Shown one piece after another: positions 1 to 37,527 of a DNA stretch of 37,527 nt. Under the pieces are notes generated by a model. That model was not told where the DNA came from. It did no database searches and saw nothing but the letters and a program-made list of their open reading frames with translations. Numbering within the stretch: position 1 is the stretch's first letter; the number at the start of each line of letters is the position of its first letter. The translations under genes and the position numbers were made by a program. The stretch comes from a virus (taxonomy: Duplodnaviria > Heunggongvirae > Uroviricota > Caudoviricetes): IMG/VR virus record IMGVR_UViG_2737471866_000010. One strand, given 5' to 3'.

Positions 1-294
1 ACCAAGGTTTTCGAGAGCCGTTGGTACCGTGCCGTCCGATTTGATATCACCAAACGGATTATTGCGGCTTAACAGCAGTGCGCGAAGTGCGGTAAGCAAC
101 TGGTCATGCCGCCCCTTCTCCAGGCTGGCACCGGATGCCTCCACAACGCTGCAAAGCTCCTCCTGCAACATGTCAAAGTAGTCATCATCCAGATCGGTGG
201 CAGGCGTACCAGTCTGGGGATTACCACGGGTAAAACCGTTCTTACCCGCGCCGAACTTATCCTTCTGCGCGGTTTTCGTGTCTATACGATGCAT
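1..294 (-). CDS. Tail fiber protein, N-terminal part (gene runs off the window start)
   Basis: ATG at 294..292 opens a frame with no stop down to position 1 (98 codons, [35 protein letters not shown]...); resembles conserved N-termini of enterobacterial phage tail fibers; sits directly after the Mu gp48-like gene as gene S does in Mu. Confidence 0.5.
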
Positions 295-297
295 GGA

Positions 298-882
298 TTA
301 CTCCGGATATTTAAAAATTACGTAGGTATGCGACGGGCAGAGTTTGTTAAGCACACACTCGACAACGGTGTCGCCCCAGATACGCAGTGCGGAATCACAG
401 GGATCGCCACATGTCATCCAGGTGGTGTTGGTGGCGGCTGGCATGTTGACCTGCCAGTAATACCGCCATTCCGGCGCATTCACCGCGTCAGTACAGGCCG
501 ATGAGCAGGTGAACGTGCTTTTGTCGTATCGCGTGATGGTGGCGTCTGGTCTGCCCAGGGCAGCAAGCTGTGCAAGGTAAAAATCCTCATTGATGCCGCC
601 CGCCAGGTTAACCTTCGCATCCAGTCGTTGCTGACGCTGGCGAAGGGTCTGTGTCCCTGCGGGAATACATTCATCCGGCAGGCCGCACAGACGCTCCCAG
701 CGATTTATCAGTTCGGTGGTGGTGCGCGGATCCAGCTCCCGCATCAGGGCATCCGCACGCTGATGAACGCGGGTTAATGACGGTGCCGCACCGGCAATCG
801 CCGGATCGCTGGCTGACCACGCCGGACCGGGGGGCAACAGTGCCGACAACAGACGGATGTAATCATCGTTTGTCACGTCCAT
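298..882 (-). CDS. Tail protein, Mu gp48-like (DUF2313 family)
   Basis: 194-aa ORF in the position and with the size expected after the baseplate J gene in Mu-type tails; family assignment from memory. Confidence 0.55.
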
Positions 883-1931
883 GAAATCGTCCCCAGTACC
901 GCCAGTTCATTTTTTGCAATGGAGATATTGTCTGCCGGTGCAAACAACTGATGGCTGTATTCCCCGTTCGCACCGGAAATCGCTTCACTGATACGTGACA
1001 CCTTCAGTTCTCCCTGCGGATAACCATCACGCAGCAGGAACGAACGCAACTCGGCGGTGATGGCAGCCCGTATTTCCGGTGTGTCCGGCGTCACGCGGAT
1101 ATGAAAATCCACCGTATGCGCCACCGGCCTGAACACATACAAATCAGAGCCTGCCACCGGGGCCAGTGGCTCAATGTGTTGTCTTGCCGCCGTTTCCGTT
1201 GATTCTTCCGGAATGGGATTAATCAGGTCACTGCCGGCAATCATCACACCGACAGTTCCCGTTCCCATCCAGTGACGGTATGTCCATGCGCGGGTAATGC
1301 CGGGCACTTCTTTAGCCCAGACGACATAGTCCCCGTCAGCCCCGCCCTGCGGCGTCCAGTAATACCGCTCAATGACGCGGGCGCGCCACGTTTCCAGATC
1401 TTCTGTATCAAATCCGCCTGTCAGGGTGTCAGTCACACCGGAAGACGGCAGACCATTCACCGGCGTGACCAGGATTAATGCCGTACCATCGTCAGCGTTA
1501 CCGACCGCGCCTGCAGTTGAGCAGGCGATCGGCACGCGCAGGACACCACCGGAGCTGGTTGCATCGGCAGTTGCCGTGTACTGAACCAAGTCATCGCGCT
1601 GAATAACACTCCCGGCAGTCACCTTCAGGCCATCGCTGACACCTTCCCAGCGCATATACCCGCTGGCAGCCGTGGCCCCCTTGCGCGGACACCGTTTCAT
1701 CGCAGCATGTCGCGCCAGCCAGGACTCATCGCACAGGTCAGGCAGCATGTTCATTGCCAGATAATCGATGTAACCGTAAACCGTATGCAGCGCCGCCGCA
1801 TACACCTTTGCCCGCACGTCTTCATCCATGCGCCGGAGCGTGTCGCTGACGTCCAGCCTGGCGAATAAATCGTTACGGAGCATACTGATATTTTCTGCCA
1901 GCGTCGGGCGCTGAAATTCACTGTCCGCCAT
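873..1931 (-). CDS. Baseplate J-like protein (Mu gp47-like)
   Basis: 352-aa ORF; size and synteny between gp46-like and gp48-like genes. Confidence 0.65.
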
Positions 1932-2346
1932 GCGTTATCGCACTCCACAGATCATCAAAAGAAATCATTACCGGTCCGTCACGACGCCAGAGAGTGATAC
2001 TGTTACCCAGCTCATTAATCCCGGTGCGGCGGATATCCAGATCAATACGGGACACCACGCCGTCATCAATCATCCATTGCAGGCATTCGCGGATATACCC
2101 CCTTACCGTCTGCACCAGCTGATTGGTCAGTTTGCTGCGCTGAAGCAGCCACAGTCGGGAGCCGTAACGGTCATTCTGTACCGCAGGCCAGGTATCCCCC
2201 CACCATCCCATCGGGACGTCGGCGTTGTCATCAGGCTCCGCCCGCCGCCAGGTAAACAGGGAAATCACCACGGCGCGGGTCAGCGGATCCAGTTGTGCGC
2301 TGGCGCAGGTGCGTTTACCGTTCACCGTCAGCCACAGTTCCATCAT
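1918..2346 (-). CDS. Baseplate protein, Mu gp46-like
   Basis: 142-aa ORF with overlapping stop/start with neighbours; synteny in Mu-type baseplate cluster. Confidence 0.55.
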   Translation of the reverse strand: MMELWLTVNGKRTCASAQLDPLTRAVVISLFTWRRAEPDDNADVPMGWWGDTWPAVQNDRYGSRLWLLQRSKLTNQLVQTVRGYIRECLQWMIDDGVVSRIDLDIRRTGINELGNSITLWRRDGPVMISFDDLWSAITHGGQ

Positions 2347-2891
2347 GCCTCCATCGCTTTATCAGGTTTGTCGGTGTTACTGCCCTGACCGTTCTCTCTG
2401 TGACGATGCCCGTTATAGGCAAGCCGCATCGCTGACATGGTGGTACCGCCGGAGTCGCACAGGTCTTTCACCTGTCCGGTCACTTCCAGGTCCATTTCAA
2501 AACGTGCTCTGGGCGCATTGAGAAACGTGATCGTTTTACCTGCACCGTCCACCACGATCCCCTCCCGGGTCAGCGTCACAGACTGCCCCTGATCGTCATA
2601 GACAGCCACCTCACCCGTCTGCAGCCCTTTCAGGCGGTAGCGCCGGTCCGACACCGTAACAACCACCGCATGAGAACGGTCGCCATCCGGAAACAACACC
2701 ACCGCTTCCGCACCGCTGTTTGCCCTTGCGGTAAAACCGTAGGGTTCAAGATGTTCAACCCCGGCTTTGGGTTCACCGGCAATCAGGGACACATCCACGG
2801 TCTGACATTTCGTGGCGGCACTGATGCTTTTCACCACTGCCCGCCCAATCAGGCCGAGGAGTTGTCGCTGCATGGCTTCAATCGTCCTCAT
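2343..2891 (-). CDS. Baseplate assembly/spike protein (Mu gp45 / gpV-like)
   Basis: 182-aa ORF; synteny and size. Confidence 0.55.
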   Translation of the reverse strand: MRTIEAMQRQLLGLIGRAVVKSISAATKCQTVDVSLIAGEPKAGVEHLEPYGFTARANSGAEAVVLFPDGDRSHAVVVTVSDRRYRLKGLQTGEVAVYDDQGQSVTLTREGIVVDGAGKTITFLNAPRARFEMDLEVTGQVKDLCDSGGTTMSAMRLAYNGHRHRENGQGSNTDKPDKAMEA

Positions 2892-3970
2892 CAGAACGGG
2901 TCCTCCTGTACTCTGGCTTTTTTCTTTTTCCGCGCGCCGGGGGCTTCGGGTTCAGGCAGATAAGCATCAGGTGGGCCGACACGGATTTCCGTCAGGGTGC
3001 CGTTCTGGTCCTGAGTAAACGTGACTTCCGAGACAAGCAGTTCGGTATTGTCGAAACCACAGACCGGATCGAAGACAATCACCCGCTGGTTGGGCTGCCA
3101 CAGCGTACCGTTACCCTGTCGCCAGCCCTGCACCACATAGGTGGTTTCATCCGTCCGCGCCGCCCGTTGTCGGGCTTCAAAGTCAGCACGCGCAATACAG
3201 CCTGCCCCCGTGGCCTGCCCTGTCTGCCTGATATACATCGGACGGTAACGGGCAATAAATGCGTCCTCTGTGCGGGCCCGCAGCGCGGTGGTGGTGGCCT
3301 CACCGAAATCATCGTCGTTTCCGGCACGCTGCCCCGCCACCTGGTAAACAGAAAACCGCTCCCGGATACTCTTCTCCGTATCGCAGGAAAGGATGTTTTC
3401 CCCGAGTACCAGCGCGGTATGTGCCCGCGTTGAGCCAATACCGCCAATCACCAGCCTGCCGTGCGGGTCGTCGTAAGCCAGTGCCTGCTGCTGACCGAGT
3501 ATTTTGTTGATCACCTCAATCACCGTTTCGCCGTGATCAGGCTGGACATCAGGAATAACACCCGACGGCGCACCGTTGTTCACCACCTCAATGCCGAAAG
3601 GCGCAGCAAGCGCCTGCGCAATCTGTACCAGCGATCGTCCGTTAAACTGTGTCGGTTCGGCTGCACAGTCAATCAGGTCAGCGGTCAGACTACGTCCGGC
3701 AATACCGGTGCTGACCGAACGGGCATCGTAACGAACGGGGGTCGCCTCCACCCAGCCGGTGATCACCAGCTCATCACCAATCAGCACTTCCACTTTTGAA
3801 CCATTTTTAATGCGCGGCTGAAGCGTGGTGATACCATCATCTCCCGGCCACTGGCGGGTGATCTCCACACTGAAATCCCGCGCCAGTCGTTCAACACCGG
3901 CACCGATGCGCACCGATGTCCAGCCATTCCACTCCCGGCCATTTACCCGTAGCGTGACATTGTCGTTCAT
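2891..3970 (-). CDS. Tail/baseplate hub protein (Mu gp44 / P2 gpD-like)
   Basis: 359-aa ORF following the DNA circulation gene, as in Mu. Confidence 0.55.
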   Translation of the reverse strand: MNDNVTLRVNGREWNGWTSVRIGAGVERLARDFSVEITRQWPGDDGITTLQPRIKNGSKVEVLIGDELVITGWVEATPVRYDARSVSTGIAGRSLTADLIDCAAEPTQFNGRSLVQIAQALAAPFGIEVVNNGAPSGVIPDVQPDHGETVIEVINKILGQQQALAYDDPHGRLVIGGIGSTRAHTALVLGENILSCDTEKSIRERFSVYQVAGQRAGNDDDFGEATTTALRARTEDAFIARYRPMYIRQTGQATGAGCIARADFEARQRAARTDETTYVVQGWRQGNGTLWQPNQRVIVFDPVCGFDNTELLVSEVTFTQDQNGTLTEIRVGPPDAYLPEPEAPGARKKKKARVQEDPF

Positions 3971-5295
3971 TGCACTGGCACCTTCAGAGGGATCACCGGC
4001 ACAAAGCCGGGATGCGTAATGGCATTACGCCGGATAATGTCCGCGTCACGCGCCGCGTTATCAAACCAGGTCGCCGCCAGCACCAGCGCGGGTAAAACCT
4101 CATCAGGTGTGCGCTGAATGATCCGTGCAGACTGTTCAAGGCGCGTGTTGATATCCGCATTCAGATCTGCTTTCACCCGGCGCAGCGCCAGAAACAGCGC
4201 ATCACTGGTTGTACGGGACAACTCCTTATCAATTGCCGTATTCAGTGTGTCGCGAATGTCGGTCAGTTCTTCCCACGTTGGCAGGTCAACCGTGTTTTTC
4301 ACCGCCGGTGCATTGTTCAGTGCCGGATGCGTGACGGAAGGCCAGCCGGAGCTCTGCGCGGGTGTTGTTGACTGCCCCACTGCGGCATTCTGCATCACCG
4401 CAGAAGTTGTTAGCGCAGGCAATCGGGTAACGGCATACGCCGCTTCGCTGATTGCAGTCGTACGAAGGGTGCTGGCAACCACGTTACGCTGCTGAGTCGC
4501 CGTGGCGGTGGTTTTACTGTCCGTTTTCCAGACGCCGCGCGGTTGCAGATCGCTGCCAAGGCTGACACCGGAAAGCGTTTTGATCATGGTGACCAGGTCG
4601 CTGGTGTTACCATAAAGGCGTTTCCCGGTACGCCACATTTTCTGCACCTGCTCAACGAAATTTTTGCCTGACGATGGCGGCGGCAGAAGTACCGAGATAT
4701 CCCCCTGCAACAGCCTGGCGGCATCCGATACGGCAGAATCCACCACTTTCATCGCATCAGAAACATACCCAAGCATTATGCTGGCATTACCGATAACGTC
4801 GTTCTGCACGAAATCCGCCACGCCATCGATACTGAAACCGCTGAAGCTGTCACTGATGCAGTCATCCAGTGCAGAACAGGATGACATCAGCGTCTGCGCC
4901 GTCGCCGCACCTGAAGTGGGGTAAGAGAGTTCTCCCGCTTCGACAAACTTCAGGTCAAAGCGGACAATACGCCCTTCACTTTTCGATGTGCTGACCCGAA
5001 CTTCACCGTCAACACAGACTTTCAGCTCACCATATGTCGGGTGGACAAGCGTGCCGGGACCGGGTTTATTCAGCGCTTCAATCAGGCGATCGCGCTGGTC
5101 AAAGCAGTCATCTCCTACCACATAAGCTGTGATGGACGGGCGGAAAGTGACTTTTCCCAGATCTTCGGTATAGGGCTTGTCGCGGTTCGGGTATTCATGT
5201 GTTTCCACACGGCGACCGGTTCCCGCACTTTCTTCTTCAACCTTAAACGGTACGCCGCGAAATGACGCGTCCTGAAGCCTGTCTTTCCACGTCAT
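3967..5295 (-). CDS. DNA circulation protein N-like (Mu gp43-like)
   Basis: 442-aa ORF immediately downstream of the tape measure region in a Mu-type tail module. Confidence 0.55.
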   Translation of the reverse strand: MTWKDRLQDASFRGVPFKVEEESAGTGRRVETHEYPNRDKPYTEDLGKVTFRPSITAYVVGDDCFDQRDRLIEALNKPGPGTLVHPTYGELKVCVDGEVRVSTSKSEGRIVRFDLKFVEAGELSYPTSGAATAQTLMSSCSALDDCISDSFSGFSIDGVADFVQNDVIGNASIMLGYVSDAMKVVDSAVSDAARLLQGDISVLLPPPSSGKNFVEQVQKMWRTGKRLYGNTSDLVTMIKTLSGVSLGSDLQPRGVWKTDSKTTATATQQRNVVASTLRTTAISEAAYAVTRLPALTTSAVMQNAAVGQSTTPAQSSGWPSVTHPALNNAPAVKNTVDLPTWEELTDIRDTLNTAIDKELSRTTSDALFLALRRVKADLNADINTRLEQSARIIQRTPDEVLPALVLAATWFDNAARDADIIRRNAITHPGFVPVIPLKVPVQ

Positions 5296-5314
5296 ATAAA
5301 CTCCGAATATAAAA

Positions 5315-5334
5315 AAACCCGCCGAAGCAGGTTT
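5315..5334. terminator. Imperfect hairpin flanked by an A-run and a T-run, candidate bidirectional intrinsic terminator
   Basis: aaaaaaacccgccgaagcaggtttt between the lipoprotein stop (5349) and the N-like start (5295). Confidence 0.35.
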
Positions 5335-5348
5335 TAATAAATTATCTA

Positions 5349-6026
5349 TTATCTAAAGTTACTTATTACTCGATACCTTATGCTTTGGTTACTCGCATCA
5401 AGTACTTCGAATTTAGCGCCTTTATAGCCAATTGTTTTAGACTCCGCGAGATCATACTCAACATCGTTGTTGAAGGCCGGGCGCGCTGTATTCGCTGAAA
5501 ATTCACGATATCCAATGTTGATTTTGTTTCCGACCCTTCCGTTGTAAAGCAGAGCTTGCTGGAAAGATGAGTCACCACTGATGTTCAGATTAACCTTTTC
5601 GATCGGCATGTTGGTTTCACAGGTGGTAGCGCCAAAAACTGTTATTACACATAAGGCATTATTTTTCTTTTCTACCATGATGCCCTGCCACATATCGGCA
5701 AGAGCTGCCTTTTCCACATTGGCTGAATCAGCACCGTTTGTGAGAAAGTAATAATCTGCCTTGTTATCCTCACCAACCTTTTTCAGCATCCCCGGAGTAA
5801 TCGTATAAGCCCAGGAAACTCTCGCGGGAGCATTAACCTTCAAACCTTCGAACTTCTGTGACTCACCCTGCTTAATCATCGAATCACCGACATAAGCTGT
5901 ATTAATGCTTCCTACAGGAGGCTCACTATAACTTTCTGTTTTTGGTAAATAATTATACTTTGGAGATGTACATCCCCCGAGTAAAAGAGCCATGCCGACA
6001 ACTGAATAAACTGTTAGAATTTTCAT
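5349..6026 (-). CDS. Lipoprotein moron (signal peptide with lipobox LLGGC); function unknown, candidate superinfection exclusion protein
   Basis: Internal ATG (M15 of ORF 5349..6068) gives MKILTVYSVVGMALLLGGC..., a classic lipoprotein signal; visibly AT-rich island between tape measure and downstream tail genes. Confidence 0.6.
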   Translation of the reverse strand: MKILTVYSVVGMALLLGGCTSPKYNYLPKTESYSEPPVGSINTAYVGDSMIKQGESQKFEGLKVNAPARVSWAYTITPGMLKKVGEDNKADYYFLTNGADSANVEKAALADMWQGIMVEKKNNALCVITVFGATTCETNMPIEKVNLNISGDSSFQQALLYNGRVGNKINIGYREFSANTARPAFNNDVEYDLAESKTIGYKGAKFEVLDASNQSIRYRVISNFR

Positions 6027-6107
6027 ATCCCTATTCCCATCATTAAATAATCGGACTAATCCTACCAAGAATCAGCAAAACGACAAAACCCGTACTTAAG
6101 CTGGCTA

Positions 6108-7889
6108 TTAGCCCCCCATACCAAACCGGGTGTAACCAACGTCGTGATTCACGTCGATACCACTGGAGCGGGTATCGGTCACCCGCATCCCGGGAGGCGC
6201 ATCCTTAAACGAGACCGTAATCTCGCCTTCAGCCTTCTTCGGCGCAGCCTGAACTATCTGATACGGATTGTATCCCTGAGCAGAAACGCCTGTACCGTAC
6301 GCCCCATAGCCACCGCCCCCCCACTGAGTCGCATTGGCTGCAACCACCGTGTCGCTGGCACCATCAGTAAACCATTCAATAATCGGCTTCAGCTTGTCCC
6401 ACATATCCTGAAACCACTTAACAACCGGCCCCCAGTTATTGATCACCATCCCCAGCGGCGACCAGGCAAAAACTTTCTTAAGGAGTTCCCAGCCAGCCTC
6501 AAAATAAGGACCAATGGTTTCCCAGAGTTTCTTAAAATAAGGTCCGACAACATCCCAGTTAGTGATAATTAATCCCGCAGCCAGGGCTATCGCCGTCGCA
6601 ATCATGCCAATCGGCGTCATCGACATGATCCTGCTGACAATACTGATGGCACTGCCCACGCCCATCAATCCCAGTTTCAGAATCGCAAGACCGGCAGCAA
6701 GCCCGACGACGCCGCGAATAACCCGGGGATTTTCATCCGCAAACTTCGTGAATTTCTCCCCCAACTCCCCCAGCCATTGCGTGATATTTTTGGCGTCACC
6801 AGAAAATGCGCCGCCAATAGCCGCAAGGCCGTTAGTTGCGGTCCCCGTCATTGCCTCCCACAGGTTGGACAGCGTACCAAGCTGGGCCTGAACACGTTTA
6901 TTCAGGCTGGCCTGTTTATTCATCTTCTGCTGGATCTGATCGTAGCCATCCTTTCCTTTATCGATTAGTGCATTGACCACCTGAAGGGTTTCGGCATCAT
7001 CACCAAATATTGCCTTAAGTACACCTGTTCGCTTAACGTCGGTCAGTTTTCGCAGCTTTGCCAGTTGCCTGAACATGTTATCAAGACCGCCAAAACTTCC
7101 TTTGCCGTCAGTAAAATCGAGCTGTACCCCGAGTTTCTGGCGGGCCATGACTTTATTGACGTCCCTGATTTTCTTAACGCTTAACCCGGACTGGATAACT
7201 TTTCGCAGGGCATTACCTGCCGACTCCCCGTTCATCCCCATCTGATCCATCATGACGCTGATGGGGGCAAGGCTCTGTGCAGCCTGAAGACCGTCCTTGT
7301 TCACCATCTTCAGAACAGAACTGGTTTTAGTGAAGAAGGACAACATGTTGGTATCGTCAACGCCCAGATAAAACGCCTTCTGGATAGTGTCGAACAGCCC
7401 CATCATGTCTTCTGACGCCGTTCCGGTAGCATCCTGCATCTTTGCAGCAAACTCAGCAGCCGCTTCCGGTGTTTTTTTCAGTTGTACCGCAAGATAAGCT
7501 GTCGCTTTACCCACACCACCCAGAATGTTTTCTGCCGGGATCCCCTGACGCACCAGCATCTGCATCATGTTCTGGAAATCAGCCGTTGTACCGGGTAGCT
7601 GGTTACCCAGGCCAATAGCCAGTTTATTGATGTCCTGAAAGCTCTTTCCGACCTCGCCGTTCGCATCCATCATGGCGACTTTCAGCCCGGTGGCGGCGTT
7701 TTCCTGATCGGCATAAGATTTCAGGGAAAGCGTCAGACCCGCTGCCAGTCCGCCACCAAGCGCCAGCCCACCCTGTGATGCTTCTTCCGCCTGGCGTTTA
7801 AATCCCCGGATTTTCTTTTGCATTTTCGACAGCGCGGGAGAAAGTCTGTCGACACCGGTGATCAACGCCTTAAGCTCAAATTCAGCCAT
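6108..7889 (-). CDS. Tail tape measure protein
   Basis: 593-aa ORF with Ala/Gly-rich helical stretches and a hydrophobic glycine-rich segment; follows overlapping chaperone ORFs. Confidence 0.75.
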   Translation of the reverse strand: MAEFELKALITGVDRLSPALSKMQKKIRGFKRQAEEASQGGLALGGGLAAGLTLSLKSYADQENAATGLKVAMMDANGEVGKSFQDINKLAIGLGNQLPGTTADFQNMMQMLVRQGIPAENILGGVGKATAYLAVQLKKTPEAAAEFAAKMQDATGTASEDMMGLFDTIQKAFYLGVDDTNMLSFFTKTSSVLKMVNKDGLQAAQSLAPISVMMDQMGMNGESAGNALRKVIQSGLSVKKIRDVNKVMARQKLGVQLDFTDGKGSFGGLDNMFRQLAKLRKLTDVKRTGVLKAIFGDDAETLQVVNALIDKGKDGYDQIQQKMNKQASLNKRVQAQLGTLSNLWEAMTGTATNGLAAIGGAFSGDAKNITQWLGELGEKFTKFADENPRVIRGVVGLAAGLAILKLGLMGVGSAISIVSRIMSMTPIGMIATAIALAAGLIITNWDVVGPYFKKLWETIGPYFEAGWELLKKVFAWSPLGMVINNWGPVVKWFQDMWDKLKPIIEWFTDGASDTVVAANATQWGGGGYGAYGTGVSAQGYNPYQIVQAAPKKAEGEITVSFKDAPPGMRVTDTRSSGIDVNHDVGYTRFGMGG

Positions 7890-8064
7890 GTGTGCGTTTC
7901 TCCTGCTCTATCCTGTTTGCCTGACTGACCAGCAAGGGAATTTCACTGATCGGCATATTCAGCAATTCGAAGGGATTAATGCGCCAGTAGCTGGCGCAGT
8001 CAAAGAAGCGATCAGTGAGGTATTCAGCCGTCAGGCCTGGAGGAAAAAACCAGCCACAAGCCAC
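7882..8064 (-). CDS. Candidate frameshift extension of the tail assembly chaperone
   Basis: 60-aa ORF in a different frame overlapping the 3' end of ORF 8031..8300 and the tape measure start. Confidence 0.3.
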   Translation of the reverse strand: MACGWFFPPGLTAEYLTDRFFDCASYWRINPFELLNMPISEIPLLVSQANRIEQEKRTHG

Positions 8065-8300
8065 GCCGCAGCATTCAGGTCTGCCGGAGACATCTGGTCG
8101 ACAGAGCTTTGCGGCACTTTCGCCAGCCGCACAATGTATTTCGACACCACATGCGCCAGAAGTCTGACGGACTCATCCTGATTCATCTGGTAGGGATACC
8201 CCAGCTCGCGGACATCCTTCCCGGTGGGTTCATCAAACTCCAGTACGGAGAGTGTCTCACCATGAGCGATAATCGGTTTCTTTAACTCAAGCTCTTTCAT
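8031..8300 (-). CDS. Tail assembly chaperone
   Basis: 89-aa ORF between the tail tube and tape measure genes. Confidence 0.5.
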   Translation of the reverse strand: MKELELKKPIIAHGETLSVLEFDEPTGKDVRELGYPYQMNQDESVRLLAHVVSKYIVRLAKVPQSSVDQMSPADLNAAAWLVAGFFLQA

Positions 8301-8656
8301 TACTGGTAATCCCCTTCTTCACCGTGGAACTCAAGATCAACCGTCCCTTCTTCGGCATTATGGTTCGCTTCTCCGTGCAGCCAGGCGGACGACAATACAT
8401 AGACCTGACCGTTCGCCAGCTCGGCAGTGATGGTCATCTCATCAGACGAGGTGATTTTGCTCACCGGAAAATTCTTCGGCACCTTGAAGGTCCCTTTGAC
8501 ATAAGGCGCACGGTGAGTTTCCTTGCGGTCCACTGAACCGTCCAGGCCGATGATGTCATCATTGACCGTCCTGTTCATGGGCACCTCAATGCCGCCGGTC
8601 AGCGATAGCTGCTGACCGTCAATTTTGAAATAACAGGTTCCCCCGATACGGGCCAT
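8300..8656 (-). CDS. Tail tube protein
   Basis: 118-aa ORF directly after the sheath gene, 1-nt overlap. Confidence 0.6.
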   Translation of the reverse strand: MARIGGTCYFKIDGQQLSLTGGIEVPMNRTVNDDIIGLDGSVDRKETHRAPYVKGTFKVPKNFPVSKITSSDEMTITAELANGQVYVLSSAWLHGEANHNAEEGTVDLEFHGEEGDYQ

Positions 8657-10152
8657 TATGCAGACTCCTCTGAATACTGAAGACGGAACTGGTTAACCAC
8701 GGCAAAAACACGCAACTGGTTAACATAGTCAGGCGGGAACAGCGTGTTCAGGCGGTTCGGATCGCTGGCATCACGCTCCACAACCAGGTACTGCTTAAAC
8801 AGTTCGTAGTTTTCCACGATCCCCGCACGCTCAAGCTGACGGTAGGTTGCCAGCAGTTCCCCTTTGATTACCGCCGGGGTGACAATCGCCTGACCGGGAC
8901 CAAAGCGGGTACCGTCGCTGGCAAGCTTGTGACGCCCGTACTTACTGGTAATGACGGATTTCAGTTTGCGCAGTACATACGCGCTGGTATGCAGCGTCTC
9001 GCTGTCGAGGTAGCTGTTATCCGCAACACCGTAAGCATTTTTCCTGTACGTGGTGACATCACGCTGAATGCGCAGCACCCCGCTTTCGACATACGCCGTT
9101 GCCACGCCATGAGACAGCAGGGTCTGCTGCTCGGTCATCGTGAACCGTTTCCCCTTCGGCGCAGGCAACATACCCACCAGCTCACCGGTCTGCGTGGGAC
9201 GTGCCGGATCGTTGCGGATAAACACCGCTGCGCGGGCGGTACGGCTTGCCGCCAGCTCGTCGGCAGGCGTCTGGGTCTCTTTTTCGTACCCCGCCAGGGT
9301 GATGTGCTGCTGGTTAAACTGGTCACCTGCGTTCACCAGTTCTGACAGTGTGCCGGTCTTTGCCGTATACACATGACCATACAGCTGACGCGCATAGCTC
9401 CAGCGACCGCTGGTATCGTTCATCTCGGTCACCAGCGTGTTAACGGAGGCCGTGTCGTTGAACGGCAGACCGATATAATCAAACGGCTCATCCGCCATTG
9501 CAGCCACCGCGCCGGTGAGAACCGGAGCGCCCGTTCCGGCGGTCCCCGTCGCCACGGCAATCTGTACGCCCGCTGGCAGTACTTCGCCCCCACCGAAGCC
9601 GTAGTAATTGAGGCTGACAGGAATTTCATTCCCGCAAAGCCCCTTATGACGCGCGGTCAGCGTGACAACACCAGCCGAAGATGAAGCTGTAAACGGCAGA
9701 GTCGGAACGGCATTGATGGCATCTTTGATACTGCTGGCAATCGTCGTGACGTTATCGCCGTTGGTCACCGGAGCCTGCACGCGGGTACGTCCCACATAGA
9801 CATTCACCGTGCCGCTTTCGGTTGCTTCCCCGGTCACCGTCAGCGTAACCGTTGCCGCCGCGCCTGTGGCTTCCGGAACGGCAATCACATACAGCTCACC
9901 AAACGGGTCGGTCTGGCGATAAGCCTCGACCATACGCGCCAGCTGACTTCCCGCACCACAAATCTGGCGTGCATAGTCTGCCGACGGCATCAGCACCAGA
10001 CTGTTGGCAACAATCTCTGCACCGTTATTGGCATGACCAATCAGCAGCGATGCTCCGCTGTCCTGTGCAGTATTCGCCGCCTGGTTATCCATTTCCGCAT
10101 AAAACAGCGGAACCAGCGTATTCGACGGAATGGTGTTAAAGCTTATCGTCAT
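8656..10152 (-). CDS. Contractile tail sheath protein
   Basis: 498-aa ORF; size and position typical of Mu/P2-type sheath. Confidence 0.8.
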   Translation of the reverse strand: MTISFNTIPSNTLVPLFYAEMDNQAANTAQDSGASLLIGHANNGAEIVANSLVLMPSADYARQICGAGSQLARMVEAYRQTDPFGELYVIAVPEATGAAATVTLTVTGEATESGTVNVYVGRTRVQAPVTNGDNVTTIASSIKDAINAVPTLPFTASSSAGVVTLTARHKGLCGNEIPVSLNYYGFGGGEVLPAGVQIAVATGTAGTGAPVLTGAVAAMADEPFDYIGLPFNDTASVNTLVTEMNDTSGRWSYARQLYGHVYTAKTGTLSELVNAGDQFNQQHITLAGYEKETQTPADELAASRTARAAVFIRNDPARPTQTGELVGMLPAPKGKRFTMTEQQTLLSHGVATAYVESGVLRIQRDVTTYRKNAYGVADNSYLDSETLHTSAYVLRKLKSVITSKYGRHKLASDGTRFGPGQAIVTPAVIKGELLATYRQLERAGIVENYELFKQYLVVERDASDPNRLNTLFPPDYVNQLRVFAVVNQFRLQYSEESA

Positions 10153-10306
10153 CGGTGTTCACCTTTTTATTCACGCGCCGGATATCACCCGCTGCTTCAC
10201 GGCGCAGCCAGTAGTTGTTCTCGTCAACATTTCGCCCTTCGGTGGGCAAAAGGTCACCGCGGGCAGGGTCAGGCACTGACCGCCCTTTAACAGGTTTCAC
10301 AAACAT
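10136..10306 (-). CDS. Small protein (56 aa), possible Mu gp38-like (DUF2635)
   Basis: ATG at 10306..10304 to TAA at 10138..10136, hand-translated MFVKPVKGRSVPDPARGDLLPTEGRNVDENNYWLRREAAGDIRRVNKKVNTDDDKL; below the 60-aa track cutoff; fills the gap between gp37-like and sheath genes. Confidence 0.4.
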   Translation of the reverse strand: MFVKPVKGRSVPDPARGDLLPTEGRNVDENNYWLRREAAGDIRRVNKKVNTDDDKL

Positions 10307-10314
10307 GAAGATTC

Positions 10315-10875
10315 TCAGGAAGGAAGGGTTATTTCGGTGTGATGTTCGATATCGCCGTCAGGCCCGTTACCGGGATCGAGATAATCAACATCAATCGCCA
10401 GCGTTCGCAGTTCATCCAGACTGTTCAGGTCATCCTGCTGGCGGGTATCGTCTTCGGTCAGCTCGCTGATGACCGAAAAATCGAACTGATAAATCAGCTC
10501 ATGACGATTCAGATCCAGTAGCGTGCCGCCGTCATAGGTAATCGGGTTACCGCACGCTTCCGGGTTCCAGCCCAGCAGGGCCTTAAAGAGCATCTGCCGG
10601 ACATCGTCCACCACATCATACGAGGTAAACTGACCGCGCTCATCACGCCCGTTACTCAGTATGACAACCACGGAGAAACTCTCTTTCAGCTCCTGCCAGT
10701 AGTCGGTCTGGCTTTTGTTTTCTCCCGGAGAATCATCACCCGGTACAACATATGCCGCCGGGAGTTTCAGCTTTCCGACCTCCGGCAGATTTTTGAACTG
10801 GGCCGCGCCTGCAACCCGGTTTTCAAAATACGGACAGCGGGCACGCAGTGCAGCAATAACAGGTGTCAGTTTCAT
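10315..10875 (-). CDS. Mu gp37-like protein (DUF1834)
   Basis: 186-aa ORF; synteny upstream of sheath. Confidence 0.5.
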   Translation of the reverse strand: MKLTPVIAALRARCPYFENRVAGAAQFKNLPEVGKLKLPAAYVVPGDDSPGENKSQTDYWQELKESFSVVVILSNGRDERGQFTSYDVVDDVRQMLFKALLGWNPEACGNPITYDGGTLLDLNRHELIYQFDFSVISELTEDDTRQQDDLNSLDELRTLAIDVDYLDPGNGPDGDIEHHTEITLPS

Positions 10876-11378
10876 CTGTGTCGTCGCTCCGGCTTCAGTG
10901 ATTTACGCAATTCCCGCGCCAGAAAATAGCGTGTCCAGCTGCGGTTCTTTTCAAGAGTTTCCACCATGAAGTTATTACGTGGAGCCAGTCGCCAGCCGCT
11001 GCCACCGGATGCACCACGATGATGACTACGACGACGTTTTGCTCCTCCCCGGACACCAAAAAACAGAAACGCCGGATAGAAGTCACCAGAGATCATCCGG
11101 TTCCCCTTCCCGTTGCGCTGGTTAGGGGCAATGCGTGTCATAAAACCGGCTCGCTTTTTACTGGCTCTCGGCACCATATAACCAATCGAACGAGCCAGGC
11201 GTCCGGTCTGATAACCGGGGTTTTCACCCGGTGCCGATCGCGCACGGCGCATCACCAGCCGACGGGCATCACGCATATGACGCTGCCCAATCGTGACAAA
11301 CGCCCGCCGGACACGGGCGCGGTTAAAGCGCATCTCGGCGGGCTGCTGAACATCAACGTGAAAAAAGGGAGTCGCCAT
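10872..11378 (-). CDS. Virion morphogenesis / tail completion protein (HK97 gp10-like)
   Basis: 168-aa basic ORF at the head-tail junction. Confidence 0.4.
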   Translation of the reverse strand: MATPFFHVDVQQPAEMRFNRARVRRAFVTIGQRHMRDARRLVMRRARSAPGENPGYQTGRLARSIGYMVPRASKKRAGFMTRIAPNQRNGKGNRMISGDFYPAFLFFGVRGGAKRRRSHHRGASGGSGWRLAPRNNFMVETLEKNRSWTRYFLARELRKSLKPERRHR

Positions 11379-11763
11379 TGCTGCCTCCGTGACTCTGCCT
11401 ACATTCGCCCAGCTCCGTACACTCCAGCAGCAGAAAGCGCCGCGCCCCGTTCAGATCACGCTGACGTTTCACCCGGTACACACTGTCACCGCAGACCACC
11501 TCATAATCAGCGGTGATCCCCCGGCGGTAACGAATGGTGATGTAATGGGTGATGGCGTCCCCGGTCTGCGCGGTTTCCTGCCAGGTGGTGGCACTGGTCT
11601 GGACAACCTTCGCCCATGCCCGGAACGCAACCGGGTATTGAGGCTCCACGCCAAAGTTATCCGCGGGCATATCCACCCGCTGGCGGATCAGGACGCGTTT
11701 ATTCAGTTCGCCGGGGTCCGGCAGAATGTAGGTTGCGCTGGTCTGCGCCTGACGAATTTTCAT
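11353..11763 (-). CDS. Head-tail adaptor / head closure protein
   Basis: 136-aa ORF; position between connector and tail completion genes. Confidence 0.45.
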   Translation of the reverse strand: MKIRQAQTSATYILPDPGELNKRVLIRQRVDMPADNFGVEPQYPVAFRAWAKVVQTSATTWQETAQTGDAITHYITIRYRRGITADYEVVCGDSVYRVKRQRDLNGARRFLLLECTELGECRQSHGGSNGDSLFSR

Positions 11764-12083
11764 TGCGGAAAGTACCTGTACGGGCCGACAAGCCAGCCAA
11801 AACTCTGCGGCATGTCGAGTTTCTCCACTTCCGTAACCGACGAGCGGTTTTCGTAAAAATGGCTGATAAGCATCAGCATCCCCAGACGAATATCATCCGG
11901 CAGGTGCAGCCCGTCCGGATCGCTGTCCGGAATGGTTTCATCCGGTGCATAGAGCTTCCGGTTCAGATACGTTTCCGTCCGCTTTTGTGCCGCACAGGCC
12001 AGCAGTTGCAGATGGCGGTCATCAGCATCGAAATCCTCATCCAGCCGGAGTTGGGCTTTAATCTCTTCCATTGTCAGAAGCAT
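11760..12083 (-). CDS. Head-tail connector protein (gp6-like)
   Basis: 107-aa acidic ORF downstream of the capsid gene. Confidence 0.45.
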   Translation of the reverse strand: MLLTMEEIKAQLRLDEDFDADDRHLQLLACAAQKRTETYLNRKLYAPDETIPDSDPDGLHLPDDIRLGMLMLISHFYENRSSVTEVEKLDMPQSFGWLVGPYRYFPQ

Positions 12084-12085
12084 AC

Positions 12086-12286
12086 TCAGCCCTCTTTACT
12101 GGTCGTGGCTTTTTTCTCTTTTGCCGCTTTACTGCTTTTTGCACTGATTCCGCGCTCTGCTAACCCGGCCTGAAGTGCAATCTCCTGCACCCGGGCAGGA
12201 AGCGCCCCGTCGTCATACTCACCGGCCCGAATGACCTCAACACGCATACCGTCCGGTGACCATTTCAGATCTTGTTTCAGGATCAT
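12086..12286 (-). CDS. Small hypothetical protein in the head module
   Basis: 66-aa ORF with ATG start, tightly packed between capsid and connector genes. Confidence 0.35.
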   Translation of the reverse strand: MILKQDLKWSPDGMRVEVIRAGEYDDGALPARVQEIALQAGLAERGISAKSSKAAKEKKATTSKEG

Positions 12287-12335
12287 GATTCTTCACCCGT
12301 CAGAACAGGGGGCGCGGTTCCGCGCCCCTGAGTGA

Positions 12336-13541
12336 TTACGCCGCTGCAATCTTCAGCAGTTTGATGGCCTGCGAATCGACCAGCATCCCGCCGGTGCGCT
12401 TGGTGGTATAAAAACCGACAAAAGGTTTATTGGTGTACGGGTCACGCAGAATGCGGGTGCCGATACGGTCAACGATGGTGTAACCCCGTTTGAAGTTACC
12501 AAATGCAATGGCTTTCGCATCAGCAGCGATATCCGGCATCTGTTCGTTTTCAGCGATACCGTAACCCGCCAGAGAGGACGGCTGCCCCAGTTCCAGCCCC
12601 GGACGCCACAGATAGTTACCCTCGGTGTCTTTCAGCAGACGGATGGCAAACAGGCTGTTGTTGTTCATCATGAACTTCGCGCCAGTGCGGTGTGCCTTAC
12701 GCAGCGTGTAAATCAGTTTGATAATGGCGTCTGCGGTCACCGCGGTCGCTTCGCCGGATACAATATGCTGAAGTTTGCCGAACGCCCGGACCTTGTCGGT
12801 TTCATCGGTGGATTCATACGCCAGGAACCCTTTCGGCTTCTTGGTGCCATCGCCTGAGGTAAAGGCAATTTCTTCCTGTTCGGCAAATTCGGTTGCCAGC
12901 TCGCTGTTGATCCAGGCCTCCACGTTGAAGAAGGCATCGTCCAGCATTTTCTGGGTAGCCTGCGGGTTGCCGTAGATTTCCCCCATGAGAGGTTCAATCA
13001 GCTCCAGTCTGGAGGTGGCAGTCTGGGATCGCGTATCCGTTTCCCCCACCCATCCGGAAGCCGTACCGCCCAGATTCACCAGTTTTTTGTAGTCGGAACC
13101 GCCAACGGTGATCACCGTGGCTTCCTGACGCATCACAACTTCATCTTTCAGCAGGTTAAGAATGTTGCGATCCAGTTCTTCCGGCACGGCGTAGCCACCG
13201 TCTTCATCGGTACCCACCTGCAATGCCTTACGCTCCAGATCGCGCAGACCGTCTTCACGGCCTTTACGCAGGAAGCCCACAAACGCCTCTTTATGCTCGG
13301 TGGCCAGTTTATTTTGCGCTCCACCTGCCGGACGTCTCAGCTCAAGCAGCTCTTTTTCAAGGTCGCTTTTGAGATTTTCCAGCTCGCTGAGTTTCCCGTT
13401 CAGGGTTTCCACCTGCCCGGCAAGCTTGCCTTTTTCCTGCTCAATCGCATCCACGCGCTTGTCGTTCTTTGCTTTGAAGTCGTCAAACTTCTGCTGCAGC
13501 TCCTGCGCGACCTGTTCGACATCTTTAATATCAACCGCCAT
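12336..13541 (-). CDS. Major capsid protein (HK97 fold)
   Basis: 401-aa ORF with an N-terminal coiled-coil delta-like domain followed by a capsid-like body; follows the prohead protease. Confidence 0.85.
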   Translation of the reverse strand: MAVDIKDVEQVAQELQQKFDDFKAKNDKRVDAIEQEKGKLAGQVETLNGKLSELENLKSDLEKELLELRRPAGGAQNKLATEHKEAFVGFLRKGREDGLRDLERKALQVGTDEDGGYAVPEELDRNILNLLKDEVVMRQEATVITVGGSDYKKLVNLGGTASGWVGETDTRSQTATSRLELIEPLMGEIYGNPQATQKMLDDAFFNVEAWINSELATEFAEQEEIAFTSGDGTKKPKGFLAYESTDETDKVRAFGKLQHIVSGEATAVTADAIIKLIYTLRKAHRTGAKFMMNNNSLFAIRLLKDTEGNYLWRPGLELGQPSSLAGYGIAENEQMPDIAADAKAIAFGNFKRGYTIVDRIGTRILRDPYTNKPFVGFYTTKRTGGMLVDSQAIKLLKIAAA

Positions 13542-13555
13542 CGTATTTCTCCTGA

Positions 13556-14206
13556 TTAGAAGTTCAGATTTTTCAGTGCATTCAGTGCAGAGCCCACATC
13601 CTCAGCGTCGCGCAGGGACAGTGCGCCATAGCCCCCGGCCATGAATGCTTTGGCCTGGGTACGGGAGAGTCCGACATCACGCAGGACTCTTTCGATTTTT
13701 TTCTGTTCGGGGATTTCCCCGCGGGCCAGTGCGTTCTTGACGTCGCTGATCCGCGCCTCGTCGTTAGACGGGAACGTCACCAGGCTGACTTCCCAGAGGT
13801 CGATTTCTTTCAGCAGAAAGGCTTCTTTGCTCCGGTCGTATTCCCAGTCTTTCAGGACGTACCCAATAGAAAGGCCGGTTAACGAACCGGCCTTCATGTG
13901 TGCATGTGCGCGTTTTGCGAGGGGATCATCATCAATAAGCAACCGTCCCCTGACGTAAAGCCCGACATCGTCTTCCTTCATTTCGGTGTAAACACCGATG
14001 GGTTCATCCATGCGGTGCTGCCAGAGCAGCGCAGGTAACGCTTTTCTGTCACTCCACGCCCGCAGGGAAGCAGCAAATGCCCCGGACATCACCACATCAT
14101 CGTGGCTGTCCTTTACACCAAAGACGGAGCCATACCCTTCAAACTCACCGGAGTCACTGACAGATTTCAGACTCAGCGGTACATCAAGACGTTGTTTCGT
14201 CTGCAT
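13556..14206 (-). CDS. Prohead protease (HK97 family)
   Basis: Start at internal ATG (M13 of ORF 13556..14242) preceded by GAAGGA; position between portal and capsid. Confidence 0.75.
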   Translation of the reverse strand: MQTKQRLDVPLSLKSVSDSGEFEGYGSVFGVKDSHDDVVMSGAFAASLRAWSDRKALPALLWQHRMDEPIGVYTEMKEDDVGLYVRGRLLIDDDPLAKRAHAHMKAGSLTGLSIGYVLKDWEYDRSKEAFLLKEIDLWEVSLVTFPSNDEARISDVKNALARGEIPEQKKIERVLRDVGLSRTQAKAFMAGGYGALSLRDAEDVGSALNALKNLNF

Positions 14207-15425
14207 TGGCGTTATCCTTCTGCTTACCGGCCTTACTGCCATCGGAGGGTTTCGTGGTCATGTTCATCGGTGTGAGATAGACATCACCACCGGGACGCGG
14301 ATTCATATCTTCTAGGTCGCGGCAGTCATTGGGAGAGTAAATTCCCCAGTTGATCCCGGTGGCGTAGGCTTCAAAACGGGACTTCATATCCCCGCGCAGT
14401 AACGCCCCGGCGTTAAATTTGGCGTAATAAACGCTCTGCTTACTTTTTCGTACCAGTCCGGTGTTGATCCGCTGTTCGATGCGGGTCAGATACGGCACCA
14501 GTGAATAGTTGATAAATCCCAGCCCCAGCTCTTCGATATTGTTGAAGGTGGCGCGATCGGTGTTCTGCACCATGTGCAACGGCACCCGGAACAGACGACA
14601 GATTTCTTCAAGCTGAAACTTGCGGGTTTCCAGGAACTGGCTGTCCTCGGCGTTCAGCGCCATCGACTTCCAGTCCAGCCCCATCTCAAGGATCATCGGG
14701 CGGTGAGCATTGCCAAGCCCGGTGTGACGCTCCTCAAAATCTTTCTTCAGGCGCTCATAAGCCTGATCTGACAGCGTCTGCTCTGTACGCAACACACCCG
14801 ACGTCACCGCGCCATTGCTGAACAGTCTGGCCCCGTGCTCTTCGGTCGCAGCTGCCAGCGATATTGCCTCGCGGGCATAGGCGACGGGATTCAGCCCCAC
14901 CAGTCCGTCCAGCGTCAGCGTGCGCACATGCCAGATATCCTCCTGGCTCAGTACATCCGTGGAGCCATCCGGGAATGTGACCTGATAGATCGGCTCCCAG
15001 CTACTGTTAAGCTTCGGTACCACACAGCCGGGATCGACGGGCAGCAGTTCAGCCACTTCGCCAAATGCTTTCACTTTGTAGGCGTAAAAGTTTCCCCGCA
15101 GGCACAGACAGGTGACCACCAGCTCCCAGAACTCCTGCGGCGTCATATAGCCATTGGGATGCGTGGAGATCAGCTTATGCAGACGTTCGCCAGTGGCTCT
15201 CTGCTTCAGGCTGCCGTTCAGGTGATACAGGTTGCAGGGCAACATCCCGACCGACTCCGCCAGCACCCTGACACAGGAAAAAACCGCCGTCAGTCGCATG
15301 GCCCGCTGGCTGCTGATCTGCTTTCCGGTATAGGTGTCGTAGGACAACCCGATAGCATCCGCCAGCTCTGCTGGCGTGGTCACCGGTGCGTCACTTTTTC
15401 GTTGAAATAATCCCGAAAAGAACAC
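14184..15425 (-). CDS. Portal protein (HK97 family)
   Basis: 413-aa ORF after the large terminase; GTG start preceded by GGAGGT. Confidence 0.8.
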   Translation of the reverse strand: MFFSGLFQRKSDAPVTTPAELADAIGLSYDTYTGKQISSQRAMRLTAVFSCVRVLAESVGMLPCNLYHLNGSLKQRATGERLHKLISTHPNGYMTPQEFWELVVTCLCLRGNFYAYKVKAFGEVAELLPVDPGCVVPKLNSSWEPIYQVTFPDGSTDVLSQEDIWHVRTLTLDGLVGLNPVAYAREAISLAAATEEHGARLFSNGAVTSGVLRTEQTLSDQAYERLKKDFEERHTGLGNAHRPMILEMGLDWKSMALNAEDSQFLETRKFQLEEICRLFRVPLHMVQNTDRATFNNIEELGLGFINYSLVPYLTRIEQRINTGLVRKSKQSVYYAKFNAGALLRGDMKSRFEAYATGINWGIYSPNDCRDLEDMNPRPGGDVYLTPMNMTTKPSDGSKAGKQKDNANADETTS

Positions 15426-15607
15426 TATTTACCTCCGCCGACAGACGACTGTGTACGGTCGAGATATCGCGCCACCAGCCACGACCAGAACAGACACAAC
15501 GCCCCGGCAACAACAAACCCCGCCGGGGGATAAATCAGCCAGGCACCATACGCCAGCAAAAGCGCCCCCAGCACGCCCACCAGAGGCGCGAGAATCAGCA
15601 TGATCAT
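15425..15607 (-). CDS. Small membrane protein (two predicted TM helices)
   Basis: 60-aa hydrophobic ORF with ATG and GAGGT Shine-Dalgarno, between terminase and portal; stop overlaps portal start. Confidence 0.4.
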
Positions 15608-15618
15608 AATTACCTCAG

Positions 15619-17352
15619 TTAAAGCGAGCGGATCCCATAGGACTCAATGTGGTCAGACAGCGTGTCTTCTTTCTCGTACAGCATGGCTCTGCCAACCGCC
15701 ATAATCAGCGCAACTGCACCATCGATTTTGTTTTCCGCCTGCTCTTTGACGGGCTTCACTAAATCATCGTTACCTGGCATGTTTTTGCCGACCACATTGC
15801 CGATACACCAGGTCATGATGGGATTGCCGTCATGATGAAAGCGTCCCGATTCAATCGCTGCCTCCAGCTCTTTCATCGGGTCGGACATATTGGCGAAGTT
15901 CTGGACGATAGTAACGGGATTCAGGTCTTCATCAGCAAGGTCATGTGACAGCCCGGTCGCTCCGAAAGGGTCGATGGGTGACTCACTGACCGGGCTGATT
16001 TTGTTCGCCGCTTTGGCCTCTTCGAGGATGTAGCGATAATCCACCTCTGCACCATCGGTAACGGTCAGAACGCCCATTTCCACCCATTTCTGAAAGCGTT
16101 CGGCTGTCCGTCGATCTTCATTTTTCTCGACGCTATACACCGTGTCATACGGTACCCAGAAACGCGGGGCCACACTGTAGTAATGCGTTTTACCGTCAAT
16201 CTCGCGGGTATAAAGTCGCGCCATGCTGTTCATATCCAGCTTACGCGCCAGGTCAAAGGCCAGAATGCACGGCTGCCCCTCGAACTGCTCAAGAGTCAGT
16301 GATTTATCCTCGCAGCTCTGCCAGCTCACCAGGTTGAAATACGCCGAACGCGCCGACACCCAGATATTGAGGTGTTTTGTTTTAAAGACGTTTGCCAGAC
16401 GGGCGTTATTTTTCGCACGCTGCTGCTGACTTAACAAAAATTCGCGATAAACCGACACGCCAATATTTGGATTGGCTTTTTCCAGCACCTGCGGGTCGGT
16501 CCAGTCGTCACCTTCATCAACGGTATAGATGATCCCGAACAGTTCATCGTTAGGCACCGAGCCGTTGAGCATCTCGATGACTTCCCGCCGTTTGTCGTAG
16601 CACGGCCCCTCAATGTTGTACCCGGCGGTGGTGATGGCCCACATCAGTGGCTGACGTCGCGCCCCCATCCCGGTAAGCATTGTGGTATAAAGCGCATCGG
16701 TGGCATGCTCGTGATATTCATCCACCACCGCACAGTGGGGTGATGAACCATCACCTGGGTTGCCGATCAGCGGTTCAAACCGCGCGCCATCCTCCGGACG
16801 GTTCATGTTTGAGGCGTTAACCTCAATCCCGAACGCTTCCGTCAGCATGGGTGTGCGTTTACACATCAGTCGCGCCGGGCGAAAGACTTCCCACGCCTGT
16901 TTCTCTGTCGTGGCACCGGAATACACTTCCGCGCCAAACTCGTTATCACAGGCAAAACAATACAGGGCAACACCGGCAGAGATTGCTGATTTGCCGTTCT
17001 TACGGGGGATTTCGGTGTACACCTCCCGGAAGCGGCGCAACCGGGTGCCTTTATTGACCCAGCCAAACGCACAGCAGATCACAAATAGCTGCCACGGTTC
17101 CAGCGTGATGGGCATCCTCTTGAATGCCCACTCCCCCTTGGTGTGTGGCAACAGCTGAATAAATTTCGCGGCCCGTTCAGCCAGGTCCTTGTCGAAGCGG
17201 TAACGAAACGACTTACTTTTTTCCGCCATCAGGTCATCAAGATGGCGCTGGCAGGCCTGAATCACAAACTGGCAGGCCACAATCTTTCCGCGCACGACAT
17301 CACGGGCATACTGATTGGCAGCATTTACGTTGGGGTAAGATTTCCGGCTCAT
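15619..17352 (-). CDS. Terminase large subunit
   Basis: 577-aa ORF with a Walker-A-like GKS motif (PRKNGKSA) and a C-terminal nuclease-type region. Confidence 0.9.
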
Positions 17353-17852
17353 GATTCGATGATTTTCAGAAACGGGTTAGTGGCTTTCTTCTGCCCCGCC
17401 AGGCCAATCAGACGCTGGCGGCTGCTGGGGTCGAGTCCGAGCATTGCCCCCGTGCTGCTCATCTCGGACTCCTGTTCTTTCTTGGCGGTCAGCTCCGGAT
17501 TTTTGACCATGCCACCCATTGCACCGGTGATGGTGTTGCCCTGTCTGGCAATATTTTTCACGGCACGTCGCCAGAACTCGTAGGCCACGCACCACCGCTC
17601 AAGTACCGCCAAGTCAGTCACGCACAGCAGGCCCTGACCGCAGAGTTCTTTGGTTGTCAGTTGCCACATGATCGTGGCGAGAGGGAGATCTTCTTCAGCG
17701 AACCACTCCGGTGGCTCAACACCTTTGATGGGCGTAAAAACAGGTTCATCTTTGTTCAGGGCTCGCTTGCCGGGGTTTCCGGCCAGCGCCTTGCGCGCCG
17801 TTGGCTTGGGGCGACGCCCGGAACGCCCCGCCGTTCCAGCCATATGCGGCAC
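17349..17852 (-). CDS. Terminase small subunit (P27 family-like)
   Basis: 167-aa ORF overlapping the large subunit start. Confidence 0.65.
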
Positions 17853-17968
17853 TCCTGGTTAAATTTCATTTTTCGCGGGTATAAAAAAACGATGGGGCGG
17901 GCAGTCCGGAAGACGTCAGGTCACAGGGATTTGACCCGCCCCTCCCCTCTGGCAGTAGGAACTGGTTC

Positions 17969-18319
17969 TTACTTCAGCCATTCACGGGCCGTCTTCGCCT
18001 TATGACACGGCCAACACAGGCTCTGTAGATTACTGTCGGCATCAGTGCCGCCACGCGCTTTAGGGATGATGTGGTCAACGGTCTTCGCCTCACGTACCAC
18101 ACCAGCACGCAGACATAACTGACACAGACCTTTGTCACGCTTCAGGACACGCGCGCGGATAACATCCCACTTAGAACCATAACCGCGCTGATGACGGGAT
18201 TGTCCTGACTTGTATTGCTTCCAGCCTTCGCTTTTGTGGCTTTCGCAATAGCCTGACGAGTCAGTGGTGGTATGGCGGCAGCCGCGAACGCGGCAGGCTT
18301 TTGGGGTTCGTGGGGGCAT
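17969..18319 (-). CDS. HNH endonuclease (packaging-associated)
   Basis: 116-aa ORF with Cys-rich HNH motif (CQLCLRAG...HIIPKARGG...CWPCH); HNH genes typically sit next to cos and terminase in HK97-like phages. Confidence 0.8.
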   Translation of the reverse strand: MPPRTPKACRVRGCRHTTTDSSGYCESHKSEGWKQYKSGQSRHQRGYGSKWDVIRARVLKRDKGLCQLCLRAGVVREAKTVDHIIPKARGGTDADSNLQSLCWPCHKAKTAREWLK

Positions 18320-18331
18320 AAAAACACCAGT

Positions 18332-18356
18332 AAAAAGCCTCGCTAATGCGAGGCTA
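18332..18356 (-). terminator. Intrinsic terminator downstream of the membrane moron
   Basis: Perfect 8-bp stem agcctcgc/gcgaggct with taat loop, followed on the minus strand by a T-run. Confidence 0.5.
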
Positions 18357-18397
18357 ATTCATAGTAACAATTTACTCTGACAGTACCACGACTGTAG

Positions 18398-19087
18398 TTA
18401 AATCTTTGTTCGCTGATAATCAGCAGAATCAATTAAATTATACATACCATTCATATCATGCTCATAATGATATTCAGATACATACGAATACCCCAATATA
18501 CTCTCATAAGTCAAAACGACCCGAAAATTTTCAGGCACATCTCCAGCATTTATTTTATTTTTAGGAAGTTTAATTGTGCCATTGCTACTTCTAAAAAAAT
18601 GCGAGTTATATTCCCCGATAGGAGGTTCAAAAGTTAAGCTTATATTTTTCGCTGTTTTACCATCACTAAATACCGACCAATTATACTCATACTGATCACC
18701 ACTTTTAACTGACCATCCCAGATTCGACATATATAGATCAGGCTTCGTTTCTTTTTCTCTTTCCAGCCTTTCTGTCATGGCTTTGATTGATTCATTTTCT
18801 AATTGCTGTTTAGAAACGGAAACCATCTCTTTATATTGTTCGACTGAGTTTTTCAACTCAGTGGCTTGTAACTTTAACGCTTCAGTATTTTGCTGTAGTT
18901 CTTTTTGTTGCTGTAAATACCCAAGCACAAGCCAAAAAAAGGCCACTGGGGAAAATGCACCAGCAAGAAAATCTCCAAACTCATTCCACGACGTCATCTG
19001 GTTCAAATCAAGAACATGGATCGTAATACCTAAGCCAAAGAAATAAACGACACTAACTAAAACACCGCACCCAAAAATTCTCATCAT
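18398..19087 (-). CDS. Membrane protein moron (two N-terminal TM helices, coiled coil, C-terminal globular domain); function unknown
   Basis: Start at ATGATG (M9 of ORF 18398..19111) preceded by GGGGAGAGA; visibly AT-rich; own terminator; inserted between Rz and HNH. Confidence 0.55.
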   Translation of the reverse strand: MMRIFGCGVLVSVVYFFGLGITIHVLDLNQMTSWNEFGDFLAGAFSPVAFFWLVLGYLQQQKELQQNTEALKLQATELKNSVEQYKEMVSVSKQQLENESIKAMTERLEREKETKPDLYMSNLGWSVKSGDQYEYNWSVFSDGKTAKNISLTFEPPIGEYNSHFFRSSNGTIKLPKNKINAGDVPENFRVVLTYESILGYSYVSEYHYEHDMNGMYNLIDSADYQRTKI

Positions 19088-19135
19088 TCTCTCCCCATTT
19101 GGAGAAAACATTTAACAACTGTCAAATAGTCAAGG

Positions 19136-19597
19136 TCAATGCAAACACTGCAACTTTACATACTCCTGCAAGTAGTTAACCTGCGCCGTTATCTTGTCGA
19201 TTCCACTTCGGAGACGGTAATAATTGAGTTCAGCATCTGCTGTAAGTCTTGGACTTTCTCCATCGCCCATGCCGCTGGCTCTGGTCGTTGACTTTGCACA
19301 GGTGGCAGCGACTTGCAGGCGCTTACGCCCAGCAGAAACATCAGCACGGAGACTTTCGATAGTCGCGTTAGCATCAGCAAGCTCCTTTGTGTATCTGGCG
19401 TCAAGTTCTGCTACGTCACGTTGACGCTTCTGCATATCAGAGATGGTCGCCATAGCCGAATCTAATGCCATAGCATTCTCATCACGCTGCTTTTTGTATT
19501 CAATAGCTTTATTGTGGTAATGATTCACTGAACAGATAAAAGAACCAACGACAGAAACGAAGAAAACAGCGATAACCAGCTTATAGCTCAACTTCAT
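19136..19597 (-). CDS. Rz: i-spanin Rz
   Basis: 153-aa ORF with N-terminal TM segment; clear similarity to lambda Rz (AVNHYRDNAI.. / VNHYHNKAI.., RQRDVAxLDAxYTKELADA). Confidence 0.8.
   Translation of the reverse strand: MKLSYKLVIAVFFVSVVGSFICSVNHYHNKAIEYKKQRDENAMALDSAMATISDMQKRQRDVAELDARYTKELADANATIESLRADVSAGRKRLQVAATCAKSTTRASGMGDGESPRLTADAELNYYRLRSGIDKITAQVNYLQEYVKLQCLH
19189..19374 (-). CDS. Rz1: o-spanin Rz1 (lipoprotein embedded in Rz)
   Basis: Embedded in an alternate frame of Rz; start at internal ATG (M11); lipobox LLGVSAC followed by a Pro-rich segment. Confidence 0.65.
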   Translation of the reverse strand: MLTRLSKVSVLMFLLGVSACKSLPPVQSQRPEPAAWAMEKVQDLQQMLNSIITVSEVESTR

Positions 19598-20057
19598 TTA
19601 CCACCCCGCCAGCCTCTTTAAATCGGGCAATCAGGTCACCGATTTTATGTTCATACTGACCGTAACCTGCACCGGGTAATGACGCCCAGATATTGCTGCA
19701 ACGATCGATTGCCTGACGGATATCACCGCTATCGATCATCGGTAAAGCGCCACGCTCTTTAATCTGCTGTAATGCAACTGCGTCCTGGCTTTTTGGAGAA
19801 AAGTCTTTTAGTCCAAGCTGTTTACGGTAGGCATCCCACCAACGGGAAAGAAGCTGGTAGCGCCCTGCGGCTGTTGATTTAAGTTTCGGGTTTAGCGTGA
19901 CAAGTTTGCGAGGATGATCGGAGTAATCAGTGAAGAGTTCACCACCGACAATAACGTCATAACCGTGGTTACGTGTCGGTTGTCGTCCGTTATCCGTTCC
20001 TTCTGACCAAGCCACCATATCAAGGAAAGCTTTACGCTGGGAATTTAGTACCTGCAT
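19581..20057 (-). CDS. R: Endolysin, lambda R-type lytic transglycosylase
   Basis: 158-aa ORF near-collinear with lambda R (NSQRKAFLDMVAWSEGTDNGRQPTRNHGYDVIVGGELFTDYSDHPR...). Confidence 0.9.
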   Translation of the reverse strand: MQVLNSQRKAFLDMVAWSEGTDNGRQPTRNHGYDVIVGGELFTDYSDHPRKLVTLNPKLKSTAAGRYQLLSRWWDAYRKQLGLKDFSPKSQDAVALQQIKERGALPMIDSGDIRQAIDRCSNIWASLPGAGYGQYEHKIGDLIARFKEAGGVVNEVEL

Positions 20058-20060
20058 AAA

Positions 20061-20387
20061 TTACTCCTTAGAGCCACCAAATTTGTTACCGATTACTCGC
20101 ATTGCAGCCCCACGAATAGCATCGACACCGATCAGTCCCACCCCACCACCAATGGCAACAGATAGTGATTTAGGCCATCCGACATACTCAAGAGCGGATG
20201 CAAAAGTCAGCGTCAGAGCGCCACAGAGTAGAATTTCGAGTGTTTTTCGCTTCCAGCCGCCACCACCGCCAAAATAGGCAATACGTAAACCAGCCATAAC
20301 AATCGACATAATCACTGCGCCCAGCGGTGTGTCTCCACGCCACCAGCTCTGGACCAACTCCAGCCAGGTATTTGGGTTATGAGGCAT
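20061..20387 (-). CDS. S: Holin (lambda S-like class I)
   Basis: 108-aa ORF with hydrophobic helices and charged C-terminus, directly upstream of the endolysin. Confidence 0.7.
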   Translation of the reverse strand: MPHNPNTWLELVQSWWRGDTPLGAVIMSIVMAGLRIAYFGGGGGWKRKTLEILLCGALTLTFASALEYVGWPKSLSVAIGGGVGLIGVDAIRGAAMRVIGNKFGGSKE

Positions 20388-20539
20388 TTGTAGTTATCTC
20401 TCACCTCGCTGATACAGCAGGTGCAAATTGAGGGAACATCATGTACAGCAAATTAGAAGCGGAAACGTCAAAGAAGCCGAACCAATGGATAACTGCGGAA
20501 TAGACCAGGACCAACTAATCCCCAGCCCCAGAAACGACA

Positions 20540-20561
20540 AAACCCGCTCAACGGCGGGTTT
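20540..20561 (-). terminator. Hairpin upstream of holin, candidate tR'-like late terminator / Q-antitermination target
   Basis: aaacccgc-tcaacg-gcgggttt, 8-bp stem, followed on the minus strand by tttgtcgtttc. Confidence 0.4.
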
Positions 20562-20677
20562 AAGCTGTGTGGCGAAGTAACCACTCTTAACAGAGTACTG
20601 TATTTTTTGCGTACGCATTAGTATTTTTTGAAGTATTATCAACACCAATTGTTCAAAACCATTAAAAGGATGTTGTT

Positions 20678-21712
20678 ATGACTGCATCAGCGACCCCCAC
20701 TAATATCACGCATAAGTTTATTGTTCACATTATGAACAAGGAACAACAGGGGTTAGCCACCATTATTCCTTGTCCTTCAGAAAAACCTGTTCAGCAAGCA
20801 TCAAAAGACCTCTCTAACGCACTTACTGAAAGGTACTCTGGGAGAGCAGGTAAAGGATATGGGAAATTTGAAGATGACCGCGATAGTTACCCTATGGGTA
20901 ATATCGTTGATGATTATTTCGTAAATAAAACACATAGTTTTTATGATACTAGTATCCGAATGATCAATCATTTAAAAGCCAGAGCCGATGATGAATCAAT
21001 GTCTACTGGTGGTTATGTAATAATTGCCCATAATGAGGTAAATGGAAATCATTATTTGATGGTTGCAATCCTAACTTCAGCAGTTGGCTCTTCAGTCCAC
21101 GATTTTGAAATTCAAGAAAGTGAATATCTAGACATTGCTAAACTTCGAGTAGCGGGACGAATTGACTTAACTGGGCGCCAGAATGGCAAAGAGAGATATA
21201 TTAGCTTTCTAAAGGGGCAAAATTCAGTAGCAGGTTATTTCAAAAAGTTTTTAGGTTGCAACGATATTCTAATTGCCAAACAAGAAACAACAAAATTACG
21301 GAATGCACTTTTAGAATTTGCTACTGAAAGAGGTTTTGAACCAGAGGCACGTGAAGAGTTCCTAAATAAGGCTCATGAAAAATTAAAAAATTTAAATCGT
21401 TCTGGTGAAACTTTCGACACTCAAATTTTTGCAAACGAGATATGGCCAACTGCTCCTGAGTTGTTAGTTGAAAAGTTAACCAATGACGATCTGGAGTTCT
21501 CTGATGGGTTCGTGCCTGATGGCAACGTTATACGTGGGCTTGTTAGTTTCAAAGGAAAGTCCAAACATTGGTCTCTGAAATTCGAGCGTGCGGCCTTGCA
21601 TGATGGCAGCGTTCTTTATGATTCAGAAAACGATAAATTGATACTTACCGAGATTCCGGATACGCTAAGATCAGAGATTTTATCAGAATTAGGTGAAGAG
21701 GATGAGCAGTAA
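20678..21712 (+). CDS. NdpA/YejK-family (NA37) nucleoid-associated protein homolog, prophage-encoded
   Basis: 344-aa ORF, AGGA Shine-Dalgarno 7 nt upstream of ATG; segments YLMVAILTSAVGSSV, YLDIAKLRVAGRIDLTGRQNGKERYISFLKGQ and C-terminal KFERAALHDGSVLYDSENDKLILTEIP align with E. coli YejK as recalled; AT-rich; plus strand, opposite to the rest of the prophage. Confidence 0.65.
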   Translation: MTASATPTNITHKFIVHIMNKEQQGLATIIPCPSEKPVQQASKDLSNALTERYSGRAGKGYGKFEDDRDSYPMGNIVDDYFVNKTHSFYDTSIRMINHLKARADDESMSTGGYVIIAHNEVNGNHYLMVAILTSAVGSSVHDFEIQESEYLDIAKLRVAGRIDLTGRQNGKERYISFLKGQNSVAGYFKKFLGCNDILIAKQETTKLRNALLEFATERGFEPEAREEFLNKAHEKLKNLNRSGETFDTQIFANEIWPTAPELLVEKLTNDDLEFSDGFVPDGNVIRGLVSFKGKSKHWSLKFERAALHDGSVLYDSENDKLILTEIPDTLRSEILSELGEEDEQ

Positions 21713-22880
21713 AAATCAGAGAACCTTCAAAGACTTAGTGACTATTTACAAGGCCGCTACATTTGCAGGTACCCTATCTGAAGCATCACTCATTCTTTCA
21801 AACGAGGAGCTCTGTGACATCATCAACGATATCACAGAGAATCCCCATGATTTTGGCATCACCCTTGAATCTGGCAACATTGAGTTAGGCCAAACTATAA
21901 CCTTACATATAACCCCCCCCAAATTACGATTGGGGCAGCTACATTTCTCTTTTAATGAGTATTTAAAAAATCCTAAAAATAGGATAAAGGAAGCCAGTAA
22001 CTTCTTTATAATCGAACTTAATTATCACAACAGGGATAAAAAGTCGCCTGCTATTATATCCAAGTACAGAGATGTTTTGAGCTTAATTACTTTATTCAAA
22101 GATTGTTCTGCTTATTTAGATGAAACAAATTTTGAATTGGTATTCGTCGAATCCAACGTACTAAAAATTCCAGTAAATTATTCTAGCGATGATCTTATGA
22201 ATGTTAATGGAGATCTGATTCATAATTTGATCGCAAACTTTGCAGAAGATACGCATAAAGATCAAAAACTTACTATTTTAGCAAGTAGTATAAAATCATC
22301 ATGTGAATCTAAAACTAAAGAAACCTCTTTTTCCTTCATGTTAAGGGATTTAGGACAACTTTATGAAAGTTATCAAAAAGGATACAAAGTATTCGTTTCT
22401 GGTTTTTCTTACGAGAAAATACTGGATCAGTTACGAGTAGCCAAAATAGAAGAGATGGGGAAAATACATAAAGTATTCAGTGACATACAAAATCAGATAT
22501 TAGGTATCCCCGTCGCAACAATTATCGTTGCGACTCAAATGAAGCAGGCTAATGGTTGGGATAGTCAAGCATTAATAAACACAGCTGTAGTGTTGGGTGC
22601 ATTGTTCTTCACTATTATGATTATATTTGTTCTATTTAATCAATGGCAAACTTTAACAGCAATAAATGATGAGTTAAATCATAAAAAACAACAAGCAGAA
22701 TATAACTTCAAGGCTATTTACGAAGATATAAAGGATACATTTGATAGTTTAACCACAAGATTGCTTGTTCAGAAAGTTGTTTTTGCCTCATTAGGAATTA
22801 TAGTTTTATGTGGCTTATATCTTACATTTAGATTCTACTTTTTACTTACACCTTATGCTATTACATATTTATTTAGCTGA
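21702..22880 (+). CDS. Membrane-anchored protein: ~290-aa soluble N-terminal domain plus two C-terminal TM helices; candidate effector partner
   Basis: ATG at 21702 overlaps the upstream stop by 11 nt (GTG at 21693 is an alternative start); C-terminal hydrophobic segments AVVLGALFFTIMIIFVLF and VVFASLGIIVLCGLYLTFRFYFLL. Confidence 0.6.
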   Translation: MSSKNQRTFKDLVTIYKAATFAGTLSEASLILSNEELCDIINDITENPHDFGITLESGNIELGQTITLHITPPKLRLGQLHFSFNEYLKNPKNRIKEASNFFIIELNYHNRDKKSPAIISKYRDVLSLITLFKDCSAYLDETNFELVFVESNVLKIPVNYSSDDLMNVNGDLIHNLIANFAEDTHKDQKLTILASSIKSSCESKTKETSFSFMLRDLGQLYESYQKGYKVFVSGFSYEKILDQLRVAKIEEMGKIHKVFSDIQNQILGIPVATIIVATQMKQANGWDSQALINTAVVLGALFFTIMIIFVLFNQWQTLTAINDELNHKKQQAEYNFKAIYEDIKDTFDSLTTRLLVQKVVFASLGIIVLCGLYLTFRFYFLLTPYAITYLFS

Positions 22881-22897
22881 CGGCCAATATGGCCGTC
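22879..22897. terminator. Hairpin between the convergent stops of the moron operon and Q
   Basis: gacggcc-aatat-ggccgtc in the 24-bp gap between stops at 22880 and 22905. Confidence 0.4.
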
Positions 22898-22904
22898 TAA
22901 TAAA

Positions 22905-23252
22905 TTACCCATGTATTATATATATAACTGCATCAATAAATCCCAATGCAGCTTGCAACTTTTTTCTTATAGTCCCATCAGAGCATTTTCTCTTCTTCGC
23001 AATAGTGCGTAATGAGATACCGATAACAAAGTGAGCAATGATTAGCTCATATTCTTCAGGCCTATATTTACGCAACCGAGCCACACAACTGTCTATCATA
23101 ATGCCTTCGTCATCATCACACTGAATCCGGGACTTTTTGCCATGAGGTAAAAGTCCCTTGAAGCCAGCGGCTACCGGTTGCCAGTCAACTCCGCTATTGT
23201 CTGAAGCAGCCCAAGCTCCCCAACGATCCATTACTTCATACATATCACGCAT
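22905..23252 (-). CDS. Q: Late-gene antiterminator Q (phage 82 / DLP12 QuuD type)
   Basis: Start at internal ATG (M6) preceded by GGAG; VMDRWGAWAA...AAGFKGLL...CDDD motif pattern recalled from DLP12 YbcQ/QuuD. Confidence 0.65.
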   Translation of the reverse strand: MRDMYEVMDRWGAWAASDNSGVDWQPVAAGFKGLLPHGKKSRIQCDDDEGIMIDSCVARLRKYRPEEYELIIAHFVIGISLRTIAKKRKCSDGTIRKKLQAALGFIDAVIYIIHG

Positions 23253-23269
23253 CAACTTTCTCCACAAAA

Positions 23270-24265
23270 TCAGGCCAGCACACCAATTGCCAGCGCACGA
23301 TCGATAAAACGAAATATCAGCTCCAGCTGGGAGCCATACTTCTCTTCAAATGCCACGGTATCCGCATGCAGCTCGTCGTGATGCTTTCTGCACAAAGGCA
23401 ACACAAAGAGGTCATGCGCTTTTGTACCCATTCCCCCCTGACCGTGACCTATCAGGTGGTGGGGATCATCAGCGGGCTTTCCACAACATGCACACAGCTG
23501 TGTCTTAACCCAGCGCGTGTACTTTTCATTAACCCAGCGGCGGCATTTTGGGCGTAACATAAAAGACTCCGGCGACTCCGGATCCACTTTCAGCGCCAGC
23601 ACCTTTTTCGCCTTATCCTGGATGATGCTGGTGGCAGGAACCGAAGGCACAAGGTCACTTTCCCGGGTGACAGACGGCACAACAGGCTTTGGTAATCTCA
23701 GTGCCTTACGGGCTGCACTTTCCGGTAAGGCATCCGCCAGGTCATTACGAATCAGCCACCAGCACAGTTCCGGCATTGTCACAACGTGACTGTCATCAAA
23801 CCCGAGATCCCGACGCACGACAGACAACACCCAGCGGGCACAGTTATCCGTTGCCATTGATTCCAGTCGTTCCGTGAACTGATCGCGCAGCTGGTTATCG
23901 CAGTGCCAGCACAGACGGATTGCGCCTGGCGCGTGTCGCATTGTGGTCATGTTCTTGCTGTGCCAGTCGGAATGAGGCCACTGGCAGCCTTTTTCACGAA
24001 GTAACCAGCTTTCAAGACATTCCACGCCACCAGCACGACGGATCACTGCCTCATTGCGGAACACGGCCCGAATGGCAGGATCATCCGCCAGCGGTTGTGA
24101 TGCCGCGGGAACGGCACCACTGGCGAAAGATGAATAACGTTCCGGCTCAGGCTCCAGCAGGACACGCCCCTGCATAAACAGGGGCATCAGCTCTGAACCT
24201 GGCCTGAACAATACGATCCCCATACGCGGGGCAATTTCAGGGGTCAGTAGTGCTCTCACGGTCAC
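23270..24265 (-). CDS. DUF968-family phage protein with C-terminal HNH-like Cys/His motif
   Basis: 331-aa ORF; C-terminal CACCGKP..HHLIGHG..CRKHH; DUF968 genes commonly lie upstream of Q in lambdoid prophages. Confidence 0.5.
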   Translation of the reverse strand: MTVRALLTPEIAPRMGIVLFRPGSELMPLFMQGRVLLEPEPERYSSFASGAVPAASQPLADDPAIRAVFRNEAVIRRAGGVECLESWLLREKGCQWPHSDWHSKNMTTMRHAPGAIRLCWHCDNQLRDQFTERLESMATDNCARWVLSVVRRDLGFDDSHVVTMPELCWWLIRNDLADALPESAARKALRLPKPVVPSVTRESDLVPSVPATSIIQDKAKKVLALKVDPESPESFMLRPKCRRWVNEKYTRWVKTQLCACCGKPADDPHHLIGHGQGGMGTKAHDLFVLPLCRKHHDELHADTVAFEEKYGSQLELIFRFIDRALAIGVLA

Positions 24266-24266
24266 C

Positions 24267-25076
24267 TCAATGAACGGTATCGAGCAGCTTTAACAGCTCA
24301 GGGAATCGGGATTCGAAGAAATGCGGCTGCGTCTCGCGCGGATTTGCGGGACTGGTGATGTTCTTGCCGAACATGCAGCCTTTCGCTGTCAGCGACCAGA
24401 ATTTTTTGATGTTGTTAATCGCGGTACGGCTGTATCGTTCGCGTTGTTCAACGATCCCCAGCTTCGCCATCTGGTGATATGCCTGATTAGCCGTCAGGCG
24501 GATACCATACTGTTTCAGCAGTGCACTCAGCGACAGCGTAGGGCGACTTGAGCCATCAGGCGCGTCAGCAGGAGCATCAATGGCATAGCGCGGTGCTAGA
24601 TTCGGTAAGCCAACAGCCTCCTGAAGTTTCTGACAGGCACCAAGCACTGAAGAGTTAGACAGGTTTAACTCCCGGCGCATAAAGTCCAGCAGAATCACAC
24701 CAGCCTGCATCTTGTCAGCAGCCTGTCCGGATAATTTTTCAGGTGCGCTGGTTACCATATCGAAAGTACGGATCACCTTCAGATGGAATGACGGGCTGAT
24801 CCACATTGCATAGGCATACACTAGTTCCTTGCAGACATACGTTCCCCGTTCATTTCCCCCATGAATCACACTCACCGGGTCAACACCCAAATTCTGGGTG
24901 TTGGTCAATTCATGAACAAGCTCAACAGTTTGTTGACTGGAAAGAAACTTTCCCGGCTCCTTGGTTCTGGCATTTGCACCAGATGCTACTGCTGCGCGAT
25001 GCAGATCGTTCAGGCTGTAACGCCCATAAGCATCACGACGAACTTCAATACCATCAATGACCATCAGATTATTCAT
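24267..25076 (-). CDS. KilA-N domain protein (antirepressor-like)
   Basis: 269-aa ORF with an N-terminal KilA-N-like segment (MVIDGIEVRRDAYGRYSLNDLHRA). Confidence 0.55.
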   Translation of the reverse strand: MNNLMVIDGIEVRRDAYGRYSLNDLHRAAVASGANARTKEPGKFLSSQQTVELVHELTNTQNLGVDPVSVIHGGNERGTYVCKELVYAYAMWISPSFHLKVIRTFDMVTSAPEKLSGQAADKMQAGVILLDFMRRELNLSNSSVLGACQKLQEAVGLPNLAPRYAIDAPADAPDGSSRPTLSLSALLKQYGIRLTANQAYHQMAKLGIVEQRERYSRTAINNIKKFWSLTAKGCMFGKNITSPANPRETQPHFFESRFPELLKLLDTVH

Positions 25077-25095
25077 ACTTCGTTTCTCCTCTTAA

Positions 25096-25485
25096 TCAGG
25101 CGGCTGCACCCGCCGGTTTCTCATACTTACTGATAGTGATCTCGACCTTCCCTTTCGGGATAACCGGTCCCCACTCCACCAGCATTCTTTTCACCTGTCT
25201 GTCGTCTTCCCACACACCCGCGTGGGTCAGGGCGTCAAACAGAGCCTTGTTATAGTTGTCCAGATCGCGGATCCGGTTATCCGGAGGAAACAACACGATC
25301 TCCACTGAAGCAGGTGCCGACGTTGGTTTCGGCAGACGACGTAACTGCTCAACTATTGCTGCGCACGCCGCGCTCTGAAATTTTCGCCCCGCCTCGCTTA
25401 TCAGGCTCTTACCAGCAAATGCCCCTTTGTTGGGGTGTCGCCAGTACGTGTTCACACTGGGCGGGAAAGGAAGGATCAACTTCAT
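25096..25485 (-). CDS. rusA: Holliday junction resolvase RusA
   Basis: 129-aa ORF; LPFPPSVNTYWRH and DxDNxxKAxFDALT motifs match RusA. Confidence 0.8.
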   Translation of the reverse strand: MKLILPFPPSVNTYWRHPNKGAFAGKSLISEAGRKFQSAACAAIVEQLRRLPKPTSAPASVEIVLFPPDNRIRDLDNYNKALFDALTHAGVWEDDRQVKRMLVEWGPVIPKGKVEITISKYEKPAGAAA

Positions 25486-25808
25486 ACTTTCAGGCCCCTC
25501 TCATGTAACCAGTGGGCTGCACGCAACCTGGCGTTCTCCTCACCGGCAAGCAGTGCGCGGATGATACCGACCGCTTCGCTGTCGTCGTCCTTCACTGCGG
25601 TATGAAGCGTGATCCCCCGGGCCACGCCACGCTTTATCGTGATGACGCCTTTTTTCTCCAGTGCGCGAAGATGCTCCACCGCTGCATTCACTGAACGGTA
25701 TCCCAGCATGGTTGCCACCTCCTGATTGGTTGGCGGGAAACCACGTTCTTTCTGATAAGAAATCAGCATATCCAGCACCTGCTGCTGGCATTGAGTTAAC
25801 GTCGTCAT
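25482..25808 (-). CDS. LexA-like N-terminal DNA-binding domain protein (no peptidase domain)
   Basis: 108-aa ORF; LTxxQQxVLD...GFPPTxxEVAxxLGYRSxNAAxEHLxALxKKGVI closely parallels the LexA N-terminal domain. Confidence 0.6.
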   Translation of the reverse strand: MTTLTQCQQQVLDMLISYQKERGFPPTNQEVATMLGYRSVNAAVEHLRALEKKGVITIKRGVARGITLHTAVKDDDSEAVGIIRALLAGEENARLRAAHWLHERGLKV

Positions 25809-26458
25809 GCCGCCATCTCCCTGACCAGTTTTTCCGCCTGCTGGCGAACCTGCGCCAGAAACGCCTCACCACATGCCTCAAGTTCATCGCGCCCGATGTA
25901 GCTGATTGCCGGTCCCTTCCAGATCTTGTCGAAAACAGCAATAGCACCAGCGAAGAAAGCACCTGTCGGCACCTGCTTCTCGTCCTTCGGGATAAACCAG
26001 GCAGGCAGTTCAAAACCAATACGCCCGCGAATAAAAGCAATATGGTCCGCATCTTCCGGCCACCACACTTCACTGGTGGCAGCTTTGATCAGGAAAACAT
26101 AGCGCCCGCCTTTATCACGCATGGCACTGGCATGCTTCATGATGTAACGCATGCCGGTGATGTATTGCCCCTCATGCTGACTGGCGCGGCTGTATGGGGG
26201 ATTACCAAAGGCAGCACCTTTAAGCTCCGCAAGGCGTTCTGACCAGTCATGCGCCAGCGCGTTGTCTTCCGCCGTGTAATACGCGGCACATTTGGCGTTA
26301 TCACCGTCAGTGAACAGATCCAGAACAAACGGGCCAAACAGGGTGTTAATTCCCCAGAAAATGTTGTCCGGCGTGCGCCACTGATCGCCCACTTCCTTCA
26401 GTTCATGGGCTGGTTTGTTCCGCAGTTCCACCAGTGCCTGACAATATTTATTACTCAT
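25805..26458 (-). CDS. Phage DNA N6-adenine methyltransferase (Dam-like)
   Basis: Start at internal ATG (M12) overlapping the upstream stop (TAATG); catalytic FGNPPYS motif. Confidence 0.7.
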   Translation of the reverse strand: MSNKYCQALVELRNKPAHELKEVGDQWRTPDNIFWGINTLFGPFVLDLFTDGDNAKCAAYYTAEDNALAHDWSERLAELKGAAFGNPPYSRASQHEGQYITGMRYIMKHASAMRDKGGRYVFLIKAATSEVWWPEDADHIAFIRGRIGFELPAWFIPKDEKQVPTGAFFAGAIAVFDKIWKGPAISYIGRDELEACGEAFLAQVRQQAEKLVREMAA

Positions 26459-26952
26459 TAAGCCCCCACGTAATTCCCTGACAGATACCACTCTTCACCC
26501 GATGCAGCGCGCTTGCTGCTTTTCTGTAAGCACTGCTCACGACGCGCCAGAAAATTGTTTCGTTCTGGCTGGGAGTGGCTTTCACGGAATGCCGCCATCC
26601 ACACGGTTGCAGCACGACGGTATAAGCCCCTGGACTCCAGTTCTTCAGCCTGGCGGGTCAGGCACAAAATCACCCGTGGATCGTTAGTGCCGACATAGAA
26701 ATTGCGCACAGGTCTGGTTTCTCGAACTGGTTGTGGTTCCGGTTCCTGCGCTCTCTCAGTCAGGCGCGGGAAATGTCTGCGTGTATCTCCTTCACAACGG
26801 TGAGCCACACGCCCACTCTGACGTAACTTGCTTGCTGACTGCAGAACGCGCTGTCGTGAGTAACCTGCAAAAGCATCCGCAATGTCTCCGGAAGTACACC
26901 CCGGATGGGCTTCAATGAATTTCTGAACGTCATTCAAAAGACTCATGATCAC
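26458..26952 (-). CDS. Putative regulator with PerC-like C-terminal motif
   Basis: 164-aa ORF; ELESRGLYRRAATVWMAAF...RREQCL resembles the PerC/Pch signature; assignment from memory. Confidence 0.35.
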   Translation of the reverse strand: MIMSLLNDVQKFIEAHPGCTSGDIADAFAGYSRQRVLQSASKLRQSGRVAHRCEGDTRRHFPRLTERAQEPEPQPVRETRPVRNFYVGTNDPRVILCLTRQAEELESRGLYRRAATVWMAAFRESHSQPERNNFLARREQCLQKSSKRAASGEEWYLSGNYVGA

Positions 26953-27890
26953 CCCCTGAATCCTGCCGGGATCTGGCTGTAGTCCACGTTGTCGTAACTG
27001 GCTTTGAAGTACGGGTCTTCGCGTTTTTCGGTGTACGTGCTGACGGACGGCGATAAGCGCAGGGAAAGCTCATCCCATTTTTCCCGCAGCTTCGACGGGC
27101 TGAGCACGTTACGGCACCAGAACGGATCGCGGCTGACGCGGCTGTACATCTCGCAGATTTGTTTATGAGTACGACCATCCTGCACACACATTAGGCGAAT
27201 TTCGTTTGCCCAGGCTGTCCAGTTCGGTTCTTTGGGACGAACCACCTCGCCGTCACATTCGGCGGCATGCTCGTACAGGGCGATGATTTTTTTCCAGAGC
27301 CACTGTGCGCAGGTCAAATCATCCTGCGTTCCCCACTGACGCTTTTTAGGGCTGAATACAACCGCATCAGGATGGCGAGTTAAAAAATCCTGTTCATCCG
27401 TCTGCGTGTCCGGTTGCGAAGCGTCCGGACGAGAAGGTTTTTTATCTGACGGATCATGTTTTGATTTTACTGACGGATCCCCGCCAGATTCTGACGGGTG
27501 AAAACCCGCTTTTTTGCCAGATTTCGACGCATCAAATTTTGACGGGTCAGATTTTGATGCGTCAGATTTTGACGGGTCAGAATCTGACAGTTGAGAAAGT
27601 GCCGCTGCCTGAAGCTTTGCAACGTTAAGCTGATAGACGTTCGACGCATTGCGGTTACCCTGGCGACGCGCCTTACGCGTTAACCAGCCTTCTGCTTCCA
27701 GCCGTGCGATAGCCGTTCTGACGGTACTCATCCCCGCGCCAATCTGACGGGCAATGGTTTCAATTGATGGCCAGCACACACCTTCGTCATTACTGAAATC
27801 AGCCAGGCGGGCCATAATTGCCACGCTGGATAATTTCATGCCTGACGCTGCGCAACCATCCCATACATAGCCGGTTAATTTAGTGCTCAT
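26949..27890 (-). CDS. Replication initiator protein (O-like) with origin iterons inside the gene
   Basis: 313-aa ORF with N-terminal winged-helix-like segment; central repetitive SDSDPSKSDASKSDPSKFDASKS encoded by the iterons; first gene after cII, as O is in lambdoid phages. Confidence 0.6.
   Translation of the reverse strand: MSTKLTGYVWDGCAASGMKLSSVAIMARLADFSNDEGVCWPSIETIARQIGAGMSTVRTAIARLEAEGWLTRKARRQGNRNASNVYQLNVAKLQAAALSQLSDSDPSKSDASKSDPSKFDASKSGKKAGFHPSESGGDPSVKSKHDPSDKKPSRPDASQPDTQTDEQDFLTRHPDAVVFSPKKRQWGTQDDLTCAQWLWKKIIALYEHAAECDGEVVRPKEPNWTAWANEIRLMCVQDGRTHKQICEMYSRVSRDPFWCRNVLSPSKLREKWDELSLRLSPSVSTYTEKREDPYFKASYDNVDYSQIPAGFRG
27440..27595. repeat. Origin iterons: about 8 direct repeats of a ~15-bp unit (consensus near AGATTTTGACGGGTC)
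   Basis: Units such as agattttgacgggtc, agattttgatgcgtc, caaattttgacgggtc, gattctgacgggtg, agaatctgacagttg inside the O-like gene; coordinates approximate. Confidence 0.6.
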
Positions 27891-27899
27891 GACCGACCT

Positions 27900-28238
27900 C
27901 TATTTCCCTGAATTTACGACGAAACTGTTCGAGCGGGCTGAAGCACTCATGCTCATAGCCTTCGCGGAGGTAGATAACCCGTTGTGTTTCCGGTTCCCAA
28001 CGAATGACTCTGACGGGCACTCCGTAGTGATCTTTGAACCAGCGGTTAACTTGTCGCAAAGGACTGTCTCCTTTTGCCGGTTGAAATCACCCACAGCCCA
28101 CTCTGCAAAGCTGTGGGTTACAATTTCCCTGTCACCTGGTACATTTACTGCATAGCAATACTCCACCTTCGCTTTTCCACCCGGTACAGGAAGTGCAATC
28201 AGTTGCGAGCGACGGTAGTGTGTTGTTAAACTGTTCAT
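27900..28238 (-). CDS. Hypothetical early protein
   Basis: 112-aa ORF whose ATG overlaps the CII-like stop (ATGA), suggesting translational coupling; no recognised family. Confidence 0.4.
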
Positions 28239-28825
28239 GCGTTAGTTTCTCCACAACCAGAAGCAATCGACGCCACGACGCCCGGAGCTGCACACTCGCG
28301 GGCGTCATTACTTTCTGAAATGCAAAAAATTTTGTAGACAAGTGCTGCATGCTCCTGCAGCTTCGAAATCGAGAGATACAGCTCGTCGTTAATTGCTGTC
28401 TTCTCATGCGGTTCCACTACACCGTCTTCGATTGCTGAACGAATCTGTTTTGAATAACTGCCGATCTGTTCAATGACTTCCAGCAGACGCTGGTTAATAT
28501 CGGCGTTGTCCACATCCTCGACGTCAGGAAGAGACACAAAGACGCCATTTGCAGACTGCGCCACAGCGTCAGCAATGAAGTGAGTTCCACCAGCACGTTG
28601 CAAAATCATTGCCCATCCCAGCGGGAAAATCTGATCGCCATCGGCACGAAGGCGGTTAAATAATGCGTTCTCTGTTACATCCAGCCAGTCAGCAGCTTCA
28701 GCGTAACCCCCCGGCAACGCTGCGATAGTTTTTCTGACAGCTTTCACGTACCACTTAGGCTGTTTTTCTACTTTCCAGTGATGCTTACCCACGGCTATCT
28801 CCTTAAAACTGTGGTTACTTTTCAT
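28235..28825 (-). CDS. CII-like transcriptional activator (phage 186 CII / CP76 family)
   Basis: Start at internal ATG (M25) just after the cro stop; [36 protein letters not shown] parallels 186 CII (LRNKLNPEQPHQFTPPELWLLTDLTEDSTLVDGFLAQ) as recalled. Confidence 0.5.
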
Positions 28826-29063
28826 CTGATGAATCTTTAATCTTTTGAAAAATATCTGGACGTAATTTTTCTTTTGATATGCCAGTGGTCTTTTCAATGA
28901 ATATCGAGAGCTTTGCAGGGGGACGCTTTTCTCTGTTCAACCAGTTCCAGACATGTTGTTGCTTTACTAAATGACCGCTGCTGGCTGTGAGCTTCCGAGC
29001 CAATTCTGATTGACCACCAGCCAGAGCGATTGCCTCCGATAAGGCTAATTGCTCAGGTGTCAT
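28815..29063 (-). CDS. cro: Cro-like HTH regulator
   Basis: 82-aa ORF divergent from the CI repressor across an operator-rich 135-bp region; HTH-like segment SQSELARKLTASSGHLVKQ. Confidence 0.6.
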   Translation of the reverse strand: MTPEQLALSEAIALAGGQSELARKLTASSGHLVKQQHVWNWLNREKRPPAKLSIFIEKTTGISKEKLRPDIFQKIKDSSDEK

Positions 29064-29198
29064 AGCTTTCTCCTTTTTAGGTAGTTAAGTTGTTACGAGT
29101 TGCAAGAATACAACATTAACAACTTTTATCACAACTTTTAGGTGTTGGAAAGCTAAAACATAAAGTTGTAACCTCATCAAAAAAGAGAGGGATATGTT
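29064..29198. promoter_or_regulatory. OR-like operator/promoter region between cro and cI
   Basis: Divergent gene starts; repeated ACAAC/GTTGT half-sites; 12-mer ACATAAAGTTGT and ACAACTTnnAGGTGTT shared with the second site near 30800-30890. Confidence 0.5.
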
Positions 29199-29885
29199 GT
29201 GAAAACACTGGCAGAACGATTAAAGATAGGTAGAGAGAAAGCTGGCATGAGCCAAGCTCAACTAGCTGAAAAAATTGGACTTTCACAACAATCTGTAGCC
29301 AAAATAGAGAATGGCGAAACTCTACAACCGCGCAAAATTAAAGAAATTGCAAAAGTTTTAGGTGTATCACAAAAGTGGTTACAACTTGGTATTGAAGACA
29401 ACGCATCCATACCTGATCTTGTTGTAAAAGAAGCAGAAAGCACCGCATTAGACCCCGATATTTTCGTAAACATTCCTGTTTTAGATGTCGAGTTATCGGC
29501 AGGTAACGGATGTCTGGCTGAAATAGTTGAATCAGCTATTGACTGGTTTCCATTAAGAAGAGCAGATTTGAGAAAATCTGGCGTATGTGCATCTAATGCC
29601 AAGATCGTAAAAATATGGGGGAACAGTTTATTACCGGTTCTCAATAATGGAGATCTTGTTGCCGTTGATATTTCTCAAACCGTTCCTATTCGTGATGGCG
29701 ATCTTTATGCCGTACGAGATGGTGTATTGCTAAGGGTTAAAATACTTATCAACTTACCTGACGGTGGCTTGATTCTTAGAAGCTTCAACAAAGATGAGTA
29801 CCCAGATGAAATACTCACCTTTGAAGATAGACGAGCCAGAATTCATGTTATAGGTAGGGTATTCTGGTCATCGCGAACTTGGTAA
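29199..29885 (+). CDS. cI: CI-type repressor (HTH-XRE plus S24 LexA-like peptidase domain)
   Basis: 228-aa ORF with GTG start after AGAGAGGGA; N-terminal HTH (MSQAQLAEKIGLSQQSVAKIENGE) and C-terminal autocleavage-type domain (A-G pair in LSAGNG, GNSLLP Ser motif, later Lys). Confidence 0.85.
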   Translation: MKTLAERLKIGREKAGMSQAQLAEKIGLSQQSVAKIENGETLQPRKIKEIAKVLGVSQKWLQLGIEDNASIPDLVVKEAESTALDPDIFVNIPVLDVELSAGNGCLAEIVESAIDWFPLRRADLRKSGVCASNAKIVKIWGNSLLPVLNNGDLVAVDISQTVPIRDGDLYAVRDGVLLRVKILINLPDGGLILRSFNKDEYPDEILTFEDRRARIHVIGRVFWSSRTW

Positions 29886-30758
29886 TGCATCGAAAAGCAT
29901 TTCTTCAGAAATAATTTTAAGTTTTGCACCATTATCATCCCTATAAGATATAGCCTTTTCGATCTTCCTTCCGTGACTTGAGAATTTCCAATCACGGGAG
30001 GAAAGCGTCCCAATTACTAAAAAATCCAACTTTTGAGTAATTCCACTACTGATGTTCCCACCAGCATTTTTAATCAAATTTTCAACTACGGCTCTCTTTC
30101 CTGCAACAAAAGTGCCTGTAAGACAATAGGTTTTACCCTCTAACTCTATCGAAGCCCCTACATCAATAGGCAGCCTGGTCGCCAAACCATCCACCACCCC
30201 ACTTTCCAAGTCACATCCTGTGAAGTCTACTAATGCCTTATGTAGAGTTAAACTCTCATCTTCAGTAATAACACCATCTTTAAGAATTTCCTTTACAAGT
30301 GCATAAAGTTTTTTTCCTGGGTAGTTGTTCTTCAAAGCTCCATTTTGCTCAAGCCACCAATTAAGATATCTTATTTCTTCTTGAGTTAAGTTCCGATCAG
30401 CAATTAATCCTTTACATAGTCCATTAAGTAAATGGACATCTACATCCTTGGAGTAAAAATCAATTTCAGGGATATCAAGAATTTCCCTCTGTATTTGGAG
30501 AAGGCTATTTTTAAGGTCATCACGTTCTTCTGATGTGATTATTCCATCCGCAAGAATATCCGACACCCGTGCTGATAGACTTTTTATAACTCCATTATTG
30601 ATAATCTGCTTTGCTTCAAGTAACCATGTATCTAAGTAAAGAACCTCCTCTTCACGGACAACTCCATCTGCAATGATTCCATCAATGATGCTAATCAAGT
30701 TAGCAAATAACTTGTCCCGGTTCTGTGTGTAATTAAAAGCGTAAAGCGCGTCTTCCAT
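29868..30758 (-). CDS. BRCT-domain protein with four N-terminal ~40-aa helical repeats; moron in the rex-like position
   Basis: Start at internal ATG (M11) preceded by AAGGAGG; repeats carrying DG[VI][IV]T/REEE; C-terminal GKTYCLTGTF...LDFLVIG...KLKIISEEMLFDAL resembles the BRCT domain of NAD-dependent ligase; AT-rich; convergent with cI, overlapping its 3' end by 18 nt. Confidence 0.6.
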   Translation of the reverse strand: MEDALYAFNYTQNRDKLFANLISIIDGIIADGVVREEEVLYLDTWLLEAKQIINNGVIKSLSARVSDILADGIITSEERDDLKNSLLQIQREILDIPEIDFYSKDVDVHLLNGLCKGLIADRNLTQEEIRYLNWWLEQNGALKNNYPGKKLYALVKEILKDGVITEDESLTLHKALVDFTGCDLESGVVDGLATRLPIDVGASIELEGKTYCLTGTFVAGKRAVVENLIKNAGGNISSGITQKLDFLVIGTLSSRDWKFSSHGRKIEKAISYRDDNGAKLKIISEEMLFDALPSSR

Positions 30759-30799
30759 ACAACCTCCTTTTTTTGATAATCCTTGCACTCCTTGGCTAC

Positions 30800-30890
30800 T
30801 CGTTCAAACCACATAAAGTTGTTGACAACATTCAAAACCACAACTAAATTACAACTTAAAGGTGTTAAAACAACGAACAGGCAGGACGCC
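30800..30890. promoter_or_regulatory. OL-like operator region with candidate PL promoter (-35 TTGACA 30822-30827, -10 TAAATT 30845-30850, plus strand)
   Basis: Shares ACATAAAGTTGT and ACAACTTAAAGGTGTT with the cro-cI operator region; consensus -35 with 17-bp spacer to a -10-like hexamer, directed toward the early-left genes. Confidence 0.45.
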
Positions 30891-30966
30891 CACGAAGTAG
30901 CCGCCTGGGGCATATGAAGTCCAGGATGATTCGTTAGCAACAAAAAAGCGCCCTACAGGACGCTTA

Positions 30967-31011
30967 GCTCTTTAACAATCTGGTCCCCATCAACAAGTAA
31001 CTGATAACTTG
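30967..31011 (+). promoter_or_regulatory. boxA-like element (GCTCTTTAACAA) followed by a small hairpin in the early-left leader
   Basis: 12-mer matching the rrn-type boxA consensus, about 110 nt downstream of candidate PL and before the first early-left ORF; hairpin caagt-aactgata-acttg. Confidence 0.3.
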
Positions 31012-31023
31012 AGGAGGTGTGAA

Positions 31024-31230
31024 ATGCACAAAACAGAACCCAAAATCGTCGCGCCTGGCTACACAGATGAGGAAATTTATGAGTGGATGACAAAGAAGCT
31101 GGCAGCTATAAACCAGCTTCGTGAAGTGCTGTCTTATCGACAGGAAACAATAGACTCCTTAAAAAAACTGGATCAGGAAATCACGGTTTTATCACAGGAT
31201 GTTACTTTAGATATTGTGCAGACAAATTAG
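31024..31230 (+). CDS. Small hypothetical early-left protein (68 aa)
   Basis: Start at internal ATG (M6 of ORF 31009..31230) preceded by GAGGAGG; not Arg-rich, so not N-like. Confidence 0.4.
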   Translation: MHKTEPKIVAPGYTDEEIYEWMTKKLAAINQLREVLSYRQETIDSLKKLDQEITVLSQDVTLDIVQTN

Positions 31231-31636
31231 GATCCCATTCATTTTCGTCAAAATCATCAAAGTGATGAATTTGTGATCTCCAGTCTCGATAATCTAAAAA
31301 TTTCTGGGCGGTTACGCTTATTTTATCAAGTGTGAGTTCATCCTGAATTGAAAGAAGAAGTTCATCAAATTTCATCTCATTAATCTGTTTTGGCATCCAG
31401 TGATGCTTCATCAGAATAAGGTGAACCAGAGCCTTTTTCCCATTCAACTGATTATAGGGAGTGCCGAATTTCTTCCGGTGCTCATGTAAGACAAGGTCCA
31501 GAAGAGTAAGTAATGTTGCCCTTGATTCAACTTTGCTTATTTCGACTGATGACACTACCCCACTGATTTCAATGCCCCGATACTTTCCAACATTTTCACA
31601 GTGGGATTTGTACAGCGTGTAGATATTACCGGACAT
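31202..31636 (-). CDS. Hypothetical protein, AT-rich moron antisense to the early-left operon
   Basis: 144-aa ORF with ATG after AAAGGAAAAG; visibly lower GC than neighbours; opposite orientation to surrounding early genes. Confidence 0.45.
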   Translation of the reverse strand: MSGNIYTLYKSHCENVGKYRGIEISGVVSSVEISKVESRATLLTLLDLVLHEHRKKFGTPYNQLNGKKALVHLILMKHHWMPKQINEMKFDELLLSIQDELTLDKISVTAQKFLDYRDWRSQIHHFDDFDENEWDPNLSAQYLK

Positions 31637-32104
31637 TTCTTTTCCTTTTGCATTGTTGGGGATAACCAGATTAACCGAATCCTTGTTGTTGGGGAATAAC
31701 CAGGTCCACCTCGCCTGATGTGGCTAAAAGCAGGCACATAACAGCTAAGTATTTTCAACCAGAGAGAATCCTTAGCGTTGTGGTGAATGCGGCTCAGCGC
31801 ACGCGGGTTAAGGTTGAGGCTGACAGTCGACCTTCTGTGGATACCCACCCGCCTGGTGTGCAACCTTCGCCAGGCACCGGGAGGCACCCGGCACCACAAC
31901 TTTATGCTGTGTGTAGTCTTGGCGGTACCAGCTTGTACCCTTGCTTCCGGCTGGTACCGTCCTTTTTACAAAACAGAGAAGAGCATCACCGGACGACGGG
32001 CTCATAACCCAATCCATCCGGGCGGCAGTCACCGCAGGTGTTCTTCTCTGTTTTGTGGAGAAACTAACCGACCTTGCAGGGTCGATATGATGAGGAGCAG
32101 CAAA

Positions 32105-32467
32105 ATGGCTAGCGAACGCAGTACTGATGTGCAGGCATTTATCGGGGAGCTGGACGGCGGCGTATTTGAAACCAAAATCGGCGCAGTTCTCAGTGAAGTC
32201 GCTTCCGGTGTGATGAACACGAAAACCAAAGGTAAGGTCTCGCTCAACCTAGAAATCGAACCGTTTGATGAGAACCGAGTGAAAATCAAACACAAACTCT
32301 CATATGTTCGCCCGACTAACCGCGGGAAAATTTCCGAAGAAGACACCACCGAAACGCCGATGTATGTCAATCGCGGTGGTCGCCTGACTATTCTGCAGGA
32401 AGACCAGGGACAGTTGCTGACTCTTGCCGGTGAACCTGACGGAAAACTCCGCGCAGCAGGTCGTTAA
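32105..32467 (+). CDS. YfdP-like hypothetical phage protein
   Basis: Start at ATG preceded by GAGGAG (M107 of ORF 31787..32467; the upstream extension is not protein-like); size and synteny with the following YfdQ/R/S/T-like genes. Confidence 0.4.
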   Translation: MASERSTDVQAFIGELDGGVFETKIGAVLSEVASGVMNTKTKGKVSLNLEIEPFDENRVKIKHKLSYVRPTNRGKISEEDTTETPMYVNRGGRLTILQEDQGQLLTLAGEPDGKLRAAGR

Positions 32468-32532
32468 TATCGTTTTTAATTAACTGATTATTTATCTCAT
32501 CACTGAATATCTTTATATAGTGAGGACTTATT

Positions 32533-33357
32533 ATGTCTCAGAACTTAGACGCAACCGCAATTAATCAAATCCATGCCCTTATTTCTGCTCAGGGTGTTAA
32601 TGAAATTATCAGTAAGATTGGTGCCGATGCTGTGGCATTGCCTGAGAATTTCTGCATTCATGATCTGGAAAAATTTAATTTAAATCGCTTCCGTTTCCGT
32701 GGTGCGCTTTCCACTGCCAGCATCGATGACTTTACCCGTTATTCTAAAGATCTTGCAGATGAAGGCACCCGCTGCTTTATCGATGCTGATAATATGCGTG
32801 CCGTCAGTGTGCTTAACCTAGGTACTATTGATGAACCAGGTCACGCAGATAACACCGCCACACTCAAACTGAAAAAGACAGCACCGTTCTCTGCTCTGTT
32901 GTCTGTTAACGGCGAGCGTAACTCCCAGAAGTCACTAGCAGAATGGATTGAAGACTGGGCCGACTATCTTGTGGGCTTTGATGCTAATGGTGACGCTATT
33001 CAGGCAACAAAAGCGGCTGCGGCTGTCCGTAAAATCACGATTGAAGCAAACCAGACCGCTGATTTTGAAGATAATGACTTCAGCGGCAAACGCTCCCTGA
33101 TGGAGTCTGTCGAAGCGAAGACCAAAGACATTATGCCAGTGGCATTTGAATTTAAATGCGTTCCGTTTGAAGGTCTGAAAGAACGTCCGTTTAAATTACG
33201 CCTCAGTATTATCACTGGCGATCGTCCTGTACTGGTTCTGCGCATTATTCAGCTGGAGGCGGTGCAGGAAGAAATGGCTAACGAATTTCGTGATCTGCTT
33301 GTTGAGAAATTCAAGGACAGCAAAGTAGAAACCTTTATTGGTACTTTCACCGCCTGA
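32533..33357 (+). CDS. YfdQ-like protein (DUF2303 family)
   Basis: 274-aa ORF; length and synteny match the CPS-53 yfdQ position; assignment from memory. Confidence 0.5.
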
Positions 33358-33484
33358 TTTCATTACTGCAAATGCCCCTGCGGGGGCATTTATGGAATCG
33401 TAATTTACTCAATAATCGCCGGATGGTGAGGGATTCTTTTTACCAGAATTCAGCGCGGTGCAGCGCATATACGTGGAGAACAAA

Positions 33485-34021
33485 ATGTCATTTATTAAAA
33501 CTTTTTCCGGGAAGCATTTTTATTATGACAGGATAAATAAAGACGACATCGATATTAACGATATCGCGGTTTCCCTTTCAAATATCTGTCGCTTTGCCGG
33601 TCATCTTTCGCACTTCTACAGCGTCGCCCAACATGCGGTTCTTTGCAGCCAGCTGGTGCCGCAGGAATTTGCTTTTGAAGCGTTAATGCATGATGCAACA
33701 GAAGCGTATTGCCAGGACATTCCCGCACCACTGAAACGCCTTCTTCCTGACTATAAACAAATGGAAGAAAAAATAGACGCCGTAATCCGTGAGAAATACG
33801 GGTTACCCCCAGTTATGAGTACGCCCGTGAAATATGCCGATCTCATCATGCTGGCAACCGAACGCCGCGATCTCGGGCTTGATGATGGCTCTTTCTGGCC
33901 TGTACTGGAAGGTATCCCGGCAACAGAGATGTTCAACGTGATTCCACTGGCACCGGGCCATGCCTACGGGATGTTTATGGAACGCTTTAACGAGTTATCG
34001 GAGTTACGCAAATGCGCATGA
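33485..34021 (+). CDS. HD-domain phosphohydrolase (YfdR-like)
   Basis: Start at internal ATG (M10) after GGAGAAC; His/Asp metal-binding pattern (AQHAVL...MHDATEAY) typical of HD hydrolases. Confidence 0.55.
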   Translation: MSFIKTFSGKHFYYDRINKDDIDINDIAVSLSNICRFAGHLSHFYSVAQHAVLCSQLVPQEFAFEALMHDATEAYCQDIPAPLKRLLPDYKQMEEKIDAVIREKYGLPPVMSTPVKYADLIMLATERRDLGLDDGSFWPVLEGIPATEMFNVIPLAPGHAYGMFMERFNELSELRKCA

Positions 34022-34374
34022 ATGTTTTCGAAATGGAAGGGTTTCTTCGTGGGAGATGTGTACCGCGAGATCTGAAAGTAAATGAAACAGATGCTGAATA
34101 CCTGGTGCGTAAATTCGATGCGCTTGAAGCTAAATGTGCAGCACAGGAAAACAAAGTAATACCAGTGTCAACTGAACTGCCACCAGCAAATGAAAGTGTT
34201 TTGTTATTCGATGCTAACGGAGAAGGCTGGCTAATTGGCTGGCGTTCTCTCTGGTACACCTGGGGACAAAAAGAAACCGGAGAATGGCAGTGGACATTTC
34301 AGGTCGGGGACCTTGAAAACGTCAATATCACTCACTGGGCAGTAATGCCAAAAGCACCGGAGGCTGGAGCATAA
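34012..34374 (+). CDS. YfdS-like hypothetical phage protein
   Basis: 120-aa ORF overlapping the upstream stop; synteny. Confidence 0.4.
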   Translation: MRMNVFEMEGFLRGRCVPRDLKVNETDAEYLVRKFDALEAKCAAQENKVIPVSTELPPANESVLLFDANGEGWLIGWRSLWYTWGQKETGEWQWTFQVGDLENVNITHWAVMPKAPEAGA

Positions 34375-34679
34375 TGACCACTTTTACCGACAAAGAACTG
34401 ATTAAAGAAATTAAAGAGCGTATCAGCAGTCTTGACGTGCGAGACGATATTGAGCGCCGTGCTTATGAAATCACACTCCTATCTCTGGAAGTAGAACCAG
34501 ATGAACGCGAAGCTTATGAATTATTCATGGAAAAGCGTTTCGGTGACTTAGTAGATCGTCGGAGAGCAAAAAACGGCGATAAAGAATACATGGCATGGGA
34601 TATGACTCTCGGTTGGATCGTCTGGCAGCAACGAGCTGGTATCCATTTTTCAACAATGTCACAGCAAGAGGTGAAATAA
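34374..34679 (+). CDS. YfdT-like hypothetical phage protein
   Basis: 101-aa ORF; start overlaps the upstream stop and its own stop overlaps the xis start (TAATG). Confidence 0.4.
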   Translation: MTTFTDKELIKEIKERISSLDVRDDIERRAYEITLLSLEVEPDEREAYELFMEKRFGDLVDRRRAKNGDKEYMAWDMTLGWIVWQQRAGIHFSTMSQQEVK

Positions 34680-35029
34680 TGGAGCCATACAGCCTCACAC
34701 TCGATGAGGCCTGTCATTTTCTCAAGATATCCAGACCGACTGCCATTAACTGGATACGCACAGGGCGTCTTCAGGCAACACGCAAAGATCCCACTAAGAA
34801 TAAATCTCCTTACCTCACAACACGACAAGCCTGCATTGCGGCTCTTCAGTCTCCGCTGCATACTGTCCAGGTGAGCGCGGGTGATGGCATAACAGAGGAA
34901 AGAAAATGTCACTCTTCCGCAGAGGTGAAATATGGTACGCCAGTTTCACATTGCCGAACGGTAAAAGATTTAAACAGTCTCTTGGAACAAAGGACAAAAG
35001 GCAGGCGACAGAACTCCATGACAAGCTAA
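34679..35029 (+). CDS. xis: Excisionase (P22 Xis / AlpA-like HTH)
   Basis: Start at internal ATG (M29 of ORF 34595..35029) after AGAGGTG; [34 protein letters not shown]; 116 aa, overlapping the integrase start. Confidence 0.6.
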
Positions 35030-36069
35030 AGGCTGAAGCATGGCGGGTCAGCAAACTTGGTGAAATACCTGATATAACGTTCGAGGAAGCGTGTGTCAGG
35101 TGGCTTGAAGAGAAAGCACATAAAAAATCACTGGACGATGACAAAAGCCGGATCGGATTCTGGCTTCAACATTTCGCAGGAATGCAACTAAGAGACATTA
35201 CTGAATCAAAAATTTATTCAGCAATGCAGAAAATGACGAACCGGCGTCATGAGGAAAACTGGAAACTCAGGGCAGAAGCATGCAGAAAAAAAGGGAAACC
35301 TGTTCCAGAATACACGCCAAAACCAGCGTCCGTTGCAACGAAGGCTACGCATCTTTCATTTATAAAGGCCCTACTAAGAGCCGCAGAGCGTGAATGGAAA
35401 ATGCTGGATAAGGCACCAATTATTAAAGTGCCTCAACCAAAGAATAAACGGATCCGCTGGCTGGAGCCCCATGAAGCACAAAGACTGATTGATGAATGTC
35501 CGGAGCCATTAAAGTCTGTTGTTGAATTTGCACTGGCAACAGGCTTAAGACGCTCGAACATCATCAACCTTGAATGGCAACAAATAGATATGCAGCGCCG
35601 GGTGGCATGGATAAACCCGGAAGAGAGTAAATCAAACCGCGCAATCGGCGTTGCGCTGAATGATACTGCATGTCGCGTTTTGAAAAAACAAATCGGGAAT
35701 CATCACCGTTGGGTATTTGTGTACAAGGAAAGCTGTACCAAACCAGACGGAACGAAAGCGCCAACAGTAAGGAAGATGCGGTATGACGCAAACACAGCCT
35801 GGAAAGCAGCGCTGAGACGGGCTGGTATTGATGATTTCAGATTTCACGACTTGAGACACACCTGGGCAAGTTGGCTGGTTCAAGCCGGAGTCCCGTTGTC
35901 AGTGTTACAGGAAATGGGAGGCTGGGAGTCTATCGAAATGGTTCGTCGATATGCTCACCTTGCACCTAATCACCTTACCGAACACGCACGGCAAATAGAC
36001 TCGATCCTGAACCCATCGGTCCCAAATTTGTCCCAGTCAAAAAATAAGGAAGGTACTAATGATGTGTAA
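34906..36069 (+). CDS. int: Tyrosine integrase (P22-type, thrW-targeting)
   Basis: 387-aa ORF with C-terminal catalytic pattern ([10 protein letters not shown]...RRYAHL); ends 15 bp from the tRNA-Thr 3' end. Confidence 0.9.
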
Positions 36070-36083
36070 CTTATTGATTTAAA

Positions 36084-36159
36084 TGGTGCCGATAATAGGA
36101 GTCGAACCTACGACCTTCGCATTACGAATGCGCTGCTCTACCAACTGAGCTATATCGGC
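36084..36159 (-). tRNA. thrW: tRNA-Thr (anticodon CGU), thrW
   Basis: Reverse complement reads GCCGATATAGCTCAGTTGGTAGAGCAGCGCATTCGTAATGCGAAGGTCGTAGGTTCGACTCCTATTATCGGCACCA: 7-bp acceptor stem, D and T arms, CGT anticodon, 3' CCA. Confidence 0.9.
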
Positions 36160-36273
36160 CCTGAAAGGACATGTTCACGAACGTGAATCACGGTGGACAA
36201 GGTTAAAACTAACCGGGCGATGCGTCAATGGCCTTGTGAATCAAATGGCTACTTTTGCATCACCCGGTTTTAT

Positions 36274-37527
36274 TTACGCACGAATGGTGTAATCACCAAT
36301 GCCGATCCACTTGTAAGTGGTCAGTGCTTCCAGCCCCATTGGGCCACGCGCGTGGAGTTTTTGTGTGCTTACCGCCACTTCCGCACCCAGACCAAACTGG
36401 CCGCCGTCGGTAAAACGCGTAGAGGCGTTAACGTAAACAGCGGACGAATCCACTTCGTTAACAAAACGCTGGGCGTTGCGCATATCGCGGGTCAGGATCG
36501 CATCGGAGTGTTGTGTGCCGTGTTCACGAATATGGGCGATGGCATCGTCAAGATCGCTGACGATTTTGACGTTCAAATCTAATGACAGAAACTCATCGTC
36601 ATACTCTTCGGCTTTAACAGCAACCACCTTCGCAGGGCCTGCCTGCAACTGCGCCAGTGCAGCTGCATCTGCGTGTAATGTCACGCCGCTTTCCGCCATT
36701 TGTTTGCTTAATGCGGGCAGGAAGCTATCGGCGATGTTTTTATTCACCAGCAACGTTTCAACCGTATTACATGTGCTCGGACGCTGAGTTTTCGCGTTGA
36801 CGATCACTTTTAATGCTTCAGCGATCTCTACACTTTCATCAACGTAAATATGGCATACGCCTATACCACCTGTGATCACCGGGATTGTCGACTGTTCACG
36901 GCACAGTTTATGCAAACCAGCGCCACCACGCGGGATCAGCATGTCGATGTATTTATCCATACGCAGCATTTCACTGACCAGCGCACGGTCAGGATTATCA
37001 ATCGCCTGCACGGCACCCGCCGGTAAGCCGCAGGATTTCAGGGCGTCCTGAATCACCGCCACCGTTGCAGCGTTAGTGCGACACGTTTCTTTGCCACCGC
37101 GCAGGATCACCGCATTACCGGTTTTCAGGCACAGCGAAGCGACATCAACCGTCACGTTCGGGCGCGCTTCATAAATCACGCCAATAACCCCCAGCGGTAC
37201 GCGACGACGCTCAAGACGCAGGCCGCTGTCCAGTACGCTGCCATCGATTACCTGCCCCACCGGATCGGCGAGGTTACACACCTGGCGCACATCATCGGCA
37301 ATGCCTTTCAGCCGTGCGGGCGTCAGTGCCAGACGGTCAAGCATCGCTTCGCCAAGGCCATTGGCACGCGCGTCAGCAACATCCTGGGCGTTAGCGTTGA
37401 GGATGATTTCGCTTTGTGCTTCCAGTTCATCGGCGATTTTTTCCAGCACGCGATTTTTTTCGCGGCTGGAGAGTTGCGCTAATTTATACGAGGCTTGCTT
37501 CGCGGCAATGCCCATTTGTTCCAGCAT
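36274..37527 (-). CDS. proA: Gamma-glutamyl phosphate reductase (proline biosynthesis), complete; start codon at the window edge
   Basis: 417-aa ORF matching E. coli ProA essentially along its length as recalled ([38 protein letters not shown]...). Confidence 0.95.

Follow-up and report, generated by a model that had tools for sequence, protein, structure and literature searches.

Morons of lambdoid and HK97-type phages, such as lambda lom and bor, are cassettes of a promoter, a gene and a terminator; Lom is a beta-barrel outer-membrane protein and Bor a lipoprotein of ~97 residues. Cor (phi80, N15, HK022, mEp167) and Llp of T5 are phage outer-membrane lipoproteins of ~60–80 residues that act at the envelope on one receptor, FhuA, which is inactivated. 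In T5, llp adjoins the receptor-binding gene, and cor adjoins tail-fibre genes. Ltp of the Streptococcus thermophilus phage TP-J34 is reportedly a superinfection-exclusion lipoprotein with the tape-measure protein as its target; it is helical and built from tandem HTH-like repeats. In mEp phages, small lipoprotein genes that bring about phage exclusion lie within the structural clusters, and the Lpp lipoproteins of mEpimmI coliphages are of several short types whose sequence follows the receptor used, OmpA or LamB (PMC11893012). A lipoprotein is also included among 21 new single-gene defences of E. coli (Vassallo et al., PMC9519451).

The lipoprotein gene described here was analyzed in a window of 37,527 nucleotides (IMG/VR record IMGVR_UViG_2737471866_000010), the whole stretch of DNA under study, in which all positions are counted from the first letter. 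The window belongs to an E. coli prophage that is lambdoid and SfV/SfII-like and has a Mu-type tail; it is not Mu itself. Features of the locus are listed in Table 1. The best explanation as a whole, to which a probability of roughly 40% was assigned, is that of a moron cassette whose product would be an exported lipoprotein that protects the cell at the envelope.

Table 1. Features of the lipoprotein locus and its surroundings in the window.
Feature	Positions	Strand	Basis
Lipoprotein CDS, PHROG 1353 member	5349–6026	minus	ORF list, RefSeq CDS, profile match, dN/dS
Predicted signal peptide (residues 1–18) and lipid-modified Cys19 (codon 5970–5972), lipobox L-G-G-C	5970–6026	minus	direct reading, alignments
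Shine-Dalgarno-like AGGGA, 1 nt spacer to ATG	6028–6032	minus	direct reading
Promoter-like element: -35 TTGTCG (6081–6086), 16-bp spacer ending in TG (6066–6067), -10 TAGGAT (6059–6064)	6059–6086	minus	conservation
Tail tape-measure gene, upstream neighbor	6108–7889	minus	phrog_28, phrog_17727 and others; RefSeq annotation
Mu gp43-like DNA-circulation/baseplate-hub gene, downstream neighbor	3967–5295	minus	phrog_184 (E=7e-146), phrog_17109; RefSeq annotation
Intrinsic-terminator-like hairpin and T-run	5311–5335	minus	9-bp stem, 4 GC pairs
Whole variable segment versus cargo-free relatives, including the 3'-terminal ~50 codons of the tape-measure gene	5328–6257		blastn break-points

The lipoprotein and its family

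The ORF opens with an ATG at 6024–6026 and encodes 225 amino acids, with the stop codon inside its coordinates. An identical 678-nt CDS is labelled 'hypothetical protein' in RefSeq. Two E. coli alleles differed at 24 synonymous and 11 non-synonymous positions (dN/dS = 0.115); on the evidence of this ratio and of >1,000 homologues, the ORF is a real gene and not a chance ORF. The stretch ATAGGGATATG around the Shine-Dalgarno sequence was kept in several lineages.

The signal sequence and lipobox read MKILTVYSVVGMALLLGG, followed directly by C. The N-terminus MKILTVYSVVGMALLLGGC was read directly against a PROSITE PS51257-type rule (positive N-terminus, uncharged hydrophobic core, lipobox [LVI..][ASTVIG][GAS]C, Cys at 15–35) and conformed to it, with K2, an uncharged hydrophobic core and L-G-G ahead of Cys19. 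The lipobox Cys stood at the equivalent position in 113 of 120 homologues, the exceptions being mostly truncated or having looser boxes, and C19 was invariant in alignments of 47 and 60 sequences. A lipoprotein of ~225 residues had been predicted by the sequence-only reading, and the lipoprotein signal that this prediction needs was found. Thr-Ser occupies +2 and +3 after Cys19, and Asp was present at +2 in 0 of the 120 homologues checked; by the +2 rule, Thr at +2 would imply sorting of the lipoprotein to the outer membrane.

A functional, constrained protein is well supported by the dN/dS ratio, by 37 columns that were invariant over 60 sequences (C19, C126 and C136 among them) and by an AlphaFold (AF2) model with a pLDDT of 92. 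In this confident model the predicted fold is all-beta and appears to be without a recognizable relative in the PDB or BFVD, against which Foldseek returned nothing at E<=1e-3. The mature domain of ~205 residues probably contains one disulfide, C126–C136.

No family had been recognized when the sequence was first read. Profile search yielded a full-length match to PHROG 1353 (E=8.5e-97; residues 1–225 on profile positions 1–227 of 230), the only PHROG matched, and the lipoprotein is a full member of this family, to which no function is assigned. Other members are Fels-2 STM2726 and proteins of RE2010, Klebsiella P2-like prophages, Acinetobacter Vieuvirus and Moraxella Mcat28. STM2726 was encountered in the literature in an operon list only, and a literature search found no paper on PHROG 1353, the RefSeq accessions or EcHS_A0921. 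No family was matched by the lipoprotein at E<=1 in a Pfam scan, and 0 families at E<=1 in PADLOC-DB 2.0; the defence lipoprotein reported by Vassallo et al. is presumably unrelated to the PHROG 1353 protein, given the lack of a PADLOC match. The best NCBIfam matches (E=0.008 and 0.15) lay far below cut-offs, and sequence searches of the PDB, with the single sequence and with a profile, gave chance-level matches only (E about 0.7).

At 50% identity the family resolves into about 3,065 clusters, nearly all of them single-domain proteins of ~225 aa. Domain fusions were considered and rejected, long profile-search matches proving to be mis-called starts. One of these long matches (P0162) is a capsid::lipoprotein chimera that carries exactly this E. 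coli sequence, probably as an artefact of assembly or of a deletion.

Cargo at a junction of tail genes

The gene had been placed in an AT-rich island between the tape-measure and DNA-circulation genes. Both points were borne out: GC was 0.41–0.45 over 5250–6150 versus 0.53–0.60 in the flanks, and the two neighbors were identified by profile matches and RefSeq annotation (Table 1). The lipoprotein gene itself had a GC of 0.419 and a GC3 of 0.40, against 0.53–0.56 and 0.59–0.60 for the surrounding phage genes (0.526 and 0.586 for the tape-measure gene; 0.557 and 0.596 for the DNA-circulation gene).

The junction was without cargo in SfV, SfII, SfI and the relative L004, and the lipoprotein gene was missing from most related E. 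coli prophages. Homology to L004, L005, L007 and L019 (blastn) broke at 5328 and 6257; the tape-measure C-termini were divergent yet homologous. Three different cargo genes occupied the same slot in other relatives: one codes for a 164-aa protein with a Sec signal, another, on the opposite strand, for a tRNA_anti-like OB-fold protein anchored in the membrane, and the third for a bPH_1 protein. The junction flanks were present in 1,094 of 5,426 complete E. coli genomes; across the 5,426, the lipoprotein was found in 55, the 164-aa protein in 85, the bPH_1 protein in 28 and the OB-fold allele in 7. The lipoprotein gene is an addition that separates two genes adjoining each other in relatives, and its composition is unlike that of the phage genes around it, two marks of morons in the Hendrix/Juhala sense. 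Sequence comparison supports the view that it is optional cargo, a moron in the tail cluster, as had been proposed at the outset; its conserved lipobox and a promoter-like element that moves with the gene were counted on the same side.

A virion structural or tail-assembly protein is suggested by the position between two tail genes and by nothing else. It is opposed by the export signal and lipobox, by the absence of the gene from SfV, SfII, SfI and most related prophages, by the unrelated cargo that fills the slot elsewhere and by homologues outside phages, and was given almost no credence. Because the protein is predicted to be exported and functional phages exist without the gene, the product is very probably a dispensable, exported accessory lipoprotein, neither a virion nor an assembly component.

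The promoter-like element lies ~32 nt upstream of the ATG. The pattern TTG / 16 bp / TGnTAGGAT was kept in 10 of 12 upstream regions, drawn from at least four unrelated phage backbones, while the sequence farther upstream was unrelated. The element matches 8 of 12 consensus positions plus the TG and was missed by a generic promoter scan because only these 8 of 12 match. Its conservation points to a putative promoter of the gene's own.

A candidate terminator hairpin downstream of the gene had also been noted. A hairpin with a T-run is indeed present (-12.5 kcal/mol, z = -2.4), 13 nt past the stop codon and directly ahead of the Shine-Dalgarno sequence and start of the DNA-circulation gene, but it is not specific to the lipoprotein gene. 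The empty junction of L004 has an equivalent hairpin (-18.7 kcal/mol, z = -3.5), an equivalent one in SfII is annotated as a putative terminator, and the sequences downstream of the lipoprotein gene vary between phage contexts. Given the presence of the hairpin at a cargo-free junction, the idea that it is the moron's terminator was not favored; the hairpin probably belongs to the junction and not to the cassette.

Distribution and candidate functions

Among 185,579 GTDB species genomes (one genome per species), 137 loci were confirmed, a lower bound since two peptide patterns were used. At 40–50% identity the family extended across Proteobacteria, Desulfuromonadota, Nitrospirota, Planctomycetota, Verrucomicrobiota and Omnitrophota. 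Homologues were found in an ICE, on genomic islands and at ordinary chromosomal sites as well as in P2-likes and in phages of the myo and sipho types; the phages included SfV-like myophages, TMP_2 and TMP_3 siphophages, the P2-like Fels-2, and Acinetobacter and Moraxella phages.

This distribution bears on the proposal of the sequence-only reading that the protein blocks a receptor. A blocker of the Cor/Llp type would bind the phage's own outer-membrane receptor, stopping both superinfection and the loss of progeny on debris. The gene lies inside a tail module and encodes a lipoprotein of the outer-membrane type, which would suit such a role, as would its place within the late operon, from which it would also be made in lytic growth. 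The genes llp and cor are parallels, as are the mEp Lpp genes, which exclude their own receptor group (PMC11893012). Yet the family spans phages with unlike tails and hosts, an ICE, islands, chromosomal sites and many phyla, and such a spread fits poorly with the blocking of a single, variable receptor of the outer membrane. A narrow and fast-evolving protein would be expected, yet dN/dS is 0.115, and the protein is three times the size of Cor or Llp and unrelated to them in sequence and fold; nor did it resemble other known exclusion lipoproteins in either respect. The proposal was left unsupported, the distribution over phyla and phage types arguing against it without refuting it, and receptor blocking is considered quite improbable.

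A second alternative is a host-fitness envelope protein of the lysogenic-conversion kind, unrelated to phages, in which a binding, stress-tolerance or adhesion/immune-evasion factor is merely carried. Outside phages the neighbors were mostly ordinary housekeeping genes, and many such members bore no mobile-element or defence signature. Clustering of neighbors over 78 GTDB loci revealed no conserved partner gene, the family is widespread in free-living environmental bacteria, and a ligand-binding site is suggested by the large number of Tyr, Arg, Asp, Asn and Glu residues that are invariant. The patchy occurrence (55 of 5,426 E. coli genomes; at least 137 loci in 185,579 species genomes) argues against this alternative, as does repeated capture by phages, an ICE and integrase-flanked islands, more to be expected of conflict genes than of genes for physiology; roles of the serum-resistance type would be unsuited to environmental hosts. 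On balance it was judged rather unlikely.

Several mobile loci placed the gene in the company of defence or integrase genes. In an ICE cargo region the homologue adjoined SduA/Shedu, and on a Geobacter island it lay beside an integrase and a PRTase-CE/RVT pair. In Fels-2 it adjoined an AIPR abortive-infection-type protein in the gene A-to-Q hotspot, which is home to old, tin and many defence systems (PMC9519451). A screen of 150 neighbors gave few, single matches to defence or candidate-defence models, and enrichment of the family in defence islands is weak.

The Fels-2 homologue follows an SOS-type DinI/Tum gene and is in a predicted operon with it; the operon that contains this gene responded to mutagen (PMC2225428), a hint that the gene is expressed upon induction and not in the stable lysogen. 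An alternative in which the protein helps the lytic cycle late or at induction, for example by modulating the envelope ahead of lysis or by protecting progeny, and is not expressed in the lysogen, would agree with this response. It would agree too with the late-operon orientation of the gene, which is co-oriented with the late tail operon with no terminator found between it and the tape-measure gene, and with the siphophages, in which the homologue is likewise inside the tail operon. Closely related functional phages do without the gene, however, and both the promoter-like element conserved with it and its many non-phage loci speak against it; a helper of this kind is considered very improbable.

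A tape-measure gene was found at most two genes away in 11 of 19 dereplicated IMG/VR lineages, and the linked genes were of three unrelated types (TMP_3, TMP_2 and Mu/SfV-type). In these phages the tape-measure flanks are general hotspots for cargo, so adjacency may mean permissive sites rather than function. In Acinetobacter phages the neighboring tape-measure protein bears an SLT transglycosylase domain, and in one lineage (L130) an Ivy lysozyme-inhibitor gene (PF08816, E=6e-24) lies between the lipoprotein and tape-measure genes. Both observations would fit a periplasmic inhibitor of wall hydrolases or other envelope-attacking enzymes, like Ivy, MliC and PliG, that neutralizes injected effectors, lysozyme or tail lysins; conservation across phyla would also be explained if the target were as conserved as peptidoglycan hydrolases are. 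The protein has no similarity in sequence or fold to Ivy, MliC, PliC or PliG, though, and the adjacency evidence is anecdotal, so that little probability was attached to an inhibitor.

The preferred reading, envelope-level protection by a moron, is as follows. A mobile cassette consisting of a sigma-70-type promoter of its own and one gene would have been inserted into the hotspot between the tape-measure and baseplate-hub genes. After Sec export, its product would receive a lipid at Cys19 and be cut by signal peptidase II, and the Lol pathway would carry it to the outer membrane, where the compact all-beta domain of ~205 residues would face either the periplasm or the cell surface. Lysogens would express it from the promoter of the cassette, and during lytic growth read-through from the Q-antiterminated late operon may add to this. 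The product would act on a feature that is conserved either in diderm bacteria or in incoming tailed phages, with tail-tip/tape-measure passage, or tail-associated wall hydrolases, in the periplasm as candidates; the plugging of one specific receptor is probably not involved. As a function, envelope-level protection of the lysogen by a generic protection or exclusion factor is a tentative assignment. In its favor were counted the defence genes beside some homologues, the recurrent tape-measure linkage, and the precedents of the mEp exclusion lipoproteins and of the lipoprotein among the single-gene E. coli defences. Bolder still is the idea of a phylum-spanning family of single-gene, outer-membrane-anchored barriers against the conserved periplasmic genome-delivery step of tailed phages, in which tape-measure/tail-tip passage or channel formation, or a tail-borne wall hydrolase, would be blocked. 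Such barriers would explain both conservation across diderm phyla and repeated capture next to three tape-measure types; we regard them as unlikely.

Envelope-acting prophage cargo decides which phages are able to infect a lysogen, and is relevant to phage therapy and to prophage-driven strain differences. With about 3,000 clusters at 50% identity the family is a large one; it is strongly conserved across phyla and is carried on phages, an ICE and islands, with neither annotation nor a recognizable fold. A single gene with a putative promoter of its own is easy to clone and test. Were it anti-phage, thousands of 'hypothetical lipoproteins' would be annotated at once, and a receptor-independent exclusion mechanism in diderm bacteria might be added; the barrier idea, if true, would add a new fold and, for Gram-negative bacteria, a novel way of excluding superinfection. 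With no anti-phage effect, it would be one more uncharacterized moron, an ordinary finding.

Comparison with described systems

The locus resembles lambdoid and HK97-type morons in being an extra gene of atypical GC with its own promoter-like element, a downstream hairpin and a predicted envelope product. It differs from their cassette organization in that the hairpin pre-exists at the empty junction, and the promoter and ORF alone appear to travel. The product is unrelated to Lom and Bor. Pfam models for Lambda_Bor and TraT exist, and neither was matched in the Pfam scan at E<=1, which sets the protein apart from the serum-resistance and surface-exclusion lipoproteins Bor/Iss and TraT.

Like Cor and Llp it is a phage lipoprotein whose gene lies within or next to tail and receptor-binding genes, and it is expected to act at the envelope. 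They are short and serve one receptor, whereas the present protein has a mature length of ~205 residues, a predicted all-beta fold and relatives in many phyla. Homology to them was not found, PHROG 1353 being the sole PHROG match, with no Pfam family and no PDB fold. The mEpimmI Lpp proteins are likewise lipobox proteins encoded in the structural cluster of temperate coliphages, and exclusion was experimentally shown for them; no homology to the present family was seen via PHROG or Pfam, and they are set apart by their published description (PMC11893012).

Ltp differs in its Gram-positive host, its helical structure and its place in a lysogeny module, the present protein being predicted as all-beta and having no homology to it. 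The two are alike in that Ltp is a prophage lipoprotein acting after adsorption, and the conceptual link that it makes between an exclusion lipoprotein and the tape measure would fit the recurrent gene linkage found here.

Lipoprotein gene and cargo slot

The ~225-aa lipoprotein predicted by the sequence-only reading was recovered as a 225-codon ORF whose N-terminus (MKILTVYSVVGMALLLGGC) carries a complete bacterial lipoprotein signal. The lipobox Cys was invariant in family alignments of 47 and 60 sequences, a lipobox was found in 113/120 homologues, and the +2 residue was never Asp. The identical CDS is annotated as "hypothetical protein" in RefSeq (E. coli genomes matching this stretch at 100%). 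Between the two alleles found in E. coli (~94.8% nucleotide identity), 24 differences were synonymous and 11 non-synonymous (dN/dS 0.115), which marks this as a genuine gene kept by purifying selection. The AT-rich island noted earlier between the tape-measure and DNA-circulation genes was confirmed (GC 0.42 and GC3 0.40, against 0.53–0.56 and 0.59–0.60 in the flanking tail genes), and both flanks were identified.

Features of the window and, where counted, their occurrence in 5,426 complete E. coli genomes
Feature	Window position	Strand	E. coli genomes	Remark
DNA-circulation/baseplate-hub gene, Mu gp43-like	3967-5295			flank of lipoprotein gene
Hairpin with T-run	5311-5335
Lipoprotein ORF, 225 codons	5349-6026	-	55	ATG at 6024-6026, AGGGA upstream
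Promoter-like element (putative)	6059-6086
Tape-measure gene	6108-7889			flank of lipoprotein gene
Junction flanks			1,094
164-aa Sec-signal protein			85	same slot
bPH_1 protein			28
Membrane-anchored tRNA_anti-like OB-fold protein (this allele)			7	opposite strand
237-aa ORF	18398-19111	-
Holin	20061-20387	-
Opposite-strand gene pair	20678-22880	+
Antiterminator Q	~22905-23252	-

The late region of the window matched Shigella phages SfV, SfII and SfI and related E. coli prophages at 97–98% identity; these combine a lambdoid genome with a head of HK97 type and a contractile tail of Mu type. In SfV, SfII and SfI a short spacer alone parts the tape-measure gene from the DNA-circulation gene; the hairpin inside it was annotated in SfII by its authors as a putative rho-independent terminator. 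Of 40 records taken at even intervals, about half showed no cargo at the junction. This slot is a cargo hotspot with the lipoprotein gene as one optional occupant, and a virion or assembly role for a protein encoded between two tail genes was therefore rejected as effectively excluded. Similarity to cargo-free relatives stopped at 5328 and restarted at 6257, so that the variable segment takes in the last ~50 tape-measure codons. These codons (6108–6257) formed a divergent mosaic that switched along with cargo state, the tape-measure C-termini reading ...GYTRFGMGG, ...GYTRFGR or ...RIGRTGMGG.

One copy of the lipoprotein-bearing junction was located at 94267–96067 of NZ_CP104632.1 (100,861 bp, labelled plasmid). 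Junction matches on plasmid-annotated records numbered 13 in all and could represent phage-plasmids or assembly artefacts. The window itself was mosaic (1–18318 versus 18319–37527), with an SfV-like late region (98.4% to the NZ_CP067245 prophage), a CPS-53/KpLE1-like lysis/early region (yfdN-yfdT; best match NZ_CP182331) and, at its right end, an integrase adjoining tRNA-Thr and proA. Between antiterminator Q and the holin, the classical lambdoid moron position, an opposite-strand pair was found: one product is a nucleoid-associated protein like NA37/YejK (PF04245, E=8e-69), the other a 395-aa protein with no match in Pfam or PADLOC. The two genes may make up an uncharacterised module for cargo or defence. 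The 237-aa ORF, between an HNH endonuclease and an Rz-like lysis gene, likewise had no match in Pfam or PADLOC. The NZ_CP067245 prophage carries a different gene (DUF6236) there, which marks this site as another variable slot.

Promoter-like element and predicted junction terminator

Upstream regions were compared across unrelated backbones (SfV-like myovirus, Pseudocitrobacter and Citrobacter siphoviruses, Klebsiella siphoviruses and others). Similarity between backbones began only ~60 nt 5' of the ATG, and TTGnnn, a 16-bp spacer ending in TG, TAGGAT and a short leader with a ribosome-binding site followed in this order in 10/12 sequences. This geometry is that of a putative extended -10 sigma-70 promoter, a reading adopted because the element is kept while its surroundings change. 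A generic consensus promoter scan did not pick it up because only 8/12 positions match.

The terminator hairpin proposed downstream of the gene is present, with a T-run, but belongs to the junction and not to the cassette: cargo-free junctions have their own hairpin (-18.7 kcal/mol, z = -3.5 in L004), and the sequence 3' of the lipoprotein gene differs from one phage context to another. This leaves the putative promoter plus the ORF as the mobile unit. A GC-rich hairpin with a T-run was observed at every junction state, empty included (window 5296–5348; compared loci L004, L005, L007, L008 and L019), directly 5' of CGGAGTTTATATG, where the DNA-circulation gene has its SD and start, with stem sequences that varied by state. 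This predicted intra-operon terminator is conserved in the late tail operon and is presumably read through under Q antitermination. No terminator was found between the tape-measure and lipoprotein genes by terminator scan and folding, so transcription of the late operon under Q antitermination would be expected to run on through the lipoprotein gene. That its product is a helper made during lytic growth was judged very improbable.

On two IMG/VR contigs (L140, L148) with lipoproteins similar to those of the Acinetobacter phages, terminator hairpins bracket each cargo gene. A repeated motif, AAATTAGTATCTTGT...TATAA, lies 5' of the cargo gene and recurs before the next gene too; it has the appearance of a promoter or regulatory element repeated from one cargo gene to the next.

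Protein family, distribution and tape-measure linkage

Over its whole length the protein matched PHROG 1353 ("unknown function"; E=8.5e-97), with no match in Pfam, NCBIfam, PADLOC or PDB sequences. A word-indexed search returned 1,068 homologues, and a profile search of 1.84 billion cluster representatives returned 3,065 at E<=1e-3 and 1,903 at E<=1e-10, almost wholly single-domain proteins of ~225 aa. Domain fusions were rejected, the few long matches being mis-called starts plus one capsid::lipoprotein chimera. The chimera (P0162, 446 aa, representative library) joins the N-terminal part of an HK97-type major capsid protein (PF05065) to residues 76–225 of exactly this E. coli lipoprotein; misassembly, or a deletion during prophage decay, is the probable explanation. 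Among 60 sequences 37 columns were invariant, including C126 and C136, a probable disulfide pair on adjacent strands; family alignments also contained a near-fixed C-terminal block (GNKINIGYREFSxNxARPAFNNDVEYDL). AlphaFold2 gave a confident all-beta model (pLDDT 92, pTM 0.77), to which Foldseek returned no match in PDB or BFVD at E<=1e-3.

Homologues in phage records were found in Acinetobacter Vieuvirus and Moraxella Mcat28 (~46% identity) and in Fels-2, RE2010 and Klebsiella P2-likes (28%). In Fels-2 (L002 4455–7643) the homologue STM2726 lies between a DinI/TumB-like gene and the AIPR-domain protein STM2723.1 (PF10592, E=9e-43) in the gene A-to-Q hotspot, described as a defence locus by Vassallo et al. 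(PMC9519451). The predicted operon STM2726–STM2728 is among operons responding to the mutagen MX (PMC2225428). In GTDB, at one genome per species, at least 137 loci were confirmed (40–50% identity) in Gamma-, Beta- and Alphaproteobacteria, Desulfuromonadota, Nitrospirota, Planctomycetota, Verrucomicrobiota, Omnitrophota and Gemmatimonadota. Clustering of neighbours over 78 GTDB loci revealed no conserved neighbour gene; the surroundings were a mixture of housekeeping and mobile-element genes, with scattered defence-model matches only. Contexts included a Geobacter island that is flanked by an integrase and holds a PRTase-CE/RVT pair, the cargo region of an ICE, where the homologue adjoins Shedu SduA, and a Photobacterium copy adjoining TelA, PLD and an AAA protein. 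An envelope fitness factor unrelated to phages is a serious alternative, if an unlikely one.

On IMG/VR contigs the gene lay <=2 genes from a very large ORF in 11/19 dereplicated lineages; 7 of the 9 such ORFs tested were tape-measure proteins by Pfam (TMP_3, TMP_2, or PhageMin_Tail below cut-off), and the third type, that of SfV, was recognised by PHROG. A naive binomial test against 8% gave P ~4e-8, with lineages that are not independent and flanks that are general cargo hotspots. Genes between the homologue and the tape-measure gene were envelope cargo (Sec-signal proteins, Zn-ribbon membrane proteins, once an Ivy lysozyme inhibitor). The Ivy-family gene (L130:8727–9170, -; PF08816, E=6e-24, CKPHNC loop) sits on an IMG/VR prophage contig beside a lambda-type tape-measure gene.

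Proposed function and comparison with known systems

The lipoprotein is well supported as an exported, lipid-anchored, dispensable accessory protein on a mobile cassette of the gene and its putative promoter. By established lipoprotein biology it would be processed by Lgt/Lsp/Lnt; Thr at +2 predicts Lol sorting to the outer membrane, and the probable disulfide would form in the periplasm. Patchiness within species, conservation across phyla and repeated capture by mobile elements suggest an accessory gene of conflict type with a target that is conserved in its turn. This pattern favours a generic envelope-level protection or exclusion role (probability about 0.35), possibly directed at tail-borne wall hydrolases or at the tail tip/tape-measure complex as it crosses the periplasm. 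Inhibition of a hydrolase overlaps with envelope protection and is improbable as a separate reading. The moron is ordinary in kind; noteworthy are the very large, phylum-spanning, unannotated lipoprotein family without a recognisable fold, the conserved putative promoter travelling with the gene, and the recurrent siting beside tape-measure genes.

The cassette would work as other morons do, and is at least formally like the lipoprotein exclusion genes cor, llp and mEp Lpp (PMC11893012), which likewise lie within tail or structural clusters. The protein is not a member of the Cor, Llp or mEp Lpp families, since size, sequence and fold tests all fail. The sequence-only reading had noted a larger size than that of Cor or Llp and recognised no family; PHROG 1353 is the protein's only one. 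The interpretation as a lipoprotein moron held, whereas a Cor/Llp-like plug of a single receptor now appears quite doubtful and ranks below the generic envelope-level role. Ltp of TP-J34 is a helical lipoprotein, unrelated to the present all-beta protein; it is mentioned solely because its target, reportedly the tape-measure protein, parallels the tape-measure gene linkage of the present family.

Follow-up and report, generated by a model that had tools for sequence, protein, structure and literature searches.

The window, a stretch of 37,527 nucleotides, derives from a lambdoid E. coli prophage and carries two plus-strand genes, ORF1 and ORF2, between the antiterminator Q gene and the holin gene. 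By sequence comparison, the pair is a divergent distant relative of DS-1, with about 25% identity to it and without a zinc ribbon, and by architecture it resembles type II PANGU. We consider it likely that ORF1 and ORF2 together constitute a two-component anti-phage system, carried by the prophage, of the class that joins a nucleoid-associated protein (NAP) to a transmembrane (TM) effector, be it DS-1-like or type II PANGU-like.

DS-1 (DefensePredictor, Science 2026) consists of DS-1A (WP_000355468.1; NCBIfam NF053868) and DS-1B (WP_000150292.1; NCBIfam NF053869) and is experimentally validated (PMC13092281). The first-pass annotation had proposed a novel, unnamed system. This did not hold, as both genes are remote homologs of DS-1 and their architecture is that of type II PANGU. 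Given this kinship to validated systems, the pair is therefore probably a real defense system, and no longer a new kind of one. From our analysis, the support comprises the DS-1 homology of both proteins, the architecture, the strict co-occurrence and co-divergence of the genes, and their position as cargo at a defense-gene hotspot. Borrowed from the literature on the relatives are anti-phage activity (DS-1 and PANGU-Ecu), NAP release, nanomolar NAP–effector binding, and the abortive-infection phenotype.

Organization of the locus

The features of the locus are as follows.

20061–20387, minus strand: holin, lambda family (RefSeq annotation), first late gene downstream of the conserved block at 20533–20625
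20533–20625, minus strand: conserved ∼93-nt block, left border of the cargo (terminator scan and fold)
20626–20677, plus strand: cargo-specific upstream region with candidate promoter and Shine-Dalgarno sequence
20678–21712, plus strand: ORF1, 344 amino acids, NA37/YejK family, DS-1A/Pag2A-like, putative DNA-clamp sensor
21702–22880, plus strand: ORF2, 392 amino acids from ATG 21702 (395 from an alternative GTG at 21693), DS-1B/Pag2B-like predicted membrane effector
21702–22346, plus strand: ORF2 N-terminal α/β domain (residues 1–215), predicted cytoplasmic, probable NAP-binding domain
22350–22541, plus strand: ORF2 stalk or juxtamembrane helix (residues 217–280), most conserved stretch of the family alignment
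22563–22847, plus strand: ORF2 transmembrane region (Kyte-Doolittle hydropathy and AF2 helices)
22879–22896, no strand assigned: GC-rich hairpin with an 8-bp stem (GACGGCCA/UGGCCGUC), between the convergent stops of ORF2 (22878–22880) and Q (22905–22907)
22905–23267, minus strand: antiterminator Q gene (Pfam Phage_antitermQ, E = 1.9e-44, and RefSeq), right border of the cargo slot

The identical locus carries RefSeq annotation, which gives the same starts for ORF1 and ORF2. The layout read from the sequence by the first-pass annotation proved accurate: two plus-strand genes within a late region whose neighboring genes, holin and Q, are all on the minus strand; a locus richer in AT than its flanks; a good Shine-Dalgarno sequence; translational coupling of the pair; and a hairpin between the convergent stops. 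The GC content is 0.30–0.39 across 20600–23000, compared with 0.48–0.58 in the flanks. ORF1 is preceded by the Shine-Dalgarno sequence AAGGA (20666–20670), 7 nt ahead of its ATG, and ORF2 by AGGTGA (21691–21696). The two genes overlap by 11 nt (ATGAGCAGTAA, 21702–21712), and translational coupling is kept across the family, most of 24 family loci having overlaps of 4–23 nt. Because a stringent sigma-70 scan upstream of ORF1 returned no promoter, and the weak candidate from a relaxed scan scores 8/12 (−35 TACGCA at 20612–20617, 16-nt spacer, −10 TATTAT at 20634–20639), the ORF1 promoter is regarded as putative.

The hairpin at 22879–22896, which overlaps the ORF2 stop codon, has a folding energy of −15.3 kcal/mol on the plus strand (z = −4.9; 0/200 shuffles equally stable) and −14.7 kcal/mol on the minus strand (z = −3.2). 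It lacks a T-run and does not match a canonical intrinsic terminator. Within the conserved block on the other side of the cargo, a minus-strand terminator-like hairpin (20561–20540) with a T-rich tail behind it lies upstream of holin; the block probably serves as the leader/terminator (tR′-like) module of the late operon.

ORF1 belongs to the NA37/YejK family

ORF1 aligns with the Pfam profile NA37 (PF04245) from residue 15 to residue 330, covering profile positions 1–324 of 325 (E = 8.3e-69; 232.9 bits against a cutoff of 24.6). This full-length match confirms that ORF1 is a divergent NdpA/YejK homolog, as had been suggested from motif blocks. ORF1 also matches the YejK structure (PDB code 9be2) with E = 1.7e-19, and its score of 164.8 bits against NCBIfam NF001557, for which the equivalog cutoff is 341 bits, shows that it is not a YejK orthologue. 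Against the DS-1A family (DS1_1_antiphage, NF053868), ORF1 scores 56.2 bits (E = 2.8e-15, partial coverage 56–247), below the 330-bit equivalog cutoff. The protein is identical to WP_000127202.1, which appears in DefensePredictor Table S10 as a “Predicted novel defense gene” with a log-odds of 9.14.

YejK is a dimeric DNA clamp (PMC11229321), and by analogy ORF1 probably is one as well. At the basic pore positions of YejK (R173/R176/K177 and R276/R280/K284), ORF1 features Q/N/S and G/R/S, keeping 1/6. Deeper members of the ORF2-coupled NAP clade mostly have lysine or arginine at positions 173, 276, 280, and 284 (YejK numbering), and conserved lysines lie near the pore positions in the motifs FLKG, YFKK, and FKGKSK. 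The N terminus of ORF1 (MTASATPTNITHKF...), which precedes the NA37 domain, has no Cys motif and no zinc ribbon.

ORF2 is a remote homolog of DS-1B

No Pfam domain, and in particular no toxSAS domain, was found in ORF2, which matches PHROG 5023 (E = 9e-80). A comparison of the ORF2 and DS-1B families with hhalign gave a probability of 98.4% (E = 6e-15) over 344 columns (ORF2 5–360 on DS-1B 3–367). Against DS1_2_antiphage (NF053869), ORF2 scores 70.4 bits (E = 1.5e-19; residues 83–330 on profile positions 36–287 of 337), below the 315-bit cutoff. For the two proteins of the pair, BLASTP against the DS-1 proteins gave 25% identity over 197 amino acids (E = 3e-10) and 28% over 104 amino acids (E = 3e-7). 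Judged from the profile comparison, ORF2 is a full-length remote homolog of DS-1B.

The AF2 model of ORF2 (pLDDT 81.8) comprises an N-terminal α/β domain, followed by a stalk and the C-terminal helices 288–335 and 337–382. The N-terminal domain is confidently modeled but assumes no known fold, with a weak LAGLIDADG/WhiA-like resemblance, and contains the invariant motif D183-x-H185-xx-Q188-K189. By composition it is mildly acidic, with a net charge of −6 for residues 1–180 and −5 for residues 1–262 (family range −1 to −16). The stalk has the consensus GY..F...FSY.K..DQ...AK.EE..KIHK.FSDIQNQ.LGIPVA....ATQ.K. and is also the region best conserved relative to DS-1B. According to Kyte-Doolittle hydropathy, the TM cores span residues ∼288–318 and ∼352–383, connected by a helical hairpin or loop at residues ∼319–351, with an invariant N313-Q314 at the end of TM1. 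The large soluble domain and the two C-terminal TM helices of the earlier description are thus both present, and the description is corrected by a third, more weakly hydrophobic conserved segment at residues 265–280, the end of the stalk.

The Q–holin junction is a cargo site

The assumption that the gap between Q and holin is a cargo hotspot was borne out by sister prophages, which hold a KAP NTPase, DS-1, a methyltransferase, or an IS1 at the identical junction. The conserved block (20533–20625) is common to the window, the KAP-NTPase locus (L036), the DS-1 locus (L038), and a near-empty site (L035), in which it directly abuts the Q stop codon. Most sister prophages lack the ORF1/ORF2 pair and contain unrelated cargo or nothing at their junction. 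Three different cargoes share one orientation, convergent with Q. Defense cargo, namely the ORF1/ORF2 pair, DS-1, and the KAP NTPase, is exchanged at a precise point here, where the Q stop codon meets the late leader.

Conservation and spread of the gene pair

The first-pass annotation had called for a test of whether the two genes co-occur and co-vary. In all 24 full-length ORF2 homologs examined (24/24, from Alpha-, Beta-, and Gammaproteobacteria), an NA37 gene abuts the ORF2-type gene upstream, and the pairwise divergences of the two proteins correlate with r = 0.957 (Mantel 0/2000). Among complete E. coli genomes (n = 5426), DS-1 is found in 106 and the ORF1/ORF2 pair in 16; a search of a phage collection returned the pair in 6 of 50,697 records, too few for a comparison.

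Half-length matches in Cupriavidus (L026–L028) had suggested a separable C-terminal effector module. We rejected this candidate, as the matches are truncated relics: the 208-amino acid ORF starts mid-protein, and an unrelated gene on the opposite strand occupies the site of the N-terminal half.

Unrelated elements carry the pair as cargo, namely lambdoid prophages in the Q–holin gap, Mu-like prophages, and an integrase island with methyltransferases next to it. This distribution bears on a role in lysis, in which the pair would adjust holin/endolysin timing or the state of the membrane while the prophage itself is in its lytic cycle. The helical membrane nature of ORF2 would suit such a role, and the pair adjoins lysis genes in the lambdoid prophage and in two Mu-like prophages; in the latter it immediately precedes holin/SLT or VanY and shares their strand. 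Such a role is nevertheless very unlikely, since in lambdoid contexts the pair runs against the direction of the lysis genes and outside the Q-dependent transcript, is absent from the junction of most sister prophages, and also occurs in an island without visible lysis genes, and since DS-1 works without any lysis cassette.

Alternatively, ORF1 could be a mobile-element nucleoid protein that tunes expression or DNA topology for the prophage, with ORF2 as an accessory membrane partner and no role in defense. YejK modulates topoisomerase IV and gyrase, and mobile NA37 homologs have regulatory roles (NdpA2 controls transfer of the ICE PAPI-1, PMC8565334; foreign NAPs on mobile elements are reviewed in PMC6606824). 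We regard this reading as quite improbable: the homologous DS-1 pair protects from a plasmid alone, away from any prophage, three unrelated types of element as well as a non-phage island carry the ORF1/ORF2 pair, and the regulatory NdpA homologs are not known to have a membrane partner that is obligate and co-evolves with them.

Proposed mechanism of the ORF1/ORF2 pair

Type II PANGU is bicistronic, encoding a YejK-like NAP (Pag2A) and a TM protein (Pag2B), with PANGU-Ecu as the E. coli representative; both genes are needed, neither is toxic alone, and the system acts by abortive infection, with stunted growth at high MOI (bioRxiv 10.64898/2026.04.06.716658). Pag2A-GFP exits the nucleoid upon T4 infection, and the N-domain of Pag2B binds Pag2A with a KD of 19 nM; the preprint leaves the step by which Pag2A switches on Pag2B unexplained (bioRxiv 10.64898/2026.04.06.716658). 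No mechanism is given for DS-1 (PMC13092281).

Taking these relatives as a guide, a sequence of five steps can be proposed. In the lysogen, a promoter of its own would drive the pair, apart from the Q-dependent late operon, with translation of the two genes coupled through their overlap. ORF1 would dimerize into a YejK-type clamp and be held on chromosomal DNA. Once an infecting lytic phage broke down or remodeled the host nucleoid, ORF1 would be freed and could then bind the cytoplasmic N-terminal domain of ORF2. Finally, the conserved stalk and TM helices of ORF2 would compromise the inner membrane, and the infection would abort before progeny release. On this basis, we infer that the pair is active and stops some phages, with ORF2 acting via membrane permeabilization.

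An overlapping two-gene operon with the membrane protein second might also be a toxin–antitoxin or addiction module that stabilizes the prophage, ORF2 being the membrane toxin and ORF1 its neutralizer. Toxin–antitoxin-like character is common among abortive-infection systems. In type II PANGU, a relative of the ORF1/ORF2 pair and not the pair itself, neither gene is toxic alone and the NAP is an activator rather than an antitoxin, which makes an addiction module highly improbable here.

Superinfection exclusion or another first-line block would have ORF2 stop DNA entry at the inner membrane without killing, and ORF1 would be regulatory or a scaffold. Many of the morons that prophages carry near their lysis genes are exclusion proteins, ORF2 is itself a membrane protein, and the pair, as prophage cargo, does not depend on the late operon for its expression. 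Cloned on a plasmid with its native promoter, DS-1 lowers plating of Bas1 by 7.6 logs, of Bas26 by 2.7, and of Bas3 and T3 by 1.7 (PMC13092281), and the Bas1 block by itself fits exclusion as well as abortive infection. However, the stunted growth at high MOI and the nucleoid-dependent NAP relocalization of type II PANGU fit abortive infection, and an entry block would hardly account for the strict coupling to a DNA clamp in the 24 loci, so that exclusion seems unlikely.

Defense by a sensor and a membrane effector, as the first-pass annotation had considered, stands as the best reading. The accompanying check of the locus against PADLOC came back empty (PADLOC-DB v2.0.0, 2023; 0 families for ORF1 or ORF2 at E ≤ 1). 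Current annotation (RefSeq “hypothetical protein” and PADLOC v2) still misses the ORF1/ORF2 branch.

Because half of the basic DNA-contact residues of YejK are lost, a zinc ribbon is missing, and the N-domain of ORF2 is neither strongly acidic nor of known fold, the clade might respond to a cue different from wholesale breakdown of the nucleoid, such as phage DNA or a phage protein. That the clade represents a mechanistically distinct NAP and membrane-effector branch is a speculative and rather doubtful extension. The same low expectation applies, separately, to self-silencing upon induction: with cargo convergent with Q, early-operon read-through in the induced prophage could yield antisense transcripts that silence the defense genes, so that the prophage would not be hampered in its own lytic development.

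Comparison with known systems

NdpA2 of the ICE PAPI-1 resembles ORF1 as a horizontally transferred NA37-family protein on a mobile element. It differs in its transcriptional control of element transfer, and no obligate membrane partner is reported for such homologs. With YejK/NdpA (E. coli b2186, PDB code 9be2), ORF1 shares the full-length NA37 fold, including the C-terminal dimerization region. However, host yejK is a standalone gene with rplY and yejL as neighbors, whereas the ORF1-type gene is always coupled to an ORF2-type gene, and ORF1 retains one of the six mutationally defined basic pore residues at the aligned positions.

Type I PANGU, composed of the NAP Pag1A and the GRel toxSAS Pag1B, relies on a NAP sensor of the same class and likewise keeps sensor and effector spatially apart. 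Its effector is a cytoplasmic alarmone synthetase, whereas ORF2 is a membrane protein without a toxSAS domain. Type II PANGU pairs a NAP with a protein that has an N-terminal soluble and a C-terminal TM domain, a likeness to the ORF1/ORF2 pair in described architecture. In contrast to the mildly acidic N-domain of ORF2, that of Pag2B is described as highly acidic and DNA-mimicking (DMK), and PANGU loci were chosen for defense-island linkage, whereas the ORF1/ORF2 pair is prophage cargo.

DS-1 shares the gene order, an NA37 protein followed by a ∼400-amino acid protein with a soluble N-terminal part and C-terminal TM helices. Its native locus uses the same E. coli lambdoid junction, in the same orientation and with the same Q/DUF968/KilA-N/RusA backbone, and ORF1 itself was flagged by DefensePredictor, the source of DS-1. 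The differences are a local identity of about 25–28% with scores far under the NCBIfam equivalog cutoffs, ORF2-type and DS-1B families that do not overlap in sequence searches, and a spacing of 2 nt between the DS-1 genes compared with the 11-nt overlap of ORF1 and ORF2. DS-1A bears an N-terminal zinc ribbon (CxxC...CxxC, NinF-like, residues 3–26; Table S5) that ORF1 lacks, and defense is experimentally validated for DS-1 and predicted for the ORF1/ORF2 pair.

If active, the pair would be a second, highly divergent allele of the NAP and membrane-effector class at the prophage junction of DS-1. Together with DS-1 it would form a natural set for comparison, whose members are about 25% identical and differ in whether the zinc ribbon and the pore arginines are present. 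The comparison could help with a question that both the DS-1 and the PANGU papers leave open, namely by what means the freed nucleoid protein activates its membrane effector and what sets the range of phages that are detected.

Organization of the two-gene locus

The late genes of the window all lie on the minus strand, and two plus-strand ORFs sit between the gene for the Q antiterminator (Pfam match, E = 1.9e-44) and that for a lambda-family holin. The prophage itself is lambdoid and is integrated beside a tRNA-Thr gene, near proA, in Escherichia coli.

20678–21712, plus strand: ORF1, 344 aa
21702–22880, plus strand: ORF2, 392 aa from the ATG (a GTG at 21693 would make 395)
22879–22896: 8-bp GC hairpin between the convergent ORF2 and Q stops (−15.3 kcal/mol, z = −4.9)

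Both ORFs are as the first-pass annotation had described them: the coordinates agree, and RefSeq annotates the same starts at an identical E. coli locus. The ATG of ORF2 lies within the 3′ end of ORF1 (ATGAGCAGTAA; 11-nt overlap), with AGGTGA ahead of it; an AAGGA motif stands 7 nt upstream of the ORF1 ATG. Promoter scans found no clear promoter for the pair, and the hairpin at 22879–22896 has no T-tract. GC content is 0.30–0.39 over the pair versus 0.48–0.58 on either flank. The locus is present in identical or near-identical form (≥99.4%) in 16 of 5,426 complete E. coli genomes.

A second AT-rich ORF directly follows an Rz-like lysis gene and precedes HNH/terminase.

18398–19111, minus strand: 237 aa (ORF list) or 230 aa (RefSeq), GC 0.34–0.39

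Its product carries a coiled coil and, at the N terminus, hydrophobic segments; none of Pfam, PADLOC, and NCBIfam assigns it to a family. A Citrobacter relative encodes a DUF4145 protein in the matching slot, and 18398–19111 is possibly another slot for cargo or defence genes.

ORF1 is a divergent NA37/YejK-family protein

ORF1 matches the NA37/YejK family over its full length (PF04245, E = 8.3e-69), as had been claimed from the sequence alone, and aligns with the solved YejK structure 9be2 (E = 1.7e-19). At 165 bits against a cutoff of 341, ORF1 does not qualify as the YejK orthologue, and the host yejK is a separate, standalone gene elsewhere. YejK forms a dimeric clamp with a basic 30-Å pore (PMC11229321). 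In the clade of the window, three of six functionally tested basic pore residues are replaced (R173→Q, R276→G, and K284→S, corresponding to Gln-180, Gly-282, and Ser-290 of ORF1), whereas deeper Beta- and Alphaproteobacterial relatives mostly keep them; within the NA37 family coupled to ORF2, the loss falls in the Enterobacterales sub-branch. Lysines near the replaced positions are conserved. Loss of the three residues may point to altered DNA affinity in this sub-branch.

ORF2 is a membrane protein of a sizeable family

ORF2 has no Pfam or PADLOC match and belongs to PHROG 5023, a family of unknown function. Its AlphaFold model is confident (pLDDT 81.8; 91.6 for the N-domain alone) and is organized as follows.

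aa 1–180: α/β N-domain, plus short helices
63 residues: stalk helix, the most conserved sequence in the family, with a weakly hydrophobic segment at its end
about aa 288–318 and 352–383: two strong transmembrane cores
between the two cores: helical hairpin

The N-terminal part is only mildly acidic (net −5). In an exhaustive profile search, 1,114 representatives at 50% identity passed E ≤ 1e-3, 301 of them also E ≤ 1e-30, and the effector superfamily is therefore sizeable.

The two genes are inherited together in different elements

A pattern scan with one genome per species yielded 27 loci in Gamma-, Beta-, and Alphaproteobacteria. Full-length ORF2 homologs had an ORF1 homolog directly upstream in 24 of 24 loci, usually overlapping by 4–23 nt. 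The pairwise divergences of ORF1 and ORF2 homologs correlate with r = 0.957 (Mantel 0/2000), which demonstrates strict co-inheritance at least and is compatible with co-evolution.

The three exceptions to the pairing, all in Cupriavidus (L026–L028), appear to be 5′-truncated relics. Their 208-aa ORFs (about 8004–8630) match the C-terminal half of ORF2 alone, no NA37 gene lies nearby, and an unrelated opposite-strand gene crosses the expected site of the N-terminal half; the contigs are plasmid-like.

The pair is kept across five independently sampled contexts that otherwise differ. In Citrobacter, it occupies a lambdoid Q–holin gap with a different holin and lysozyme; in Klebsiella and Jeongeupia, it lies in Mu-like prophages directly upstream of the lysis genes and on the same strand; and in Methylotenera, it belongs to an integrase island, with two DNA methyltransferase genes next to it.

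The Jeongeupia wiesaeckerbachi chromosome (L011/L012/L030) carries two identical copies of the Mu-like transposable prophage, and in each the pair immediately precedes the gene for a VanY-type endolysin. In Citrobacter (L033/L034), a colicin-domain gene (PF01024, 12039–13265) lies a few kb from the pair in the same prophage region, as does an SLFN/AlbA_2 gene in one variant, which suggests a cargo-rich early region.

Alternative cargoes at one junction beside Q

DS-1, a validated two-gene anti-phage system, is found in 106 of the 5,426 E. coli genomes; like the window pair, it is convergent with the Q gene in a Q/DUF968/KilA-N/RusA/LexA-like/PerC backbone. When the window was aligned with a DS-1 locus (L038), a KAP-NTPase locus (L036), and a near-empty site (L035), a block of ∼93 nt (window 20533–20625) with a minus-strand terminator-like hairpin was conserved. 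At the near-empty site, this block abuts the Q stop codon. No convincing σ70 late promoter was located within it. The pair, DS-1, and the KAP NTPase are thus alternative cargoes at one junction between the Q stop and the block. All three share one orientation, converging on Q, and lie outside of the late transcript. In other sister prophages, the junction is occupied by IS1, a methyltransferase, an ATP-binding protein, or TIGR04255 plus hypothetical proteins. The earlier description of the gap as a cargo hotspot is correct and can be refined to base precision, and the junction provides an example of precise cargo exchange.

Relation to DS-1 and type II PANGU

The paired models DS1_1_antiphage (labeled “nucleoid-associated anti-phage protein”) and DS1_2_antiphage of the June 2026 NCBIfam release match ORF1 (E = 2.8e-15) and ORF2 (E = 1.5e-19), respectively, with scores far below the equivalog cutoffs. 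By BLASTP, ORF1 shares 25% identity with DS-1A over 197 aa (E = 3e-10), and ORF2 28% with DS-1B over 104 aa (E = 3e-7). Profile–profile comparison of 16 ORF2 homologs with 18 DS-1B homologs gave 98.4% probability (E = 6e-15, 344 columns), a match that spans practically the whole length of the proteins.

DS-1 was described in the DefensePredictor study, which offers no mechanism for it (PMC13092281). DS-1A (WP_000355468.1) combines a zinc ribbon with an NA37 domain; its partner DS-1B (WP_000150292.1), 404 aa long, is a hypothetical protein (PMC13092281); ORF1, in contrast to DS-1A, lacks the zinc ribbon. With DS-1 cloned under its native promoter on a low-copy plasmid, plating dropped by 7.6 logs for Bas1, by 2.7 for Bas26, and by 1.7 for Bas3 and T3 (PMC13092281). 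The exact ORF1 protein (WP_000127202.1) is listed in Table S10 of that study as “Predicted novel defense gene” with log-odds of 9.14 (PMC13092281).

The pair might instead act in superinfection exclusion, serve the prophage as a nucleoid regulator like NdpA2 of PAPI-1, time lysis, or form a TA-type addiction module. All four roles are less consistent with the activity of plasmid-borne DS-1, the variety of host elements carrying the pair, and the obligate pairing of a nucleoid-associated protein (NAP) with a membrane protein.

Table S10 also holds at least two more E. coli “nucleoid-associated protein” predicted defence genes, WP_120130707.1 (382 aa) and WP_097733593.1 (364 aa) (PMC13092281), and E. 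coli may therefore possess four or more distinct NAP-based systems.

For the defence reading, a mechanism is offered by PANGU, defined in an April 2026 preprint as YejK-like NAPs paired with effectors (10.64898/2026.04.06.716658). In type II PANGU, the NAP Pag2A is paired with Pag2B, a transmembrane protein with an N-terminal soluble “DNA-mimicking” domain. In an E. coli type II system, this domain binds Pag2A with a KD of 19 nM. Both genes are needed and neither is toxic singly; protection amounts to 3–4 logs, with an abortive-infection growth phenotype. Pag2A-GFP resides on the nucleoid and turns diffuse upon T4 infection; escape from type I PANGU occurs via mutations in T4 EndoII. How Pag2A activates Pag2B is stated as unknown by the authors (all 10.64898/2026.04.06.716658).

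We adopted a PANGU-type model for the window pair by homology and architecture. ORF1 would be sequestered on DNA until an infecting phage destroys the nucleoid and frees it; free ORF1 would then be captured by the cytoplasmic N-domain of ORF2, and the membrane module triggered. For the pair itself, the analysis establishes architecture, homology, and linkage; the remaining steps are transferred from relatives or inferred.

The two-gene observation of the first-pass annotation stands, and its guess at defence was a good one; the proposed novelty does not, as the class was already described in 2025–2026. As a natural variant, the pair should be useful for working out effector activation. The comparison with type II PANGU was made by description, and the two may be anything from identical to merely architecturally alike. 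The window pair is a divergent, putative defence member of the class that comprises DS-1 and type II PANGU.

Follow-up and report, generated by a model that had tools for sequence, protein, structure and literature searches.

The founding members of the PerC family (Pfam PF06069), namely PerC of EPEC and PchA, PchB and PchC of EHEC prophages, are encoded on mobile elements, and it is for PerC and PchABC only that activation of the LEE has been shown. The founders match the Pfam model over all 90 of its positions at 143–149 bits and carry a second motif that reads ...A....MG[IL]......FR, and PerC, PchA, PchD and PchE alike are single-domain proteins of 89–104 aa whose matches span model positions 1–90 at 124–153 bits. 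PchD, PchE and EcCIMP1_025 are also PerC-family proteins borne on mobile elements and are not LEE activators, yet they too are single-domain, full-length matches at 124–153 bits. PchD and PchE do not activate the LEE (PMC6265319), PchE is a repressor of csgD and has a positive effect on flagellar genes (PMC6265319, PMC7369912), and the PICI-encoded PerC homologue EcCIMP1_025 represses LEE1, its authors noting a similarity to ANR proteins (PMC11773190).

In the characterised relatives, the PerC/ANR-type module alters transcription by interfering with silencers of the H-NS family (PMC4764244, PMC10148876). Pch is found on AT-rich DNA within regions covered by H-NS and reduces the occupancy of H-NS/StpA (PMC4764244). 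The proteins of the ANR family (Aar, Rnr), about 60–70 aa long and lacking a winged helix, are encoded in company with AraC-family genes and serve as anti-activators that work through contact with other proteins (PMC4983702, PMC10148876). The partners in this protein–protein contact are H-NS and AggR for members of the family and H-NS and Ler for Rnr, so that AraC-family or Ler regulators are acted upon as well (PMC10148876). PchA did not co-precipitate H-NS in the work of Fukui et al. (PMC4764244), and partner binding by the PerC core is therefore not established.

Here we analyse a PerC-family gene of a lambdoid prophage that is contained in a stretch of 37,527 nucleotides of Caudoviricetes DNA (IMG/VR record IMGVR_UViG_2737471866_000010), referred to below as the window.

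The yfdN gene and its setting in the early operon

The listing of open reading frames in the window gives a minus-strand ORF at 26458..26952, counted as 164 aa from a GTG at 26952, which is the form annotated by RefSeq and in K-12 and also the one adopted in the initial annotation. The ORF itself is real, but its true start is likely to be the ATG at 26946 (MSLLND..., 162 aa) rather than the GTG, because a GGGGG Shine-Dalgarno precedes this ATG and every divergent homologue starts at an equivalent ATGAG[TC]. The protein is identical to K-12 YfdN (b2357) at 158 of 162 residues (98%) and belongs to the YfdN subfamily by its full-length likeness to the K-12 protein and by the architecture that they share; a PHROGs search matched phrog_1324 at 3.5e-78 over residues 2–163, and the orthologues carry the PGAP/RefSeq name 'yfdN: PerC family transcriptional regulator'. 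The window ORF is thus orthologous to E. coli yfdN, a gene already annotated and known. With a dN/dS of 0.09 against K-12 yfdN and of 0.23 against SfV orf40, the gene is therefore under purifying selection. Literature searches for yfdN returned incidental mentions only, as listings in overexpression and computational screens, and Uhlich et al. (2018) termed yfdN 'the K12 unique PerC homologue' (PMC5931665). A role in anti-phage defence was considered and dropped, the PADLOC search having returned no anti-phage defence match for YfdN.

The gene and its neighbours are arranged as follows:

25805..26458, minus strand: Dam-type N6-adenine DNA methyltransferase gene, directly downstream of yfdN (Pfam Dam, 5e-45; TIGR01712, 1.3e-75)
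26458..26946, minus strand: yfdN orthologue, with its ATG at 26946, 162 codons and a TAA stop codon at 26458-26460
26949..27890, minus strand: O-like replication-initiator gene, directly upstream of yfdN (N-terminal HTH_36 in Pfam; phrog_391 at 3e-134)
27518..27581, inside the initiator gene: four 15-bp iterons (tandem-repeat search)

The start of yfdN overlaps the stop codon TGA of the initiator gene (GTGATCATG), and its end overlaps the start of the methyltransferase gene (TAATG), whose ATG begins on the final A of the yfdN TAA. As read from the sequence, yfdN is translationally coupled to both genes within the early-right (replication) operon; the minus strand of the window shows neither a promoter-like nor a terminator-like site belonging to yfdN itself, its GC content of 54% is similar to that of the neighbouring genes, and the PGAP annotation of a near-identical prophage gives the same layout with a methyltransferase gene of 654 bp. 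The earlier placement of the gene in a 'nin-like region' was roughly right and can be narrowed to this slot directly between the O-like initiator and the Dam-type methyltransferase genes. In 14 locus types among IMG/VR loci, which involve at least four initiator families, yfdN comes directly after the replication-initiator gene, as it does in the window, K-12, SfV, F1055 and 118970_sal3. In this respect it is unlike perC, which belongs to the perABC operon of EPEC (pEAF/pMAR2), and unlike pchA, which lies in a late region near lysis genes and IS elements, neither of them following a replication gene; pchE is found in the Sp7 satellite, within a run of genes for replication and packaging.

So invariable a position could point to a replication-linked role instead, in which YfdN would be an accessory factor in the slot of lambda P and a partner of the O-like initiator, and might recruit or regulate the host helicase or modulate the firing of the origin. 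The stop/start overlap with the initiator gene recurs across the locus types, and no recognisable P, DnaB or DnaC gene is present in the window or in the PGAP-annotated near-identical prophage. The C-terminal domain of the initiator is homologous to that of lambda O (39% identity by tblastn), the domain by which O binds P, and the four iterons just upstream of yfdN are probably the origin. We nevertheless regard a replication factor as unlikely. The initial annotation had left room for an unrelated replication-associated family, and YfdN matched no replication family in Pfam, NCBIfam or PHROGs, lambda P and the DnaC and DnaD loaders included, while in a BLAST database that held lambda-type P and the Sakai Sp4 replication protein, YfdN homologues matched YfdN only. 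The gene is, moreover, dispensable in related phages: in Klebsiella phage 1 LV-2017 and Citrobacter phiNP the same or a 72%-identical initiator runs straight into the methyltransferase gene, and phage cdtI, which in view of its deposited 'complete genome' record we take to be an inducible, viable phage, retains only a remnant of 30 codons (MSLL...DAF followed by YVGD).

The last 24–33 residues of the initiator (...DYSQIPAGFRG) are kept beside yfdN in initiators that otherwise diverge. We rejected this conserved tail as a sign of contact between O and YfdN, because phages that lack yfdN have ...GFRG too and because its codons double as the Shine-Dalgarno of the next gene.

The downstream neighbour raises the alternative that YfdN controls the adjacent DNA methyltransferase in the manner of the C-proteins of restriction-modification systems, setting the timing or the level of the methylase. 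A DNA methyltransferase gene comes next in most yfdN loci, the enzymes belonging to three unrelated PHROG families (111, 359 and 116/56), and in the SfV record a promoter for dam is marked within the 3'-terminal part of the yfdN orthologue. Against such a controller stand four loci (L019, L024, L067 and L068) with no methyltransferase after yfdN, the phages without yfdN that keep the methyltransferase in the same slot, the lack of a promoter-like site at the 3' end of yfdN in the window, and the lack of any likeness of YfdN to C-proteins, and we consider it very improbable.

Domain architecture and relation to PerC, Pch and ANR proteins

Counted from the ATG, the protein divides into four parts:

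26767..26946, minus strand: predicted N-terminal winged-helix domain, residues 1–60, with three helices and a beta-hairpin wing
26680..26766, minus strand: Pro/Glu-rich linker, residues 61–89, of variable length and predicted to be disordered
26503..26679, minus strand: PerC/ANR-type core, residues 90–148, with three predicted helices in a TPR-like fold
26461..26502, minus strand: conserved C-terminal tail, residues 149–162, ending ...EEWYLSGNYVGA and predicted to be disordered (pLDDT <50)

The AF2 model is confident for the winged helix and the three-helix core and disordered for the tail and the linker (pLDDT <50 at residues 63–84), the latter differing in both length and sequence among homologues, and the order of winged helix, linker, PerC core and tail is kept in 30 relatives, down to 23% identity. 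The N-terminal domain of the predicted model has the MarR/ArsR/MecI-like arrangement of three helices and a beta-hairpin wing, its recognition helix and wing being very basic. The core is predicted to form a TPR-like three-helix unit, with a helix-turn-helix pair packed by G-x-Ar-x2-A-x3-Ar-x2-A and a capping helix, a three-helix fold class that matches many things; the corresponding TPR-turn motif, G-x-Y-x2-A-x3-W-x2-A, is common to YfdN, PerC and PchA. A profile search of PDB sequences with YfdN returned chance matches only and no solved structure. That the N-terminal domain might be homologous to lambda Ren was considered and discarded, the match to phrog_142 being weak (E 0.0096) and a BLASTP comparison with the Ren-position winged-helix protein being empty.

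A PerC/Pch signature had been noted in the C-terminal part of the protein, and profile searches bear it out. The string on which that recognition relied, ELESRGLYRRAATVWMAAF...RREQCL, is found at residues 102–140, and the Pfam PerC model scores 36.3 bits (E 6.7e-9; gathering threshold 22.6 bits) at residues 100–151 of the 164-aa form. When aligned with PerC, PchA, PchD, PchE and others, the window protein has nine of the nine invariant or near-invariant core columns, with the motif A100-x3-E104-x2-G107-x-Y109-R-R-A112-x3-W116-x2-A119 ... R135/136 ... C139; the core of about 50 residues that PerC, PchA/B/C and YfdN have in common carries the invariants A..LE..G.[YW]RRA...W......R......C, and PchA and YfdN are 39% identical over 44 residues. 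The match to the Pfam model is confined to positions 5–56 of 90 and leaves out the half with '...MG[IL]......FR', and, unlike the small single-domain family members (~89–104 aa), the window protein has 162–164 aa, with an additional N-terminal winged helix, a linker and a tail of its own, which in the alignment reads WYLSGNYVGA. On the strength of its sequence, then, the C-terminal part of YfdN is a genuine PerC-family domain, but YfdN is not a Pch/PerC-type protein. Where PerC and Pch have '...MG[IL]...FR', the YfdN subfamily is marked by the tail pattern [WC]xL[AS]Gx[YF]xG, in which W153, L155, G157, Y159, V160 and G161 are invariant among close homologues and G157 and G161 remain nearly invariant down to 23% identity.

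The same core is co-linear with the ANR model (NCBIfam NF033650), which YfdN matches at 22.1–23.0 bits, below the curated cut-off of 32 bits, and which PerC and the Pch proteins match, likewise co-linearly and below threshold, at 13.6–18.2 bits. The ANR signature comprises A10, E14, A22, W26, A29, W43 and R47 on three helices (PMC4983702). Five of these seven residues have counterparts in YfdN that fit the spacing exactly (A100, E104, A112, W116 and A119), whereas on helix 3 F132 and R135/R136..C139 are shifted in register by 1–2 residues. The cores of the ANR family and of YfdN have in common three helices, equally spaced A, E, A, W and A, an R..C on helix 3 subject to this shift, and a predicted TPR-like fold, which is typical of proteins that bind other proteins or peptides. 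These likenesses make it possible, if rather doubtful, that YfdN is an ANR-like anti-regulator that works purely by protein–protein binding, a repressor or anti-activator and not an activator, whose target would be H-NS, Ler, an activator of the AraC family or a regulator of the phage, with the winged helix serving as a second protein-contact surface. The repression of LEE1 by the ANR-resembling EcCIMP1_025 (PMC11773190) and the binding of H-NS and Ler by Rnr (PMC10148876) agree with such a role. The scores on the ANR model, by contrast, stay below the cut-off; ANR proteins are free-standing single domains of about 60–70 aa beside AraC-family genes, whereas YfdN has two domains in 162 aa and no AraC-family gene was found in the yfdN neighbourhood; and the very basic recognition helix and wing suggest DNA contact.

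Distribution of yfdN and the question of LEE activation

Of 5426 complete E. coli genomes, 2681, or about half, contain the yfdN region and only 697 contain LEE1, so that at least 1984 carriers are without the LEE; K-12 is one of these, and some other carriers are LEE-positive O157 and O111 strains. The gene is an accessory gene of SfV/mEp460/CPS-53-type lambdoid prophages, being present in SfV, SfII, SfIV, mEp460, Stx2c phages and ST64B, whose sb43 is 68% identical to the window YfdN. In the K-12 element CPS-53/KpLE1, YfdN is of equal length and has the same neighbours in truncated form, yfdO being the O-like gene and yfdM the methyltransferase gene; only a remnant of a prophage, CPS-53 lies at argW, whereas the window prophage, at thrW next to proA, looks complete.

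Positions 1–9000 of the window are 100% identical to E. coli LF3-1, which has no LEE at its selC, pheV and pheU sites. LF3-1 was nonetheless ruled out as the host of the window, because the early region of its prophage differs, being of the lambda O/P/Ren type, and the result at these three sites thus does not apply to the window. For the early half of the window, the best match in the genome collection covers only 88%.

From the PerC signature, the initial annotation had drawn the suggestion of a Pch-like activator, one that would switch on ler/LEE or other Ler-regulated loci in the lysogen and by which the prophage would modulate virulence. The common PerC core, with its Pfam score above threshold and all core invariants, is compatible with this, as are the LEE-positive carriers, and Uhlich et al. 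took the precaution of deleting yfdN in the K-12 strain that carried their ler::lacZ reporter (PMC5931665). Taken together, the evidence leaves the suggestion unsupported, and we hold it to be very unlikely: what YfdN has in common with the LEE activators is the core of about 50 residues, combined with an extra winged helix and without the PerC/Pch C-terminal motif, its place in the early replication operon is unlike that of pchA, and its carriers far outnumber the LEE1 genomes. K-12 W3110 presumably carries CPS-53 and with it yfdN, as in the MG1655 annotation. The EHEC LEE1 promoter in W3110 is nonetheless reported to be silent unless pch is supplied (PMC4764244). Full-length family members also speak against the suggestion, as PchD and PchE fail to activate the LEE and the PICI homologue represses it (PMC6265319, PMC11773190). 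More broadly, yfdN is unlikely to be a dedicated virulence switch, because it is found in about half of the complete E. coli genomes, most of them without the LEE, and where this widespread prophage gene is labelled 'PerC family', the label does not warrant the reading 'LEE or virulence activator'.

A proposed two-part regulator of the early operon

The explanation that we favour as a whole, at a probability of roughly one half, is that YfdN is a two-part protein of the early operon that modulates the activity of a nucleoid protein or regulator. We infer the following course of events. Upon prophage induction or phage infection, YfdN would be made together with the replication initiator, and its basic N-terminal winged helix would, most plausibly, place it on particular DNA. 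There, the basic PerC/ANR module and the tail may contact a host or phage regulator or a nucleoid protein, and such contact would change the expression of phage or host genes, by either activation or repression.

A wider proposal, which we offer tentatively and would not call likely, is that proteins of the YfdN type form a distinct class, in which a single TPR-like PerC/ANR module is joined to a winged helix and co-translated with the initiator, so that upon induction an anti-silencing or anti-regulator activity would be tethered to specific DNA and the start of phage replication linked either with a remodelling of nucleoprotein complexes of the H-NS type or with control over the adjacent methyltransferase; PerC, Pch and ANR proteins would then make up one superfamily of TPR-like regulator-binding modules. 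If the two-domain reading of YfdN is true, the protein offers an accessible model for the action of PerC/ANR-type modules and may help to account for the diverse effects of PerC homologues on one promoter, which some activate, some repress and some leave alone. What is understood of virulence would gain only modestly, unless YfdN proves to have a target in the host.

The ANR-like account of YfdN overlaps with the favoured explanation; what sets the two apart is chiefly whether the effect is activating or repressing and whether the protein binds DNA.

Identity and domain architecture of YfdN

The string quoted in the initial annotation, which proposed a PerC/Pch-like regulator, is present in the following ORF:

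26458..26952 (-), yfdN, 164 aa from GTG in the ORF listing

The annotated form in RefSeq and in Escherichia coli K-12 likewise has 164 aa. The true start is, judging from the sequence, more likely the ATG at 26946 (MSLLND..., 162 aa), two codons 3' of the GTG, because a GGGGG Shine-Dalgarno sequence precedes it and an equivalent ATGAG[TC] starts every divergent homologue. The protein has 158 of 162 residues in common with K-12 YfdN (b2357, from the cryptic prophage CPS-53), and purifying selection acts on the gene (dN/dS 0.09 against K-12 and 0.23 against phage SfV). Neither the gene nor its family label is new, and the gene is extremely common: of 5426 complete E. coli genomes, 2681 matched an 801-bp query centred on yfdN, with almost every match at 95-99% identity; PGAP labels the E. 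coli orthologues "yfdN: PerC family transcriptional regulator"; and the gene is also carried by phages SfV (orf40, annotated "transcriptional activator"), SfII, SfIV, mEp460, Ayreon, and many Stx2c phages, as well as by ST64B-type Salmonella phages at 68% identity. Uhlich et al. (2018) refer to yfdN as "the K12 unique PerC homologue" and, as a precaution, used a ler::lacZ reporter strain from which they had deleted it, reporting no activity for the gene (PMC5931665); the other literature matches for yfdN are only incidental listings in screens.

A HMMER comparison with the Pfam PerC family (PF06069) gave 36.3 bits (E 6.7e-9) against a gathering score of 22.6, the match spanning model positions 5-56 of 90, and the proposed family assignment is therefore correct at the domain level. 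An AlphaFold2 model built on 14 homologues predicts, with confidence, a winged helix at the N-terminus (helices 3-13, 19-25, and 31-44, hairpin 47-60; pLDDT about 90), a disordered Pro/Glu-rich linker (residues 63-84), three confident C-terminal helices (90-105, 109-122, and 126-148), and a disordered tail (150-162), although this ...WYLSGNYVGA tail is among the most conserved stretches of the protein. We regard the identity and architecture of YfdN as nearly certain.

A separate subfamily related to PerC, Pch, and ANR proteins

The founders of the family, taken for comparison from annotated genomes (PerC of pMAR2; PchA, PchD, and PchE of O157 Sakai), are single-domain proteins of 89-104 aa that match the whole Pfam model at 124-153 bits, whereas YfdN has neither the full-length match nor the single-domain size and aligns with them over the core only (39% identity to PchA across 44 residues). 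The invariant core residues A, L, E, RRA, W, R, and C are all kept in YfdN, but the second conserved motif of the PerC/Pch group, ...A....MG[IL]......FR, C-terminal to the core, is replaced by YfdN's own tail. An exhaustive HMMER search across 1.84 billion cluster representatives returned 155 matches at E of 0.001 or better, which, leaving aside fragments, fusions, and a few long proteins, sort into three groups: two-domain proteins, 133-165 aa long, in which winged helix, core, and a [WC]xL[AS]Gx[YF]xG tail all persist even at 23% identity; short proteins with the core plus the YfdN-type tail; and short PerC/Pch-type proteins. On this sequence grouping, YfdN is therefore assigned to a separate, coherent subfamily.

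The NCBIfam ANR model gives co-linear matches to YfdN, PerC, PchA, PchD, PchE, and several short relatives at 11.5-28 bits, all below its cut-off of 32. The published ANR signature comprises A10, E14, A22, W26, A29, W43, and R47 (PMC4983702); A100, E104, A112, W116, and A119 of YfdN correspond at exact spacing, and helix 3 corresponds once a small register shift is allowed. These co-linear matches and the shared spacing make the PerC core and the ANR proteins look like one superfamily of three-helix modules, a link that is not new, since ANR matches for a PICI PerC homologue had already been noticed (PMC11773190).

yfdN and pchA also differ in genomic placement: yfdN belongs to the early operon, and pchA is a late-region gene with lysis genes and IS elements next to it. 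In O157 Sakai Sp7, pchE (L011 16772..17044) lies in a small satellite-like element immediately 5' of the packaging genes, in the order integrase, primase, SSB, pchE, and then capsid and terminase genes. This placement, together with the frequency of PerC-family genes in Gram-negative PICIs (PMC11773190), suggests that these genes play a part in the life cycle of the element that carries them.

Coupling to the replication initiator

All genes of the cro-like to Q stretch are on the minus strand, in the order cro-like, CII-like (CP76), DUF4222, O-like initiator, yfdN, Dam-type methyltransferase, LexA DNA-binding-domain-only protein, RusA, KilA-N, DUF968, and Q. The features discussed here are:

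26949..27890 (-), O-like replication initiator with an N-terminal HTH_36 domain
27518..27581, four tandem 15-bp putative iterons inside the O-like gene, consensus CAGATTTTGACGGGT
25482..25808 (-), 108-aa protein consisting of a LexA DNA-binding domain (Pfam 2.9e-19) without the protease domain

The C-terminal domain of the initiator shares 39% identity with the corresponding domain of lambda O, and the 15-bp repeats, which encode the SDPSK/SDASK repeats of its linker, are probably origin iterons, an arrangement also seen in the lambda ori within O. At its start yfdN overlaps the stop codon of the initiator gene, and at its stop it overlaps the ATG of the methyltransferase gene. With 54% GC it resembles its neighbours, and a search of the minus strand found neither a promoter-like nor a terminator-like site belonging to it; yfdN is an integral early-operon gene and is presumably expressed together with the replication genes. 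The LexA-domain protein, which might be a LexA competitor or a non-cleavable repressor, is kept at the same position in most related loci.

YfdN-type genes (22-47% identical) lie directly 3' of a replication-initiator gene in 14 of 14 locus types. Among these are SfV, F1055, 118970_sal3, and IMG/VR contigs retrieved with four divergent queries, and at least four PHROG families (391, 428, 270, and 9773) are represented among the initiators. The next gene usually encodes a DNA methyltransferase of one of three unrelated families: phrog_359 (loci L021, L025, L045, and L047), phrog_116/56 (L003 and L050), or phrog_111 Dam (the window, L052, L053, L061, and L066), the last sometimes fused to a long C-terminal extension. 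In this slot the methyltransferase function is conserved while the gene itself is replaced. The remaining interest lies in the two-domain YfdN subfamily with its fixed coupling to the initiator.

The idea that YfdN is itself a replication protein deserves attention because its gene takes the place of lambda P and the window contains no recognisable helicase loader; however, YfdN has no similarity to loader families, the initiator is directly followed by a methyltransferase in Klebsiella phage 1 LV-2017 (initiator 72% identical) and Citrobacter phiNP, and in phage cdtI (L005 3001..3100) yfdN is cut to a 30-codon remnant, MSLLNEVQKFIEAHPGCTSGDIADAF|YVGD*, by an internal in-frame deletion that preserves the original start and stop and the dam coupling. 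YfdN is accessory, and a modulatory role in replication is also possible. We considered the initiator tail ...IPxGFRG as a contact site for YfdN and rejected it, as the tail also occurs in phages without yfdN. The longer form ...DYSxIPxGFRG is common to otherwise unrelated initiator bodies (window 26949..26990; equivalents in L019-L061), and its GFRG codons (GGN TTC AGR GGN) provide the following gene with its Shine-Dalgarno sequence, which may explain part of its conservation.

Regulatory role and other features of the window

The LEE1 operon occurs in 697 of the 5426 complete genomes compared with 2681 for yfdN; therefore at least 1984 carriers (74%), K-12 among them, are without LEE, and the suggestion that the prophage modulates host virulence is unsupported. 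Strain W3110, used by Fukui et al., presumably carries yfdN, as we assume from the MG1655 annotation. The EHEC LEE1 promoter in K-12 was reportedly activated only when pch was supplied (Fukui et al., PMC4764244). Within the family, LEE activation is confined to PerC and PchABC: PchD and PchE do not activate LEE, PchE instead repressing csgD and raising flagellar genes (PMC6265319, PMC7369912), EcCIMP1_025 is a LEE1 repressor (PMC11773190), and LEE is also repressed by Rnr, an ANR protein that binds H-NS and Ler (PMC10148876).

Within H-NS regions, Pch is found on AT-rich DNA, and it lowers H-NS/StpA occupancy (PMC4764244); ANR proteins directly bind H-NS and AraC-type regulators (PMC10148876). 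By analogy with these relatives and from its architecture, YfdN would be produced early after induction, dock on DNA through its winged helix, and engage a regulator or nucleoid protein through its TPR-like core and conserved tail, altering transcription; we hold this mechanism tentatively, at somewhat less than even odds, and place identity, architecture, and mechanism together at about 0.5.

Two further regions merit description:

20678..22880 (+), island of roughly 30% GC between Q and the lysis genes, on the strand opposite to its neighbours
29868..30788 (-), 306-aa early-left protein with a C-terminal BRCT domain (Pfam 1.4e-6)

The island encodes a full-length NA37/YejK-type nucleoid-associated protein (Pfam 8e-69) and then an overlapping 395-aa ORF with no match in Pfam or PADLOC; in the near-identical prophage DLI.6n, the slot is taken instead by an ATP-dependent nuclease and a cytosine methyltransferase. 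The 306-aa protein weakly matches the PADLOC candidate system PDC-S48 (2.7e-7). The best match to the window's early region reaches 88% coverage only. In E. coli LF3-1 (L018, NZ_CM139230 3569971-3607497), the thrW/proA site is likewise occupied by a prophage, which is 100% identical to the window over at least 1-9000 (tail genes) and has its head, tail, and terminase genes at matching coordinates (1..~20000 compared), with a lambda-type O/P/Ren replication module replacing O-like/yfdN/dam, a clear case of module exchange.

What the first reader, a model, noticed from the sequence alone, without database searches (positions are those of the whole stretch)
31202..31703. AT-rich antisense gene in the early-left operon preceded by two direct repeats
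A 144-aa ORF of unknown function lies on the minus strand inside the plus-strand early-left operon and overlaps the 3' end of the first early-left ORF. Immediately upstream of its start are two near-identical direct repeats, ttgttggggataaccag (about 31653-31669) and ttgttggggaataaccag (about 31686-31703), spaced about 33 bp. The repeat core TTATCCCCA is one mismatch from a DnaA-box-like 9-mer, so these may be regulator binding sites controlling this gene.
Basis: seen in the sequence. Interest (0 to 1): 0.4.

Follow-up and report, generated by a model that had tools for sequence, protein, structure and literature searches.

The report
SieB-type antisense cassette, unknown cargo gene
The two repeats belong to a promoter-plus-antisense-RNA control region already known from the sieB superinfection-exclusion genes of phages lambda and P22, here attached to a different, uncharacterised prophage gene that always travels with a small partner gene.

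Summary
The 144-aa minus-strand ORF (31202-31636) is a real gene of the NCBIfam "ECs1072 family phage-associated protein". The two repeats (31653-31669, 31686-31703) are real and non-random.

They are not DnaA boxes. The about 115 bp upstream of the gene is homologous to the region upstream of sieB in lambda and P22. A covariance model built only from lambda/P22-type sequences hits window 31631-31745 (+) at 67 bits, E about 4e-13.

P22's annotated promoter and mRNA start map as follows:
- The distal repeat covers the -35 region.
- The -10 (TAATCT, 31673-31668) lies between the repeats.
- The proximal repeat is the mRNA's 5' end.

The opposite strand corresponds to P22's sas antisense RNA. There the distal repeat caps a stem-loop with a GGGG loop, supported by compensatory changes.

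The gene therefore sits in the sieB slot: antisense in the pL operon. By inference it is expressed from the prophage and silenced by pL-derived antisense RNA during lytic growth.

The cargo is not SieB, and its fold has no known relative. It is linked almost always to a convergent, overlapping 68-aa partner gene that lies sense to the lytic operon, even in distant homologs between Q and the holin.

Its function is inferred only: exclusion or abortive infection, with the partner as antidote.

The parts
31202..31636 (-). 144-aa gene of the ECs1072 family phage-associated proteins. All-alpha, function unknown. This is the cargo of the cassette.
   Evidence: NCBIfam NF033230 157.8 bits against a cut-off of 70. 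phrog_5286 E=1.5e-90. About 65 cluster representatives, all of about 145-155 aa, all from Enterobacterales. AF2 pLDDT 87.4, pTM 0.84. No PDB or BFVD analogue.
31631..31745 (+). sas-like antisense RNA element. Its complementary strand is the sieB-type promoter and leader.
   Evidence: Covariance model R1, built only from lambda, P22, ev207, Kp4866-6 and 606R2 sequences, hits here full length at 67.4 bits, E=3.8e-13. 65-68% identity to the P22 and lambda regions. The P22 sas RNA sequence comes from PMC13397905.
31686..31703 (.). Distal direct repeat. On the gene strand it overlaps the -35 region (TTCCCC, 31696-31691). On the + strand it is the top of sas hairpin 2.
   Evidence: Alignment to the P22 promoter feature 29690-29720. 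Hairpin CCU.GUUGUU[GGGG]AAUAAC.AGG spans 31681-31704 (+), -7.2 kcal/mol. Six of 10 pairs show double changes across 12 sequences.
31668..31673 (-). Predicted -10 hexamer TAATCT of the sieB-type promoter.
   Evidence: It aligns with the P22 -10 TAAACT (BK000583). T1, A2 and T6 are invariant in all 12 aligned cassettes while the middle bases vary (invariant A38, T42, A43 on the other strand).
31653..31669 (.). Proximal direct repeat. It contains the predicted transcription start (about 31661-31663, minus strand) and the 5' end of the mRNA. On the + strand it is the part of sas that pairs with that 5' end.
   Evidence: The P22 sieB RNA start at 29727 is the base before CCCCTACAG. Position inferred by alignment.
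31706..31737 (+). Conserved 3' domain of the sas-like RNA. CCAC(31706-09)/GUGG(31720-23) and GCCUG(31713-17)/CAGGC(31731-35) are either alternative stems or a pseudoknot.
   Evidence: Nearly invariant in all cassettes and also kept in SfV, which lacks the repeats. There is no covariation, because the pairs are invariant.
31024..31230 (+). 68-aa partner gene (phrog_1744). It is the first gene after pL, convergent with the ECs1072 gene and overlapping it by 29 nt.
   Evidence: phrog_1744 E=7.8e-35. RefSeq CDS. Homologous partners with the motif EPxxxxPGxxxEElEdWL are seen in 10 of 11 ECs1072 loci examined, in both genomic contexts.
31095..31120 (-). First terminator-like hairpin for the ECs1072 transcript, lying inside the partner ORF.
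   Evidence: -15.6 kcal/mol, z=-4.3, with a weak U tract. Analogous terminators lie 30-60 nt after the stop codon in L090, L094 and L096.
30946..30965 (-). Second, stronger minus-strand intrinsic terminator (AAGCGUCC-UGUA-GGGCGCUU + UUUUUUG). It marks the left end of the swapped module.
   Evidence: -11.5 kcal/mol on the - strand against -7.5 on the + strand. The module 30937-31705 is present in SfIV and replaced in SfV.
30822..30850 (+). pL-like promoter (TTGACA-17-TAAATT). It would drive the partner gene, the antisense of the ECs1072 gene and the sas-like RNA.
   Evidence: It aligns with the TTGACA..CATAAT pL region of SfV and SfIV.

Best explanation
The locus is a sieB-type cassette with a different cargo.

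Shown by homology:
- The about 115 bp upstream of the 144-aa gene is the same element that precedes sieB in lambda and P22.
- On the gene (minus) strand it is a weak sigma-70 promoter. The -35 lies in the distal repeat. The -10 TAATCT (31673-31668) lies between the repeats. The start falls at about 31661-31663, the first bases of the proximal repeat.
- This gives a 25-27 nt unstructured C/A-rich leader ending in AAGGAAAAG-N3-AUG.
- On the plus strand the same DNA corresponds to P22's sas antisense RNA.

Inferred mechanism:
- In the lysogen cI shuts pL. The sieB-type promoter then expresses the ECs1072 protein, and the mRNA runs antisense across the partner gene to terminators at 31095 and 30946.
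- On induction or infection, pL transcription runs the other way. It makes the 68-aa partner protein first.
- It then makes RNA antisense to the whole ECs1072 gene, including the sas-like segment. That segment covers the mRNA 5' end, Shine-Dalgarno and AUG, so ECs1072 translation stops.
- The repeats look alike because the mRNA 5' end (CCCCAACAA) is complementary to both G-rich repeat copies of the sas-like RNA. The distal copy displays GGGG in a hairpin loop. I infer a docking or nucleation role for it.

Inferred protein function:
- By position and wiring, ECs1072 is a prophage-expressed exclusion or abortive-infection-type protein.
- The lytic-operon partner is its antidote, playing the role Esc plays for SieB.
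For: Homology:
- Model R1, built without any window-type sequence, hits 31631-31745 at 67.4 bits, E=3.8e-13. It also hits all close ECs1072 loci at 60-64 bits.
- blastn of the leader finds lambda 34394-34464, which ends 18 nt before the sieB ATG at 34482.

Promoter mapping:
- BK000583 annotates the sieB promoter at 29690-29720, the RNA start at 29727, the SieB ATG at 29758 and Esc at 29830.
- T1, A2 and T6 of the -10 are invariant in 12 cassettes.

sas:
- The published P22 sas RNA sequence (PMC13397905) is the reverse complement of that region.

Structure:
- In hairpin 2, 6 of 10 pairs have changes on both sides and 89% of cells are paired.
- 0 of 500 shuffles reach the observed values, and slid controls give 31-54% paired.
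- Six sequences carry a G-U pair that would be C-A on the other strand.

Repeat concerted change:
- The cores are CCCCAAC in one cassette type and CCCCTAC in the other.
- Distal and proximal copies share 7-13 exact nt in 10 of 11 cassettes.

Same slot:
- The gene is antisense in the pL operon and convergent with its first gene, as sieB is with N (lambda) and gene 24 (P22).

Module behaviour:
- The cassette plus gene plus terminator is swapped as a block against SfV.
- The same cassette precedes at least four unrelated cargos. These are SieB (PF14163), a Zn-ribbon coiled-coil protein, an 81-aa ORF in SfV, and ECs1072.

Partner linkage:
- The partner is present in two different contexts.

Expression in lysogens:
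- P22 sieB is expressed from the prophage (abstract of PMC10461980, listed).
- The namesake gene ECs1072 gave a signal on Sakai microarrays (PMC2241611).
Against: - No transcript data exist for this prophage. The start site, the promoter and the very existence of a discrete sas-like RNA are inferred by homology.
- The -35 (TTCCCC) is poor, and the consensus scan finds no minus-strand promoter here.
- The sas-like RNA of this window is not thermodynamically special (z=+0.77). Hairpin 2 is only -7.2 kcal/mol, z=0.19, with a U/C mismatch.
- The covariation count was made on an alignment fitted to the model.
- The 3' domain shows no covariation.
- In P22, sas switches translation from SieB to an internal in-frame Esc start. 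The ECs1072 gene has no conserved internal start (alignment), so that part of the P22 mechanism cannot apply.
- Nothing links the ECs1072 protein to phage exclusion apart from its position. There are no PADLOC, Pfam, PDB or BFVD hits.
- Distant ECs1072 homologs lack this cassette.
Confidence: 0.7

Rival explanations
1. The repeats are operator sites for a DNA-binding protein. This could be DnaA, or an unknown repressor that occupies the -35 and +1 positions and occludes RNA polymerase.
For: - Two like-oriented sites 33-34 bp apart (about three helical turns) flank the promoter core.
- This spacing is kept in lambda and P22.
- The two copies change together between cassette types, as expected if one protein reads both.
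- The window's proximal copy contains TTATCCCCA, 8 of 9 matches to the DnaA box TTATCCACA.
Against: - The DnaA-like part is not conserved: ATATCCCCA, GATACCCCA, TTCACCCCT, ACAACCCCT.
- By my estimate from base frequencies, a one-mismatch DnaA box is expected roughly 28 times by chance in 37.5 kb.
- No candidate regulator is encoded in the swapped module.
- The ECs1072 model shows no recognisable DNA-binding fold.
- Compensatory changes in the stem flanking the distal repeat are expected for an RNA hairpin, not for a protein site.
Confidence: 0.15
2. The conserved block works mainly for the plus-strand (pL) transcript. It would be a processing or stability element for the downstream STnc100-like RNA and yfdP operon. 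The minus-strand gene merely uses whatever promoter activity it offers, and the repeats have no role in controlling the 144-aa gene.
For: - The block directly abuts the STnc100-like match at 31747-31970 (+).
- Its 3' domain is kept in SfV-type phages without the repeats.
- The plus strand of 31700-32100 is far more structured than shuffles, z=-6.5.
Against: - In lambda, P22, 606R2 and the Klebsiella phages the cassette is present and, in every case, is followed within 15-30 nt by the start codon of an antisense cargo gene. No STnc100 search was run on those loci.
- The -10 signature (T, A and T invariant) is on the minus strand.
- In P22 the promoter and RNA start are annotated there.
Confidence: 0.08
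3. The repeats are a neutral tandem duplication or a recombination scar at the right edge of a mobile module, with no function.
For: - The SfV/SfIV mosaic boundary falls at 31705/31706, right after the distal repeat.
- Each repeat is followed by an AAGGA, as if the leader had been duplicated.
Against: - The pair is kept at the same spacing in 11 cassettes that are only 60-68% identical overall and carry unrelated cargo.
- The leader is 80-86% identical where the protein is 53% identical (L219).
- Both copies are maintained alike within each cassette type.
Confidence: 0.05

Closest known systems
P22 sieB-esc-sas locus (Ranade & Poteete 1993, cited from memory; annotation in BK000583; sas sequence in PMC13397905)
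   Same: - Homologous about 115-bp promoter/leader/antisense-RNA element (67 bits).
- The same two repeats at the same spacing, with the same predicted -10 position and mRNA start.
- The same genomic slot: antisense in the pL operon, convergent with the first pL gene.
   Different: - The cargo is not SieB (no PF14163), and it has no conserved internal Esc-type start.
- Repeat core is CCCCAAC instead of CCCCTAC.
- The first pL gene is a 68-aa partner protein, not the antiterminator gene 24.
- The cargo and its partner overlap by 29 nt.
Lambda sieB (lambdap48, 34482-35036)
   Same: The upstream 34394-34464 aligns with the window leader, including both repeats 34 nt apart and the CCAC..CAGGC block. 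The gene is antisense between ral and N.
   Different: Different cargo protein. The lambda region has type-B repeats (ACCCCTACAG). The promoter in lambda was itself assigned by homology to P22 (from memory of Ranade & Poteete 1993, not read here).
Phage morons (independent promoter-gene-terminator units such as lambda bor/lom or HK97 gp15; general knowledge)
   Same: - Own promoter and own terminators.
- Lower G+C than the flanks.
- Presence/absence polymorphism between otherwise near-identical phages.
   Different: This unit sits inside an early operon on the opposite strand. It is coupled to a cis-antisense RNA and to a lytic-strand partner gene, so it is not a simple autonomous insert.
IS10 RNA-IN/RNA-OUT type antisense control (general knowledge; works-like only)
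   Same: The proposed first contact is between the single-stranded 5' end of the target mRNA and a hairpin loop of the antisense RNA. Pairing then spreads over the ribosome binding site.
   Different: No homology. Here the evidence for loop-to-5'-end nucleation is only sequence complementarity plus a conserved GGGG loop.

Membership tests
sieB-type promoter / sas antisense-RNA cassette (P22, lambda) | Sequence and structure similarity to the sas region of P22 and lambda | tested here: met
   A covariance model built from lambda/P22-type sequences only hits window 31631-31745 (+) at 67.4 bits, E=3.8e-13, model positions 1-120 of 120. 65-68% identity.
sieB-type promoter / sas antisense-RNA cassette (P22, lambda) | Lies directly upstream of a gene that is antisense within the pL operon and convergent with the first pL gene | tested here: met
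   Window: pL-like promoter at 30822-30850 (+), partner ORF (+), cargo (-).
sieB-type promoter / sas antisense-RNA cassette (P22, lambda) | -10 element and mRNA start between and at the two repeats, as annotated in BK000583 (sieB promoter and RNA start features) | tested here: inconclusive
   The aligned hexamer TAATCT keeps the invariant T, A and T. However, no transcript data exist for this phage, and the consensus scan does not call a promoter.
sieB-type promoter / sas antisense-RNA cassette (P22, lambda) | A discrete antisense RNA accumulates during infection or induction and blocks translation of the cargo | not testable with these tools
   Shown for P22 only (PMC13397905 reads in infected cells; reviews).
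sieB-type promoter / sas antisense-RNA cassette (P22, lambda) | Cargo encodes SieB plus an in-frame internal Esc product | tested here: not met
   No PF14163 hit for the 144-aa protein, whereas the lambda and Kp4866-6 cargos hit it. No conserved internal Met in the family alignment.
ECs1072 family phage-associated protein (NCBIfam NF033230) | HMM score above the curated cut-off over the full length | tested here: met
   157.8 bits against a cut-off of 70, residues 4-144 on profile positions 2-142 of 142. RefSeq names the identical protein WP_000016389.1 accordingly.
DnaA box pair | 9-mer matching TTATNCACA, conserved in homologous loci | tested here: not met
   The window's proximal copy has one mismatch. 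The distal copy carries an inserted T. The TTAT part varies in homologs while CCCC(A/T)AC is what is conserved.
Moron | Own promoter and terminator, atypical composition, present or absent between related phages | tested here: met
   G+C is 36-38% against 55% in the flank. The block 30937-31705 is replaced in SfV. The promoter is assigned by homology only.
Known anti-phage defence systems (PADLOC-DB v2) | HMM match of either protein | tested here: not met
   No hit at E<=0.1 for the 144-aa protein or for the partner.

The most novel reading that the evidence does not exclude
The sieB slot of lambdoid phages is a 'socket': a conserved promoter plus antisense-RNA cassette that accepts unrelated prophage-expressed cargo.

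The ECs1072 protein with its convergent 68-aa partner would be a previously unrecognised two-gene exclusion or abortive-infection system. The effector is made by the prophage. The partner, the first product of pL (or of the Q-dependent late operon in distant relatives), is the phage's own antidote. Reciprocal antisense transcription enforces the switch between the two.
Probability: 0.35. Interest if true: 0.65.

Novelty: new variant of a known kind. Interest (0 to 1): 0.45.

Why it matters
- It turns an anonymous 'hypothetical protein with repeats' into a testable unit. The promoter, mRNA start, antisense RNA and terminators can all be predicted base by base from the P22 paradigm.
- The sas/sieB control region is not private to sieB. 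The same region precedes at least four unrelated cargo genes in E. coli, Shigella, Salmonella and Klebsiella phages. That makes it a useful landmark for finding prophage-expressed (probably anti-phage) genes.
- It also flags the ECs1072-plus-partner pair as a candidate new exclusion/antidote system. The window-type module is present at 80% or more coverage in 272 of 5426 complete E. coli genomes. The family is spread across Enterobacterales.

Tried and rejected
Protein searches without result:
- Pfam and PADLOC gave nothing for the 144-aa protein or its partner. NCBIfam and PHROGs gave only family names without function.
- A PDB sequence profile search gave nothing.
- Foldseek against BFVD gave nothing below E=0.46.
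- afdb50 was not available.

Promoter and RNA leads:
- The consensus sigma-70 scan found no minus-strand promoter upstream.
- By eye I tried TTGAAA at 31758-53 as a -35, and sigma-54 and sigma-32 patterns. I dropped them because spacing was not conserved between homologs.
- I first suspected an mRNA-leader hairpin (GGAUU-CGGUU-AAUCU, one compensatory change in L005). However, the leader folds worse than shuffles (z=+1.5), and the promoter mapping puts half of it upstream of the start.
- Rfam at gathering threshold has no family here. sas is not in Rfam.

Searches for more divergent copies:
- The alignment-based locus search failed on the full family.
- Genome, viral and metagenome scans returned almost only near-identical copies, so diversity had to come from the look-up of encoding contigs and the phage collection.

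Structure claims I did not keep:
- Hairpin 1 (around the proximal repeat) is not in a consistent register between P22, lambda and the window, so I do not claim it.

Things I could not do:
- The two Ranade & Poteete 1993 papers are not held. What I say of them beyond the GenBank annotation is from memory.
Full report
**Setting.** The window is an SfIV/SfV-like lambdoid prophage of E. coli/Shigella. The 1.7 kb around the finding is 98.5-99.5% identical to Shigella phage SfIV and several E. coli phages. It occurs at 80% or more coverage in 272 of 5426 complete E. coli genomes.

The local order is as follows:
- cro (-)
- cI (+, 29199-29885; HTH_3 plus Peptidase_S24)
- a BRCT-domain gene (-)
- a pL-like promoter, TTGACA-17-TAAATT, at 30822-30850 (+), which aligns with the pL region of SfV and SfIV
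- a small + ORF
- the 144-aa - ORF
- a G+C-rich non-coding stretch
- yfdP, yfdQ, yfdR ... xis, int (+), then a tRNA

**Observation.** The repeats sit at 31653-31669 and 31686-31703, differ by one inserted A, and start 33 nt apart. A repeat of this form appears in 0 of 60 Markov resamples of the window. The gene region is 36-38% G+C against 55% just upstream.

**The gene.**
- It is a full-length member of NCBIfam NF033230, 'ECs1072 family phage-associated protein' (157.8 bits, cut-off 70), and of phrog_5286.
- An exhaustive HMMER search finds about 65 cluster representatives of about 145-155 aa. The named ones all come from Enterobacterales.
- H72 and W134 are invariant, and R39, L46, L50, R54, G66, A69 and W80 are nearly invariant, in the 38-sequence alignment. 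W80 is invariant in the second 38-sequence alignment, the one used for the model.
- AlphaFold2 gives a confident all-alpha model (pLDDT 87.4, pTM 0.84).
- Its biochemical function is unknown.

**What the upstream region is.**
- Loci encoding homologs of 72%, 53% and 52% protein identity keep an almost unchanged block of about 90 nt upstream of the start codon. The flanks on both sides differ (80-86% identity for L219).
- A blastn search of that block against the phage collection found lambda at 34394-34464, plus P22-like phages annotated 'SieB'. In NC_001416, sieB starts at 34482 on the strand opposite to N and ral.
- The alignment shows a shared block, GTGCCTG(T)CTTTTA.CCAC.TCAGGC..GGTGG. It is followed in lambda and P22 by two direct repeats, ACCCCTACAG, 34 nt apart. 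These lie exactly where the window has CCCCAACAA twice.
- As an independent test I built a covariance model from five lambda/P22-type sequences only. It hits the window once, at 31631-31745 (+), full length, at 67.4 bits and E=3.8e-13. It also hits every close ECs1072 locus at 60-64 bits.

**Mapping the parts.**
- The curated P22 record BK000583 annotates four sieB features. These are the promoter (29690-29720), the RNA start (29727), the SieB ATG (29758) and the internal Esc start (29830).
- Laid on the sequence, the -35 falls in the distal repeat. The -10 (TAAACT) falls between the repeats. The +1 is the base before the proximal CCCCTACAG.
- The aligned window hexamer is TAATCT (31673-31668). 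Across 12 cassettes its T1, A2 and T6 are invariant while the middle bases vary. This is the usual signature of a -10 element.
- The mRNA is therefore predicted to start at about 31661-31663, with a 25-27 nt leader.
- That leader is C/A-rich. The longer stretch containing it (31637-31745, minus strand) folds worse than shuffles (z=+1.5).
- This is inference by homology. The consensus scan calls no promoter here, and the -35 is poor.

**The other strand.**
- A 2026 small-RNA study lists the P22 sas RNA sequence (127 nt; PMC13397905). It is the exact reverse complement of the sieB upstream region, from codon 2 through both repeats to the CAGGCAC block. The window's + strand at 31631-31745 is therefore a sas homolog.
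- In that orientation the distal repeat is the top of a hairpin with a GGGG loop.
  - P22: UUCUCG.UGUA[GGGG]UACA-CGAGAA.
  - L219, L006 and Kp4882: AUCCU.GUUGUU[GGGG]AAUAGC-AGGAU (AAUGAC.C-AGGAU in Kp4882).
  - Window: CCU.GUUGUU[GGGG]AAUAAC.AGG, at 31681-31704.
- On a model-fitted alignment of 12 sequences, 6 of 10 pairs change on both sides and 89% of cells pair. No shuffle reaches the observed values, and slid controls fall to 31-54%.
- Six sequences have a G-U pair that would be a C-A mismatch on the gene strand. The distal repeat also lies upstream of the predicted mRNA start. The hairpin therefore makes sense only in the sas-sense RNA.
- Caveats:
  - The alignment leans towards the model.
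  - The window's own hairpin is weak (-7.2 kcal/mol, z=0.19).
  - The whole element is not thermodynamically unusual (z=+0.77).
  - The 3' domain is invariant, so it is uninformative.
  - A hairpin around the proximal repeat is not in a consistent register, so I do not claim it.

**Why two alike copies.** Within each cassette type the two copies share the same core, CCCCAAC in one type and CCCCTAC in the other. They share 7-13 identical bases in 10 of 11 cassettes. The mRNA begins with this core, so both G-rich copies in the sas RNA are complementary to the mRNA 5' end. The proximal copy is its true antisense. The distal copy displays GGGG in a loop. I read the distal copy as serving two roles: the -35 region of the promoter, and a docking loop for the mRNA 5' end. 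A protein that reads both copies at -35 and +1 cannot be excluded.

**The DnaA idea fails.** The TTAT part is not conserved.

**Module and partner.**
- Against SfV, the stretch 30937-31705 is swapped as a block. This block comprises a minus-strand terminator, the partner ORF, the cargo and the repeats.
- The cargo transcript has two terminator-like hairpins on its strand.
  - The first is at 31120-31095, inside the partner ORF (-15.6 kcal/mol, z=-4.3).
  - The second is at 30965-30946 and is followed by U6.
- The cargo mRNA is therefore antisense to part or all of the partner gene.
- The partner is 68 aa from the ATG at 31024 (phrog_1744).
- It has homologs next to ECs1072 genes in 10 of 11 loci examined, always convergent and overlapping by about 30-110 nt.
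- In the distant loci (Proteus, Rouxiella, Enterobacter, Serratia, another E. coli) the pair sits between the Q antiterminator and the holin. The partner is again sense to the lytic operon and the ECs1072 gene antisense. Those loci lack the sas cassette and have a different upstream motif.
- Loci where the cassette carries other cargo lack the partner. So the partner goes with the protein, not with the cassette.

**Cargo diversity.** The same cassette precedes four unrelated cargo types:
- SieB (PF14163) in lambda, P22, ev207 and Klebsiella phage Kp4866-6.
- A Zn-ribbon coiled-coil protein of 171-189 aa in PhiR29_1, Kp4882-1 and 606R2.
- An unannotated 81-aa ORF in SfV, which has a partial cassette.
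- ECs1072 here.

**Mechanism proposed.**
- Lysogen: pL is off, and the sieB-type promoter makes the ECs1072 mRNA and protein.
- Induction or infection: pL fires and the partner protein is made first. The transcript continues antisense through the cargo gene and the sas-like segment. It pairs with the leader, Shine-Dalgarno and AUG, and convergent transcription adds interference.
- Shown: the homology, the layout, the conservation and the covariation of hairpin 2.
- Inferred: the start site, the existence and processing of a discrete sas-like RNA, and the translational block.
- Speculative: the protein roles. ECs1072 would be an exclusion or abortive-infection effector, and the partner would be its antidote in place of Esc.
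- The cargos differ completely right after the ATG. A conserved sas promoter inside them is therefore unlikely, and a pL origin with processing is the simplest source of the antisense RNA.

**Comparison and novelty.** The cis element is a member of a known kind, the P22/lambda sieB promoter with sas. The cargo fails the SieB/Esc criteria, and the separate partner gene is a new feature. I therefore file the whole as a new variant of a known kind. I found no paper describing the cassette as shared by different cargo, and none on the ECs1072 function. The only mention of ECs1072 is a microarray table for strain Sakai.

Noticed in passing
window 31747-31970 (+), and 31700-32100 generally: The region directly after the sas-like element matches Rfam STnc100 (RF02076) at 43.4 bits, just under the gathering score of 47, E=9e-8. 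There is also a weak DicF-like match at 31908-31962. The + strand folds with z=-6.5 against -3.35 for the - strand. RefSeq calls 31781-32091 a frameshifted pseudogene, and SfIV annotates a 226-aa ORF fused to yfdP. The region looks like structured RNA instead.
   Followed up: partly
window 31968-31992 / 32032-32056: An inverted repeat with 25-nt arms (84% complementary) forms a long hairpin just upstream of yfdP. A smaller hairpin at 32067-32086 precedes the yfdP start.
   Followed up: no
window 29868-30788 (-): A 306-aa BRCT-domain protein (PF00533 E=1.4e-6; weak PADLOC PDC-S48 hit E=2.7e-7) is wedged between cI and pL and overlaps the cI stop by 18 nt. It is absent from SfV and SfIV. It may be another prophage-expressed accessory or defence gene.
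   Followed up: no
window 30802-30871 (+): The pL-like promoter TTGACA-17-TAAATT (30822-30850) is bracketed by a 21-nt inverted repeat (30802-30822 / 30851-30871). These are probably the OL operators of this immunity type. The corresponding SfV/SfIV sequence differs (ATGTACCC repeats).
   Followed up: no
L227 (PhiR29_1) 1311-1826; L223 (Kp4882-1) from 1412; L226 (606R2) 1304-1873: The same sieB-type cassette drives an unrelated 171-189 aa protein. It has an N-terminal coiled coil and a C-terminal CxxC...CxxC zinc-ribbon-like motif, with no Pfam or PADLOC family. It is another candidate exclusion gene. The PhiR29_1 annotation starts this CDS too far upstream, inside the leader.
   Followed up: partly
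L002 (SfV, U82619) about 3050-3300, minus strand of the locus: SfV has an unannotated 81-aa ORF (MTFDEKELDNAINK...) with a good Shine-Dalgarno, behind the 3' half of the cassette. The record instead annotates orf33 on the opposite strand.
   Followed up: no
L090, L092, L094, L096 upstream of the ECs1072-like genes: Distant family members between Q and the holin share a different upstream motif, GATATCGTnAAATCGCCAAA, about 45-50 nt before the start codon. Two of them also share a GCCAGA...TCTGGC hairpin. Function not examined.
   Followed up: no
window 36087-36159 (-) and 34906-36069 (+): A tRNA gene (71.8 bits) lies immediately after the integrase gene. It is the likely attachment site of the prophage.
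   Followed up: no

Follow-up and report, generated by a model that had tools for sequence, protein, structure and literature searches.

The locus upstream of yfdP

The window, by which we mean the whole stretch of 37,527 nucleotides that was analysed, is an SfIV-like lambdoid prophage (early region 98.8% identical) that yielded a single match at Rfam gathering thresholds, the tRNA-Thr gene beside which the prophage is integrated. The gap considered here lies in the early region, between a leftward gene and yfdP, and its surroundings contain the following genes and sites.

28815-29063, - strand: cro
29199-29885, + strand: cI
29868-30788, - strand: 306-aa BRCT-domain gene
30822-30850, + strand: probable pL promoter (TTGACA-17-TAAATT, 10/12 match in a promoter scan) with OL operator half-sites
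31009-31230, + strand: 73-aa ORF
31202-31636, - strand: 144-aa 'ECs1072-family' gene, bordering the gap on its left
32105 (ATG), + strand: yfdP, directly past the gap, then yfdQ, yfdR ... torI/xis and int
36087-36159: tRNA-Thr(CGU) gene

The AAGTTGT-type half-sites at pL are also present in the cro-cI intergenic region (29064-29198), and these common operator half-sites, together with the promoter match, place pL/OL at ~30800-30870. The gap is therefore within the early-left transcription unit, ~890 nt downstream of pL. The promoter scan of the window found no promoter immediately upstream of the structured core described below, the nearest candidate being pL, which is the likely source of + strand transcripts crossing the element.

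The initial annotation had described the gap as one GC-rich element without a protein frame, dense in strong hairpins, and had offered as readings a structured RNA, a signal for processing or termination, and a recombination site. The composition is as it had been described, with a GC content of 0.575-0.58 over 31700-31999 against 0.34-0.43 in the flanking genes. A sequence and inverted-repeat scan also recovered the three hairpins it named, where it had put them: the stem CGGTACCAGC (31923-31932) / GCTGGTACCG (31950-31959), which is a perfect 10 bp and had been given as 9 bp; the CCGGG-AGGCA-CCCGG hairpin at 31877-31891; and a perfect 15-bp inverted repeat (31968-31982 / 32042-32056) that extends to 25 nt at 84% complementarity. 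The + strand of 31740-31970 folds with -95.5 kcal/mol (z = -3.7, none of 200 shuffles as good), the - strand of the same segment with z = -1.95, and 31960-32110 with z = -6.0. The whole of 31640-32105 is non-coding and structured, as had been proposed, but it is made of several independent modules and is not one element, and its left ~100 nt (31637-31743) contain two direct repeats and a 29-nt motif instead of a part of the folded core. The modules are as follows.

31653-31703, no strand assigned: direct repeats TTGTTGGGGATAACCAG (31653-31669) and TTGTTGGGGAATAACCAG (31686-31703), direct repeat family D1
31707-31735, no strand assigned: module A, the 29-nt motif CACCTCGCCTGATGTGGCTAAAAGCAGGC (exact-pattern scan of viral contigs)
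31744-31776, + strand: P0 hairpin GCTAAGTATTTTC / GAGAATCCTTAGC, preceding the core (inverted repeat I4, MFE fold)
31777-31900, + strand: core assigned to the STnc100/PasD family by Rfam match, covariance model and covariation
31777-31785 with 31892-31900, + strand: core P1, the closing helix, with the invariant junction AAU after it
within the core, + strand: P2 hairpin, then the short closing helix P3 round a variable insert
31851-31857 with 31869-31875, + strand: core P4
31810-31816 (AAGGTTG) with 31861-31867 (CAACCTT) in the P4 loop, + strand: core pseudoknot
31877-31891, + strand: core P5, the invariant CCGGG-AGGCA-CCCGG
31905-31920, + strand: single-stranded 16-mer TGCTGTGTGTAGTCTT, identical to nt 62-77 of E. 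coli RprA
31921-31967, + strand: Rho-independent terminator t2, GGCGGTACCAGC / GCTGGTACCGTC then CTTTTT (inverted repeat I5, fold)
31968-32056, + strand: three-way-junction RNA in the yfdP 5' UTR (z = -6.0, RNAalifold)
32057-32107, + strand: yfdP translation-initiation leader GGAGAAACTAACC, with the SD GAGGAG at 32092-32097 and the ATG at 32105
32067-32086, + strand: small hairpin in the yfdP leader

The gap is non-coding DNA, in agreement with the initial annotation. The homologous DNA of the K-12 element e14 is 90% identical and is annotated as ymfH, and PGAP calls the equivalent place in a near-identical prophage (L001) a 'hypothetical protein, frameshifted' pseudogene. A tblastn search with YmfH recovers pieces in frames 1, 2 and 3 of the window, stops occur in every frame in ST64B, LLS and phiES15, and Pfam gave no match among the candidate ORFs of the region. 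The 'ymfH' annotation in e14 is probably spurious.

The STnc100/PasD-type core and its surroundings

The initial annotation had proposed an Rfam search. In E-value mode, the STnc100 model (RF02076) aligned end to end (model positions 1-206 of 206) with 31747-31970 at 43.4 bits (E = 6e-8), a score just below the gathering threshold of 47, and the core is a near-threshold variant of a known Rfam family. The blocks UGGUGAAU and CACCGGGAGGCACCCGGCACCA are in register with the STnc100 consensus and invariant in both of our alignments (A1 and A2), a covariance model of our own (R1) scores the core at 84.7 bits, and a canonical STnc100 copy elsewhere (L220) passes the gathering threshold with 61.8 bits. 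We regard its kinship with the STnc100 family as shown. Zhu et al. connected STnc100 with the EPEC prophage RNAs PasD1 and PasD2, two sRNAs that depend on Hfq, were confirmed by Northern blot and have RIL-seq targets (PMC8550237; bioRxiv 10.64898/2026.05.13.724894); the literature searched gives no function for the STnc100 family. The window copy resembles STnc100 and PasD1/PasD2 in the full-length model alignment, the closing helix, the GGUGAAU junction, the invariant ACCGGGAGGCACCCGGCACC hairpin, the prophage location and the 3' intrinsic terminator, which by sequence and fold lies at 31921-31967 and would give an RNA of ~200 nt. It differs in its P2 helix (GCG.../...CGC in place of CCCC.../...GGGG, a 'type II' form that is also found in P1, SJ46, ST64B, e14 and phiES15), in its position in an early-left operon leader and not between Q or stx and the lysis genes, in an extra P0 stem and an RprA-seed linker before the terminator, and in a pseudoknot that is absent from the Rfam structure line.

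The helices of the core were defined with RNAalifold and the covariance model. Among 143 distinct sequences, 97.7% of cells are paired and 19 of 24 pairs have double changes. Because the sequences were aligned by fitting them to the model, and some had been chosen by way of the P5 motif, the percentage of pairing is inflated and P5 carries no information; the variety of pair types seen in P1, P2 and P4 is genuine. None of 500 shuffles scored as high, and slid controls were 41-48% paired. The two segments of the pseudoknot, one after P2 and the other forming the P4 loop, swap together among homologs (AAGGUUG:CAACCUU, UGGUUAU:AUAACCA, ACUGGAUA:UAUCCAGU), and the duplex energies of cognate arms (mean -9.4 kcal/mol) exceed in stability those of non-cognate arms (-6.6 kcal/mol, p = 1e-20). 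G-U pairs are frequent at P4 (AU 53, GU 52), which assigns the core to the + strand.

A scan of species-representative genomes with an invariant 20-mer found 112 distinct cores across Enterobacterales, and the number per E. coli genome has a median of 1 and a maximum of 5 and is tied to prophages. The same core is found in e14 and ST64B, in Cronobacter phiES15 upstream of kil and gam, in P1 and SJ46 upstream of tciA, and in Stx2 phages between stx2B and a downstream 634-aa esterase-like ORF, which we take from published descriptions of the locus to be nanS-p. In mEp460 and phage LLS the corresponding place holds a divergent version. STnc100-like units also fill the interval from the Q antiterminator gene to the lysis genes, at times as arrays of as many as 7, and other contexts include operon leaders and positions abutting tRNA genes. 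A terminator is present within 90 nt in 52 of the 112 copies, and 11 of 94 copies have a well-placed sigma-70 match of their own, compared with 2.5 in shuffles. Clustering of the ORFs downstream of the 112 copies gave a heterogeneous set (holin, endolysin, tciA, yfdP and others), with one cluster of 13 members of 233 aa that are KdgM-type porin-like by eye; this heterogeneity points neither to a partner protein nor to a metabolite-riboswitch logic. One further R1 match in the window, in the yfdQ-yfdR spacer (33357-33472, 14.5 bits), was dismissed as noise around a simple hairpin.

The P0 hairpin that precedes the core has an equivalent AAGAGC.../...GCTCTT stem in P1, mEp460 and three other contigs (L046, L091, L096), and in relatives this stem encloses variable insertions. 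Further to the left, module A occurs in at least 120 viral contigs of temperate enterobacterial phages, in at least 90 distinct contexts by exact-pattern scan, and has a fixed junction with whichever leftward moron gene adjoins it; the + strand sequence after the motif is variable. Phage LLS has no leftward gene at this place, and its module A is found ~15-50 nt past pL. A nut- or put-like RNA site and a - strand extended -10 promoter for the moron are both candidate roles of module A. The direct repeats, which separate module A from the start of the leftward 144-aa gene, may belong to the 5' UTR or promoter cassette of this gene, and the same or analogous paired repeats (CCCCAACAA, CCCCTACAG and CCACAGTCAA types) stand beside different leftward genes in many viral contigs.

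The RprA seed, its terminator and the yfdP leader

The 16-mer between the core and the terminator, which occurs once in the window on the + strand, is identical at 16 of 16 nt with the conserved seed inside RprA60-105 (RprA as printed in PMC7311995 and PMC5606850; the E. coli stretch that holds it reads ...AACGAAUUGCUGUGUGUAGUCUUUGCCCAUC...), and the Rfam RprA consensus is upper-case, that is most conserved, exactly at this place. RprA is a core sRNA of enterobacteria and depends on Hfq. Its processed form RprA60-105 is highly conserved and on its own represses csgD, a compensatory base-pair exchange has been published between csgD CAGC(-87..-90) and RprA GCUG, and ydaM pairs with RprA nt 45-75 (Mika et al., PMC3465796). 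The GCUG of that compensatory pair lies inside the 16-mer. As in RprA, the seed AUUGCUGUGUGUAGUCUU is directly followed, at the same offset, by a Rho-independent terminator, which in the window starts at 31921. The RprA model (RF00034) gave no match at E <= 10 on 31880-31985, where the gathering threshold of 70 bits was thus not reached, because the terminator of the window is DicF-like. The 5' half of RprA with its rpoS-pairing region (~nt 38-63) is absent as well, the upstream sequence being the core, which has no similarity to RprA nt 1-59. The window element thus differs from RprA in the lack of the 5' half, in the terminator sequence, and in being phage-borne and inside an operon, whereas RprA is a chromosomal locus controlled by RcsB. 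In phage LLS the identity with RprA runs to 26 nt, the terminator is RprA-like and the Rfam RprA model scores 39.7 bits.

The 5' arm of t2 resembles the terminator of DicF, with UUGGCGGUAYCAG in common, and the DicF model (RF00039), likewise in E-value mode, scores 19.4 bits, below its gathering threshold of 48. DicF, from the dicB operon of the Qin prophage, is likewise a terminator-bearing sRNA in an operon of the early-left type upstream of kil/dicB-like genes, and differs in its seed and in having no STnc100-like 5' domain. The window has a setting of the DicF type in its gene order (cI - morons - element - yfdPQR...torI - int), where an sRNA is predicted. One contig (L311) carries the seed together with a bona fide DicF terminator (DicF model, 61.6 bits). 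Another candidate name for the element, svsR, an sRNA of the NC-SV prophage, was rejected since svsR sits at the 3' end of cI.

The seed and the terminator occur together as a cassette. A scan of viral contigs found the 16-mer in at least 120 of them, and among the matches listed a hairpin and U-run follow it within 0-3 nt in 91 of 92 distinct contexts, with 41 distinct stem sequences. The seed being constant and the stems varied, it is the unpaired segment that is conserved, and the hairpin keeps only its shape. The linker is kept in e14 and phiES15 despite unrelated terminator hairpins, and in ST64B it has one mismatch. The cassette has various neighbours: an STnc100-like P5 hairpin lies just upstream in 18 of the 92 contexts among the matches listed, elsewhere the cassette is placed directly past + strand stop codons (for example in L259, L264 and L266), and in L220 and L242 it comes after module A without any core. 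When contexts were instead anchored on the downstream three-way hairpin, 42 of 83 among the matches listed carried the seed with at most two mismatches, and the rest had different linkers on the same terminator scaffold. Such variation of linkers on one scaffold is what an sRNA locus would show if its seeds were exchangeable. Within the window, targets complementary to the seed were 3-mismatch matches only, at chance level. A literature search, itself incomplete, found no prior description of an RprA-like or RprA-mimic cassette in phages.

The segment downstream of the terminator folds into a three-way junction on a long basal stem; one of its arms, CCGGACGACGGGCTCATAACCCAATCCATCCGG, is conserved and the second varies. 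For 13 diverse homologs, RNAalifold gave 32 pairs, 7 of them with double compensatory changes, and one pair is an invariant U-G that would be A-C on the other strand; the compensatory changes and the invariant U-G make the three-way junction an RNA feature of the + strand. Its apex motif is present in at least 120 viral contigs, and a processing site or a translational control element are possible roles. With covariation in two separate domains and a near-threshold full-length Rfam match, the suggestion of a structured RNA in the initial annotation is borne out for the + strand. Of its other suggestions, termination holds, the GGTACCAGC hairpin being an intrinsic terminator with a U-tract, and for a recombination site no evidence was found in the region. 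Its proposal to look for an embedded insertion was fruitful: compared with the Buttiauxella prophages L096 and L099, where GUGGAGAA, a hairpin and the SD come directly after the core without t2 and the long hairpin, the window has ~150 extra nt between the core and the yfdP leader (between TTTATG and TGGAGAA), which are the seed, the terminator and the long hairpin. In other phages the terminator and hairpin accompany a core that is different or divergent. Core, cassette and hairpin are thus found apart from one another, and the modules are separable.

Candidate functions and their meaning for the phage

Most likely, the gap upstream of yfdP gives rise to a composite structured RNA. We propose that the region is the non-coding leader of the early-left operon (yfdP-yfdQ-yfdR ... 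torI/xis-int), and that its + strand RNA would join the pseudoknotted five-helix domain at 31777-31900 to the RprA-seed 16-mer and then to the terminator. Transcripts from pL, or from further upstream, would stop at 31963-31967 and yield a discrete small RNA, which may be trimmed to a short 3' fragment in the manner of RprA60-105 and DicF, with the STnc100-type core as its structured 5' part, perhaps a stabilising or processing domain or something else. An exposed seed with a U-tailed terminator is the standard architecture of Hfq-dependent sRNAs, which makes action in trans the most likely mode. The phage RNA would then pair through its seed with mRNAs that RprA recognises, of which csgD and ydaM/dgcM are validated examples, and would imitate, from the phage genome, a core regulator of the host; read-through transcripts would carry the three-way hairpin (31968-32056) as the yfdP 5' UTR. 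We give about even chances to a phage sRNA that mimics the RprA seed and works through base pairing, its accumulation, Hfq dependence, targets, timing of expression and the role of its core being what we infer from these features. The dicF-like position of a terminator-bearing sRNA in an operon of the early-left type favors this reading, as does the phiES15 copy directly upstream of kil. Since the RprA 5' half and the RprA terminator, which contributes to csgD anti-site Ia, are both absent, the overlap of targets with RprA may be partial. The pL promoter is repressed in a lysogen, so the phage RNA may be made only on induction.

The main alternative, which we regard as unlikely, is a checkpoint acting in cis, in which the RNA and its terminator would work as an attenuator or as a put/nut-like antitermination module and decide whether RNA polymerase from pL reaches yfdP...xis-int, the 'sRNA' being a terminated by-product, as lambda 6S RNA is. 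An intrinsic terminator ahead of an operon needed for excision fits such a role as well and in that respect speaks against the sRNA reading. In phages lacking an N-like ORF between pL and the first early-left gene, this interval holds the element; in LLS, ~550 nt of conserved non-coding RNA without an ORF and two intrinsic terminators (~2199-2236 and ~2470-2506) separate pL from yfdP, and the first of these terminators is shared by ST64B and L099. The terminators after about half of the core copies and the arrays of up to 7 STnc100-like units between Q and the lysis genes agree with this role, and motifs that hardly vary between genera would be apt for binding a conserved host machine, for example RNA polymerase. 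A known counterpart is put of HK022, a lambdoid phage without an N gene whose pL leader likewise contains a structured RNA, upstream of terminators. However, put is a ~70-nt, two-stem antiterminator RNA, present past both pL and pR and acting in cis on the terminators that follow by binding RNA polymerase, in contrast to the separable modules of the window, which have no sequence or model similarity to it, and the HK022 early region (L009) gave no R1 match and lacks the module A pattern. The independent occurrence of core, cassette and hairpin speaks against a single integrated switch; moreover, there is no conserved antiterminator pairing, because the terminator stems differ completely between homologs, and some core copies have a promoter of their own, at the frequency given above, as well as a terminator. 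A checkpoint in cis would also leave the identity of the linker with the RprA seed unexplained.

A functional - strand is less probable still, and we consider it distinctly unlikely. If transcription ran leftward, perhaps as a long 5' UTR of the 144-aa moron or as read-through arriving from the int side, the RNA would contain AAGACUACACACAGCA, the perfect complement of the RprA seed, and would sponge RprA in the way that the prophage anti-sRNAs AgvB and AsxR sponge host sRNAs; a perfect RprA complement would be conserved equally well. The direct RNA evidence, which concerns the K-12 e14 homolog alone and counts against the sRNA reading, is for this opposite strand: GAAAAAACTGGTACCGCCAAGACTACACACAGCAT, a 35-nt species, is among the two most abundant e14-derived small RNAs in K-12, it maps to e14 (L002 5199-5233) opposite to ymfH/xisE/intE, and the reads of the same study are sense for tRNAs, 5S, 4.5S, 6S and tmRNA (PMC4398507). 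On the other side, the - strand of 31640-32200 yielded no promoter-like site, an A-run before the hairpin with no U-run after it gives no sRNA-like 3' end, and the weaker fold of this strand was noted above. The cassette often lies between a + strand stop codon and another + strand gene, and the G-U pairs of the core and the invariant U-G of the hairpin fit the + strand alone. Two further explanations are far less probable than either of these. For a DNA-level element, either a recombination site or a small non-autonomous (MITE-like) mobile insertion, one might cite the mosaic build with ~150 extra nt relative to L096 and L099, the recurrence of the modules in different combinations and the long inverted repeat; we hold it to be very improbable, as the module boundaries have neither terminal inverted repeats nor a clear target-site duplication, the low, prophage-tied copy number in E. 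coli is against it, as is the absence of the 150-nt segment, flanked by duplications, from unrelated chromosomal sites, and compensatory and G-U changes show selection on RNA pairing. A small protein gene of the YmfH family is the least credible of all. In its favor are the annotations over the homologous e14 and L001 DNA and a ymfH clone that scored as a trigger of the retron-Sen2 toxin RcaT (bioRxiv 10.1101/2020.06.22.160242), a phenotype that could come from RNA; the frame is not conserved, the product would be Arg/Pro/Gly/Cys-rich and without a Pfam family, and substitutions track base pairing rather than codons.

For the family, the analysis gives STnc100/PasD RNAs a defined fold, of five helices and a pseudoknot, and a catalogue of contexts. 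It also suggests that ymfH of K-12 is a mis-annotated RNA locus, which bears on screens with a scoring 'ymfH' clone such as the retron-Sen2 trigger screen. For the phages, the recurrence of the seed suggests that the targeting sequence of a host regulator is present as a copy in many temperate phages. We put forward tentatively, as somewhat less than an even bet, that a portable seed-terminator cassette is widespread in temperate enterobacterial phages, with the exact RprA seed in roughly half of its occurrences, and that it injects RprA-like regulation on induction or infection. If this is true, such regulation would be independent of the Rcs signal that normally controls RprA, and would repress csgD and dgcM, hence curli and biofilm, and possibly others. 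Conversely, the conserved 3' half of RprA, and DicF, may descend from the phage cassette. An active cassette would be a clear example in which a phage has copied the part of a core host sRNA that does the targeting, the opposite of what the known prophage anti-sRNAs do when they sponge host sRNAs, and it would tie prophage induction to the Rcs/RpoS/curli network.

Module A and the early-left leader

The 29-nt motif that we call module A is nearly invariant among widely differing temperate enterobacterial phages (at least 120 viral contigs, those from L132 onward in our comparison set). In phage LLS (locus L131), it occupies a position 15-50 nt downstream of pL, the probable early-left promoter. 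What follows it on the + strand is variable and can be the STnc100-family core, a terminator or a gene. On the other side, the start regions of diverse leftward morons, each consisting of a Shine-Dalgarno sequence and a hairpin or paired repeats, meet module A at a fixed junction. In phage LLS and its relatives, two intrinsic terminators and approximately 550 nt of conserved non-coding RNA separate pL from the first early-left gene, and no N-like ORF was found in this interval.

Module A, consensus CACC-NN-GCCTGA-N-GTGG-NN-AAAAG(A)CAGGC: window 31707-31735; L131 2144-2172
Intrinsic terminators of the pL leader: L131 2199-2236 and 2470-2506; L003 ~3960-3990; also in the Buttiauxella prophage L099

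Two other features of the window deserve mention. Between cI and pL, an antisense gene encodes a 306-aa protein whose C-terminal part is a BRCT domain (Pfam E = 1.4e-6); the closest E. coli prophage (L001) carries a different immunity region at this site. The gene looks like a moron, possibly a defence-related one. The yfdQ-yfdR spacer gave a weak match (14.5 bits) to R1, our covariance model of the core, centred on the hairpin AAUGCCCCUGCGGGGGCAUU; this is probably merely an intergenic hairpin or terminator.

306-aa BRCT protein gene: window 29868-30788, - strand
Weak core-model match, yfdQ-yfdR spacer: window 33357-33472; L005 5439-5554

STnc100-like RNAs in chromosomes and other prophages

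In the chromosomes of Kosakonia, Klebsiella, Raoultella, and Enterobacter, a conserved subgroup of STnc100-like RNAs is found 27-194 nt upstream of the gene for a 233-aa protein that, judged by eye, looks like a putative KdgM/NanC-type outer-membrane porin. In Stx2 phages, a family member likewise lies upstream of an ORF, which we take from literature descriptions to be the esterase nanS-p. On these assignments, STnc100-like RNAs would coincide with sialic-acid genes in both settings.

In Pantoea prophages, up to 7 STnc100-like units stand head-to-tail and fill the interval from the antiterminator gene Q to the holin/endolysin/Rz genes, with a period of ~120-130 nt and some units abutting without a spacer. 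Other STnc100-like units (L093, L102) have a tRNA gene only a few nucleotides after them. The helices of a unit are ordered as closing stem, 3-nt junction, P2, P3, P4, and P5, the last placed directly against the closing stem's 3' strand, an order similar to that of class II tRNA. This tRNA-like layout may hint at shared processing.

Chromosomal subgroup: L019, L033, L039, L042, L044, L052, L056, L065, L080, L090, L105, L119, L128, L129
STnc100-like array: L094 4132-5932, - strand; also in L078, L088, L051, L040
Units closely followed by tRNA genes: L093 4059-4187 and 4615-4747; L102 4787-4902

The K-12 e14 copy: an antisense RNA and ymfH

An abundant 35-nt RNA has been described in the intracellular and extracellular RNA of K-12 (PMC4398507). 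In e14 (L002), it maps to the strand opposite the RprA-like seed and the terminator's 5' arm, which makes it complementary to nt 60-77 of RprA. One conceivable source is transcription that continues from lit through int and xis. The CDS annotated as ymfH spans all four elements of the e14 copy (core, seed, terminator, long hairpin), and its reading frame is not conserved. A 'ymfH' clone has been reported to trigger the retron-Sen2 toxin RcaT (bioRxiv 10.1101/2020.06.22.160242), an effect that may be due to the RNA of this locus.

35-nt RNA: L002 5199-5233, - strand (equivalent to window ~31903-31937)
Annotated ymfH CDS: L002 5076-5387
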